64,000 bases of DNA from Amoebophrya sp. A120 (lineage: Eukaryota > Protista > Dinoflagellata), in the NCBI GenBank assembly GCA_905178155.1, contig CAJINV010000001.1, positions 605,643 through 669,642 of the forward strand. Reading direction: 5' to 3'. The notes below the pieces were generated by a model. The model was not told the DNA's origin. It ran no database searches and saw only the letters and a list, made by a program, of their open reading frames with translations. A program made the translations under genes and the position numbers. Position 1 is the stretch's first letter, and every line of letters begins with the position of its first letter. This document shows, piece after piece, positions 1 through 64,000 of this stretch.

Positions 1-142
1 TCTTCGGAGATCGACACGAAGTAGTTCGTTGACGAATACGAATAACGCCACGCTTCATCGGGTGTAGCGCGAGCATTACCTCCTTTTCGAGGAATTTTTA
101 CTCTTGGTCGCACATTAAGACTTTACACAAGAGCAAGATCTG

Positions 143-1915
143 ATGAAAAAAATGGGGCGCCGCGCGATGGACAAGACGCGCAGCAAAAAAGCTGCGTGCA
201 ATCCACCTTCCGGAAAAAAAAGACCTCCGGCTGCGAAGATGAAGCAGACCGCCCCAACTAAACAAGTCGCGAAAGCACAATGCGCTCCCAAAACCAGAAC
301 TAGCGAGCAAACAAAACCCGGCGCGGCCGCAAAAGTCGTTTCCGACGATCGGTTCGTGCGTGCGATGAAGGAGATTCCCAAGGGGGAAGTTTGGTCCTTT
401 CAGGAGTTGGCCGTGGCCGCCGAGCGCCAGGGACAGGGTGGCATGATGCGGGCGAGCAGCGTCGCGCACAGTATTGTGTCCACCGCGCGGAATATTCCTT
501 GGTGGCGGGTCGTGTACAAGCCCAAGACGGGGAAGGCCCTGCGCGGGTACTTGCAGAAGGGGAGCAGCCGCGCCACCGTCCAGGCGCAGCTGTTGCAGGC
601 GGAGAAGGTGGATGTCAATAAAGAGTGGGTGGAGAAGCCGTTGGCCCCGGACGACCAGCTGACGCTGCGGGCCAAGGACTTGAAGGCACTGAAAGGCAGA
701 AGTAGCTCTATCACTACTTTATCCGGTAGTTCAAGAAGTAAATCTTCCGCGTTTTCTTCCCTGTTCAACGATTGGGAAATGCGCGTGGACAAAATTGCCA
801 CGACCATCGCGGAAAAACTCGGACGCGAAGGGATTTTTGCGACGACGAAAAGCAGTGTCAAAGCGGGAGCTCCTGCGCCGCAGGGTAGTAGTACACATAG
901 GGCACTGTCTTCCACCAGCGCAGTATCATCTTCTTCCTCTTCGGACTGGGAGCCCATTCGGGTGGGAAATGTTTTCAGCGCAGAGGAAGTCGGTGCCATT
1001 CTCGATTGGGCCGCCGAGGATGTTTATCACCACCGAACCGTGCGCCTCGAGAAGCACAACTTTGGCAAGGGCGTTTACCACTACTTGGCGGAGTCCGCAT
1101 TTGTCAAAGACGCGAAACACAACTACGTAGGCAGCTCCTTGAGCCTCTTCCGCGAGCGTTTGTTTGAGACCCTGCTGCCCTTCGCAGCGAGGCTGTCGAG
1201 TGGTTCTAGCACCGAACTGAAGCAGCTCGCGGGCAATTCTAGTACTTGTGCGGGGATGAAAAAACAACACGCAGGCACAACAAGCGCTTCGTCTACTACG
1301 GCTCTATCCCCCTTGAAGAAATTCCACCGGCTTTGCGAAAAAAAGGGGCAGGCGCGGCCGAGCTCGCTGATTTTGTACTACCGGGCGGGGGGCGTCAACT
1401 TCGCGCACCGAGACCTTTTATCAAGTGCAAAAATGTCTGGGTCTGGAAGAAAGGAAGGCTTGTCATGCTTGTCTGGCCTGACCCATGGTGCTTGTAATGC
1501 ATGACCCAGCATCACAGATTTTTGGAAAGCTTCCTGATGCCATTTCCGCATGACAAATGCCCTCCTCGCGTAGCACAAATGTGGCTCCTCTTGCAGGTCA
1601 TGCAATACAGATTTTTTTAGAGTTCAAAGTTAGCATCAGAAGTTCCAACTTTCCAGACCCAGACATTTTTGCATTTGATACCTTTTCGGCAGCATTGCGT
1701 TTCCGTTCCAGGTGTTGGCGCTGCTCTCCAGTCCGAAGGACGATTTCGAGGGGGGCCAGTTCTTCACCAAAACTGCCAAGGGGGTGTGCACCACCCACGA
1801 ACTGCAGATGGGGGATGTGCTGGTCTTCGACCCGATTAAGGTCACGCACGGCATGACCAAAATCACAAAGGGGCGGCGGGCAGTCTTCGGCTTTGTGTTT
1901 CACTTGGCGAAGTAA
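143..1915 (+). CDS. Fusion of an alkyltransferase-like (ATL/MGMT-type) DNA-binding domain and a DUF2086-type 2OG-Fe(II) oxygenase; 2 exons split by introner 1419-1680
   Basis: N-terminal IPKGEVWSFQELA...IPWWRVV (ATL-type PWxRV). C-terminal RLEKHNFGKGVYHY, RPSSLILYY, and the spliced junction HRDLFGSIAFPFQVLALLSSPKDDFEGGQF...THGMTKITKGRRAVFGFVFH, matching the DUF2086 HxD...H...R pattern. Confidence 0.8.
1419..1680. mobile_element. Introner, family A (TAT....TGCAAAAATGTCTGGGTCTGGAA TIR)
   Basis: TIRs; TSD CCTTT/CCTTT; removal restores HRDLFG. Confidence 0.9.
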
Positions 1916-2769
1916 GCAGTGGGGGGACTCGATGGGGTTTCGAAACGGCAAAGGTTTAGGAAAAATACGAGCGCAGACTGCTTTTCAGTTCGCCTGATCC
2001 CCGTAGTGCGGAAGGAAGAAAGACTCGATATGCCACTTGACGACGATATTTGCCAAGTACTGGCAATGGATTTTCATTTTGCTTCGGAGCAATCTCTATC
2101 CGAGTTTCAGTTTCATTTTTTTAAACCAACGCGAGGAGAATCCTTGTGCGCCCGTTTCGAAGAAGGCATTGTAATGTAAGGCACGCGGACGCGGTGATCA
2201 ACATGCTCGTGTTCATTTCTGCACGCTATTGTGTTTTTCCAAGCCGTTTCCGTTGTTTTCGTGGTCCGACGCTCGGCACGAGTTGCAATGATGATGACCG
2301 CACTGCTGATCTGAAATCTGTTGACGCGGAAACTGATTGTGGAGCAGACCAACGTCGATCCAGCTTTTCGTTTTCTTTTTCGGAAAAATTTTACAAACTG
2401 CGAATCATGCGGAGAAAATGCGACGTGACTCCGGAGGTCGAGCGGAAGACGAAATGCACTGAAATCCTTGCGAATAATCCCCCACTCGAAAATCGTTGTT
2501 CCGGCCGCATGGTCGGACCTAAGAACTGAGATCATAGTTTGCCACTGACAGTGCGCGATTTGATTTCCGTCCCGTCCAGGCCTTCTTCGCAATCGTACAT
2601 GTTACCGCTGTTCTATTGTGCAGTAGTTGCGATCTATCAAGCACAGTGTGTTACGACCTAAGGCGGCAATGAATACTCTAATCACGCGGCCCTAGCACGC
2701 GAAGCAGCAAAGCGCCGTTTGTGCTTTGTGAATTACTAATGTTGTAGCTACTTAAATCCCGAAGGTAAA

Positions 2770-4474
2770 ATGTACGAAGAGAAACTAGTGCTACCTCCGG
2801 ACGGCGTCGGCTGTGTGGCCACGCAGGCTATTGCATCTGGCCAGGAGATCATACAGGAGTATGAAGCGAAACGTGGGTCGACAGGAGCAGAGGAGAATAC
2901 CGGGTGTACTCTAATCATGACGTTTTCTGGAGCTGTATCGCTAACGCAAAAACACAAACGAGCTTGTATGTACTTTCAGTACACCATTATGATTGAACAA
3001 AGCACTTTGCAATGTGAGAAGAAAATGCGCCCTTCTTTTACACCGACAGAACTGCCCTGCCGACGAATAACGTTTCTACTTCCATACACGACGGCCTTGC
3101 CTGGTCCCCTCCGACTTTCTGGTAGTCAACCCGACTGCAAACAACAACCGCGACCCCGCCACTGCCGAGGAGTACCGAGACCAACGCGACGCGTTTCTGT
3201 CCGACGTTGCAGCTGCCCATCTCTCACAAAAGCAGAAAACCGCGGTGCTGCAGCTCGCCGACGCCTACAAGGGGGAGTTTCAGCGGGAAGAGAAACATTT
3301 GTTCACCATCGCTCTCACCAACAGCTACGAACCCGGGCTCTTTCTCCGCATCGCCCGCCTGAACCACAGCTGCTGTCCGAATGTGGAATTGCTCGTGGAT
3401 GATAGAAAAGAACGACAAAGTGGAGATTCTGACGCTAGTACCATTACAGGAAATACTACTTCGCTAGAAGTAGTAGCCCGGGTCACCGCGCTCCGGCACA
3501 TTGGGAAAAACGAGGAGTTACTCACCTCGTATGTCGACCCCTTTGCGTCGTTTTCTACACGGCAGCGCGTGTTGGAAACAACCTACCGCTTTACCTGTTT
3601 GTGCCCTTGCTGCGCCAGGTGTGCGAATGACGCGGTGTTTCGAGCTGCCTCCGACCAACGGCGCGCCCGGTGTCGCAGGATTCTCGACGTGCTCGAGCTC
3701 GGGAGTTGTGGAAGGGCCGTGCCGGGTTTTGCTGTTGACAGCGATAAAACAAGCAGTATGGAAATCGAAGGACATCAAAAAGAAGAGCAGGACGTGGCTG
3801 AAGACGTAGAAGATCTTCACGATCTTGATCCCGCTTGGCGTGCTTTGCTTCAAGAACTTCAGGATATTATTTTCGACAATGTCCTGAAAGATGAAAATAA
3901 ATCGCCTCCGAGGACGAGCCCGGGCACCACGGATGCAGCAGCAATAGTGTCACAAGGGCACAACGAGCAAAAATACAACCCCGCGAGGCGGTGGCTTCTT
4001 CGCTACCGCCCTTCTGCCACGAAGGATGCGTTTCTGCCGATTCCCGCGGAAGGTCTCGTAGGAAAAGAGGGCATGGCGTTTCTGTTCCGAAATGTCAACA
4101 TTCCCGGGGAGCACATTCGCAAACTGGCGCTAGAAGCGCTGCGGTTGCTCGCAGAAGAGCAGCTGTGTTGCGGCAGTGTTTATCTTTTCAAACTGCGTAT
4201 GGCAGCGTTGATAGGGGGGTTGCGAACGGTGATAGGCAGTTCGATTTTCGAAGGAAGGCGCAGGGGAGATGAAGCAGGAAAACAACAAAAAAACGAACTA
4301 CTGTTGTGGTGCCAAAGGTGGTTGAAGGAAGAGATTTTGAACGATTCCGGCTCCTTCATTTACAAACAAGCTGTGCATGACGAGCTCGATCCTGAAACAG
4401 AGCTGTGTTTCTTGCGGAAACTGGACGCAGCTTTGGATAAAAATTGGGTTGCGCCATTATTAAAACAGAACTGA
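2770..4474 (+). CDS. SET-domain (SMYD-like) lysine methyltransferase, 2 exons
   Basis: GVGCVATQAIASGQEIIQE|RPCLV; LFLRIARLNHSCCPN; ALRHIGKNEELLTSYVD; post-SET YRFTCLCPCC. Confidence 0.85.
2860..3086. mobile_element. Introner, singleton and eroded
   Basis: TATGAAGCGAAACGT...ACGTTTCTACTTCCATA imperfect TIR; degenerate TSD AGGAG/CACGA; removal restores frame (QE|RPCL). Confidence 0.65.
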
Positions 4475-5269
4475 CTGCTCCTGTCAGGGCTATAATTAAA
4501 ACAGAATTGACTCTTTGTCAGATGAAGTGGTCGCTCAGCAAGTCAAATATCAAAAGCAAACTTTCCTGCCGAAGTTTTCTTTCTGCAAAAATGCCACACC
4601 TCCGCTCAAGGGCGAAAAATTCCGTAATGGAAGAAAAAAAATTAATCCGACATCAAGTCTTGCTGTCATCGGCAGAAATAAAGTGAGAGGCCTGCTTTTG
4701 TCACCATTGTTCTTTGCCCTATCTTCTTTGTGTACCAGTACGTTCCGATGAACATGTTTCATCAGTATGAGTTGGTGCTTGAAAAATAAATCCACGTAAT
4801 TCCGAGCCTTGCTACTTCACGACCAGGTGTAGCTTGTTTTCTTCTCCCACTTACTCCGGGCAGTCTGAGGCTCGGTTTATGTTGCATACTTACTTATTTC
4901 TGTGAATCTCCTGGTCAATGGTGCGTGTCTGCTTGTGCCGGCGGTTTGGAAATCGGTTGTGATGTGAGTTTCCGAGAAGTTCTTGCAGTCACAGAGAACG
5001 TTCTTACTACAGTGGTCACCTCTACAACCCAGCCACACCCCTTCGGCGAGCAGTTCCATGGGCGCCGCTTCTTACAGTTCTGTTCTGGGTGAGGCGAGGG
5101 CGGTAGTACAGTTTAGGCTCTCGGAAGAACATCTCAGCATTTATCCACGACCTGGCACAATATCCCAGTACTTCTTCTGCACAAGAAGTCTACTTGCGGT
5201 AGAGCATTAAGCCACCCAATAAAAATTCTCATACATGTATTAACACAACTAGTACACTCCTAACAAACC

Positions 5270-8200
5270 ATGGAGCCGCGGCACACGGTTCCGCAGGAGA
5301 AGGCGCTGGTGGCGCCGGCGGAGATTTTGGCGGACGGCCAGACGGTCTACAACCTGTACCGGGGAATCGTGTGCAACATTGTGAAGACGAGTGGGAAGGA
5401 AATCTTGTCGCGCATCTGGGTGGACCTCAGCCACATGCAGGTGTGCGTTGCCAAGTTGGACGAGTCCTTCATCGCGAGATTCGATGTGCACGACCTGGTG
5501 GTTCGGCCCCAGGGAGCGGCGCTGCACCAGAAAAGCCCCGAAGTGTCCCCGGAGGATGTATTTTTTTTGGGAGAAAATTTTTGTTTTACAGAAATAGGTC
5601 TGCAGAACAAGAAGTCGGATGGCAAATGCAGTCGCGCGCACTACTCGGATCGAAGTACAGTTAATATAAGCAGGGAAATTAAAAATTCCGCGGCTGTGAT
5701 TACAGGGCATCTCCCTATTAATTTGTCTGTAGCAGCCTTCAAGAAAGTGAAAGTCAAAGTTCCACATCTCTTTGTTCCTAGGCCTCCGTCGATTTAGCAG
5801 AGATCCTGCTCGAAGAGGAGGAAGCGGAGCAGAGCCCGGGGTCGCACAGCCTCGTTTTCTGGGCCAGCAACGAGTACTTCGAGAACAACACGCGCAACGC
5901 CGAGCGGCAGCGCTTCTTTGCGGAGTTGGGAACCAGCCGTGTGTATCAAATGCAAAAATGTCTGGGTCGGGAAGAAATCAGATGTTTGTCATGCAGCTTT
6001 TGCATCTGCGCGGAGGTCTGGAATACACGCAAAGCATGAGAAATTCCTGGGAGGCTTATTCATGCCTATCCCGCATGAGAAATTTTCCCTCGCCCAGGCA
6101 AAAACCGGCTATATTTTGCTGACCATGCAAGACAGACTCTTGCCTCTTCCAGAATTCGCATGACAAGTTTGGATCCTGCCAGACCCAGACATTTTTGCAG
6201 TTGATAGGGTGCACAAGGAAAGTGGACATCATCCAACCGACAGCTCCTCCGCCCGGTATTCTGAGTAAAAACGTCCCCACCCCAGAGTTGTCATGCAAAT
6301 CTGCATGCCAAAAAAGTTTTTCATGCGGAGCCCCATGAAAAGCGCTTTGTAGTCGTATTGTGAAATTTGTGATGCTATAATCAGCATGATATGCTAGATC
6401 GGTGATGCTGCTGAACTACTTAAACAGGATTACACTACGAGGACAAATCTGTAATGCGAAACAACCAAAGCTGATTGATTTGTCTAGCAGATTTCCCATC
6501 TTGACTCTGGTGTGGGGACGTTTTTACTCAGGATACCCGGGAAAGGAGAACGATTGTGGTGCACATTCTGCCCCCGACCCAGCTCCAACTTCTATCCGAG
6601 CAGTGGGACGAGAGCTTGGAAAAAGCGTCGATCGCTTTGCACTATCAAATGCAAATATGTCTGGGCCTGGAGACTTGTGATGCTAAAATGTGGATGATGG
6701 AAACAGTTCGGGATGCAACCTAGCTAGACAACTTTCCAGAACGCTTTCGCATAGGCAATCCGCAGCAGGAACTGCGTGTTTGCATGTACAAAAGAGGCTG
6801 CGACTGTTGTAGGTTATGCAATACAGATGTCCTAGGTATGGAAAGTTAGCATTACAAGCTCCAACCTTGTTGTTCCAGACCCAGACATATTTGCAATGCA
6901 TATGCACCGAGACGCGACGACTTCTGTAAAGAAGGACAGCGTGACGAACTCGGATTCTAAAAACAGCTCGCAAGTTATCGACAGCCCGGCGGAGGATGGG
7001 AATCCCGATGTAGTAGTTGATCCGCCCACGATTTTGGACAGCGCGGCTAGTCCCTACAGCCCGACGAAGCTCGCTTTGACGCCCGCGACGCCCCCGATCG
7101 GCGTCGGAAAGATGAAGCCGGGAGGTGGACCTCCGGCGGTGGTGAAGCGCGACGAGAGCATGGCGTCGACCGAAGCCGAATCTATGATCAAGCCCACAGC
7201 CACAGCGCTGGCCACGAATAGTACCGCGGGTGGCGCGGTGTCGTCGACGGCGAAAATGGTAAAGGATCACGACGCAGAAGAAGAATCGTTGGAGCGGACG
7301 CGCTCCTACGTCCTGCAAGCCGCCGCGGCCGCGACGCGCGAGGATGACGTGGTTAGCAGCGGCACCGGGGCGAACCCCCCGACGTTGCCGACGTTTGTGA
7401 ACAACATCCGGAAGTTGCGCGGCTTGGTGGACACGGACCAGCACGCGATTCTGCACCTGCAGCGAAACATGTTCCAGTATCTCTGGCGGTTCAACGCGGC
7501 GGCTATGACGCCCGATCAGCTGTTCTCCGCGCAGGCGGTAGAATTTGCTTTACTTGCATCTTCGCTGGACGATTTATTGTGCTGGATAAAAATAGCAGCT
7601 GCGGTTTTATATATTAGTTCTGCACAAAGAAACCCACTTCTGCTTCTGCAGCACTTCTGCAATGAGCAAGATGTCATAATAAAAATCACGACATATTCCA
7701 ACTACCCGCACCTCCACAGGTGCTGGCCTTCAACCTGGACCCGAAGGACGGGATTGCGTACCTGAAGGACAAGGTCCTACGGCAGTCGGACGTGGAACCG
7801 CGGCGGGTTGGTGAGTGGATCGCGGACATGTCTGCAGCCGGGAAGGGCGGCATCGACCCCTCCATCCTCGGGCGGTTCTTCTCCCGGAAGGATTCCCTCG
7901 ACATCTACGTCGGGTTCGTGGAAGCGGTCGACTTCCGCGGGCTGTCCATCGTGCAGGCCATGCGCAAGTTGTTCGACTGCTTCAAGCCGGGCGGGGAGGG
8001 ACAGGTAATGTATCCTGTGTAGAAACGTCCCAACCCCCTAGTCAAAGTGGGCATCTCGCAACACAGATCAAGAAGTTTTGGGAGTCAAGCATGACAAGTT
8101 CCTCTCTGAATAGTTCTAGTGCTGTTTAGCAAGCACAGACGCATCACAAAGCCATCTACTAATCCTGTTTAGAGCATTACAAATTTTTCCAAAACACGAT

Positions 8201-9923
8201 TTGAATTGCCTCTCATGCTGATGCGCATTACCAATCGTCATTGTGTGATTGCAGCCTTGCATTACAACTATGGGGGTGGGGACGTTTTTACATAGGATAT
8301 AATCGACCGGATCATCAACCACTTTTCGGAGAGTTACTACCGCCAGACGAAGCTCCCCGTGGACCCCGACCGGCCACCCACGCTGCCGAACACCACGGAC
8401 AACTTTCCCGAGTGGAAGTCCGCGGACTCGCCCTACGGCTTCGGTTTCGCGATCATTATGCTGAACACGGACCTGCACGTGATGGGCCGCTATCAAATGT
8501 AAAAATATCTGGGTCTGGAAGGTTGCAACTTGTGATGCTGTCTTTGGAAGGTAAAAAAAGGACTAGCAAGAGGAGTTCAGTTTGTGCTACGCGGAGTGGG
8601 CATTTCTCATGCGGAATACGCATCAGGGGGTCATTTAAAAATCTGTGATGCTCGGCCATGCATTACAGGCATCATGGGTTATGCAAAATATGCATGACAA
8701 ACCTGGCAGACCCAGAAACTTTTACACTTGATAGCCGCATGATCGGCAACAAGGCAAAGTCGAGCAACGACAAGGGATTCAGCGGCATGTCGGTGTCGCA
8801 GTTTATCGTGAACAGCCGGACGATTTTGCAGCCGGAGGAAGCGTCGGACCAGTTTTTGACGAACGTGTACGAAGACATAAAAGCCTCGGAAATCCAGTTG
8901 CGGCCGCTACCCCAGGCCCCACTGAGCTCGTTGCCCGTGGCGCCCGACATCGAGGGGTGGCTCACGGTGCTGCTGCAGGTGAATCCGCGCGGCGTGCACA
9001 TCCAGCGGTACTGGTGTGTGTTGGCCATCCAGCGGCTGTACATTTTCAGCGACAAATACCACGGGCTCGGCTTGTACCCGCGACTGTGCTTGGACGTGAA
9101 AGCGATCCGCGCCAATACGGTGTCCGACCCAGAGTCTTTCCAGGCTCTGCTAACGCAGATCGTGGAAAACCAGCAGCCAAGGCGTAAGTATCTAGGGAAT
9201 GTGATTTGTGCATGTTTTTTCTTTTCATTCGTTCGGGGTTTTCGCTATGCAAAAGGAATTCTGTCGGTGTCGTTTTCATCCTGGTCCGGACTACTTTAAC
9301 CCTTATATCAAAAATCCAGGCCGCGCTGCGTTTTCCAAGTGCCTGCAGTCCTCCTGTCTCCGGGAGGGCACAGGAGACCGTAGTATCGAGAAGTCGGCTT
9401 CGCTCGTGTGCAACAGCAGTGAATTCCGGCAATACGAGCTGTCTTCGGATTTAGCGATCGTGCTGACCAAGGATAAAGGCGCGACGCAGGACTTGGACCT
9501 GTACTTCCGTCCGACAAGCAGTGAGGAACTGAAGGAGCAATCCTCGTTCTCTCAGTCCTGGGCCGTGCGGCGCGCCAGCCACATGCTCAGCTCCGCGACG
9601 GCGTCCTCTGCTTCGCAAAAACAGGCGTACACGTCGCAGCAGCCCGAGGGCAGTTGGGAACCGCGCCAGCCACGGCAGAAGCGGTTTATCCCACAGAAAA
9701 AAGCTGGCAGGATGAGGCTGTAATGCAAAAATAAACACACAGAAAGATCTGTCATGGGCGGCCTCATAGCATGCTATTTAGGATATGCAAAGCAAATTTT
9801 TTTGTCTATTTATTTTTGCATTACAAATATGACCTGCCAGTTTTTTTCTGTGTGAGACGGTTTGTTTGTTGCGCGGAAACGCCAAATTTGATGAACAAAT
9901 GGGTCAGCATGCTGAGCATGTGA
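5270..9923 (+). CDS. Sec7 + PH domain ARF guanine-nucleotide exchange factor, multi-exon (6 introners plus GT-AG introns such as 7538-7719 and 9184-9319)
   Basis: Spliced FNLDPKDGIAYL...FKPGGEGQVIDR (Sec7 catalytic Glu motif)...AIIMLNTDLH...MSVSQFIVN...VYEDIK; PH domain EGWLTV...RYWCVL, ending RFVCCAETPNLMNKWVSMLSM*. Confidence 0.88.
5944..6206. mobile_element. Introner, family A
   Basis: TIRs; TSD GTGTG/GGGTG. Confidence 0.88.
6257..6535. mobile_element. Introner, family B (TATCCTG.GTAAAAACGTCCCCAC TIR)
   Basis: TIRs; TSD CCCGG/CCCGG. Confidence 0.9.
6643..6902. mobile_element. Introner, family A
   Basis: TIRs; TSD TGCAC/TGCAC. Confidence 0.9.
8011..8299. mobile_element. Introner, family B (inverted relative to 6257)
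   Basis: TIRs; TSD TAATG/TAATC; removal restores Sec7 GQVIDR. Confidence 0.9.
8491..8733. mobile_element. Introner, family A
   Basis: TIRs; TSD GCCGC/GCCGC. Confidence 0.9.
9687..9857. mobile_element. Introner, family G (TATCCCACAGAAAAAAGC.GGCAGG TIR)
   Basis: TIRs; TSD CGGTT/CGGTT; removal completes the PH domain. Confidence 0.85.
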
Positions 9924-10282
9924 AGGCGATTGCATTTTTATTTTCCTTGCCGGACCCAGAAGTGCGCAAACCAACTTGAAAAAGAAACCCAGTGAGAAAC
10001 TCAGCCCCTGCATATCAGAGGTGCGGCGCATGAACGTAGCGAGATAAACGGAAATAGAGCAACTCAGCAATAGGCGAATCTTTTTGGTGGGAGCCACAGT
10101 ATTTTCTAGGAGGAAATTTTCGCTGTTCGCAAACAGAACTACCTGGGAAAATAGGTACGGTAGTTTTCGATGTCTATCGAGATCAAGAAAAATATAAAGC
10201 TCCACGTCGCCAAGCGAGTCTCGTTTTCTGCCTAAACTCAAAACCATTTATTTCCCGACCACTAAAGCGAAGAATCCTGAAA

Positions 10283-10774
10283 ATGGCCCCCCGTCGACGC
10301 GCAGGACAAAACACCTCTTGCGGCCTTATTTTGATGACGAAGTTTTCGGTCTTCTGTTCCTTGGTCTTGCGCTTTGCGGCTGCAACCTTGGTTCACGTGC
10401 CTTACATCGGCGGGCCGACCTGGGCCGATGCTTTGGGAGCCGGGCCATGTCGACAGAACTGCAGCACAGGCGACGCTCAGCCACAACAGGAGGAGAACGA
10501 CAAGCAAGTTGGAAAACATCAAGCTGCGACTTCGGAGGAAAGAACAAATCCCACCGCAGCAAGCGGGAGTAAAGCCGCTTCTCAACAACCAGTAAACGAG
10601 GAGGATCTGAAGGCACTGCACGCCTTCCACCAAAACCGGTCGTTCGTGCTTTCCCAGCGGTCGCGCCCGCGGAGACGGGTGTTGTGGAGTGGCCACTCCG
10701 AGCCACCCAGTCCCCCGCCACCGACGGAAATGGAAGAGGCGGGTGGCGCGGATCCGGGAAAGATCGCGAAGTAA
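10283..10774 (+). CDS. Hypothetical protein with a possible signal peptide (alternative start MTKFSVFCSLVL)
   Basis: 163-aa ORF with a hydrophobic N-terminal segment and coding-like composition; no recognised domain. Confidence 0.45.
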   Translation: MAPRRRAGQNTSCGLILMTKFSVFCSLVLRFAAATLVHVPYIGGPTWADALGAGPCRQNCSTGDAQPQQEENDKQVGKHQAATSEERTNPTAASGSKAASQQPVNEEDLKALHAFHQNRSFVLSQRSRPRRRVLWSGHSEPPSPPPPTEMEEAGGADPGKIAK

Positions 10775-11185
10775 TTCGCTGTGGAAAATCGTTACTCGGA
10801 GCAAGCGCCTGTCATCGGAGCTCTTTTTGAAAATCTTGAATCTCAAAAATCTGATAAAAATAAAAGAAGGAGTGATCATCGTCCGCGAAATATTGTTCTG
10901 CGAAACGTCAGCCAAGTCCGCACTGAAAATGCCTGAAGATCTCTAGAACAAACTTCGATATCACGATTGGAAATGATCTTGAGAAAATTGCGAAGTTGAT
11001 TGTTGAAAATTTGCCGTATTGAAATAAAGTCGCTCCCTTCAAACGATGGGTCTCATTCTACTGCAACAGGTACCGGAGACATGTAAGCGCCGTAACATAT
11101 GTAAAGCCTTGGTGTTCGTCGTGCAACACCAAATACTGAGTGAGAAGTTGTGATGAGATTTTGAATATCCGCGTCTAATAACGAC

Positions 11186-11198
11186 GGGTTTAGGGTTT
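11186..11198 (+). repeat. Interstitial telomere-like motif GGGTTTAGGGTTT
   Basis: TTTAGGG-type repeat about 250 bp upstream of the next ATG. Confidence 0.55.
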
Positions 11199-11441
11199 GT
11201 TACTCTTCTGTACGATCGATTGATACTTGGAGCTCTTGATAGATTTTTCTAGAAAAGCCCGCGCTAAGCTTCACAAGATTCATCTGAACATAGAATCGAA
11301 AAACAAAGTACTATTCGACGTTAGAGCACTTGACTGCGGCGTTTAATTTTTTTTTGTTCACGCGTTAGTTTTCCTTCAAGCGAATCTTTTTTTGAAGCGT
11401 ATAGTTACTTGCCACAAGTACCGGAAATACTCTGTTTCAGA

Positions 11442-13470
11442 ATGCCTCCCAAACAGGACCGAGACGGAGATGCGCATATGCGTCGAGTTGGAGAGGAAGA
11501 AGAACTGAATCTAATAGAGCAAGCTTTATATGAGCTATGTGTCGAGTCGTTGGCTACCCAAGGAAAAACAGATAATGACCTAACGGAGGCTGTAAAGCTA
11601 CGGGAGTATCACAGGCTGCAAGAAACACCGGAGCGCGTAGTCGAGAAAGTTCGGCAGTTGCCGAACTCAAGAATTGCCGCAACAGTGACGCTAGAGCTCG
11701 CCAGCTCTTACTTGAAATCTTTCACGCTGAACAGCGGCATGGGTGACGCAAGCCCGGAATCAGGACCTGCGCACATGGAGGTAGAAGGATATTACTGCAC
11801 CAGCGATAGCGAAATCGAGGCGCCGGATGAGGGGGCACTGTTTAGCCCGGAATTCAAATCCGCGCATGCGCTCTTGAGCGAGTTTTTTCTTGCCCTCCTT
11901 CCTCAACTTCCTCAACTTCTGCAAGACGACCTGTGCGGAGCGTCCGATAGCTGAGCTACAGGTTGCTGAATGCAAGCTGCCGAGTGCACCCCAGAGGCGG
12001 GATTGGGAGTTCGTAGAGTTCATTCGACGGCTCTGGTGTGGCCACGAGGCAGAGACGGTCAACGCAGTGACCGATTGGGTTCGGGAGCATCAGGGAGTGT
12101 TGCAGCTCACGGACGAAAAAATCGAGGAGTTACTGCGAGGGTGGGACCTACTTTTTCACTTCTACGTGTATCACCAGGTAACGGGTTTCGTGCCGATGAT
12201 CAATCGCCTCAAAATGGCTTTTGAGGCACAGGCAAGAAGCTCTTTTGCTACTACCGCTTTGTCTACTGGGACTGTCGCCCCTAGCGCTTCGTCTTGGTCT
12301 AACCAGCCCACCGGAGCCTTGCAGCCGCACGCCCAGGGCGGGACGTCGCAAACAGGTACGCTTTCTGAGCGACATGCATGGCTCCCTTGATGCCATATGC
12401 GATCTTTACTGAAATTCAGATTTGAAAGAAGACAAATGATGAAAGCCAACTTTTATTTAGTCTGCGCAAATACGACCAGCTATGCCGAGAAAGAAATCAT
12501 GACGCGCACAGGTGCAACTCCTTTACCTGCACCCCGAGGTGACCGCTTCGACGTAATGTCCGCAGCAACAGAGAGCACATGCCTGTTGTTTAACAATCAA
12601 GACAATGCGGACAATTTTTCCAAGGTGAATAACCAGATGGTCCAGTGGGCGGAAGACCTGAATAGCAACTGGTGCCAGTGCTTCTTCTTCGAGTCACTGG
12701 TTGATAAAGAGAAGTACAGGGAGTGGCACACGACCAAGGTCCACCCGGTACTCCGCGCCTGGGCCTATTTCAACAGGTCAGAGGGACAGCGGGAGGACTT
12801 CGATGAGCTGGAGGACTGGACCGATTGCTTTGCGCACACTTTTTTCTGGATGTGGATGCGGTGCGTCTTAACGCACACAGCCGAGAAGAAGCCGTATTTT
12901 GTGCGGACGAAAGATTCGCGAGTGCAGCAGCGTTTGCGAGGCCGCCGACTGAAGTTAAAGCAAGACCTAGAAGCGTTTTTGAAGGGGGTTTGCCGTGAGC
13001 ACAAGTCGGAGCTGACGGAAACGGAATTGAACAGAATCCGCTTACCCGACATGATTCGATTGTACATGTATAAAGCTTTTCCCGGCGCATACGAAGACAT
13101 GAAGCGCGGCAGAAAGCTGTGGCGAATGTTGAAAGTCGACAAACACGGCAGAGAAGGAGAAAAGGGTTTCTCAAAACTGCACGCGGCTGTCGACTGCACA
13201 GAGGCAAATGTCAGGAACGTGCACCACGAGCTGATCGATTTAGCGAAGCAATGCGCAGAAGCATTTCCGGGCACAGCTGCTGAAAATCTGAAGAAGCTGG
13301 TCTTGTACATGAACGAGGCTAAAGACACTGCGCGGGATCATGCAAACTGGTTTCGCATGACGCATGAAGATGCGGGGCGTCGAGCGGAGTACAACAAGAT
13401 TGCGCAGCTGTTGGAACGAGTCGAAGTGACGGGCCAGGTTCCGGAGCGTTCTGACATTGTGCACCGCTGA
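11442..13470 (+). CDS. Hypothetical protein; GT-AG intron 12356-12460; frame change near 11880-11890 (unresolved intron or frameshift)
   Basis: Consecutive ORFs 11409-11954, 11890-12390 and 12397-13470; the canonical intron joins the last two in frame (TV-CANT). Confidence 0.55.
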
Positions 13471-13780
13471 TATCTTTCTAAGTAAAACGCGACGGGCGCG
13501 TCCTGGGCGAGAAGCTGTTTCTGGTGCGTTGCCGCCAACGGGGGTCTCTTTATTCTATTTTTATACTTTCTATGTAGTTGTTAATCGAGTGTGCATCCAC
13601 TCATGTATAGACAGAATTTAATGTCAATGACAAACACGACACAGATGATGATGATAATGATCATGTTAATCGATGCCCTTACTCTTTTAGAACGTGTATC
13701 AAAGGTCCCCTCGAAATCAAGACTGACACTATTCGTATCCCACACAACAAAGGTTCCATTTTTTACACTTTTCTGTAAAC

Positions 13781-13796
13781 GGGTTTAGGGTTTAGG
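13781..13796 (+). repeat. Interstitial telomere-like motif GGGTTTAGGGTTTAGG
   Basis: About two TTTAGGG units, about 290 bp upstream of the AP2 gene. Confidence 0.55.
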
Positions 13797-14075
13797 AATC
13801 CAGAGTTTTCAAAATCTTTACTGAGGCTTAGTTGATGAGGAGCCGCTCTTTCACTTGTGCCGTCAGTGTGTTCGCGGAGATCAGCAACAATTTATGTGCG
13901 CCGAGGAGGTGGGGCGCGATGGAACCGAGCGTGTGAGCGTATTTTTTCTAAGCGCGCACTACAATTGTTTACGATACCAATCAACTCCTCCGGTGGTGCT
14001 TTCTAAAGTGTACACAGATGGTGCGGTAGTTTCGTTTTGCCTGACGCAGGACCACTTGCGATCAGACTAGGAAGT

Positions 14076-15323
14076 ATGTTGCGTCCGGTCCGTCTTTCGT
14101 CTTGCGTTCGCGCGTCGAACCCCCGCACGAAACCGCGGCACGTGATCCACTGCCTGTCGTTTTCCTCAACTAGCGCAAGCACCTCGAGCAGCAGCAGCAG
14201 TACAACTAGTTCCAGACCACTTTCTCCTCCAACCACCCTCCCCCCACCCCCCGCGGCCTCACATACCAACCCTTTGGATTTCCAGGCAGCCCAGGATGGC
14301 GAGGAGGGCGTGGCGTTGCGTGGTCCAGACTTTGTCACGCTCCGGGAGCCCGAAAACCTGTATCGCCGCACCCGCCCGGAGCACAGCCGGGTCTTCGAAT
14401 GGGGCGTCGGGAATAAGTTTCGTGCGGACAGCAAAAATCGCTTTATGCCCGTGCACAAGCCGCACCCGAAGGAGATCGTGGTTCGGAACGACTACTACGA
14501 CAGTCCGAGCAAAAACATGTTTTTTGAGGACCACAACGAACAGTGGGAAGTGCTGTTCTACCAGGACTACAAGTGGCACGCCAAGCCGTTCCCGGTGAAG
14601 AAGTTCGGTCTTGAGCGCGCCAAGCGCGAGGCCTTGGCGTTTCTGGAAGAGAAAAAGGACTTTTTGGAGGACTGGAACGCGGCAGCCACGAAAGACCAAG
14701 AAAAGGATTTTATCGATCCGCGGCTGCGCATTCCGGAGAGAACTGTCTTCGGCACGCACGACTTCGCTGCCGGAGCCCACCCGGAATACAGCCGACCGGT
14801 GCCGCGAATCGGAGAGGGCGACCCGACGGTTGATGCACCCGCAAGAATCGGACCAGGTGTTGTGTCGAATGATGCGGTTGCCAAAGCTGGTGCGAAAGAA
14901 ATGATCAGTGCGGAAACTACCAGTGCAACTTCTTCTGTTCTTCCCGCTCAAGAAGAATCCGCCGCAACCCACCCGCCGCTCTACTCGTGCGCGTATTCTT
15001 CGGCGCTGAAGAAATTCAGTGGCACTTTCGCGGCGGAGCGGAGAGACGCCAAACTGGAGGCCAGAGCGGGCAGCGCCATCGCGCGGGCCGCGATTAGCCG
15101 GCAAATCAGCGAAAAGCGGGCGATGTTTACAGAAAAGGAACTGCACAGCGACCCGACCGTGCCCATCGAGTTTGACGCGCGGATGCAGGGCTGGACCGTG
15201 TTTTATTACGACGAAAGCGGGCGGCCGAAGACGAAGTGCTACTCGGCGAGAAAGTGGGGAAATCAAGTGGCGCGGGACAAGGCGTTGGCGCTCTACCAAG
15301 AGCGGGGATTGGGGTTGGGATAG
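14076..15323 (+). CDS. AP2-domain (ApiAP2-like) protein with a putative mitochondrial presequence
   Basis: Arg/Ser-rich, acid-free N-terminus MLRPVRLSSCVRASNPRTKPR; two AP2-like units WEVLFYQDYKWHAKPFPVKKFGLERAKREA and WTVFYYDESGRPKTKCYSARKWGNQVARDKA. Confidence 0.72.
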   Translation: MLRPVRLSSCVRASNPRTKPRHVIHCLSFSSTSASTSSSSSSTTSSRPLSPPTTLPPPPAASHTNPLDFQAAQDGEEGVALRGPDFVTLREPENLYRRTRPEHSRVFEWGVGNKFRADSKNRFMPVHKPHPKEIVVRNDYYDSPSKNMFFEDHNEQWEVLFYQDYKWHAKPFPVKKFGLERAKREALAFLEEKKDFLEDWNAAATKDQEKDFIDPRLRIPERTVFGTHDFAAGAHPEYSRPVPRIGEGDPTVDAPARIGPGVVSNDAVAKAGAKEMISAETTSATSSVLPAQEESAATHPPLYSCAYSSALKKFSGTFAAERRDAKLEARAGSAIARAAISRQISEKRAMFTEKELHSDPTVPIEFDARMQGWTVFYYDESGRPKTKCYSARKWGNQVARDKALALYQERGLGLG

Positions 15324-16563
15324 CTCTTGCGAACCTCCTCGTGGCGGGCGGAATTGTTTGATGCGAAAATTGCTTGCAGGTCTGCAGAACTGGTGGGGTG
15401 GAACAGGTTTTTACTTGCGCCTTTCGGTGGACTCTGGATCTACTCATCGTAGATGAAACTTACGGTGAACTCGGGTGGTGAAACATCTTCTTGTTCTTTG
15501 AATCATAGCAAACAAAGCACTTTGATGACTTCCAAAGCTTCTCCCAGTGCTGGCGCGAAAAGAACACGAAGTAGGTATGCATTGGCCCTTGAAGTAGATC
15601 TGATATGTGCTTTGTGAAAAATCTGGAATCTTCGCCGCACGCACAAGTCCACCCTAGAGCACCGACACGAAATGAACGGAAAATCGTGGGAAAACAAGAA
15701 AATCGCATCGCAGCATCGCATTCGATCGAGCCTCTTCTACGCAAAGTAGTTTTACTTTTATTAACATCTTCATCTGCACTACTCTTGTGTTGATCTGAAA
15801 ATCGTGCCGCTGAGGAGATCTGACATCGTGCGAGATCTTACGAAAAAATCGTTTGATTCCATTCATTATTCGCTTGGCAATGCGGCTGTCGTTTATTTTC
15901 TCATCCTCGCACAGGCGACAGCGAACGACAAGAACTGTGTAAAATTTTGGTAGCACATTTTGGTAGTGAGTACCATTCGAGTTGTGCTGGAATCGACTTG
16001 CTTGTTGTAGTGATTTCTGTTGCAACTAGAACTTGTATTGTGCACGGAGTATAATGAAAAGTGTAAGTGGTTTTGATCATTTTGACTTCACGCTAATTCA
16101 GTTACATAGAGAGTGGTCCTTCTAGTGGATTTTTATGAATAGCAAAAAACTACTTATGCACCGCGACTTCGAGCGGAAACGGAAGTACATGCCCAAACAC
16201 TACGGACACGGCGACGCAGCGGGACACATGATGCGTGTATGATATTGCAAGTTCTCCTTCTCCTCGCCGCCAAGCAGTAGAAGCTCTACCCCACCGACGT
16301 CAGTGACCCACGAGGTGTTAGTTGCCAAACGACCTCCTTTCGGACTACAACCTGCCTGCAATCATGGGAGCCCCAGCGGCGTGTGCACGACGGGTAGTTC
16401 TTCCTTTGCAGATAAGGATTGCTGCTGCAGCTCGACAGGAGAGGTGACGCCAAACATACCGCATGGGGTAAATTGAACAAAACTTCTCGTTGGTTGCAAG
16501 GAGCCTCGGACCATAGCTACGAGCTGCGACTTCACACGACATCTCACTCTATAGAAGTCCACC

Positions 16564-19500
16564 ATGTCATCTCCTAGCAGCAGCTCCCGCGGCCCCATGA
16601 ATATCAAGGCGACGGAGCCGCGTTGGCCGTCTCTCGTGTCTACCGTCGTGAACATTGCGCGCGCCGCCAACCAGCAGGATTTGGGGGACTACGTGGCCTT
16701 TCCCTCCGGGTTTGTGCCCGCACTGGACCCGGTTCGCACCGGGCTCCGGAAGCGGCACGGGCTCGACGTTGTGCTGCCGAAGACGCGGCCGACCGGGACT
16801 TTGCCGAAGGTATTGTTTGTGTACTCGTCCTCCGTCGTGCTGGGCACGAGGGAGTTGTACCAGCACTTGGCGGCGCACCTCAGTTGGCACGCGGTCTGCA
16901 GCGTGGCTTTATTCGACGTCGACGGGGAAGCTGTGGAGAGCGGCAACAGTGCTGAATTCAAGTTGAGCAAACTCCGCTTCGTGTGGGAAACGGCGAAACC
17001 AGACTACGTCATCGCAGACAGCTTCGGGGCGACATTGTGTCTGTTGCTGCTCAGCGAGGTTTGCGAGGAGGAGAGGAAGGAGGCAGCGAAAGTACTATCT
17101 CCCAGCAGCCCTCGTTCTCCTGACGGGGTGCAGGAGCGAGCAGTAGAGCGCGGTCAGCAGAAGTTCTCCCCCTCGCCCCGAATGTCGACTAAGCACCAGC
17201 GACGCAGAAATAATGAAGAACCGCCCGCCGACGACCTTGCGGAGGCGCTTGATGGCAGTTTACGGCTGAATTTAGATAGAGCAGGAGAAGGGTCGGTCGG
17301 AATGAAAGGCCAAGCGAATTCTCCTCCAGCGGGAACAAGACCTGCAGGTGCACCAACTAGAAGCGCCGCGCGAAAGAAGTTTTCCCTCCTGGGCGGGCTG
17401 TTGCTACTTTCCCCCTGGGTAGACCTGCAGGACCAGAAACTTCCGTCCTGGGATTCCAACCAGTGCTCTTACGACTACCTCGACCCCACGGTCATGCGTC
17501 GCGTCGCGCTGGACTTCGCAGCGGAGCATGCAGAATATTGCACCGTGAAATCGCAGCACGAAAAGTTGCAGGCGATGGAAAAAATATTGAACAGGCAAGA
17601 AGCAGCTGCAACGTCCTCGCACGGGATAATCACAACTATAGAAGCAGGCTCGACGCCAAGAAGTAAAAACTTAGCGGGAGGAGCCACGACCTCAGGGGGA
17701 GCAAGGACGACTTCCAGCAGTAAGCTCGGGGCGAAAGCAGAGTCCAGTGCTGGCAGTAACAATACAACGTCTAACATGAACGACCAAAAAGCCGCTTTCG
17801 GTGCTGCGGCCCTCGTTTCCGGCGATTCGGCTACCGTCGCCGCGGCCCGTCTTTCGCGGTACAAGGTGGCTTTTCGGGCGGTTTCCGACTCGTCTTCGTC
17901 GGAAGAGGACTCTCCGCCGGCGAAGCGACGGACCTCGAGCGTGCAGGACAGTGTTTTGTCGAGCGAGAGCGCCGCATCGACGCAGGACAACGAGGAGGAC
18001 CAGAAGAACACCTTGAAAATGCGGAAGGGCCAGGAGAGCTTCGCGATGATGCTGGGGCTGAAGCCGAAAGAGAAGCAAAAATCCGCGTGGAAAGAGATCG
18101 TCGCGCCGGAAATTTCGGAGGAGGAGATTCTCCGGCGGGCCTCGCCGAGTTCCTTCGCGGGCGACTTTGCGAACCATTTTTCGCCCGAAGTCTGCCCCCG
18201 GATACACATCGTCTTTGGCGGCCGCGAGAAGCTCCGCGACCAGATCCGGGTGTTCGCGAAAAACCTGCAAGTCGCGCACTTCAAGGCCGAGCAATCGGGA
18301 AAACCGGCGGTGAATGTGCGAGTGGAGGAATTTGCGGATTTGGCGCACTCCTTCCTGCCGCTGTTCTCCGCCTTCGAGCCCCGACGGCATTACGGCGACA
18401 TCCACATGGCCCTGAACTCGGTTCTGCGGTTTCTGTGCACGCCGGTCGGTAACAGTGGCGGTGCTTGTGCAACATCTACTGCGCTGCAGCATAAAAACTA
18501 TGGCATGATGATGAAAACTGTTCCACTGCGGGCACCGTCGTCAATCATGCTCCGACGCGAGAGCGACGCAGTACCGCATCACGGCAGTAGTACCCAAAGT
18601 GCAGCGGGGGCGGCGGCCTTCGGGAATAAAGCAGCGATAGGTACAACAAGCATTTCGAAAAGTACCAGCGATCAACATCTTCCCAATCGCAGCGGCACTC
18701 TGGTACAACATCAGTCATCCAACCGGCCCGAAGACGATCGTGCCCCACCCCCTGCACCGAAACCCCCTTTTACTCCCTCCGAGCTGGATGTGCGAGATTT
18801 TGGCGAAGCCAACCTATGCCCCTTGCGGTTGCACGTGATCCAAGACTTTTCGCCCCCGGAACCCAGCGACGCCCTGTACTGCGAGAATTGTCTGCGCGAC
18901 AAGCCGGGCTGGAGCGCGTTCGGGAGCACTGGTACCTCTAGCACTCATGACCACCTGGCCCCCTGCACGAATTTAGGGGGTAACAGTTGCGGCGGTTTGC
19001 GACTCTGCGGCAAGTGCCGCGAGTCGCACGTGTGCGACGCGTGGATCAGCTTGCTACGGGACATGTGCGTTGTCGGCCGCGCAACCCCGGGGGACTGCCT
19101 GGTTTTGCACGCCCCGTCCGCCGAGTATCCCATCGAGAAGCTGTTTCTCATTTCCCAGGGCGGCCGTCCCGCGGAAAATACTAGTACAACCACTGGAGAT
19201 AATAATAAAACCAAGATGTTATTAACCGCGCAAGCATTGCAAGATGCGGTGGCAAAGACCACGCTGCGCTACGGACCTCCGCAGGAGAATTATAGCAATT
19301 CTGGTTCTACTTCAACCGCAGCAGTGGTCGACCCAAATTCCTCCTGGGGCGCCATCGCCGACTGGTGGAGCACGGCGGAGCAGGCCGAGGAAGCCAGAAA
19401 AGAGCGGGAGAGGCGCGCGGAGCGGCGGTACTCGGAACTCCTGGTTTTCCTCGCGACTTTACTGGAGAAGGTGGAGCAGAAGCTTGGGCGGACGTCCGCG

Positions 19501-20130
19501 GACATTGCGGAAGACTTCCCGTTCGCGACCATCGAAAACCTGGAAATCGAGCACCTCGGGTTCCAGCACCTGCTCCGATTTCTCCGGCAGCTGGAGGTGT
19601 TGGCGCACACCACCTACGCCCCCATCCTCACCATGCACACCGGGCTTATGTCGCTGCACCGCCGGGGGGTGGACTTTTTGCAGCGCCGGCAGCAGGGGCC
19701 CACGATCCAGGACCGAACGCTGTTGACCATGGACTCCGCAGTGAATTTATTGCCGATTTACTGTGCAACGACCAGTCCCGCACAGCAAAATAATACCACG
19801 CCGTCGAGCAGGAGCGGGTCCAACGAACCCTGGTCTCCGGCGAGCTATTACAACAGCGGTCTGGATACAAATACAACAACCCGGCGAAATAACAACAGCA
19901 ATAACTACCCTTTCGTGGACGATAATTTCGGGAGTAATCTGCGGTACCCCTTCAGCGGGCCACTGAGTGGCCGCGGCGGTCGTGACATCTACTCCGAGGA
20001 CGACGACGAGGACCAATTCTCCAGCAGCACACCAGGTGGAAACGCGAATCGTAGGTTCCAACACCGCCCACGAGCTAGCACCCTCGACAGCGAAGAGAGT
20101 AACTGGCGAAGTTACAACTCGGAACAGTGA
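16564..20130 (+). CDS. Large alpha/beta-hydrolase (HSL/Abhydrolase_3-like) protein with low-complexity inserts and a Cys/His cluster
   Basis: 1188-aa uninterrupted ORF; IADSFGA nucleophile elbow, LLLLSPWVDL, IVFGGREKLRD, DLAHSF; CENC...CGKC...HVC. Confidence 0.7.
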   Translation: MSSPSSSSRGPMNIKATEPRWPSLVSTVVNIARAANQQDLGDYVAFPSGFVPALDPVRTGLRKRHGLDVVLPKTRPTGTLPKVLFVYSSSVVLGTRELYQHLAAHLSWHAVCSVALFDVDGEAVESGNSAEFKLSKLRFVWETAKPDYVIADSFGATLCLLLLSEVCEEERKEAAKVLSPSSPRSPDGVQERAVERGQQKFSPSPRMSTKHQRRRNNEEPPADDLAEALDGSLRLNLDRAGEGSVGMKGQANSPPAGTRPAGAPTRSAARKKFSLLGGLLLLSPWVDLQDQKLPSWDSNQCSYDYLDPTVMRRVALDFAAEHAEYCTVKSQHEKLQAMEKILNRQEAAATSSHGIITTIEAGSTPRSKNLAGGATTSGGARTTSSSKLGAKAESSAGSNNTTSNMNDQKAAFGAAALVSGDSATVAAARLSRYKVAFRAVSDSSSSEEDSPPAKRRTSSVQDSVLSSESAASTQDNEEDQKNTLKMRKGQESFAMMLGLKPKEKQKSAWKEIVAPEISEEEILRRASPSSFAGDFANHFSPEVCPRIHIVFGGREKLRDQIRVFAKNLQVAHFKAEQSGKPAVNVRVEEFADLAHSFLPLFSAFEPRRHYGDIHMALNSVLRFLCTPVGNSGGACATSTALQHKNYGMMMKTVPLRAPSSIMLRRESDAVPHHGSSTQSAAGAAAFGNKAAIGTTSISKSTSDQHLPNRSGTLVQHQSSNRPEDDRAPPPAPKPPFTPSELDVRDFGEANLCPLRLHVIQDFSPPEPSDALYCENCLRDKPGWSAFGSTGTSSTHDHLAPCTNLGGNSCGGLRLCGKCRESHVCDAWISLLRDMCVVGRATPGDCLVLHAPSAEYPIEKLFLISQGGRPAENTSTTTGDNNKTKMLLTAQALQDAVAKTTLRYGPPQENYSNSGSTSTAAVVDPNSSWGAIADWWSTAEQAEEARKERERRAERRYSELLVFLATLLEKVEQKLGRTSADIAEDFPFATIENLEIEHLGFQHLLRFLRQLEVLAHTTYAPILTMHTGLMSLHRRGVDFLQRRQQGPTIQDRTLLTMDSAVNLLPIYCATTSPAQQNNTTPSSRSGSNEPWSPASYYNSGLDTNTTTRRNNNSNNYPFVDDNFGSNLRYPFSGPLSGRGGRDIYSEDDDEDQFSSSTPGGNANRRFQHRPRASTLDSEESNWRSYNSEQ

Positions 20131-22945
20131 TGCAGCTCTGGACTTTCACAGCAGCCTGGCGGAACAAGAACTGTCTTGTCGTGGAGCATGTGCTGGGATC
20201 TGGTTTCGCAGCAGCACAGACGGTGTTGCGCACGATTTGAACGGACCGGTTTGGTGCAGCTTCTTTGGTCTTGTCGTATCTCGTCGAAGAAGTGGAGTCA
20301 CAGCCAACGCAGAAGGGGGCTGTGACGGGCGAGGGGATGGCAATCACTGGAACCAGATTTATTTTCTCTCCCCCTGGTGTTGGTCTGCAATTATAAATAT
20401 GCACGCCCTCGAAATGTTTTGAATGCAGATGACCCACCTGCTGGCGACACCTGACGAACTTTTCTGTAGATTGTACAGCGACTACCATGTGGAAATCATT
20501 TGAACAAAGGAAATTATTCATTATAGTCGTGAAAGACTTGTGCAAGATGCATTCAATGATTATTTTGTGGGATAAACAAGCACCACGCACGGTGCCGCGG
20601 CAACCAACGTGCTGTGGCGACGTGGTCGCCCGTGTGTGGCATCATGTGTTCCGGAGCGTATTTTGACACTCAGACCCAACTTACTTCAACGGCAAGCGAA
20701 TGATAAAAATGGTGTAATAAGTACTTACCAAGATACTAGCAAAGGACCTCTAAGAAACAACTGACGATCAGCACATAGGACCACTGGCTCTCGACGAAGA
20801 GACGCGTAGAAGACACTGCAGCAACCACGACCCGATCCGGCGATGTTTTTGCTCGTGTGGTGGTAAAACACGGCAAAGATCATGCCATGACAAGAAGCGT
20901 AAACATAAGTTCACGCGCCTCCAAGATCTACTACTTCTATGATATCAACGTGGGGTGAGATTATACAAAACTGCAGGCAGCAGTAATAGGTGGGAACGCG
21001 ACATGCATGGCATTAGACAGAAGTGTCTTTCTTCTACTACCGTGGTCACTCGAGGCTCAGTAGCGCGTGCACAACTGCGATGGATAAAACTGTCAGCGCA
21101 AGACAAGATCATCTTTTTTTAGTAAAAACCTGTTTTGTCATCGAACAAGTGGAAGTTCAAAACAAAAGCGGATTGGATTGACTGTCTTCTTGGTAATGGT
21201 ACTATTCTTTTGGTGTAGGATAATCACGGACGACCAGCACTTCCAATATCATCTCGCTTTCTCCTATGTCCGGTGCAATGTTCTCTTTGATTTTCATCCT
21301 TTCTCTTGCAGGCGTTCGAGAGAAGATTCTATCATTTCTGATAGTGCTGCTGCCGCTTTTTTAGAAAGGTACGCAATTTCACTTGCCTGTGAAGCAGTAG
21401 TAAAGTTCTTCCTCTTTATTCACACTATTCTTTTTTGAAGTACAACCAGCAGAGCTTCGAGGCAGCGCAATTTCGGTTGCAGATTTTTCCGATCAATAAA
21501 CTATTAAAAAGTGGCTTTTCCAACCAGAAGCTAAATTTTCCGAATCTTGTTTTGGTTCTCACCGCATTGATTGATACTCTGTCTGCTCCCTGAGCACATC
21601 CTCTTTTTCCCGTTACCGATAAAGAAAAGCTGGACCGCAGCCACTTTCTGTTATTTTCGCGGTCATGAAGATGGACAAATGGCTTTTCACAAAAAAAAAT
21701 CATAGGACGATGTGAAGATAAATGACACGAAGCAAGTACAACAAGTACTTGACGAGAAATAGATGGTACTTGTCAAGAACAAATACTACATACTGTTTTA
21801 GCTCCTGAGCGCCTTTTCGCCGGCTTATCGTCGAAGACGCGTTTCGCATTCATATATGCACATCTCGGAGTCTTATTCGCGATTACTGACTTAGTCCTGT
21901 TTTTTTGAAAATAAAGAAAGTTTGTTTGTACTCGAAGGTTTTGATGTCAATAGTAGAGCTAGCAAAAGTAGTATTCAAACGCTGAGAATATAGAATCCAA
22001 AATATTTATGCTTAGAATATAGAAAATTATAGATATAGACCGTATTGTTCACTACAAGAAATAAAGTTTGTTTGTATCCTAGCAACATAAGGCGAAAGGT
22101 GAAAGGTGAAGACGTTCACCACCAGCAGACCGCAAGAATTTAATCACGAAAAACTTCGCTCTCATTTCCTACCTCATTCTTATCGTGCATTCAAATCTGT
22201 AATGCTATTTTGCCTCTCGGCACAGAAATGCCCTCTCCTGCTTCTAGATCTTGCCTTTCCTCCCTTCTTATTCTTATCGGCTTTTCGAACTGCATAGCAT
22301 GCTCCATTCCACAGGCAGATTCTTACGTGCAAGGAAAACGCGATCTTTTAGATTTCTAAAAGCGATAGTAGAAATAGAATTTTTATTTTTGTTTTTGTTT
22401 ACTTCAAATGCAATTAAGATGTATCTCTATTAATAACATTGTTGATACTTAATCCGGATAAACAAGCGTGATCTATCATTTCTATGTACTATCCTAACCA
22501 GATACTTTCCCTTGGGTTCTTTACAACCACTTTCCAAAATATTTATTCGATCGCCTTTTTTCTCAATCCTCTGAAGAAGTTTTTTACCCGTCTCGCCAAA
22601 CGGAGCGCAAAAGCTCTTTCCACGTCCGAAAAAGAAAGGGGCGGAAGTCAGGAACGAAAAGGAGAACGACGAAGTAGACCACCGGGAGAAGAAAAACCAG
22701 CATCAAGAACAACCGAATCACAATCAGAAGATCATCATCATCATCCACGGAAAAAAAATTTTACGGAGGCTCAAGAACTACAAAGTAAGACTACTGCAGC
22801 TTCGAAAAAGCAGCAAGCGTCTTTATTTTCGGCAGGTAAGAAAAACATAAGTGAAAGTAAAGGAAAGCTCAGCAGCGCCGGTTATTATTTCCCACCTCCG
22901 ACCACGTCTGCGGAAAAGGAAAAGCACACGAACACCACCAACATC

Positions 22946-25900
22946 ATGCCGGAGGATATGATTCAGCGGCTGATGCCCCCGCGGGCGGCTCCGGAGAACC
23001 AGGCCTCGTTCAACAGATTGCGGTTCGAAATGGAGGACGACTATCATGTGCAAATATGTCTGGGTCTGGAAAGGTGGAACTTGTGTTGCATGTCCTGCAT
23101 TCCTGAAAAATCTGTATTGCATAGCCACCAAACGTGCGACTCCTTTGTGATGCAAAAACGCAGCTTGTCATGCGTGCTACGCATCGGACGGCGCCAACTA
23201 AACTTGTCATGTGAGGCTGCACTTGAAAGCAACAGACTCATCCATGCTTTAGCATCACAAGTTTCCAAGCCCAGACACATTTGCAATTGATAACGACTGC
23301 GACGACCTGATTGACTCCATCAAGGCCATATCAAATGTAAAAATGTCTGGGTCTGGAAGAATGCAACCTGTGATGCTGCGTCTCCATTATCCAAAAATCT
23401 GTATTGCATGAACAGCAAAAGAGGTCTGGCTTTGGCCACGGCGAGAGGGCATTTCTCATGCGGTATAGGCATCAGAAGGTCCTCACAAGGCCTGTGATGC
23501 TAGGGCATGCATCGCAGACATCAGGAGTCACGCAAAATGTGCATGACAAACCTTGCATGCTTCCAGACCCAGACATTTTTGCATTTGATAGGCCATGCAC
23601 ACCATGTGTCGCGGCCCCAAGACGTCCCAGGAAGACCTGCAGCTGGTGCTGAAGGAGTGCGAGGAGGACGACGATTTCTTGATCGACGAGGAACATCGTT
23701 CTGAACGGAAGGCTATCAAATGCAAATATGTCTGGGTCTGGAAGGATGCAACTTGTGATGCTGCCTTTGGATTCTACAAGAATCTGTACCGCGTGAGCAG
23801 CAAGAGAAGTTCAGTTTTTGCCAAACAGAGGGGGCAACATTTCTCATGCGGTATAGGCATCAGGATCAGGAAGCGCTCGCAAAATCTGTGATGCTGGGGC
23901 ATGCATCACAGGCATCATGGATCATTCAAAATGAGCATGAGAAATCTTGCAATCTTCCAGACCCAGACATATTTGCAATGCATAAAGGACCAACACGACC
24001 AACCGCACTCGACGCGCAAGGCCTCGCCCACCGAGGGATCGCTCGCCGACAATTCGACGCATTTCGACACTTTAAACAGCACGCGCGCCAGTGTGCTGAG
24101 CGGGGTGCATATCGTGAGGAAAAAGTGTTACAGTTACACACTCTGCGATGCAAGACACGCAAGACAGACAACCTCTGTCATGCCGGAAATGCTTGCCAGC
24201 CACCTCATTTCGTACGTGCGTGTTTTCGTTTATGGTCTGCGCTTTACAAGTTTTGTTTGCCATGCAGAGCAACTCTGTGATGCTGAAACTCCAACAAATG
24301 TGTAACTGTAACACTTTTTCCTTCGCATAGTGCAGCTCTCCTCGGCAGGGGTGAGTCCGGCGGCCTCGGCGCTATCAAATGTAAAAATGTCTGGGTCTGG
24401 AAGATTGGAACTTGTGATGCTAACTTTGGACTCTAAAAAGATCTGTATTGCATGACCAGCAATAGGAGCCCAGTTTGTGCTACGCGAAAAGGCATTTATC
24501 ATGCGGGATAGGCATCAGGAAGGCCTCTAAGAATATGTGATGCCAGATCATGCATTACAGACATCCTGAGTCATGTAAAATATGCATGACAAACCTGGTA
24601 ACCTTCCAGACCCAGACATTTTTGCATTTGATAGGCGCACTACAGCTACCACAGTACTATATCAAATGTAAAAATGTCTGGGTCTGGAAGAATGCAACTT
24701 GTGATGCTGAATTTGTATTCCAAAAAAATCTGTATTGCATGAGCAGCAAAGGAAACGTAATTTTTGCTACGCGGAAAGAGCATTTGTCATGCGGTATAGG
24801 CATCAAGAAGCCCTCACAAAATCTGTGATGCCAGGGCATGCATCACAGACATCATGGCTCATGCAAAACGTGCATGACAAGTCTCAGAATCTTCCAGACC
24901 CAGACATTTTTACATTTGATACACGACTACCCATAGCAACTACAAGCGGGACCAACTGCATGGGACGAATACTAGTAATTTGAATAGTACCAATTCCTCC
25001 AACCGAAGTCGCAGTCATCACCTATCAGATGCAAAAGTTTGTGCATACTAAATCGCGAAAATTATATTTTTGCATAATTATTAGAGGTTGACGGCGGCCT
25101 TCTTAGTCAAAGCTACGATGGTGCCGAAATCCAGTGTTGGTTCATTCCGAAAAAAACTGTTTAACAGTTTTTTTCGGAATCAAACTGTTTAACAGTTGAA
25201 ATCGCATAATATGCGATTTCAACTAGTCTGTCAGTGCGATCATAGTTACTACACTTTTGCAATGCATAGGGGAGTCACTCCAATAACTACGCCCCAACGG
25301 ACTCCGCGTCGTCGAGCGGCAATGATTCTTCGTACGCCGAAGACAGTTGTCGAGAGTGCTCTTGTTCGTCGTCGGAGCAGGAAGTGGGAACCAAGCGGTC
25401 TTCCTTGTCGGCTCGCGATGTTGAAATGGAGGCGGAACAGATCTATCCTGTGTAAAAACGTCCCCATGCCATAGTTGTCATGCAAGTCTGCATGCCTAAG
25501 AAGTTTCTCATGCGCAGCCACCTGACAGGCATTTTCTGATGCTTTCTGGGTGGAGTTTTTGTTTTTCATGCTAGAACAATCAGGATGAGAGTGTCGATTT
25601 CTCATGCTGCTGCTCTAGCTACACAGGGACAGGATTACTACACTGCGAGTCCAAAGAACTTGTGGCGGGCCGCAGCCAAACCCAAGCCGTGCTGATTTGT
25701 GTTGCAAAATTCCCATCTTCACGCTGGGGTGGCGACGTTTTTGCGCAGAATAAGATCGACTCGGAGATCAACCAGCTGATGTCAGTGCTGTCCGACAGTC
25801 TGGCGAAACTGAGCGTCAACGACATCGAGGATGAAAACGAAAACTCCGCCGGCTTTTCGCACGAGGGGGGCAAAAAGGAACACGACGACCGAGGACATAG

Positions 25901-27465
25901 TGACAGCAAAGGGAACCCGAACATGATCGCCATGAAAAGCGGGTCTGCGGGTGCGGGCGAGACGGCGGGGCGGGCGGCAGATTTTTGTGCGTCGGCCGCC
26001 AACATGGTGGGGGTGGTCGATGCAGAAGGCCTGAGTGCTGCGGGCGGGGACGATGGTAAGGATGTACAAGTGCTGTTACTTGTGCAATGAAAAACGTTTA
26101 AAAACAGTCTTCCCATTGCCGGGGCCAGTGTCCGTGTAAAATGATACATTACCCAAACATTTCCTTATGATCCTTTTTCAAAATGCATGGCCTACCAGTT
26201 TTGTTTCCTCGAAGTTGTTGCACCACGATGAATCAATTTATCAACACAGCGATGTCCGGTATCACGAATCAGTTTGAAGGCGGTGCTGGTATCCTCCTGA
26301 ATAACAACGTCTGTGTCATGGCATAGTTCTTTTTATCAATCTCTTTGCATCCATCGTAAAAGCTGTACGTGTACTGCATATAGTACATAGCCTGTGAGAT
26401 CATGACCACGAACAATTCCCAAGGACTTTTTTCTCCACCACCAGAGTTCTGTGCCTTGACACTTTTTTCTTTTCCCCGGGATACTATAAGGGCAGCAAGA
26501 AGCTAGTACGCAGATTTCCAGAAAATTTATTGCCGCGTCCTCGACGCCGACCGTGATGGGACGTGGTCGGGGAGCTGCTGCAGTAAATGGGGAACAGCAG
26601 CAGCAGAAGATGATCAACAACACGACTGGAACAACTTCTATGAACCACAGTACTCTTGCCGGTGGTCGGGAAGCGCAGAATTGTTCTCCGCACAACGACG
26701 ACGTCGAGGACACCGAACAGGACCACTTTTTCCAGCACGAAGAAGAAGAAGAAGAGCACGCGCGCCACCAGTTTGATGAAAGCAAAAGCACCTTCATCTT
26801 GAAGCCCATGGTCGACGAAAAGGACACCGAGGCGTGCGCGCGCAAGATTCAGGAGCTGTACGCCAAGCGCTACAAGTTGCACGAAATGTTCATGGGCGGC
26901 GCGCCGGAGTATGGGGTGGTGTTCCGGCTAAAGATATGCAAGAAAAAAATTGTGTTTGTGTAAGTGTAAATTTGTGTTGCAGAACATGCAACAGAGTTAC
27001 ACCTGTCATGCCAGACAGCCATGAAGTCCTCTTTTCATGTGTGTTTTCCCTTACAAGCCACGCATGACAGGTTTTCTCTGTCATGTAGAGCAAATTTGTG
27101 ATGCTGTTTCTCAAAGAGAGTTACACTTACACACTTTTTTTCATGGATAAAAGATCCTGACGAAGGCGGAACAGCGGATTCAGAACGCCGAGCGTTTGTT
27201 TCGCGACGTGCAGAAAAAGCTCAAGCAGCAGAAGGAACAGCAGATGATGGGAAAGAGAAATTCCTCGTCGTCCGTAGCTCCGGGAAGCTCCGGCTGTTCG
27301 GGAGTATTTTTTCCGTGTGAGAGCTACAACGATTCTACCTGTTACAACCAAAGCTGCCAGATGATGCAGACCGTGCCAGAGCAGGCCTACCACCAGTCGG
27401 CGCCCGCCCAGGCGGGATCTTCCCCTATCCCCGAGCCCAGGAGTTCCAGACGAAGCTCGGTGTAA
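22946..27465 (+). CDS. Hypothetical protein interrupted by 9 introners plus a GT-AG intron starting about 26055; start may be further upstream (ORF open from 22484)
   Basis: Removing each element plus one TSD gives a continuous frame MPEDMIQRL...EDD|CDDLIDSIKA|MHTMCRG...RLK|ILTKAEQRIQNAERLF...SV*. Confidence 0.7.
23042..23292. mobile_element. Introner, family A
   Basis: TIRs; TSD ACGAC/ACGAC. Confidence 0.9.
23329..23590. mobile_element. Introner, family A
   Basis: TIRs; TSD GGCCA/GGCCA. Confidence 0.9.
23714..23984. mobile_element. Introner, family A
   Basis: TIRs; TSD AAGGC/AAGGA. Confidence 0.88.
24110..24329. mobile_element. Introner, family D (AAAAAGTGTTACAGTTACAC TIR)
   Basis: TIRs; TSD GTGCA/GTGCA. 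Confidence 0.9.
24373..24633. mobile_element. Introner, family A
   Basis: TIRs; TSD GGCGC/GGCGC. Confidence 0.9.
24660..24921. mobile_element. Introner, family A
   Basis: Near-perfect TIRs; TSD TACTA/CACGA. Confidence 0.88.
25023..25268. mobile_element. Introner, eroded, with an internal palindrome
   Basis: TATCAGATGCAAAAGT...ACTTTTGCAATGCATA; TSD lost but frame restored. Confidence 0.65.
25444..25752. mobile_element. Introner, family B
   Basis: TIRs; TSD AGATC/AGATC. Confidence 0.9.
26935..27149. mobile_element. Introner, family D2 (TGTGTAAGTGTAA TIR)
   Basis: TIRs; TSD AAAGA/AAAGA. Confidence 0.88.
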
Positions 27466-28820
27466 AGGAGGACAGGATAGTAGATCAAACGCTACAGAGA
27501 AAATGAAAACCACAGGAATAAGGCAGCGATATTGATATTATGGTGGAGAGTTCTTTATAGCTTCATTCGGATTTAGTTCATTCCACCGCGAGAAGGTTTT
27601 CGTCGGCGAATCTGAATCCGCAGGTAGAAATGTAGCTAGAAGTTCTTTATTCGCAGGAAAGGCAAAAATGTTACATCCATCGCCCCTCGGCGATGAAGGA
27701 TTTGCTTCATCTTGAATCTGTTTAATCCAGATCAGTAAAGTATTTATTGATTAGTACCTAGTTGTAGTACAAACCGCTGTGGTTTTTCCAGGTACTGGCG
27801 GAATGTTTGTGCTGTCATGTAACAAAAGTTGTACTTACGTATCATGTAACAAAAGTTGTATCCACCTTACGCTAGTAACCGAGCCAAACTCGAAATATTC
27901 TTCCTACCCCACGAGAAAGAAACACCTCTGAAGTTGTAGAGGGCGACCACGAAACGCACTGGCAAGCAGGGCGAGATAAATTTGAGCTCTCAGCCGAATC
28001 TTGGCGTAGTGGTATTTATTATGTGCTTTTAGTACTCAACATGATCTACTACACCCCTGTTATTCATATCCTGTTTGGTACGAAGGAGCTATCGAAAAAA
28101 AGTAGTTGTAGATAACTCCAGAATGCCCCCAGCTTCATTTTTCCCTCAGAGTTCAGCGGCCAGTCGTTGTCTCATAGAGCTGCAGCTGCCCCAAGAAATC
28201 AACGGAAAGTTATAAGTGTAACGGAAAGTGGATATCGGCAGCAGCAGCGTCAGCAATCAGCTGGCACTAGAGGAGCGACGTAGAAGCATGTCGCCAGAAG
28301 CCGGCAAACAGGACCGCCACCAATCGATCGCCCCGGATTTATTTTAGCGTCTCAAGAAGATCATGAAGAAAGGTAGTAGTCACGACCTCGCCCTTATCGC
28401 AGGAGCAACAAAAAGCTGTTATTCATTATGAGTATCATTTTATCGCTTTTTATTCAATGAATGACACGTGAAATCAAGCAATGAGAATGACTGGATCGGA
28501 GTCAACGCCTCCCGAAGGAGCTCCACGGAGTTGGTCCGGAAGCTACTTCGGGAGATTGAGAACTGTTTTTGAACCAGAACGGTACGCGCTGAGGCCCAGA
28601 ATTATTTGCACTAGCATCGTGATTGGGGTCAGACCTTGCGTATATACCCGGGCGTGGTACCCTCGTGAAACGCCTTTTTTTACGCTGGTCAAACTTAGCG
28701 AATTCATTGGCGAACGCGCGCCATACCATGCGGCTTCGCAGTTCGTGGCGAGACGGATTTCCCTTGGTCTCTCTTTGCTGATCTTCATCGTTTTCCAGGA
28801 TCCCGGAATTTTCGGCTTCC

Positions 28821-29200
28821 GAGATTTCCCGGGAACTTGTGCAACTCGTGCAACTTTTGCACGTTTTTGTTGCGAATCACGAGGGTACGGCCGAGTTGCA
28901 CGGCGAGTTGCACGGTGCAACTCGCCGTGCAACTATCACAATAATTCGCGCCGAACCAGGAGAGTACGGGCCTTTCGAGATGTCCCGGAAACCTGCGCAA
29001 CTCGTGCAACTTTTGCACGTTTTGCGTTGCGAATCGCGATGGTATGGCCCGAGTTGCACGGCAGGTTGAACGGTGCAACTCGCTGTGCAACTAGCCCTAC
29101 ACTTTGCGCCGAACCAGGGCGGTATGGGCCGTGTTTCGATTCGACTTGTGCTAATCGCTCAACTTCGGCAGTTTTGTTGTGCGAACCACGGCGCGCCCGC
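28821..29200. repeat. About 156-bp tandem repeat (2 copies plus a degenerate third) with TGCAACT/AGTTGCA palindromes
   Basis: Units start at 28821 and 28977; perfect 20-bp stem 28894-28913 / 28915-28934. Confidence 0.8.
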
Positions 29201-30189
29201 TTTCCCAACTTCCACGCGGGACCGCGCTGGCGCATGTGGGCAGTATTACCAGCGCGCGCACGCTGGCTGCTGCGCATGTGGGGGATGTGTCCACTGTGTC
29301 GCGCTGAGAATGGGCATGCGCATGTCGGCTGTGTCTCCTCTTCGGTTGGTTGTTGTTGGTTGTCAATTGGGTTACCGTTCTGACGTATTGGCAACCAACT
29401 TGAAAACTGGCGCACTGCCAACGAGACAACTTGACAACCAACCCACAACCAGCACCGCCGTCGCGAACGTCCTCGGCACGCCCGCCCGAGTATCACGGCT
29501 CCGCTTCCGGGAATGTGATGGCGCGCGCGGGCAGTATTGCCGCTGCGCCTCTCTTTCCCTTCGGCCCGCGCCACAGCACTACTGTTGGGGGCGCTTTGAG
29601 GCCCGTCCGCCGCCGCCGCGCGCGGGCGCCCCAGTGTGGTGGGCCTTGTTCCCCGCCGCTCTGCATTACGGCTCGGGCCCTGCGGTTGCGGCCCCTCGGG
29701 CGGACGAGCGGACCACCCCCAGAACAGTCACCAACGAGGGGACCGGCCAGGCGCCCAACAGAAGCAAGCGGCGCAATGGTTCGGTCCGTGGTGAGGCCCG
29801 GGGGCACAATAGCTGTGATCAACAAAAGCCCCGCACTGGTTATGTCCGTGATGAGGCCCGCGGGCACAATAGCTGAAGTTCCCCCCCCTCCCAAACAAGA
29901 TGGCAAACCAGCGGGCCACCCACAACACCCCCCCCCGCCCAACGAACCACCAATGCGGGCGGCCCGGAAGCCAGGCGCACCACACGTGGGCGGCTCCCTG
30001 CCTGCCCGCGGCCAAAAGCGGGCGGAGTAGGCCAGCAAGGCAACCGGCCCTAAGCCCCAAAGGCTAGGGCAGGCCGCCTCTTTTCCCCAAAACTGAAACC
30101 ATCCAAACGGGCGTGACGGTGGGGCCTCCCCAAGCTTTCCCCTTCCCGGGAGTCAGGTAACTACGAAGGCGGAGGCCCATTCCGGACCT

Positions 30190-30575
30190 GTTAGGGCGGG
30201 AGTGGGGGCCCCCTTCGAGTGGGGGCGGCAGGGAGGTGGGGCCCCCTTGTGGGCAAAGAGGGCCGCGGGGGCCGGGGCCCCCCTCCAGGCGCGGTACCCA
30301 GCGGCCGGGAGGGCGGGAGCCGGGGGGCCCCCCCTGCAGGCGCGATACCCAGCGGGTGCGCGGGGGGGGGCGGGCAAGGAGGCGGGGGCCCCCTGCGCGT
30401 GGCCAGTGAAAGAGGGAGGCCGGCGGGGGCCCCCCTGCGGGCGGGCCGGGAGGCGGGGGCCCCCCTGTGGGGAGGATACCCAGCAGGCGGGAGGGCGGGA
30501 GCCGGGGACGGGGGCCCCCCTGTGGGGAGGATACCCAGCGGGCGAAAGGAAGGGAGGCGGGGGCCCCCTGTTTTC
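30190..30575. repeat. GC-rich degenerate minisatellite (GGGGGCCCCCC...GATACCCAGC units)
   Basis: Repeated self-complementary G/C runs. Confidence 0.7.
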
Positions 30576-31964
30576 CCCGACGGTATGCTCGACGCAAAAA
30601 TAGCAACCTTCAGCGTGCCGCCGTGTTAAAAAGTCTGGGCCTCAGCGCGTACCGGTCTCTTTTGAAAACCTATGATGCTTACAAATGATGGTCCTATGAT
30701 TCGAGAGCCCGTAACTGCTGATGGAAACTATTCTTCTACACCACCTAGCAAGGAATAAACTACAAAGAAGAAAGCCGCTACAAGCGGGGCGCAGCCCGTA
30801 GCACCCTTTCTGCAGTCGTTGCTTTTTCTTCCTTAGGTCGTGTTTGAGTTGTTGTGTCGCGACTTTTCCTTCTCGTGTCGTTCTTTCTTCAGCTTTTGTC
30901 AAAACCTGCTGCCGCGTCTGTGCAGCGAAAAGCAGTAATAGCTCCCTGGAGTTTTATTTTGTGCGAAATTCAAATTTTTAGGATTACGGTTGCATCATAA
31001 ATGCTAAAACCGTATCGAAAGAGGAATTCCACCCGCTGTTTGCAAGAAAAAGAAACAGGAAGCTTCGCGCATTGAAAAAAGAATGTTTATATTATAGTTT
31101 TCACTACTATAAGTAAACCAACTTTATTACCCCCAGCACTTCGGCCCCACCTTGTGCTTGTGCAGAGTCGAGCGTTGCGTTGTTAAAGCGCAAGCCGACA
31201 CTCGAACTCGAAAAGAAAAACCAAAATCGCTAGCTGCACACGTAGTTTTTTTTCTTTTACCGAAGATGAGCCAAGCTTTTTATGAGAGCGAGGCGAAAGA
31301 CAGCTTGGTTTTTTCTTCAGGAATTACCGGCAGCATATTACAAGGAAATTTTAAAAAAAGAACATTATCTGGTACTTGTACGTATTCTTGAATTATATCA
31401 CGACGACTTTCTTTATCCCGGTTTTAATATTGCCTTGCAAATTATCAATCGGAAAACGAAAACAAAACTCATAATACCATATGCTTTGTTTCAGGCCGAC
31501 CGCAATGTAAAAGTTGACTTTGGCGACGAAATTGAAAAACTCTCCTAGTCTTTCGACCCAGTTATCTTGAGAAAAGCACTATGAGCCAGCCTCTTGACGA
31601 AGAGACTGAAGACGAAGCCCAGTAGATGAAGAGTCAGCAATCAATGATGAATTTACGTATGTAATATTTGTTCACCTCCAGCAACTTTTCCACTTTTTGC
31701 CGTGCCGTGTGGCTTTTTTAGCCTACAGAAGACTGAATTAGTGATGAAATGTCGACTGCAGAGTCTGCGCATCTTTCACACGCTATTGATCGACTTTCAT
31801 GTTGAATATACTTCTTCTGAACCTGCGCCGGTCATGTTTTTTTTCGTTCCAGTATCCGTTGTTCGTCGTGTTTGTTGTTAAGGTTGCGCACGAAAGAAAA
31901 GTCCTCCTCTAGCGTAGTTTACTGTATCGAGCACTTAATATTTCCCTGCACAAGAAGCAGTGCC

Positions 31965-32880
31965 ATGCCCTCCTCTGCACGGTCGTCCTCAGCGGCAAGC
32001 AGTTCGACTTCGTCACACGTGCCATTGCGCCACCTGCCTTTCGATGTTACCAGCGTCCCGCCCCTGCCGAACCTGGCGCGGGACCTGGTCGTGCACAGTG
32101 TGCAGCGGTTATTTTGTCAGAAGAGCACGTTTGCTGGACCCGCCATGGCGGAGATATTTGTCGCGGCGAATTTTCAGGACGTGCGACAGGGGTACGTGCG
32201 GCTGGCGGTGCCTGCCATGCCAACCTCCGTGTACAACGGCTTTGGGGCGGTGCACGGCGGCGCAGTGGCGACCATCTTTGACATCTTTACGAGCGTCGCA
32301 ATCGTGACCGCGGAAATTGTATTGCCGGAAGTTGACGTCATATGCAAGAAAAAAACTGTGTAAGTGTAAATCTGTGATGCAGAAAATTTACACTTGTCAT
32401 GCTCGACATGCATGACCGGCTCGCTTCCTATGTGTTTTCCCTTTGTATCTGCGCATAACAAGTTTGTCCTGTCAATGTCATGGCAGACAAACTTGTGATG
32501 CTGTTTTCCCAAAAGACTTACACTAACACAGTTTTTTTCTTGGATACGCCATACCAGCATCACCAAAAGCTGCAAACGGAGCGGTAGTAGAACATCAAAC
32601 TACAGAGCTGCAAAAACCGACGACGTCAAACAGTAAAAAGCGGCCGGGGAATCACGTGTCGCTCAGTCTGAACTGCAGTTATCCCCGGGGACTGCAGGTC
32701 GGAAAACCCGCCGTATGGGAGGCCTGGGTTGAGAAAGTGGCACGGAATGTGGTCTTCAGCAAGGGGCGGGTGGTGCAAGACGGCGTGGTCTGTTCCACCT
32801 GCGACCATTTGAAGGCCTTCGTAGACGGCAACCCGGCCAATATGAAAAAGGAACAAGGTGCGACGACGAGTAAACTGTAA
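31965..32880 (+). CDS. Hotdog-fold acyl-CoA thioesterase (PaaI/ACOT13-like), 2 exons
   Basis: NGFGAVHGGAVATIFD motif; HVSLSLNCSY...VEKVARNVVF...CDHLK. Confidence 0.85.
32341..32546. mobile_element. Introner, family D2
   Basis: TIRs; TSD CGTCA/CGCCA. Confidence 0.88.
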
Positions 32881-33659
32881 CACTGAACATTTAATACCTG
32901 GTACATAGTTCTTTGCACATTTTTTCTATAAGCTTTGGAACAGCTGCAACAGCCTGCTCTCAGAAGGCAGTGAGCACATCATGCCGGATACAATCGTGAT
33001 GAAATAAACTTCCGTGCTGGCATTGAAGATGTCCGTGTGTTTGTTACTGATGTGTGCCTGATTGTGAAGATTCCACCTGCGTACTCTGTCCTTCTGTGTG
33101 TGTGCTGTCGCAATCATCCACTTCGTACGCAACAGTATTAAGAAGTGAGAACAATCCTAGCCAGCGAAAGAACGCACCACGTTCATTTCATGGATAATTT
33201 CATCTCTGATGGTGATGACAGTGTGATCGTGTGTTGAAGGCACGCGGTGTTTATTTCGATTTTATCGGCTCGTTCGATCACTTTCTGTCCGTCGTTCTTT
33301 TGTTCGGTTGGAGGAAAGGAGAACAGGAATCGCAGTCGTGAACATAAAAAGAAAGTACCGCGAAGGAAGTTGTTTTACCGCTCGAACGAATACTAATCGA
33401 AAAGCAGAGTCAGAGCTGTACAATCTTCCACAGCAACTTGTTGCTTGGTTTGGACGAAATGGTTCCTGATCCGAGTTGTATATATTTTAGGAAATGTAGA
33501 AAATATAAATGTGCAAAAGAAAGGAATTTAAACTTACTTTAGCATCAAAACTACATTGGTTTGCTTTCGCTTTTCTCCGTGGGTTTTTTGAAAGTGCGAT
33601 CGGAGAACAAGATTCAACCCGGTTCTTTTTCCCATTTGGAAAGAAACTCATCCGAAATT

Positions 33660-36600
33660 ATGCCCGAAACGTTTGGCGGGTCCTCGAACTCGTCGGGAGG
33701 ACCGTCCGGGCCCTACCAGTCTTCTATGGGCACCTCGAGCTCCTCTTCCTCCAGTACTGCCGGTACCGCCGACCGGTTTCTCCCGGCCTCGGTGAGCGAC
33801 AGCGCGCGCATGATGTTCCACGCTGGGCAAGCCGACTTGATATGGATTGCAAATGTGTCTGGGGCTGGAAGATCGCGAGACTTGTCATGCTAATCTGGCA
33901 TGACTCTAAACTCTGTATTGCGTGACAGCGAAACGGTCCTCTTGCCTGTCAAGCAAAAACCCAGTTTCTCATCCGGAGTACGCAACTCAGAACCATGGAA
34001 AACGAAAAACTTGTCATACTTGCCAGCGCATTACAGTGCGCTCACTATTCCCTTTCTTGCATCACAAGTTTCCAGACCCAGACATAGTTGCAATGCATAC
34101 TTGAACAGTGGCGACCATTTGTTGCCGAAGACAGACTACTATCAACTGCAAAAATGTCTGGGTCTGGAAGAGTGGAACTTGTAATGCTGTCTTTGGATTC
34201 TAAAAATATGTGTTGCATGAGCAGCAAGAGGAGTCCGGTTTGTCCTACGTGGAGAGGGCATTTCTCATGCGGAATAGGCAACAGGAAGCCCTCCAAAAGT
34301 CTGTGATGCTAGGCCATGCGTTACAGGTATCACGGGTCATGCAAAATATGCATGACAAACCTCGCAATCTTCCAGACCCAGACATTTTTGCATTTGATAA
34401 CTACGAGCGGGCGCTCGCGGAGAACTGCCTCGGGAAGGGGCAGCTGCAGGACATGGAGAGCGAGCGCATCCTGGCGTATAGCAAGAAGCCGCCGCCCCCG
34501 GCGCAGACTGGACTGGACGAGATGCGAGTGGTGTATACAGTGGCGCGGAACGCGACCAGAAACCCCGCGGCGAGCACGGTGGGCGCCGACCGAGTGATCC
34601 CCACCACCGCATTTCGGACCCTCGACGCGCCCGACTTAGTGGACGACTTCTACCTCAACCTGCTTGACTGGAGCAGCCAAAACGTGGTCGCGGTCGCCCT
34701 TGGCGGACTTGTACTATTTACATGCTTTATGCAATATTATCGTGGTTGCTAGTGATGTTGTAGCGAATGTTCAGGTATGTTGTGCGACGTATTGATTTAC
34801 ATAAAAAATCCACTCTACTTCGGCACAAAGATGTTGAAAGATGGCACCATCCCTCTTGTCAGGTCTACCTCTGGAACGGCAACACAGCGTCCACGACAGA
34901 GCTTTGTAGTTTACTATTACAATGAAAAATGCCCCCTCCCCATATCAAAACGGAAATCTGTGATGCAGATTTGTGGTCACAAATCAGCTTTGTGATGCTA
35001 GAAGGCAAAAGATGCGGACTGTAGTGCTCCCTAGCGTGGGAAAGCCTTGCAGCTTCAGGGTGACAGGAGGCAACTGGAAGTGGGAAACAGCATGACAGAT
35101 TGCCGGCAATTTAGGCCGCAGCTTCGTCTCTTGGCCTTCTAGCAATACAAGTCGATTTGTGTACTCAAATACAGCATCACACATTCGCGCATCTTCCGTT
35201 TCCGATATGGGGTGGGGGCTTTTTTCACTTTGATATTTACCGGAAGATACCGACACCTACTTCACCAGTGTGCGGTTCACCATATCGCGAGGAAAAATCC
35301 CCCCTCCCCATACTGAAAATGTATATTTTTGAAAATTTGTGATGCTGATTTGTGGCCACAAATCGCGTCTGTTTTGCAAGAAGGCAAACCCAGAAGGCCC
35401 CCCGAATTCCGCCGGCTGTTTGTGATGCTGCTGGGCCTACATCATGGACTTTTGTGATGGTGAGCGCCTAGGCCAAAACCTCTCCACTCCGGCTTGATAT
35501 GGGCCTGCAGTCCTCTACTGCAAGACAGGGCTGATTTATGTACGCAAATCCAGCATCAGAAATTTCGATTGTATATCGGGAGGGGTTTTTTTCCCTTTCG
35601 ATTCACCAAAGACGGAAATCACTTGGCATTGGGACTCTCCGACAGCACCACACAGCTCTGGGATCTCGGTACTGGACAAAAGTAATAGTGAAGTTCTTTT
35701 TGTCTTCTTGCAGCATACATAATGGAAACAAGCATTCAGTGTGGTAGTAGTCCACTGTGGTCGTCAAATAATCACTATAAACTTCAGAAGCCGCTTTTCC
35801 CGTGAAGAGTACAGGTCGCATCAAAGATAAAGCTTAAGCTATAGAAATAAGTGCTTGAACTACAACTCGTGGAGATGAGGACTTCGAGGGCTAAAGCTGT
35901 TCCACCTAAAATTGTTTCGTCCAAAACTACAGGTAAGAGCAAGCAGCTGCGCGCCTTCCGCACCCATTCCGCCCGCGTGGGTGCTCTCGCGTGGAACGGG
36001 CCGCTTTTGTCCACGGGATCAAAGGATTTCGAGATTCACAGTATCGTAAGGAAAAATTCCCCCTCCCCATATTGAAAAGGTATGTTTCCGAAAATTTGCG
36101 TTGCTGATTTGAGGTCACAAATCACATTTGTCTTGCAAGAAGACAAGGGCAGAAGCTTTCGCCCCATTAGGGAAGCGATTTGCCACGCTGTTGAGCCTAA
36201 AGGGGATCCGTTTGCCATGCTGAACAACTAGACCCATACGCCTCTACCTAGCCTGGGGATCTGGCCGCAGTGCCTCTCTGCAATACAGAGCTGATTAGAT
36301 TTGTGTGCACAGGTCAAGCATCAGAAGTTTCGTTTTGATATGGGGAGGAGGGAAATTTCCTTTTGATTCACAACCACGACGTTCGCGTCCGGGAGCACCT
36401 GGTCGCCAAAATGGGCGAGGGGTTTCACCTATCAAATGCAAAAATGTCTGGGTCTGGAAACTTGCAATGCTAAAAGTGGATGATAGCCGGATTGCAATAC
36501 GCAGCCAAGCATGAAAAATTTTTGAGCTGCTATGTGCTGCGTATTCCGCATGAGTAGAAACAACGTTTTTACATGACAGATAGGAGAGCCATTTCGTGCC

Positions 36601-37960
36601 CATGCATCACAGATGCTCGAGTCATGTCAGACATGCATGACAAATGTAAGAATCTTCCAGACCCAGACATATTTGCAATGCATATCACCAGCAAGAGGTC
36701 TGCAGTTTGGAGTGGTCGCACGACGGGACGTGTTTAGCGTCGGGCGGAAACGACAACGTGATCTGCCTCATATCCACTGCAAATATGTCTGGGTCTGGAA
36801 AAGTGGAACTTGTAATGCTAGCTCTACATTCCTGGGAAATCTGTGTTGCATAACCAACAAAAGTCGCAGCCTCTTTTGTCATGCAAAAACGCAGTTTTTC
36901 ATGCGGATTGCCTATGAGAAAGCGTTTTGGGAAGTTGTCATGCTGGGCCGCATTCGGAAGTGTTTTCATCATGCACATTTTAGCGTCACCGCCCAGACAT
37001 ATTTGCATTTGAGAGCTCACGGACGAAAACAATCTTTCCGTGCCGCGTTTCCTGCTGTCCGAGCACCGCGCGGCGGTCAAGGCCCTGGCCTGGTGCCCCT
37101 GGCAGCGGAACCTGCTGGCCAGCGGGGCGGGCAGCAACGACATGCGGATCCGGTTCTGGCACGCGAACACCGGCATATCAAATGGAAAAGTGTCTGGGTC
37201 TGGAAGAGTGTAAACTTGTCATGCAGGTTTTTCATGACCCATGAGGTTTGGAATGCGGGACCCAGCATGACAGAGTCTGTGAGGTCTCTGCCATGCCTAT
37301 CCTGCATGAGAAACTCCCTCCAAACTTGGTCGAAAGTGGACAGCTTTTGGCACTCGTGCAGCACAGATTTCTCGATGATTCGGATCTAGCATGACAACTT
37401 TCAATCTTCCAGACCCGCCAGACATTTTTGCAATCCATACGGCACGTGCGTAAACGAAATTCTCACAGACAGCCAGGTCACGCAGCTGCGGTGGAGCACG
37501 GCGGACCGCGAGATCGCCTCCTCGCTATGCAAGGCAGGAGTATCGTATTAGTACGAATTATTGCATTACAAATTTATCCAGAAGAAAAAGTCGAATTTGT
37601 GATGCTGTTGTAGCTAAAAGGCGAGATCTGTCATGCAATCTTGCGATTTGCAGCGAGTTGCACGAGTATCTACGATACTGTTGCAATGCATACTCGCACG
37701 GCTACAGCAAGAACCAAATTTGCGTGTGGCAGTACCCCAGCTGCGGGAAGCTGGCGGAGCTCGCCGGGCACACGAGCCGCATTCTGTGCATGGCGCAGTC
37801 GCCGGACGGGAGCACGCTGCTCACCGCGGGCGGGGACGAAACCCTGCGGTTTTGGAAGGTTTTCGCGCCGGAACGGAGCAACGTGCCGGTGAAGCCAAAG
37901 GCTACTACGCTGGACAACTTTTCGGGCACAAAGATGTCGTCTTTGAAGGGGATCAGATGA
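33660..37960 (+). CDS. CDC20: CDC20/Cdh1 (fizzy-family) WD40 APC/C activator; 9 introners plus conventional introns (e.g. 34711-34862)
   Basis: C-box DRFLP; [21 protein letters not shown]; IHNHDVR; [10 protein letters not shown]; ASGGNDN; [14 protein letters not shown]; GDETLRFW; C-terminal IR tail. Confidence 0.92.
33841..34099. mobile_element. Introner, family A
   Basis: TIRs; TSD CTTGA/CTTGA. Confidence 0.9.
34140..34399. mobile_element. Introner, family A
   Basis: TIRs; TSD ACTAC/ACTAC. Confidence 0.9.
34915..35235. mobile_element. Introner, family C (GAAAAATCCCCCTCCCCATATC TIR)
   Basis: TIRs; TSD TTTAC/TTTAC. Confidence 0.9.
35283..35603. mobile_element. Introner, family C
   Basis: TIRs; TSD CACCA/CACCA. 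Confidence 0.88.
36042..36368. mobile_element. Introner, family C
   Basis: TIRs; TSD CACAG/CACAA; removal restores IHNHDVR. Confidence 0.9.
36430..36684. mobile_element. Introner, family A
   Basis: TIRs; TSD TCACC/TCACC. Confidence 0.9.
36771..37014. mobile_element. Introner, family A
   Basis: TIRs; TSD CCTCA/GCTCA. Confidence 0.88.
37176..37439. mobile_element. Introner, family A (reverse-complement sister of 45963-46223)
   Basis: TIRs; TSD CGGCA/CGGCA. Confidence 0.9.
37526..37692. mobile_element. Introner, family F (GCA..AGTATCGTA TIR)
   Basis: TIRs; TSD CTCGC/CTCGC; removal restores SSHGYSKNQ. Confidence 0.9.
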
Positions 37961-38696
37961 CATTTTTCTCACGGGTTTACAATTTCCAAAAACATCAGCA
38001 GTACTACTCAGGTCGTTTGATCCTGTTGGTACTGCTGAAGAATCTTCGAAGTTTATTTACAATAGACTCTACAAATGCAACTTATTTGTAAGAAAGTTGG
38101 GACCACCAGCAGCAGCTTTTGGAGCGGCTCATGGTCGTGTGCTGCGGTCATGAGCAGGAACGATCCGGCCGCGTTGATATTTGTTGGGAATACAATTTGA
38201 TGAACCAACCTTGCGCAAAATGTACATCGCTTGATCCAGCCCTTGCACGACATCAGAACAGAGACAGATTCTGAAAGTAGAGCATCGCGACCTGCTCTCT
38301 ACTCTTTGCACCTGGGCTGTTCCAGATTGATGCTGAGAGTATGTTGGCTCAATTATGAGTAGGTGAAGTATTAAAAACCTCCTCGTTTGAAGACATCTAA
38401 GAAGAAGTCTGTCTGCTCGGTAACTGGTTTGCGTTTGCCTTCTTTTCAAAACACAGTTTTCGCTCGAGTAGAAGGTTACATTTCCAAGAACGACTGAGCT
38501 CCTATCCAGTACAACTTCTTCCTCACTTTTGCTTTTTCTACTCTTGTTCAAAGATGTAGCTGGGAACGGGGACAGTTCGTGCCTTTTCTCGCTGCGCGCC
38601 GCGCACGCTTCTGGTGCCGCCGGACGCCGGCCGATACTGCCGCCAGTGGTGCGGGGAATACAACAAAAGAACTGCATAGTACGCGACAAGAACGAG

Positions 38697-39975
38697 ATGC
38701 CGAAAGCTCCTCCTCTTTGGTCGGTGCTGCTGTTGCACCCGCCATGGAAGACCGCCGATGGACTCAGTCTCGCCGATAATAATCGCGATCCACCAAAACC
38801 GGCACACATGAAGAAATCGTTCCTTGCGCCCTCGATGGAGAGTAGAAAAAGTTCCGGAACTTCTACGGACACGAAATCTTCCGCGGCCGCCGGGCCGCCC
38901 TGCGCCTGCGAGGCCACCAACCCGAAGTGGCAGCCGCCGGTGCCGCGCGACCCGATGTGCTTCTTCATCGACGTGGGGGCGGGGCGCGGGGACAGCGAGC
39001 TGGCCTTCCTCGGCGAGCACGGGGGGCAAACGAGCACGGGCGGGCAAGGGCAGCAGCTGACCTTCGACACGGGTGCGTGGAAGAAGGAGGAGTGCTTGTC
39101 CTACCTGGTGGAGCCGAACTCCAACTTCGGGCCGTCGCTGACGGAGTATCAGAGTGCACAAGCACAACACTCCCCCTCGTTTGTCATGCAAAATCCCGAT
39201 CCCACTTGCTGCAGTGTGGGTCTGTTTGCATGACAAATTCTGGAGGAACGCGTACTGGTGTTTGTATTCGGTGTAGTTCATGCAATACAAATGGGGTTGA
39301 ACAACGGGAGTAGTTGTGCACTCTCATACGGAGGTGGCACGACGGGTGCCCGGGCGGATCTTCCCGATGGTGCAGCAGGCTGCCTACATGTGCGATAAGC
39401 AAAACGAAACCTTCTACCTCGATACCGCGGGGCCGCACGCCCGGGGGTCGGCGATCGACCCGCATCACAGCGACATCCAGCGCCAGGGCACCGCGAAAAC
39501 GCCTGTCAATGTACTGACTTTTGATAGATACAACCCTTGTAGCAGCTTAGTCAGTTCACAAAGACAAATTAATCAGGTTTCTTCAGGCAATTCAGCATGA
39601 CAAATTCCACAGGTCACACTGGTGAACCTGCTGCGGTGGTTGCGCGAGGGCGTGTTACCGGAGGACCACCTTGTTTTGAAGATGGATGCGGAGGGCGCGG
39701 AGTGGGACATTATCCCCTGCCTGGCGAAGAACCCGGACATCTACAAGCTGATTGACGTGATGTACCTGGAGGACCACTGCCCGCGCGGCCAGTACTGCTG
39801 CTTCGAAAACCTCCACACGGTCCACGGCGAGCAGCAGTGCGACCCCACCCCGCAGGGCCAGTGCTGGTGCCCCTCCAAGGGACAGGCGGGCAACACCCGG
39901 GCGGACTTCGACGCCGCACTGAACACGCTGAAGAGCGCCGGGGTCAAGTTTCCGCCCTACTTTTCGGAAACTTGA
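38697..39975 (+). CDS. FkbM-family SAM-dependent methyltransferase-like protein (introner 39147; GT-AG intron 39511-39612)
   Basis: FFIDVGAGRG; LVEPN; LVLKMDAEGAEWDII; IDVMYLEDH. Confidence 0.8.
39147..39328. mobile_element. Introner, family E (TATGAGAGTGCACAAC TIR)
   Basis: TIRs; TSD CGGAG/CGGAG. Confidence 0.9.
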
Positions 39976-40550
39976 GAGGGGGGAGCTTGACGAGAGGTAG
40001 CCTTCTTGCAAGAAGGCTGTGTGAGCAGGACTCCGACCCAGACTCTCCTCGTTTAATACTGTTTTCTTTTCCACGGGATCAGCACTGCTTCATACATAGA
40101 ACGGGCCGCGCGCAGAACAAACGGCCGTCGTGTCTCGGACATTTTTGCAAAATATCAAACGATCATTTTTTCCGAATAATTTTTCGAATCGATTTAACAG
40201 CATCATATTATGAGCATAAAGAAGGTTCTCGTGGCGATTTCATTTTCCCAGAACTGGCACGCCGTCGAGCTTGTTTCGTCATACATTATCGTTCTTGCCG
40301 TCTTTCATCACGATCTGAAGAGAGCAGACACTCGAAACCCATCGAAAAGAGACTGGGTGAGCATGAAGAGAAAGCATCGAACAAATCGACCTTTGTCTCG
40401 TTTTCGTTGCTCAAGATGTGAATTGTTTTTTCAAATGAGAAATGCTCTGCTGCTTTTAGTGTACCAAGTACTCATATTCAATGTCACGGTGTGCATTTCC
40501 TTTGTCGTGTTTTCGTGCCCTCCTATCAGTGACCTCTAGAGTCTTCAATC

Positions 40551-41228
40551 ATGATGCGGCCGCATAGTCACGCATTTTTCAACGTTCCTACCGCGTTCTG
40601 GGATGCCGCCTCGGAAGACAACGACGCGGCCATGCGGCAGCTGCTGGCGGGCCGCGGGCAAAAGGCGCTAGCGGCCATCCACGCGGCGTCCAGTGCCGGC
40701 CAAAACGCCATGGCCCTGGCAGTGAACATGGCGCAGGAGTCAAACCTGGCGGCAAACCTTGCGAACCAGGCCCAGGCGTATCTGGAACGGTACGTGTACG
40801 GGCGGCCCATGTCCGCGCTCCCGGCGAACGTCGCCCCGGAACCCCCCGCGTTGATGACCCCGCCGCGGGAGATTGCGATGCGAGGAATTTATTTCCCGCC
40901 ATGTGTTGCGGAGGACCCTGCCGTGGGCGTGGCAGTCTTGTCGGGAGTGGCCTCGCTGTTGCGGCCGATGTCAGGCAGTAGTGGTGGTGGTCCTTCTCCA
41001 TCAAAGAGGTCATCTAGTTTTTCAACAAGAAGACCACAGCTCGCTCAAGACAGTAGGAAACGGAGAATTTTTGGGAGAAGCGAGGTTATTTCATCGCGGC
41101 AGTTGCAGCAGTGCGGGGATGGTATCGTGGGCGAAGATATTAAGGCTAAAAGAGATCATGCTACTTCTGCTCTACTTATTCGCGATGCAAATGAAGTAGA
41201 TAAAGGGTCAGCAATGTTGTTCCTTTAG
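40551..41228 (+). CDS. Hypothetical protein
   Basis: 225-aa ATG ORF with the GC3-rich coding style of neighbouring genes; no domain recognised. Confidence 0.5.
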   Translation: MMRPHSHAFFNVPTAFWDAASEDNDAAMRQLLAGRGQKALAAIHAASSAGQNAMALAVNMAQESNLAANLANQAQAYLERYVYGRPMSALPANVAPEPPALMTPPREIAMRGIYFPPCVAEDPAVGVAVLSGVASLLRPMSGSSGGGPSPSKRSSSFSTRRPQLAQDSRKRRIFGRSEVISSRQLQQCGDGIVGEDIKAKRDHATSALLIRDANEVDKGSAMLFL

Positions 41229-41767
41229 AGATGTTTGAAGATTCTGCTCTCGTTTCCGTTTCTTTTTTGCAGAACTGCACTGGCAGAACTAAGTTGAAGA
41301 AGATTTTGAAGCCGAATGATTTCTTTGCACGATGAAAAAAAGCGGAATATGCTGCTTTATGGCGTTTGATTGTTCGAGATCTAGTTCCCTATCCCTGCGA
41401 CCTCATGCAGGCGTGTCCTGCATGGGGCTGCGGTCTGGCTGGTGCGCAGAGAATACCGCTTGTTCGTTTCCTCTTGTGATCTTAGATAGTCGTTGAACAA
41501 GAGTGCTGTGCAAGACAAGCCAGAGTCGCAGGAGTGACAAAAGCATCGATGCAGGTATGAGGGCAGAGCGATTACTGGGACCAGCAATATTTGGCGGCGC
41601 TTCTCTTTCGAGCCATACAAGCGCACGCTCGAGCTATTTGCGGCTTTTGATGGAGAGGCTCTTGTGTTCAACAGAAGCTCCATCTCGTCGAATTCTTTAC
41701 GTTTCCATAGTCTAGGTCTACTACTTCTCGTCGACCCATTAGACAGAACTTCTCTACTACCAAAAAG

Positions 41768-42334
41768 ATGGCAGCTGTACCGGGTGCGGACGCGTTTCCC
41801 GGTGTTCCACCGGAACACAAGGAATCGATCGAGGAGATTACACTGCACCAACAAATCCGCACGTTGGAGATCGATTCGGCCTTGCTGCAGATGCAGAATA
41901 TTGAAAGGAAAAAGTCCCCCTCCCCATATCGGAAAGGTATGTTTCCGAAAATTTGTGTTGAATCAAATTTGTCTTGCAAGAAGACAAGGGCAGAAGCTTC
42001 CGTCCCATTATGGAAGCGCTTTGTCATGCTGTTGCGCCTAAAGGGCAGCCGTTTGCAATGCTGAGCAACTAGACTGGATCTGGCCGCAGTGCCTTCCTGC
42101 AATACAAGGTTTGTGTACACAAATCCAGCATCAGAAGTTCCGTTTTAATATCGGGAGGGGGCATTTTCCACTTTGATACAGAACCAGTTGCGCTCGCAGC
42201 GGTTGCTGCTCGAGGAGTGGGCGGAGTTTGCAAAGACAGAAGAAGAGAAAACCGCGTACCAAGCGGCGCAGGAGCAGTACGACGCAATGGTGAAACAGCT
42301 GGACCGCTTGGAAAACCGGAATAAGCCGGAATAA
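41768..42334 (+). CDS. Small (93 aa) coiled-coil protein, 2 exons
   Basis: Removing introner 41899 gives MAAVPG...LLQMQN|QLRSQRLLLEEWAEFAKTEEEK...NKPE*. Confidence 0.7.
41899..42178. mobile_element. Introner, family C
   Basis: TIRs; TSD CAGAA/CAGAA. Confidence 0.9.
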
Positions 42335-42950
42335 GTTTCTACAGTGGAAGAGAAAGCGTCGTGCTGCGGAACAAGTGAGTAAAAACCGCATTTGTTATTT
42401 TCCTTCGTGTGAACAATTCGAGGTTAACACGACGAATTTTGAGGATGAAACCACCAGCAGAAACAATTCGCTTTTAAGGCCAGGATTTTTTGTACGTGAA
42501 ACACAGAAGCCGATTTGTCGAAGTAGGGAAGTAGGACTTGTTCCTAGCGTTGTCGCTTTAAAATTTTTCTTCGTGTTCGAACGTGGTCTCGGTCCCATGA
42601 TCCACGAAAGTGTTTCGAACGTCGTTTCGTTTGGTATGATCCACTCAGCTTCGTGTTCGTTGTGATCTATATTCATTTGTTGATTTCGGTTTTGTTCTCC
42701 TCCTTCAGCTTCGTTTTGCTCTCCTCCTTCGTCGTTTATAACCAAGAATTAGTCTCTTGTTAGAAGTACCATCACACGCACTGTTCAACTACAAGCACTA
42801 TGCTTCGACGGTCGTTCTACATTCGATGAGCCCTAGTTATTCTGCCCCCCGCTCCTGCCTTTTCCCTTTACAATCTGAAGATGCACCAAATGACCACGAC
42901 ACCCTGCTCGTAAAAAAAAAAACGAAGACCGCAAGTGCAAGAAACTAACT

Positions 42951-45900
42951 ATGGAGACCTCCTCGGACGAAGATGAGCCCCGGCCTTATGAGCCTTGGAA
43001 GGAGGACATTGTGCGCGAGCTCTCCGCGCACAACACGCAGCATCGAGGCGGTTCGATATCCAGTAGTGGTCCACCTGCGCCGGCGGCACTACGGGGCTCC
43101 TACACGGCAGGCGGAGACCACCAAGACCGGGGAAACGATCAGTGTTTTGAGTTGTACTTGGACAAAGCTAGGATTACGAAGTTGTTTCGCACCCTGTATC
43201 CGTGGATTTTCACCGTGCTACTCGGGTTCGTGGTGGCGCTCAACGGGGCTTTCATCACACACAACGCGGACTGGTTTGCGGACTTCCGCTTCGGCGTTTG
43301 CTACTCCGCACACTACCTCGTGTTGGCCGACCGGAAGAGGTGTTGCGGCGGCATTGACAACTACGACGAGAGCGAGGATCGCTGTAATGAATTTGATAGA
43401 CATCAGGAGCTTGTAGTTTTGGTGCGCAAATTGTATGTAGTGAGGTCACCGAACGGTTCTAACCGGGGAGTTTTTTTGACACCCAGCCAGCAAAACGACC
43501 GGCAGTTTTCAAGCGGCCGAAAGCGTTTTTTGACATAAAAAATTTTCAATTATCAAGCGGGCGGGGCTTTGATATCAAACAAGCCCGGTCGAAAACTATC
43601 GATTCGCACTTGATAAAACGACGCAGGGGAGCCGGCAAAAGGGGCGCCCTTCTGAGGAGCCCACCGCCTTAGTTTCTGGCGATTTGGGGCGCCCAAAAAG
43701 AGGCGCGCAAAAAGCGCGCCCAAAATCAGAAAAGCGAAACAGCATGGCACGGCCGCGATTTCGAAGCATTTTGGGCGGCCGCGAAAGCGGCCGCCTTTTC
43801 GCCGGTTTCAGAGCCTGGGGAGCTTTGCAAAAAGCGCCGGCGTGAAAAATAAAAACGCAAAAGGGAAAAAGCGCGCCAGACGCGCAAAGCCAACCCGCAT
43901 GCTGCGGGCCCGATTTTTCTTTGCTTTTTGAGCGCCCCCCGTGGCGCCCGGATCGGCCCCATAGCATCGGGGCTCGCTTTCGGAAAGGAATTTTGGAAAT
44001 GTGCCAAGATTTGTGATGTTTCTCAAGTGACCGCCATACCGTGCGGCATAACGTTACTCACGGCGGTATGGCGAGCCCAGAAAAAGCAAAGCCGCGGCCA
44101 AGGCGGCGGTCGGAAAAAAACGCCCACGACCTCACTACCCCCGCCCCGGCGGCTATATTTGGTAAGAATACTACTTGCACGAGAAGAGAACAAGTGCGAT
44201 TTATTATCGCAATCCTGTACGAACAGGATTCAAATCAATGTCCGCACTTGCTCATGAGAAAATAAACATACTACAAACAAACCAACTATACAGGCATCAC
44301 GCCAGCCGAGGTTTACCGCGACCCGTCGTCCCAGGTAGCCGCGGATGTGCAGCAGTGGTACGCCTGGGAAGAGCTGGCGGTCGCCTCGTCTCGCTCCAGC
44401 TCGTGGATAGGTTGGCTCGCCGCTTTTCTGGTGTACTGCGGCTCCTCCGTTCTGTTCACGGCAATCTGCTGCCTGATCGTGTTCGAATTCGCGCCGCAAG
44501 CCAAGGGGTCCGGGATTCCCGAGGTGAAGGCCCATGTTTCCGGGTTCGACCTGAAGCAGTCGTTCTCGCCGATGACGCTGCTGCTCAAGTCCGTCGGCCT
44601 GTCGCTCGTGGTCGGCGCGGGCCTGGCGTTGGGGAAGGAGGGTCCGCTGATCCAGGTGGGCGTGTGCTGGGCGCACATCTTGGGGAACCTAAAGGGGATT
44701 CCCTTTCTCGGGTCCAACCGGTACACGCGGTTTTTCCGCGACGAACAGGACGTCATCAACGTGCCACTGTATGTATGAGAGTGCACAACTCCCCCTCCCC
44801 CTCATTTGCATTGCATGAACAGCAATACAAACACGAGCACACGTGGAGCCTGTGCATGACAAATTTTGTACCCGCCTAGTGCAGTACTGCTACTGTTTGG
44901 GCTTGCGGAATCTGGCATGCAAACAGTGCCAAAGGGAAGCACTTAGACTTGGGGTTTTGCATGACAAGTGAGGGGGAGGGGCGGGAGTGTGCACTCTCAT
45001 AGTACGAGTGGAGCTTCGTCGGCGCCGCGGTCGGGGTGTCCACGGCGTTCGGAGCGCCTTTGGGCGGCGTGTTGTTTGCGGTGGAGGAACTTGGCTCGGT
45101 GCGGACCATCACGCGACGGGCGCTGCTGCTCTGCTTTCTCGGCGCGTTTGCGGCCTCCTTCACGTTGAAGTTTCTCAACATCACCGGAAGTAACAACGTC
45201 ACGATGTTCTCCCTGTCCACGGCTTCCAACTCTTACGCCGGCGGGGAAAAGCTTGGCTGTCAATGGGAATGAGTATGTCGTTTTGATGAATGCGTTGGAA
45301 GAATGCGTTTTTTTATCGATTTCCACGGGTTGTGCTTCTTTTCTTGTCATGCAAAAAATGTACGTTGTAAATCTTGATGAACAGGCGCGAGTACTACACT
45401 TAAGGAGGCTTTCTTGTGTTCTTGTTCGTCTTCTCTTTGTGATGTGGAGTAAGTAGGTACGAGGAAGTAGTAAGTAGATCATTTTTCCCCTAGACACCTA
45501 GCGCAATTTATTGCCTCTGCATACCAGTTTCCGCAAAGAGTGGGGCGTGAACGAGATCTGGTTGTTCTTGCTATTGGGCGTGCTTGGGGGCGTCCTTTCC
45601 GGCCTGTTTATCCGTATGAACCTGTTCGTCGCGCGGGAGCGGAAGAGAAAGAAACAGGACCACGGCACGCTCTGGTTCCTCACCCGCGACCAGCACGAGT
45701 GGATTCTGAGCTACCTGCTTCCCGAGCGGTTCGTGCGGAAGATCCGCGAGCGCGGCAGCCAGTACCGGCTGTCGAGTCGCGCGCTGGTGGTGGTGGAGGG
45801 AGTCTTCATCGCGGTGTGCACTTCCGTGACGAACTACATTTTCACCCGACTGCTGAAATCGCACTCTACCGTAGCGATCCACGCGCTGTTCGAGACCTGT

Positions 45901-48900
45901 CCCCACTCCAAGGGCTTGCATTTCGCCCTCTGCAACGACAAGAACACGTTTAATGCGAGCTTTATGGATTGCAAAAATGTCTGGGTCTGGAAGATTGCGA
46001 CTTGTCATGCTAAATCCGAATCATGCAGAAATCTGTGTTGCATGAGTGCCAAAACCTGTCCGCTTTCGACCAAGTTTGGAGGGAGTTTCTCATGCAGGAT
46101 AGGCATGGCAGAGACCTCACAGACACTGTCATGCTAGGTCCCGCATTCCAGACCTGATGGGTCATGGAAAACCTGCATGACAAGCTTACACTCTTCCAGA
46201 CCCAGACATTTTTGCATTTGATAAGCTTCTCCATGAACGGACAGCTGCTGCTGGCCGCCGGGATCCGACTCCTGCAGACCGTGATCACGTTCGGCGCCAT
46301 GCTCCCCTCCGGGCTGTTCATCCCCTCACTGTTCATCGGCGCGACCGTGGGGCGGTTGGTGGGCAACATCAGCTACTTGGTGGTGCTGGAGCAGCACATC
46401 GAGCCGGGCGTGTTCGCGATGATCGGGGCCGCCGCGATGTATCGTATGTAAAAACGTCCCCACCCCATAGTTGTAGTTGACATGCAAATCTGCATGCTCA
46501 AAATGTTTCTCATGCGGAGCCCCATGAGAACCATTCTCTACTCGTGTTTTGGAATTTGTGATGCTAGAATCAGGATGGCATGCTAGATCTGCGATGCTTC
46601 GGAACTAGCTAAGTAACCAGGATCACACTGTGAGGACAAACTTGTCATGCGAAGTTACCAAAGCTGGTGGATTTGTCTAGCAGATTTCCCAGGTTGACTC
46701 TGGTGTGGGGACGTTTTTACTCAGGATACGATGCTGGCGGGGTTCACGCGGATGACCGTTTCGCTGGTGGTGATCATGTATCCTGTGCAGAAGTATCGTA
46801 CTCGTATAAATGCAAGTCTTGCATTACAAATCTTTTACTTAAGGTAAATGCGCATTACAAATTTCATCTCTCATGCTGAGGAAATTTGTAATGCATTTAT
46901 ACGAGTACGATACTTTTGCAGTTCATACCATGTTCGAGCTCACCGGCGAGCTCACCTACGTGATTCCCTTTATGTGCGCGGTGATCACCGCCAAGGTGGT
47001 GGGCGACCTGTTCACCGGCAGCATCTACGAGGAGCACGCCACTTTGAACGGCTTCGCCAACATTGAGGACACGCCCACCAGCATCCGGCTGGAGGTGCTG
47101 GTGGCGGACCTGGCGAGCGAGTACCCCTGGACCAAGGTGCTGGACGTGGACCAGTATTTTCGGTTCGCGGCGTATGCAAAGAAAAAAGTGTTACAGTTAC
47201 ACATTGTGTTGCAGACCAAGCAAGAGAGACAAGCTCTGTGATGCCGGATATGCATAGGAGCCTCGTTCCATAGGTGTTTTCCCGTAGGATTTCTGCATTA
47301 CAAGTTTTCTCTCTCATGCAGAGAAATTTGTGTTGCTGAATTCACTACACATGTGTAACTGTAACACTTTTTTCGTGGGATACGGCGCTGCGCGACATGG
47401 TGGGGCTGGAACCCGCGACCCTCTGCGCGGACGCGGATCAGCACGACGAGGACCCCACGCACGTGATCGAGTTGGACGAGGGGGAAGATGAAATTGGCAA
47501 TAACAGTGCCGGGGGCGCAGAAATAAAGCCGACACCCACAAGTTCTTCGCAGCTCACCGTGTTCGAGCCGGACTATGTGGGGCCAAATGTGGTCCTGGAG
47601 GACGGCACGACGACGAAAGGGCATTCCAGTTCTGGTTCGCCGCAGGCTGTGCTAAACATAAACAACTCTTCGGCGCGGAAGACGAAAAAGAAGAAGCGCC
47701 GCAAACTGCTTGCGGAGAACCCATTCCGTTCCTCCGACGACGAGGACGATATATGCACTAAAAATGTGTGCGGGTCTGGAATGTTCGAACTAGTAATGCT
47801 GGTCTTACATGACTGTAAAATCTGTGTTGCATAACCAACAAAAGTGGTAGCCTCTCATGTCATACAAAAACGCAGTTTGTCATGCGGAGTTCGTATGAGA
47901 AAGCGTTCTGCAAGCTTGTCATGCTTTCCTGCATAAGGAAGTGTTTTCCTCTTGCACATTTTAGCATCACAAGTTTATTCGAGACCCAGACATACTTATT
48001 TGCATTTGATACGAAAGCGGGGGCGACGATTTGAAGCGGGACCGCGACCGGCTGCTTCGCCGGTCAAAGGAGGGCGCGCCGGAGATGAAGTTGCACTACG
48101 CGGCGAGAAGTCGAACGACTGCGGGTGGAGGTGGTGGTCCCCGGGGAAGCAATCTCCACACCACGACCGAGAGAAACCATCGGAAGTCGGAGCAGGACTC
48201 AGTCATTCTCGTGCGGCGTGGCGTCGGCCCGATCTTCGGGTACATCCGGAAGCGCCGGCTGCGCCAGTGGTTGATCGAAATGATGTATGCATTGCAAAAG
48301 CATCGTACTAGTACGAATAGCATGGCAAATTTGAATTTCTTCAAGAACAAAAATGCAATTTCCATTATGCTGATTTGGCTATAGATAGAAACAAGCATTT
48401 GTCACGAATGGTTACAAATAGTACAACGAGGGCGATATCACTTTTGCAATGCATATGATGCGCGTGGAGGACAACAAGCTGCTCGAAGAGCGGTATTGCT
48501 GCTTCGCGCTGTTCGGCGGCGACGGCCTATCAAAATGAAAAATCCCCCCTCCCCACATCAAAACGAAGACTTGTGTAGCATGATTCTTTGTGATCACAAG
48601 TGAGTCGCGTTGTCATGCTAGAAGGGAACAAGAGATGCGGACTGTAGTGCTGGCTGGAGCGGGAAAGCTTTGCGTCGTCAGCATGACAGGAAGCAACTGG
48701 AAGCGGGATGAAACAGCATGACGCATTGCCTACACATAACGAGGCCACAACTGTGTCCCTTGGTCTTCTAGCAATGCAAGTCGATTTGTGTACTCAAATG
48801 CCGCATCTCAAATTTCGTCTTCGATATGGGGAGGGGGGGACTTTTCCTCACAATACGGCCTGTGGGCGGAGAACATGGACGTGCGGGCGCAAACCTTCCA

Positions 48901-51900
48901 CACCGGCGGTGCCGTGGTCGAGGTGTCCAGCGGCTCTCTGGCGGCGCTGAAGACGGCGGCCCGGCAGGGCCAGGCCGTACTGGGCGTCCCCTCGCCCATG
49001 ACGATGCGCGGGGACCAGAACTTGGCCAGCGGCGGAGTCCCGCAGACGACCAGCAGTACCTTGATCCAGCCACCAGAAGTTGGACTAGCAGGAGCTACGG
49101 GGACAACTTCTACAACTGGCACGACGACTAGCACAACTTTCTCGGCGGCACAGCCCCAGCAGGCCGCGGACGTAGTTGATGCGGCAAGTACCACCCTTGG
49201 GTTCCAGGAGGTAATCGGAAAGCGCAGTGTGGACTTCCCAAGTAGAACCGGGAGGAGTCCAAACATCAGCGGGACCAACATCCTGTCAACGTCTCCGCAG
49301 GAGCAGATCGAGCTGACGACGGTGTTGAACAACGCGTCGACTACTTCGCCGAGTAAGGCTGTTCATCCCGGCAGCGTATGCATTGCAAAACTATCGTAAT
49401 CGTACAACTTCTAGCGTAAAATGCATTACAAATAATTCGCCCAGCATAACGAATGAAATTTGTAAAGCGGATTCAGCTTGAGAAAGAGCTTTGTAATGCA
49501 GAAATGCAATAATTACTACGAGATCGAGAACGAGTGCGATACTCTTGCAGAGGATACAGTGGGTCGGACGACAACTTCCACATGATTTCTTCGTCGCGGG
49601 ACGGGGCGCACAGCAAGAACTCCTCCAGCTCGACGTCCTCCTACGGGGCGTCCAGTATATGCATTGCAAATTTGATGTCTGTTTCTGGAAGAGTGCAATT
49701 TGTGATGCAAACTCTGGATCACGCAAAGATTTATGTTGCGTGAGCGCCAAAAACTGGCCATGTATTTTTGCCACAAAGCTTGTGAGTTTCTCGCGCAGGA
49801 CAGCCATTAGGACCACATGTGAGCAAAACTCGTACAACATAAGGCCTTTGATGCCTTTTCCGGAGCATCTGTGTGATTCGAAAGATGCATGACAAACTTA
49901 ACTCCTGCATTCATCCAGAGGGCCCAGACATTAAATTTGCCATGGATACAGTAACGACTTCAACGACCCGGTGGTGGCTGCCATGGGGACGACCGGAGGC
50001 AATCACGCAGTGAAGTCGTCTTCTTCAACTTCCCCCGGGGGTCGTGCGACTAATAAAAATCACGGCAGCTACTATTTGGATAACTCCAGGTCGTCCGATG
50101 CCCATGGTGTCGCTGGGGCGGACAAAAAAAGTAGGGAATCGCCCACCACACAGCAACTAGACCGACGCATCATCGTGTTGCCGGCGGACCGGCTATGCAT
50201 GGCAAATATGTCATCTGGGTTGGAACGATGGAGTCAACTTGTGATGCGGATTTTGCAATAGATTGCATAGCCAGGAAAAGTTGTAGATGTCCGGTTTTTG
50301 TCTCCAGGAAGAGATGGTATTTCTCATGTAGACTTCTACGAATGAGAAGCGTTCTGATAGATAACTTGTCATGCTCTCTAAGCATAATTCCACATCTTCT
50401 CGCAATTGCAAAAACTGCATGATATCCATTTTCTTTGAGACCCAAACATATTTGCAATTGATACCCGCTCCCCGCAAACGAATCGGACGACCCGACGCCG
50501 ATCGCGGGGGAGAACCGCGGGCGCGTCTTACCCTCGAGAAAAACGCAGGCAGGGCATAAGTATTTGTGATGCAAAAATTAGCACACAGAAAAATCTGTAT
50601 TGCGTAGCCTATAAACTGCATGCCAGAACAAGACCCCACCGATGGCAAATTTTTCTGTGTATTTGTTTTCGCATCACAGATATGTCCTGCCTGCTTTTTT
50701 CTGTGGGATACGTCCGGCTCCCGACACAGACCGGCTCGGCAGGGGACGAGAACAATGTGGGAGCAAGCAATCACATCGTGGACATCGAGCTAGTATGAAT
50801 TGCAAAATTAATATCGTGCTAGTACAAATTGCATTACAAATTATGACGCAGCATTTCTACAATTTGTAATGCGGATTTACCTCGGCAACTACATGTGTGA
50901 TGCCTATGCATAACTACAAATGCTTTTGCAATGCATAACAGGCGGACGACGAGGTGATCGCGGAGGATGTGTCTTTCTTGGTAGACATACGAGAGTGCAC
51001 AGTGAGCTTTCGTTCCCCGCATTTGTCATGCGGAAGCCCAAATAATCCCGGCGCAGCCTTGTGGCATCGTTTACATGACAAATTATTCTAGAATTATCCC
51101 AAAGAGTACTAATATTCTCCTGCGCATGAACTTGTCTTGCACAGGCTCCACGTGTGCTGGTGTTTGTATTGCTGCTCGTGCTATTAAATGCGAATGACGG
51201 GGAGGGGGAGTTGCTTGATGTGCGCTCTCATAGGACACGCACTTGGCCCGCCTCTCCATGGACGCCCACATCCTTATCTTACAGAAAAAAGCAGGCATGG
51301 ATATATTTGTATTGCAAAAATCAATACGCAAAAAAATTGCGTACCCTTAGCAGGATGCTATGGGCTCGCCCATGACAGATTTTTCTGCTCATCATTTTCT
51401 CCATTACAAACTGGCCCCGCCTGCTTTCTTCTGTGTGATAATCGTCACACTGTTCTGCGTGTTTCACCAGAACTTATCAAACGCAAATGAGTCTGAGTCT
51501 AGAGGTTTGTCATGCAGGTTTTCCCTTCCCCTTGATGTCTGGAATGCAGGACGTAGCATCTTCACAGACCTACGAGGTCCACTTTAGTGCAATGCCCGTC
51601 CCGCATGAGAGACCGACGTCGTCCTCTGAAATCGACCAAAAGAGCTGGGCAATATTGCATCAGAGAGTTCTGATGTGTGGCGCACAACACGCATTACAAT
51701 TTTGCATGTGTGTCTCCAGACGACCCAGACAACATATTTGCAATGCATAGAGCCCGAGCCTGCGCTACGTCGTGTGCTCGTCCAACCAGGGCCGCAAGCT
51801 GGGCCTGGTGTCCCGGTCCGCCTTCGTGCGTGCGCTCTGCGACCACAACTTCGCGCAGCCGCCGATCCATCTCGGAATCGACGAGGAAGTCGTATGCCTT

Positions 51901-52279
51901 GCAAATATGTCGGGGTCTGGAAATGGAGAACCTGTGTTGCTTGTTTCGCATTCCTGAAAAATCTGTATTGCATATTCAGCACCAGAAGCTGCGCCACTTT
52001 TTCATTGTGCAACGTCGCAGCTTGTAATGCGCACTACGCACCATCTAAAAGTTTAAGTTTGTGATGCTTCACTGCGCTGGATTAAAAGCTAAAGGCGCAC
52101 TCGGTTAATTTCAGCATTCAGCATCACATGTTTCCGGACGGAGACATATTTGCATTTGATAAGTCAGCGGCGGGAGCAACACGCAGTGTCTCCCCTTTTA
52201 CTTCGGCACGCAGGCGGGGTTGCCCGGCGTACCCACGATGCCCTCATCCACGAGGTCTTCGTTCGCCTCGCGGGTGTGA
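42951..52279 (+). CDS. CLC chloride/proton antiporter (CLC-3/4/5-like) with a CBS-like C-terminus; 17 clear introners plus 2 other introns
   Basis: GSGIPEVK, GKEGP, AFGAPLGGVLFAVEE, PSGLFIPSLFIGA, GFTRMTVSLVVIMFELTG, SIYEEH; CBS-like KLGLVSRSAF. Confidence 0.92.
43446..44160. other. GC/homopolymer-rich insertion inside CLC intron 1 (about 43412-44294); boundaries approximate
   Basis: Abrupt compositional shift; no coding continuity. Confidence 0.4.
44774..45001. mobile_element. Introner, family E
   Basis: TIRs; TSD GTATG/GTACG. Confidence 0.9.
45963..46223. mobile_element. Introner, family A
   Basis: TIRs; TSD AGCTT/AGCTT. Confidence 0.9.
46440..46728. mobile_element. Introner, family B
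   Basis: TIRs; TSD CGATG/CGATG; removal restores GAAAMLAGFTR. Confidence 0.9.
46779..46927. mobile_element. Introner, family F
   Basis: TIRs; TSD TCATG/CCATG; removal restores VVIMFELTG. Confidence 0.9.
47173..47382. mobile_element. Introner, family D
   Basis: TIRs; TSD CGGCG/CGGCG. Confidence 0.9.
47752..48011. mobile_element. Introner, family A
   Basis: TIRs; TSD CGATA/CGAAA. Confidence 0.85.
48286..48455. mobile_element. Introner, family F
   Basis: TIRs; TSD TGATG/TGATG. Confidence 0.88.
48528..48855. mobile_element. Introner, family C
   Basis: TIRs; TSD CGGCC/CGGCC. Confidence 0.9.
49377..49556. mobile_element. Introner, family F
   Basis: TIRs; TSD CAGCG/CAGTG. Confidence 0.85.
49658..49948. 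mobile_element. Introner, family A (diverged)
   Basis: TIRs; TSD CAGTA/CAGTA. Confidence 0.85.
50194..50463. mobile_element. Introner, family A (diverged)
   Basis: TIRs; TSD CCGGC/CCCGC. Confidence 0.85.
50529..50710. mobile_element. Introner, family G
   Basis: TIRs; TSD CGTCT/CGTCC. Confidence 0.8.
50794..50937. mobile_element. Introner, family F; now a GT-AG intron (50793-50941)
   Basis: TIRs; TSD GCTAG/ACAGG. Confidence 0.82.
50988..51232. mobile_element. Introner, family E
   Basis: TIRs; TSD AGACA/GGACA. Confidence 0.85.
51275..51440. mobile_element. Introner, family G
   Basis: TIRs; TSD ATCCT/ATCGT. Confidence 0.85.
51475..51749. mobile_element. Introner, family A (diverged)
   Basis: TIRs; TSD GAACT/GAGCC. 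Confidence 0.8.
51893..52161. mobile_element. Introner, family A
   Basis: TIRs; TSD AGTCG/AGTCA. Confidence 0.85.
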
Positions 52280-52878
52280 GATAAAATTTCGGCTGGACAT
52301 AAGAGCTCGATATTTTTCTTCGTCGCGAAAGCGCCTCAGATTCTTGCAAGCGACTTTGTCGTCATCGTCCGGAGACTCTTCGCAAAAGATGTACGTAGAG
52401 GGATTTGATGAATAGGACTGCACTTCTCGAGGTGGAAGCAATTGCCTCGGAAAGAAAGATCTGTCTTCGTCGGAGTTGTTCCTCTACCGGATTTGACACA
52501 ACTGCTTTACTCACCACCCCTACCGTGTCCTGTTCAAAATCACAAAACGCGGGTCATCATCAAGACGAGAGACGTACGAGTAAAGTAATAAACCCAGTCA
52601 ATTTCAACTATACTTACATAGGCGTCTCATTGATTCAATCAGGGGAGTCGTAAATGTTTCGGCAGTGAGCGGGTTTTTTGCATTTGTCAACATCGTGGGG
52701 TCACGTGCTGGCCTATGGAGGTTTCCTCTCCTGTTTCCAATATCTTCTCTCTAGGTATCGTCCATATTTTTTTCTCAACCAGTGTCCGCGGGTTGATGAA
52801 AAGGGTTAGGTCTACAGTAGCAGTTTGAATAAAGAGAAGGAGAGGGAGACAAAATGCTGCTTTAACGACACAAAACTC

Positions 52879-55217
52879 ATGCCAGCAGGAGTGACGTTTT
52901 TTCCTGCCCGGTCCCGAGTGGGCGTTTCCTGTCTTTGGATTTGTCTCAACCACGTGACGAGGAATTCACAGCAGGGCCTTTTTGTCGCGGCCATCGCGGT
53001 GCAGGAAGAACATGAACATCAACAGTCCGCGGACAAACATGCTGCGGCCGCGGACGCGGCTAAGATGGAGCGTAAGAACATAGCGGAAAAATCTTCCGAC
53101 GGAGCTTGGCTCGTCGGGGCAGACGGCAAATCCCGTGTCGCGGACGTGGAGGAGCAGGAGACGGATGTATCTTCTGCAGACGTATCGTACTTGTCTAAAT
53201 TGCAGCTATGCATCAAGACAAGTCTAGTTTCTAGACTTGAATCAGCATGACATTTTCTTTTTGAGGCAATTTTTTACGAGTACGAAATTTTACTACTGCA
53301 TAGGATGTGGGTACAGACGATGAAGAACTGGAGCAGCACACGCCGACCAGCACAAACAGTGACGGAGGATCTGCTTTGCCGCGGACAGCAGGAGCTGCAC
53401 ACAACGGGGAAAGTGGCTTCGTCGAGTTGGTTGTCAAAACCGGGGAAAACACCAAGGGAGCTATCATGTACGACTACAACAGCTCACAGATGGAGAAGGA
53501 CGAGCTCTTGCCGGGTGAAGCCACGAAGAACGGCACGAACATCACGCTTCTGATGAATGACACTTATGGTGATGTGCTGAATTTGCCACCGACTGGCTAT
53601 GCCAGTCCAGTGGACGAGTTGGAGTTACTCCACTACAATTTCGCCGCCCAAGAGGGGCTTCAGTCGCAGGTAGTTGGTTCAGTTTCTTCGGTCTTTCCGT
53701 TCACGCAGTGTCATGCTGTTTTAGTTTTTTACAGAAAAAAGTTTTTTCTGTCCGTGCAAGTAATAAATTTTGTGATGTTCTTACAGTGCGAGCGGTCATA
53801 CTTACGATAGACAGAAACGCTAACGAAGCTGAAGGTACGAAACAACTTCACACTCAACAGGACGAGACGCTGACAACCAGGCTTATGACAAAGTGGAAGA
53901 TCACCCCGTATGGAGCGCAGCTCGGTGTGAAAACGTTTCGCTAAACAGGTACGAGCTTGGGAATTTCGCTATTGCGCGGTAGTACAGAAAGGTAATTGAT
54001 GGTTCATCAAGCCCATGTTCTACATGTGTCTGCATTTTGATGTGGTGTGCCTTTGTCACTCGCATTGTTTCATCTCCCATCACCACTCAAGAATCCACAG
54101 GTCGCTGGACGGTTTTTATGAAGCTCTACCGCAATGGCCTCTTACCCGCCTACGAGGGCCTGGACAAGAGCGGGGATTTCGTGTTGGACGCGTCCGAGCA
54201 CCAGTGTCTATCCCAGAGAAGAAATAGACCTAGCTCGTCACATTTGGGACGATGCAAAGAAAAATCTATACAATAGACAGAGGCACAGGTGTGCCGTGGC
54301 CAGCTCTATTACAGATTTTTCCGAGGCTTCTACTCCAGATCAAGATCATTTCAAAAATGTTTTCTGCGTTGCGAATAAGATATTTTTTCTCTGGGATAGG
54401 GGCCGTTGGAAGCAGATAAGAACAGGGACAAGCTCTTAGACGGTACGGAGTACGCAGGGCATTGCTGCCAGGAGTCTACAACTGCTTCTACCGACGCAAC
54501 CAGCGCTCAGGTAGTTACCTGTCTGTTCTGAAGTTTCTTTGATCAACCCACGCGCTGTGACTATATGTGATTTTGATGACCGATTATGAGATGCAGGCTG
54601 AGAAGTACAGCTTGAGGAAAGCGAGGGTTACGACTTTGCGCACATTGTACAAAAAACACAGAGCTCTGCCGCCTCTGCTTCGGGAAACGGTGCCGCTGCG
54701 GGCAGTTTCGTACAAAAGAGGTTGGCGCCGGGATCGTGGGGATGCTGCGAAGCACCTGAAAACTTACAGGACAGCGAGTTGGACTTCGGCAGGCCGGAAC
54801 AACAACAAGGGCATCAAGAGGGCACGGTGATACCCGTGATCACCGAGACAGACAAGGAGGAAATTGCGGCGGGCGTCTTTCCGCTTTTGTGGCCGGAGCA
54901 CAAGAACTGTCCCGGCGACTGGAACCTACCGCGGTACCATATTTTCAATAAAGCAAACCGTAGATGCAGTACTCTCAGTTCTAACTGGTACAATCTCGCT
55001 TGGCGGATTCATGCTGTTTGGGATTCAAAAAAGAATTTGGCGAAAATGTCTCTCGGACATCAAAACGGAAATGACCGAGCACCTGAAGAAGAGCTCCGCT
55101 CCCGGCTGGTTTGGTGCGACAGAACGAAAAGAGCTTGAGGAAAGACTTCTCTGGGTGATTACAGATGATGTTGTTGATGAGTGGTGTGGGCCTCTTCCTG
55201 GTTACGAAATCGGCTAA
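52879..55217 (+). CDS. Hypothetical multi-exon protein (exon structure and 3' end uncertain)
   Basis: ORF 52825-53250 joins 53307-53810 on removal of introner 53168; further short GT-AG-flanked coding-like segments follow. Confidence 0.45.
53168..53302. mobile_element. Introner, family F (short)
   Basis: TIR remnants; TSD GGATG/GGATG. Confidence 0.82.
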
Positions 55218-55700
55218 AAAAACCTTGGTTACGCACAAGAATCTCGTTCGCCCAGGCATCCAATCTTCTTGTAAGTAGCAGTGCGATCAATAATAAGTAT
55301 CGAGCACCGGTACCGGAAAACAGCAAAAGTCGTGGAGGCGTACATAACTCGCGACTGAGATCAGCCAGAGTCGTGGGATGATCCTAGGCTTGCCAGCTGT
55401 GCCTAGTTCTCCGACGACGCATGTGTGGGTGTTCACTTTCGAATTTTCATCAGGCCTTACTTGGCGCATCCCACATCTGTGTTATTACACGTTGAATGCG
55501 AGGCGTTAGCAGGAGAAAATTCGGAATGGTCCAGTGTTTGCAGATTGCTACCGTCATCTGATAGAGATCAATTTGGTTTCTGTATACAGAAGCGCGCTTT
55601 CTTTCGTCATCGGTCGCCGTGGTTCGGATGCTGGGGGACGTCTTAGCTTATATGGCCTGAGGACCCACAGTTTCGGAATCTATCGCATTGAAAGCTACGA

Positions 55701-58156
55701 ATGTTGCACGCCTGTCCGTCGTCCCTGACGCTCCTCACTGCGCGAACTACTGCTAGTAGTTGTTCGTCTTCCACTACGCAGAATTATGCGCGAAGACACT
55801 ACGCACCGTTGCAGCAGCTGCTGCTGTTCTCCCCAGCGGGACCAACGTCGCTGCAGATCCGAACGAAATACACCAAGACGAACTCGTACCGCGTCCCCGC
55901 ACGGCACGCCGAGTTTTCGCGGGCGTACGACAAACGAACGCACGTGGGAATCCGCGCCTTGTCCGCAGAGTACGTGGAAACGGGGAGAACCGTGGTGAAA
56001 CAGAGGAAATACATATCGAAAAACCCGAACGTGACTCGGTAATACTTAGTTGTTTCGTCTCTGATGCGCGCGTTGCGATGATAAATGATAAAGCTAAATT
56101 ATGCCAAAGGCCAGGACTGGTTCCAGTTGCTGGATCGCAGTAATAAATGAATTTCTCGTTGACGGTGCACGATTATCAACAATTATCCACTCGATGATTC
56201 ACAGCCGGCAGAAGCATTTCAAATTGTACCCGGGAGAAAATGTTTATGTGGACAAGGACACGAGTCTGGTCGCGATGTGCAGCGGCCGCGTGAAGTTCAC
56301 CCACGACACGGAGCGGGACGTGAAGATTGCGAACGTGCTCCCGGTATCCTGTGCAAAAGTATCGTACTCGTATTGCAGTCATGCATTAGTACAAATCCTG
56401 TTCTTAAGGCAAATTAGCGCGCACATGCACGCGCGCGGCGGGGAAGATGGGCGCGGCCTGTTTGCGAGGGAAGAGAAGGGCGGAGGCAATGCGGGAGCCA
56501 GGACGCAGCCCGGATTTTATCAAAAAGGTACGGCCTAAGGCCTCGGGAACGCCGAGCATACCCGCGCACTTCTTCGTGAATCGCCCCCCGCTTTTTGTGC
56601 GCCAGCTGTGTCGGAATGAAAAAGAAAAAAAAAAAGAAAAGAAAAGAAAAGGAAAAAAAAAAGAAGGGAAAAAAAAAAAATGAAAAAGAAAAGAAAAAAA
56701 AAACCAAAAAAAAAAACGCGAAAACCGACCGGCGTGCAGCCGCAAAATCCCTGGTCCACGTCTACCACCAGAAGTATTCCGACCGCGGGGCGCTCCTGAA
56801 AACTGAAAAACTGCGCGCGAATTGCCTAGCAAAAAAAAAATAAAAAAAAATTAGCATTACAAATTTCATTTCTCATGCTGAGGAAATTTGTAATGCATTT
56901 ATACGAGTGCGATACTTTTGCAATTCATACCCGGAAGCCCGCGAAGAGCTTTTGGAGGACGACTTGTGGCGGTACCGGACGGAACACGTCCGCAGCATGG
57001 AAGAAAACAAGGTCCTGGTCGCGTTGCGGCAGAAAGCGCTGCCGGTTTTCGGCAAAACGTGGGTTTCCCCACCGACGGGGATGCGACCGGCGCCTGTATG
57101 CATTGCAAAAATGTCTGGGTCTGGAAGGTTGCAACGTGTGATGCTGTCTCTGGAAGGTAAAAAAATCTGTATTGCATGACTAGCAAGACGAGGAGTTCAG
57201 TTTGTGCTACGCGGAGTGGGCGTTTCTCATGCGGAATACGCATCAGAAGGCCCTTCAAAAATCTGCGATGCTAGGCCATGCATTACAGGCATCACGGGTT
57301 ATGCAAAATATGCATGACAAATCTCGCAATCTCCCAGACCTAGACACTTTCGCATTTGATAGCCTGTGCGGCTGAGCAAGAACCGAGACAGCTGGAGCAA
57401 TCCGCACGTCCAGGACCCGAACGAATTTGTCGAGCACGCGTACCTATCTAGTGCAAATATCGATACGGGTCAGCTTGTCATGCGAAGGCTCGATCACAAA
57501 AAAACTTGTGTTGCACGAACGCCAAAACCTAATGCCCAATTCTTGCTAGGAAAAAGTAAAAGGCGGACTTCTCATGCCGAATAGGCATGAGGAAGGTTTC
57601 GCAAATAAATCTGTGATGCTTCTGTGTGCAGCATTGCACACCATCTCCGTTGTAGTCCGCGAAATTAATGCATGACAAATCTTGCACTCTTCCAGACCCA
57701 GACATATTTGCAACCGATAGCACCCCATACACAAGGACCGGGAGCTGCTGCGGCAAAAAATCCGGGAGAGATCTATGAACAGGTATTGTGAGGAAAAATC
57801 CCCCCTCCCCATATCGAAAAGGCACGTTTCCGAAAATTTGCGTTGCTGATTTGAGGTCACAAATCACGTCTGTCTTGCAAGAAGACAAGGGCAAAAGCTT
57901 CGCCCCCATTATGGAGGCGATTTGTCATGCTGTTGGGCCTAAAGCGGAGCCGTTTGCCATGCTGAACAACTAGACCGATACGCCCCTGCATAGCCTGGGG
58001 ATCTGGCCGCGATGCCTTCCGGCAATACAAAGCCGATTTGTGTACACAAATCCCGCATCACAGATTTCCATTTCGATATGGGGTGGGGGGATTTATCCTT
58101 TTGATAGCAGGATGCGTGCCGCGAGGAGCCCGATCGGAATATCCAACATGAGATAG
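55701..58156 (+). CDS. MRPL27: Mitochondrial-type ribosomal protein bL27 with a C-terminal extension (GT-AG intron 56039-56204 plus 4 introners)
   Basis: Presequence-like N-terminus; GIRALSAEYVETGRTVVKQR...KLYPGENVYVDKDTSLVAMCSGRVKF matches the L27 pattern (V..G.IIVRQR...PG.NV..GKD.TL.AL..G.VKF). Confidence 0.78.
56345..56929. mobile_element. Introner, family F, carrying a nested insertion (about 56419-56847)
   Basis: TSD CCCGG/CCCGG; both flanks match the uninterrupted sister 46779-46927. Confidence 0.88.
57097..57361. mobile_element. Introner, family A
   Basis: TIRs; TSD GCCTG/GCCTG. Confidence 0.9.
57445..57719. mobile_element. Introner, family A (left TIR diverged)
   Basis: TSD GTACC/GCACC. 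Confidence 0.82.
57784..58106. mobile_element. Introner, family C; forms GT-AG intron 57783-58110
   Basis: TIRs; TSD ACAGG/GCAGG. Confidence 0.9.
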
Positions 58157-58293
58157 TTATTTTTACGAAGAACAAAGTACACTGGAGCACTTTTTATCTT
58201 TTGTCAATGCATTGAATACTTCCATGATCTGCTTGATTGTTTCTTCTTCAGCGTCGTGCTGTTTTTCGGACGCGCTCTGTGTGCGCTAAGTAA

Positions 58294-58488
58294 ATGGTGT
58301 TCGATTTTCACAATTTTATTACCGAAACGGATTATGTTCCGAAAGACGCTGTGGGAAACAATTTCCGTGTGATTCGTCCGCACAAGCGTAAGTACTACTG
58401 TCGTGATCGTTTTAGTTGTCGGGATCGAAAGTTTTTTTATCGGCGGAAAGAAATAGGGGTTGGCTTTCAAGCAATCCCAATCGTGTGA
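58294..58488 (+). CDS. Possible small basic protein (64 aa)
   Basis: ATG ORF rich in R/K/aromatic residues between two genes on the same strand; no homology recognised. Confidence 0.25.
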   Translation: MVFDFHNFITETDYVPKDAVGNNFRVIRPHKRKYYCRDRFSCRDRKFFYRRKEIGVGFQAIPIV

Positions 58489-58952
58489 CCAAATTCAGAG
58501 GGTGAGCAGCAAAATCGCAGTTGCTGGTAGGTTCCGTACGAGTCTCGCCGTCGAGAGATGTGGTTTGCGCCCTATGTGTATGTATGATTTGTGCGCTGCT
58601 GTGAGAAGAGCGAGGTTAAGAGGTCGAATTTAAGAGAAGAACCAATCTTTCTTCTTTCGACGGGAAAGTTTGTTGCGTCGTGAGAACATCAAAGCGTCTT
58701 CTTATTTTGTTGTACTTGTTCAGTGTGAGAACGAAAGCTGCAAACAAGCAAAAAATTGATGGCAGCGCGGTCGTGGAGCATCACTTGGCTGCCTCTCAAA
58801 CTTCGTTCTTTCCTAGGGCTTTACCGGGACTGCAGGACGATTGCTGGGGACCATGGAAGCGCTTGAATCTGGACCCACGAAAAGTTGAAACGCATTGAGA
58901 TTAGCCACCTCTGCGGTACTAGTCCGGCGTCAGCCGCGGTTCCGCTCGCAGG

Positions 58953-61900
58953 ATGAGCGAGCGCGCCAGGCCGTCGTTTGACGGTACGCGGTGCTTTGTG
59001 AACAACGTAGACGAGTTATCTCGTGTAAAAACGTCCCCACCCCAGAGTTGTCATGCAGATTTGCCATGACAGAAACATTTGTGATGCGCAACCCCATGAC
59101 AGGCATTTACATTTTCAATCGTATTCGGGAACTTGTAATGCTGTAAACAGGATCAGCAGATCGAATTGTGATGCGGCTTTCCTTGCTAACTTGCACTACC
59201 TTGCGGACTGCAACTTGTCATGCATGACTCCCAAAACTCCGGGGTTTGTGTTGCAAAATCCCCATCTTGACTCTGGGGTGGGGACGTTTTTGCTTAGGAT
59301 GCGAGTACATTCCGGGCGCGGTGTGCTCCGAACTTAGCCTCCAAGGCAATGTGTTTCTGTCCGGGACATTGCGGGGGGGCCACAAATGTGGACAGGTACT
59401 TGAGGTGATGTTGCTCTGCGACGTCTCGGTCAATTTTTTTTCAAAATTGTCTAGAAGTTGAATTGTTCCGGATAGGATTCATTGATAAGCATAAACCACG
59501 AAGGGAAACAGTACGCACGAAGTACTTCTACACCAGGTGCCCCCCTGCGTGAAGCGGTTACTGTCACGAGCGTCGCCGAGTGAGTTTTTGGCCAACGTGC
59601 TGCAGCACGACGTGATTGTGTACGACCTCCACGCAACCGATTTGGAGGAGCTCGAATTTGTTCTCAACGCCTTCACGGCGTTTGACTTCCGCCATCCCGT
59701 AAGCTTGGTCCTCGTTTCCTCCTTGATGACATGGGCGCGAACGCCCTGCGAGGGACCGGCGTCCGGGCCGGGAACGGTGCCAGCGACGGTAAGAGCAGTA
59801 GTGTTTTGTTTTGGCATTCTTGCATTTTTTTTTGCGAATCTTTAGGTGCTTTTGATTGTGTTTGCACCATCCTGAGAAATTTCAAAGCTGAGTCAGATTC
59901 TCTAACTCTAATCAAGATCATTGTGAAGGTCGACATTCATTATCACCAGGCAATAAACAAGAGATGGAAAGAGGGATTCAACCACCGGGAGCCCCGGATT
60001 TTAACCGACACCGAGCACGAGACGAGGGTTCCAAGTGTCAGGTACTTTTGCTTTGGATGGAAATTGAATCGGTTGCGCGGATCGGGGCGACTCGACAAGA
60101 TGGATGATTCTGCTATACTCGTCATGCCATGAAGATGACCTGCATGTTTCTACTCTGCATGTTATTTGTTCCTATGCACAATTATGTAACAACGCCCAGG
60201 TTCGCAGACTGGAAGTCTTTCGAGCTGAGTTGGGCGGCGTTGAGCAAAAAGACAAACGTGCGATCCGTAGTGGTCGGAGCCGGGCTCCCCTACGGAAACG
60301 GCGAATACATTTTCCAGGACTGGTTTGCACATTGCTGGAACAGCATGTTCGAAAAGAACACTATGATTGGCGACGGGACAAACTATCTACCCGTTGTCCA
60401 TTGCAGAAACCTGGCAAGGTATCTATACATTTGAATAGTTCAGTAAACTTTGATTCAGAAAAAATCGGTCTGCAACAATGATTCTCTTCGTCTCGTGCAA
60501 CCAATATACCTGAATAGATTTTTTCGACGGCGATAATGATCTCTGATGCAACCAACAAAAATATTGATAGATAGAAATATCTCCCATTTTTGTTGCAGGT
60601 TCACCCGGTACGCCACTTTCGCGCCCGTCGACGCGAGGCAAAGTTACTACGTTGCCTGCGACCAGCAGCCGTCGACGCAGAGACAGCTTCTAGAGGCGGT
60701 GAGATTAGCGTTTGAAGAGGAGGACCCACGATTGAGTAAAGCAAAAGACCAAGACGCCGCAGTGCCGGAGGGTGGCGATCCCATTAGTGAGGTATAATTT
60801 CCGACTTTTTGGAATTTTCGTAGATCTAGATGCGGTGCTCTTCTTCTTGCATGATAATAATTGGTTTGTTGTTCTCCTCGTCTGCTGCAGCGAAGGAACA
60901 ACATAGGAAACATCCCTTCCCACATGCTTTGCCGCGCGATCATTCTCTGATCTTCCCAGGAAGCGCGCAACTTCACACTGTCGAACGTGCTGCACGGCTC
61001 TGTGCACGTAGAGCAGGCCATTCTGATGGACAACGCCGATTTGCTGACCATGAACTTGCGTTTCCGACCGTCCGCGGAGATGTATCAGTTCGCCAACTGG
61101 GGCGGAGAGCAGGGGATGCTCACAAATTCGAAAGACACGTTGGCGCAGGAGTACGCGCTCTGGCGCGGGCTTACGCCTTTGCGCGTCGTGCTGGCCGGCG
61201 CGCCGGGAACGTACCAACAGTACCTGCCACAGATCGCCGCCTACTTCGGCGTCGAAGTGCTCACCGTGAAAGGTAGGAAGTTCTTTTGGTAAAAATTTCA
61301 TCTTTATTTTCTACTGATTTTTCGGCATTAGCAGAGGTGGGCTGTTTTTGTAGTAAGGAAGTTTGTCTCCGGTCGTGGACCTGCAGAGGCTCCAGTTTTT
61401 TCTTTGCTACTTTAGCGTCGTGGGAGTAAGAGGGATAGAACAACCAACGCAAGATTTTTCCGCAACATCAAATCCCAACTACATCCAGGCATCGTCACGG
61501 AGTATCTGGAGCGCGAGGAGAGGCAACTCTGGTTGCGACTAAAGGAACACGAGGCCTACATGCTGGCGAATCCGGCGCCGGAGGAGGGCACGGAGGCGTT
61601 CGAGGAGTATGAACCCGTGCCAGAGCCGGCCCTGAGCGAGACCGCGCAGAAGGCGCAGGAATGGGCGGGGGGGTTCGGCGACGCCGTGGAAAACAGCATC
61701 CCAGCGGACTTGCTGGAGACGGTACGTGGCCTCTTCCAGCAGAAGTTCGCAATGTGCAGGTGTATGACCAAGGGGTTCGTGCTGGACAGCTGGCCGGTGA
61801 CCGGGGAAGAGGCGGCGGAGCTGTTTTCAGAGCTGCGGTACATCCCGCCCGTGATACCCGACACCAAGACCAGCAGCGGGCGGAGTAGCCGCCCCGGCAC

Positions 61901-63979
61901 CGGGGCCAGCCGGCGGACGCTGAACAGCCAGTCGCCCGAGAAAACGGCCACGGCGTCGGAGGCACCCAACTCCGAGGCGCCCAACGCCGAGCAGGCGGGC
62001 GAGGACGGTGCGGGCGAGGCGGCCAAGGAGCCGGAGGAGCCCCAGGGCACCTACGAGCGATTTTTGCTGCCCGGCTGTCCGGACGTGCTTTTCCTCTTTT
62101 CCGCGGACGAGGCGCACCGGAGTTTGGAGTGTGTATGAGAGTTGTGGACAACTACAACTCCCCCTCGTTCACGTTTCCATGATTTTTCATGCGAAATTTC
62201 GAGTGTAGCTGCTGCCTTGTGACACTATTGTGCACGACAAATTTCGCAATTTATAATTCCAAGCAGTACTTTGCTCGACGCATGAGGAAAAACTTGTCAT
62301 GCACAGGCTCCACCGGTGCTGGTGTTTGTATTGCTGTTCAACATTGCGACATACAAACGAGGGAGGAGGGGAAGTTGTGCACTCGGATAGCCCGAGCTGC
62401 TGAGCGAGGAACAGCTCGAGGCGGCGCAGCTCACCGCGAAGCTGGAAACGCGGGAAAGCAGCCTGCTCACCCGAATACAGGAGCAAAAGACGCAGCAAAC
62501 GGACGTGATAGACGCGGCCACGGAGGAAAACCCGTTGCCAGAGGACTTTGTGAAGCTCACCAGCGTGCGGGACTTTTTCCAGACGCACAACCGGCTCTGT
62601 GAGTGCGATTTGAACGCGTTCTACGAGGAGTTCGCGATTTGGGGCAAGGAGGAGATGGACTTCCGGAACCCGCCAGAGGAGGAGCCGGCGGAGTATCGTG
62701 AGGAAAAAACGCACCCGACCCAAATACTCAAAATGGAAGTTATTTGTGATGCTGATTCGTGACCACAAATCACCTCGGTTTTGCATATGGGTCGTCGGAA
62801 AGTGTGAGCTTATTTGGCGCATTCCGCCGCCAATCTGTGACGCGCTTCTGCTACATAGCGCAAAGCTGTCTCCCTTTTTGAACTGCTAGTGTTTTGGTTA
62901 CCCAGCCAGGGATAGAAAATGCATCATCCGAGCGCTTGCTGCAATACACCGCTTTGTCGTTTACAGAAGCTCAGCATACAGATTTTTTTTTTATGGAGTA
63001 GGGGCAGGTTTTTTCACTTTGACACGGAATCCCCCAACGCCAGTCCGACCGAGGAGGCGGCGCCGGAGCCCACGGAGGAGGAACTGGCGCTGCAGGAGAA
63101 GAAAAGGCTCGAGGCCGAGGCGCGCAAGGAGGACCGCCGCGTCAAGCGGGAGCACATGCTGTCGGTCGTCAAGGGGAACGCATTCGTCAAGTTTTTTCAG
63201 GCCGCATTCGAGAAGTCCACGGGGAAACCGTTCAAAAACTTCCTGCAACCCTTGGACACCACGCGAGTACCCGTGGAGACACCCGTGTCGGAGGGCGAGT
63301 ATAGATTGTTTTCAATTTTTTCCGAGTTCTGTAAAAGTAGAAAAAACACACTGACAAACACAAAGAAACGGCGCTTTGTCTGTTTTTTTTTCCGTCTCTC
63401 CACGACGAGCCATCGAATACGGAAAAGAGATAGAGAACTAGAAAAGTCCCTTCCCCCTTCAACACAGGCTGGTGGGCCTTTCCCTCGAGGAATCCCCTGA
63501 GGAGATTGCGGAACGAGAAGCGGCCGCTCGCGCTGCCGCCCAGAAAGCAGAGGCGGAGAGAAAGTACCAGGACAAGTTGAGGCGAGAAGAAGAAGCACAG
63601 CTGGAGGAAGTGTACTGTTTCATTTTCTATCATCTCTACTTTACGCAGTAGTAAAACGAAACGCACAAAATAAAAGAACTTCTCATCAACTGCGTAAGAA
63701 TAGATTCCCACAATGGTAGAAGTAGAAACCACGTCGGAAGTTGTAGTAGACACTGCATGATCTACTTCCCAGAGACGACGACGATGCTATTTGCTCCTTC
63801 TAAATACAAAAAACAGGTCGGAGCCGCTCCGCAAGTACCTGGCCGAGTACGTGACGCCCCACGTGACAGAAGCGCTGATAGAAATCTGCCGCGTCATGCC
63901 AGAGGACCCGGTGGACTACCTCGCAGAGTACCTCTTTTTCAAGTCCGAGGAGATGAAGGGACCGGATTCCGAGGACTGA
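58953..63979 (+). CDS. AK7: Adenylate kinase 7-like (flagellar) protein with a C-terminal Dpy-30 motif; multi-exon
   Basis: [10 protein letters not shown]; HDVIVYD; [13 protein letters not shown]; VVGAGLPYG; [11 protein letters not shown]; KGFVLDSWP; [40 protein letters not shown]. Confidence 0.88.
59017..59301. mobile_element. Introner, family B
   Basis: TIRs; TSD CGAGT/CGAGT. Confidence 0.9.
62134..62389. mobile_element. Introner, family E
   Basis: TIRs; degenerate TSD GTGTG/GCCCG; frame restored. Confidence 0.82.
62694..63024. mobile_element. Introner, family C
   Basis: TIRs; TSD CGGAG/CGGAA. Confidence 0.85.
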
Positions 63980-64000
63980 TGTTTTTAACCGGGAATTGTA

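Follow-up and report, generated by a model that had tools for sequence, protein, structure and literature searches.

A single splice register fits the informative junctions of introners in a window of Amoebophrya sp. A120

One register fits every informative splice junction of the hairpin elements in a 64,000-nucleotide stretch of Amoebophrya sp. A120 DNA (the window). Each intron consists of the last base of the left target-site duplication (TSD), the element, and the first four bases of the right TSD (-1/+4). The samples are small and none of the junctions pins the register alone, but the conclusion holds up. Directly visible is the removal of element plus 5 nt, in both insertion orientations, with no requirement for GT or AG and with nearby AGs ignored. 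We consider it somewhat probable that a relaxed U2-type spliceosome sets this single fixed register for introners that are removed from the transcript.

Identity and catalogue of the elements

The window comes from a marine parasite, either strain A120 of Amoebophrya or a strain almost identical to it, as three named A120 proteins map to it exactly. The hairpin elements are the published A120 introners (Farhat et al. 2021, PMC7789003), an identity that the original prediction had missed. Their ends are inverted repeats of TAT, seven variable nucleotides and AAA (consensus of 84 ends), matching the published description, and their border direct repeats of 5 nt (identical in 30/56) lie within the published 3-5 nt. 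They fall into repeat families and are missing from transcripts, being skipped by the X1 contigs. The mean element length is 254 nt, compared with a reported mean of 240 nt. The elements also have the traits of MITEs: terminal inverted repeats, a TSD of constant length, short size and both orientations. An Rfam search of positions 26000-64000 gave zero matches.

Non-canonical introns make up about 65% of those in A120, and their discoverers did not settle the removal mechanism; the Fig. 3 legend of PMC7789003 describes splice sites as variable and the border as unknown. The paper reports that no transposase was found in A120, that nearly all spliceosomal proteins are present with U1 undetected, and that RNA editing is possible near 2-4% of borders.

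We catalogued 56 elements in the window, some of which were chosen by TSD match, so that TSD counts in this set are biased. The unbiased set comprises all 33 non-canonical introns of the three mapped genes, which all lie on the + strand. Flanks are identical at exactly 5 nt in 30/56 elements and at 3, 4, 6 or 7 nt in 0/56; in the unbiased set, 17/33 have identical 5-nt flanks. The ten elements previously listed as having mismatched TSDs do have differing copies. Under the -1/+4 register, G+1 occurs in 20/56 introns, a 3' AG in 5/56 and both in 2/56; T+2 is found in 56/56, but as a class these introns neither begin with the GT nor end with the AG of U2-type introns. There is no conserved base at +1 or at -1 to -4, and neither +1/-1 covariation nor an insertion preference for G or AG was evident across the catalogue. 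Bulge-helix-bulge substrates of the tRNA endonuclease need a 6-nt 3' overhang and a 4-bp exon-intron helix; this route was considered and rejected, as flank pairing around the elements is inconsistent.

Splice junctions

The element in the Sec7 gene has the anatomy originally described, with left TSD TAATG at 8006-8010, element at 8011-8299 and right TSD TAATC at 8300-8304. Its features are as follows.

8006..8009, + strand: first four bases of the left TSD, which the fixed register makes the end of a Sec7 exon; P0001 permits a last exon base at 8005-8009 only, and the exact base follows from the ensemble of junctions
8010..8303, + strand: putative intron of 294 nt (length from P0001 mapping), made up of the left-TSD G, the element and four right-TSD bases, with GT...AT ends
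8011..8299, + strand: TAT...ATA element with terminal inverted repeats, an A120-type introner in opposite orientation to its relatives at 46440 and 59017
8304..8304, + strand: right TSD base 5 (C), exonic, completing an Ile codon (I in P0001 and 6 homologs)

Protein mapping gives a length of element plus 5 nt for 33/33 element introns in the three annotated genes. The original prediction derived the register from three junctions, and the annotated proteins read as it had claimed: GQV-I-DR in Sec7 (right base 5 used; Ile in 7/7 Sec7 proteins, one of them the A120 model), IH-N-HDVR in CDC20 (N in 43/54 motif matches vs S in 1) and VV-I-MFE in CLC (I in 19/19 motif matches). Alone, these examples permit anything from 1 to 4 left bases, so the register was under-determined. 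The missing bound, retention of left base 4, comes from six junctions: cDNA contigs at 44774, 45234 and 49377, protein models at 47752 and 51275, and a homolog motif at 2860. Right base 5 is used at five junctions, seen in protein models only, three of them backed by orthologs, which independently require it at 8011, 36042 and 51475. The further junctions are listed below.

2859..3090, + strand: putative SET-gene intron, TSD match 0/5; a Glu at the junction requires four or more left bases and a length of +5 (homolog motif)
36041..36372, + strand: CDC20 intron for which P0069 shows use of right base 5; the end reads ATT, with the terminal pair broken
44773..45005, + strand: CLC intron, left base 4 kept in cDNA (X1 contig piece ends at 44772, no mismatch)
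45233..45527, + strand: CLC intron whose stem and TSD have decayed; the cDNA picks up again at 45528 and the intronic copy now ends in CAG (X1, P0009; fold z=0.8)
47751..48015, + strand: CLC intron, left base 4 kept (P0009 permits 47750-47751)
49376..49560, + strand: CLC intron, left base 4 kept in cDNA; the 3' cut passes over a CAG that lies one base upstream (X1, P0009)
50528..50714, + strand: CLC intron with a TAC start, for which P0009 shows use of right base 5
50793..50941, + strand: CLC intron with GT-AG at exactly the -1/+4 register (P0009 mapping)
51274..51444, + strand: CLC intron that leaves left base 4 in the exon, giving a Leu shared with the A25 ortholog (P0009, ortholog)
51474..51753, + strand: CLC intron compatible with just 3 or 4 left bases, given an Asn-Pro shared with the A25 ortholog (P0009, ortholog)
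51892..52165, + strand: CLC intron, right base 5 used (P0009)

Four left bases is the sole value without conflict among 14 constraining junctions, to which 2860 adds one; the chance of such agreement at the 14 is 1.1e-4 if each cut were uniform over 0-5. The related elements 51275 and 50529, which both match 9687, bracket four left bases from both sides. The proposed fixed register and its N-TAT 5' site are thus supported by the same set of junctions. It had also been proposed that removing element plus 5 nt restores the frame where the TSD is unrecognisable (2860, 25023, 62134). This is true only modulo 3, and at 2860 homolog spacing fixes the +5; 25023 is ambiguous. The SET junction was judged by homolog motifs, the A120 SET protein not being returned in the representative search; Glu is found in 44/51 motif matches among 150 homologs, and the spacing is unique.

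The cDNA evidence consists of 8 listed X1 pieces among 830 records, with X1 taken as RNA by guess. These pieces have 0 mismatches, and X1 contigs skip canonical GT-AG introns and elements alike; X5 contigs run ungapped through both. The raw-read runs X7 and X8 align to repeats, not exons. Contigs show the majority path and hide minor isoforms. The upper bound (right base 5) comes from gene models, of which X1 may not be independent, and 0/5 exceptions still permits up to 45% of elements to keep five left bases.

Definition of the 5' and 3' cuts

The original prediction suggested that the splice sites are set by distance to the stem ends and not by sequence. For the 5' site this fails as stated. 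Intron length stays at element plus 5 nt where terminal pairs are broken (4/33) or extendable into the duplication (12/33), and T+2 and A+3 are invariant (56/56), whereas their pairing partners at -5 and -6 change three times each. Changes at these two terminal pairs in the 5' and 3' arms number 0 vs 6, or 0 vs 4 in the unbiased 33. The register sets the TA of every element (56/56) onto +2/+3 of the host donor GTA, with which 7/7 canonical host introns start.

For the 3' site, the idea survives in part: the cut is defined by position and not by AG, but probably from a fixed repeat landmark rather than the last base pair. An unused AG ends 2, 3, 6 or 7 nt past ATA in 8/33 introns. The only invariant base in the 3' arm is an A at -7 (56/56 elements, vs just 2/7 canonical introns), which pairs within the stem and would need unwinding. 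Two decayed copies, 45234 and 50794, end in CAG at exactly +4. Hairpin folds are strong (z -5.7 and -4.4, the former for 8010..8303 against 40 shuffles), with z=0.8 at element 45234.

Where the TSD copies differ, G at +1 or -1 is found in the intronic copy 12 times and in the exonic copy 0 times; the excess is a post hoc observation that stands out only weakly from control positions (9 vs 5; Fisher p=0.042 with 56 elements, 0.21 with 54 and 0.45 with 33). BLAT slides introns toward partial GT/AG matches. For that reason, the nine main A120 sites of Table S4, which all start NT, are not counted as independent support. In strain A25, according to PMC7789003, the repeat starts TTA and the nine listed main sites all start TT, which would place TA again at +2/+3 with a different stem offset. 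In the spliceosome, the +1 and -1 bases pair and U+2 is held by U6 (10.1101/212811).

Discussion

In the spliceosomal reading, the 5' site would be read from sequence with +1 left free, since the register puts the repeat TA on +2/+3 of the host GTA donor. The hairpin would draw the ends together and may replace intron definition based on U1/U2AF, and the 3' cut would be made at a constant distance from a landmark in the 3' arm, with A-7 as the candidate branch point. Net removal would equal one copy of the duplication, and such an insertion would therefore leave the mRNA unchanged. The base counts at the ends (G+1 in 20/56, AG in 5/56, both in 2/56) tell against a spliceosome, as most of these introns cannot form the usual pairs that dock the 3' site when G+1 and AG are missing. 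The most specific version we regard as unlikely: an A120 spliceosome with no need for G+1 or a 3' AG would find N-U-A at the hairpin foot, branch at the A seven bases from the end and count six bases to the 3' site, so that a TAT...ATA element with its 5-nt duplication would be a silent intron on landing, whichever way it is oriented and wherever in an exon it inserts.

A nuclease and ligase outside the spliceosome, guided by structure, could produce the same register by binding the UAU/AUA duplex and cutting with a 1/4 stagger; such a route is suspected for the nonconventional introns of euglenids. This reading is the original idea with its ruler on the repeat helix, and we think it possible, if rather doubtful. 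The strong hairpins, function in either orientation, the lack of a conserved base at +1 and -1 to -4 and the undetected U1 all suit it. So do the Euglena introns, with fixed N3 and N5-6 spacers around a paired motif (PMC12501133), hairpins that suggest a non-spliceosomal route, and circle formation (as cited in PMC12621601). It sits poorly with the tolerance of two unpaired terminal pairs through 3'-arm changes alone (0 vs 6), the match of TA to the host donor, the G at +1/-1 and CAG in intronic copies, and element 45234: despite its lost fold, cDNA shows the cut remaining at +4, though a CAG lies there.

Another reading keeps the total at element plus 5 nt and lets the pair of cuts slide between elements or molecules (3-5 left bases), with exceptions missed in our sample. 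It draws on the variable sites and unknown border in the Fig. 3 legend of PMC7789003, on the mere 5-6 tests per side with no junction bounded at four on both sides, and on contigs that give the majority path only. The 15 constraining junctions agree without conflict, the related pair 51275 and 50529 closes on four from both sides, and sliding of introns over identical duplications is sufficient to account for the published variability; we judge this reading improbable. Very improbable, in our view, is that the pattern arose artefactually from the way gene models were built, from RNA editing at the junctions or from excision of DNA. The annotated proteins behind the upper bound, the possible editing reported in PMC7789003 and the guessed RNA origin of X1 would allow it, but orthologs need right base 5 at 8011, 36042 and 51475, the X1 pieces match perfectly and skip GT-AG introns too, and X5 contigs retain the elements.

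PMC7789003 gives no splicing signature for these introners, whereas we find one register with TA at +2/+3; that paper's figures may show the same modal placement. A close parallel is class 12 of the Polarella glacialis ILEs (bioRxiv 10.1101/2020.10.14.339549), with a 5-nt TSD, a 5' site that joins the final TSD base to the first element base, a 3' site in the right TSD, the -1/+4 register and canonical ends. Class 12 requires a TSD of NNAGG (NAGGH in a second frame) and uses one orientation, whereas A120 accepts any TSD in both orientations; only 2/56 elements have NNAGG-type (GT-AG) ends at the register. Euglena nonconventional introns (N3CDG...CH'GN5-6|R; PMC12501133) share the paired ends, border-sliding direct repeats and fixed spacers found via non-slidable introns. 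A120 elements have the base-paired ends but lack the euglenid signature: their spacers are 1 and 4 rather than 3 and 5-6, their motifs are TAT/ATA rather than CAG/CTG, the lineage is unrelated, and a purine at exon +1 in 34/56 amounts to no purine rule. According to PMC13326754 and PMC11282704, the non-canonical introns of Fritillaria borealis are likewise MITE-derived with non-GT-AG ends, and are removed by the U2-type spliceosome; unlike in A120, the AG-AC/AG-AT ends are tied to a TAC target and U1 is conserved. In Yarrowia, Candida guilliermondii, Trichomonas and Giardia, the 3' site follows the branch motif at a short, constant distance (PMC2483917); by our count, the branch A sits at -6 with a 2-nt spacer, at -7 with 3 nt and at -8 with 4 nt. 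These introns keep a full branch consensus and AG; A120 has neither, with A-7 as the candidate branch.

A single register turns the 'unprecedented splice-site variability' of these introns into a short code, N-TA…A-N6. This code would explain the invasion of exons at any sequence and would correct gene-model borders genome-wide. If removal is spliceosomal, the active-site contacts of G+1 and AG would be dispensable, and those of U+2 and A+3 would not.

Results

When the exons of Sec7, CLC and CDC20 were used as queries, the matches were to proteins named Amoebophrya sp. A120, and all three proteins align to the window in exact blocks. The focal site lies in the Sec7 gene and has the following parts:

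8006-8010, left copy of the duplication, 5 nt
8011-8299, element, 289 nt, with TAT…ATA inverted ends
after the element, right copy of the duplication, differing at base 5

The original prediction had described these differing copies (8006-8304) correctly. Scanning for stems and for the end profile, together with protein mapping, yielded 56 elements of the TAT…ATA type, making up 22% of the window. Their flanks are identical at exactly 5 nt in 30 cases, and at 3, 4, 6 or 7 nt in none. Flank bases match at 237 of 280 positions (shuffles: mean 77, maximum 108 in 10,000), in a list partly selected by flank match; the cleaner set is that of the 33 protein-defined introns, 17 of which have identical 5-nt flanks. 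Element families occur in both orientations (e.g. 37176 and 45963, 92% complementary).

Some elements have individual features. The one at 56345-56929 (46779 family) carries an insert of ~440 nt with long A runs (about 56415-56853), with ends and duplication intact and the frame kept at +5. A predicted 21-nt micro-exon (24638-24658; adjoining exons, 31 and 38 nt) lies between two near-identical elements, whose outer ends could pair across it. At element 25023 (25018-25277), four of the five right-flank bases are complementary to those on the left; another possible in-frame border is offered by a second, more distant 5-nt repeat. Raw reads of run X7 match the element family at 45973-46047 and show the TAT start in other flanks, with no matches on exons in the window; a diverged relative may share this family.

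Elsewhere, a GT-AG intron of 910 nt (43384-44293) holds a high-copy repeat, seen as high depth of X5 contigs; within it, hundreds of X7 and X8 reads with foreign flanks match 43491-43552 at 90-95%. The GC-rich, internally repeated region 28500-30700 is element-free and gave no Rfam match; two of its ORFs were compared with Pfam, and neither had a match. A database model of another organism (P0003) has this Sec7 protein fused with CDC20, hinting at conserved linkage of two genes that lie ~24 kb apart here.

We denote by k how many bases of the left copy remain in the mRNA. The prediction was k = 4, with the intron made of the last left base, the element and the first four right bases (-1/+4). 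The three proteins define 39 junctions, six canonical and 33 at elements, and at all 33 the removed length is the element plus 5 nt. A k of at most 4 is required at 8011, 36042, 50529, 51893 and 51475 (3 or 4), in each case from gene models, with independent support from orthologs at 8011, 36042 and 51475. Conversely, k must be at least 4 at 47752 and 51275 (gene models) and at 44774, 45234 and 49377 (contigs of run X1). The X1 pieces stop at 44772 and 49375 and restart at 45528 without mismatches, placing left base 4 in the transcript, under leftmost placement the sole option; as a check on this interpretation, the same arithmetic recovers the GT-AG intron 39511-39612. X1 omits introns through which X5 contigs run continuously; we only guess that it is RNA, and it possibly overlaps the data behind the gene models. 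At element 2860, whose copies share 0 of 5 bases, Glu is found in 44 of 51 SET motif matches (150 homologs) with a single spacing, so that k ≥ 4 and a length of +5 are needed.

Among 14 tabulated junctions, only k = 4 is free of conflict; k = 3 and k = 5 give five conflicts each. The register is thus very probably fixed at k = 4 across elements, on evidence extending beyond what the original prediction could draw on. Its own three examples fit but alone permit k = 1-4, and its claim of restored frame holds at 2860 by homolog spacing, while 25023 and 62134 fit only modulo 3. The evidence comprises 15 junctions of one window, in genes on the + strand, none bounded at 4 on both sides; the Sec7 junction was read from gene model and orthologs, not cDNA. 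With 0 exceptions in five tests, up to 45% of elements could still have k = 5, and contigs hide minor forms.

Splice sites had been proposed to be measured from the stem ends. The first or second stem pair is broken in 4 of 33 elements (9687, 35283, 36042, 36771) and the stem can be extended into the duplication in 12 (by two pairs in seven), yet removal stays at +5, so the register is not literally measured from the stem end. Nor is the 3′ site set by AG scanning, as only 5 of 56 introns end in AG and an AG ending 2, 3, 6 or 7 nt past ATA is ignored in 8 of 33; this part of the proposal stands. The 5′ site looks sequence-read. T+2 and A+3 are invariant in 56/56 elements, whereas their pairing partners changed six times (0 versus 4 changes in the unbiased 33). 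All seven canonical introns start with GTA, with no fixed base thereafter, and k = 4 is therefore the sole register placing the element TA on the donor TA. In strain A25, the repeat begins with TTA, and TT opens each of the nine main sites that are listed (PMC7789003); going by that aligner-dependent table, the same +2/+3 TA would lie at another distance from the stem.

When the two copies have different bases at +1 or −1, G is in the intronic copy 12 times and in the exonic copy never (9 versus 0 without 2860 and 25023; 6 versus 0 in the 33), against 9 versus 5 at control positions (p = 0.042 overall in a post hoc test, not significant in subsets). The decayed copies 45234, which has lost its fold, and 50794 end in CAG at exactly +4. 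At non-terminal positions of mismatched duplications, C is intronic 10 times and exonic twice, and T is mostly exonic, an unexplained AT-to-GC drift.

Discussion

We now consider that the 5′ site is probably read as N-U-A at the element foot, and that the 3′ site would be counted from a landmark inside the repeat. A relaxed spliceosome is the most likely agent, a reading we hold at somewhat better than even. In the yeast P complex, G−1 pairs with G+1 and U6 A51 with U+2 (10.1101/212811), and MITE-derived non-GT-AG introns of Fritillaria are removable by the U2 spliceosome (PMC13326754). Polarella ILE class 12 shares the register and has canonical ends (10.1101/2020.10.14.339549). Near the 3′ end a single base is invariant, A−7 (56/56), and it lies within the span of fixed branch positions known from other species (PMC2483917); as a candidate branch point it lacks a branch consensus and is paired in the stem, and only 2 of 7 canonical introns have A there. 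Against any spliceosome, most of these introns lack G+1 and AG, and the hairpin introns of euglenids combine fixed spacers with signs of a non-spliceosomal route (PMC12501133, PMC12621601). A structure-guided nuclease is the main rival to the relaxed spliceosome, albeit a less likely one.

Farhat et al. 2021 (PMC7789003) report that A120 element repeats begin with TAT, seven nucleotides and AAA, flanked by direct repeats of 3-5 nt, that 65% of A120 introns are non-canonical and that U1 was not detected. The legend of their Fig. 3 calls the sites variable relative to the hairpin and the border unknown; what that description left open is therefore the register and not the elements themselves. 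Neither literature searches nor the consulted passages of PMC11282704, PMC12130899, PMC9860276, PMC11453091, PMC12005148 and PMC12787238 stated a fixed register; Figures 3, S19, S21 and S23 of Farhat et al. and Fig. 3B of PMC11282704 could show it. As far as this literature goes, the splice code is a new variant, and a fixed register makes the border question in A120 directly testable.
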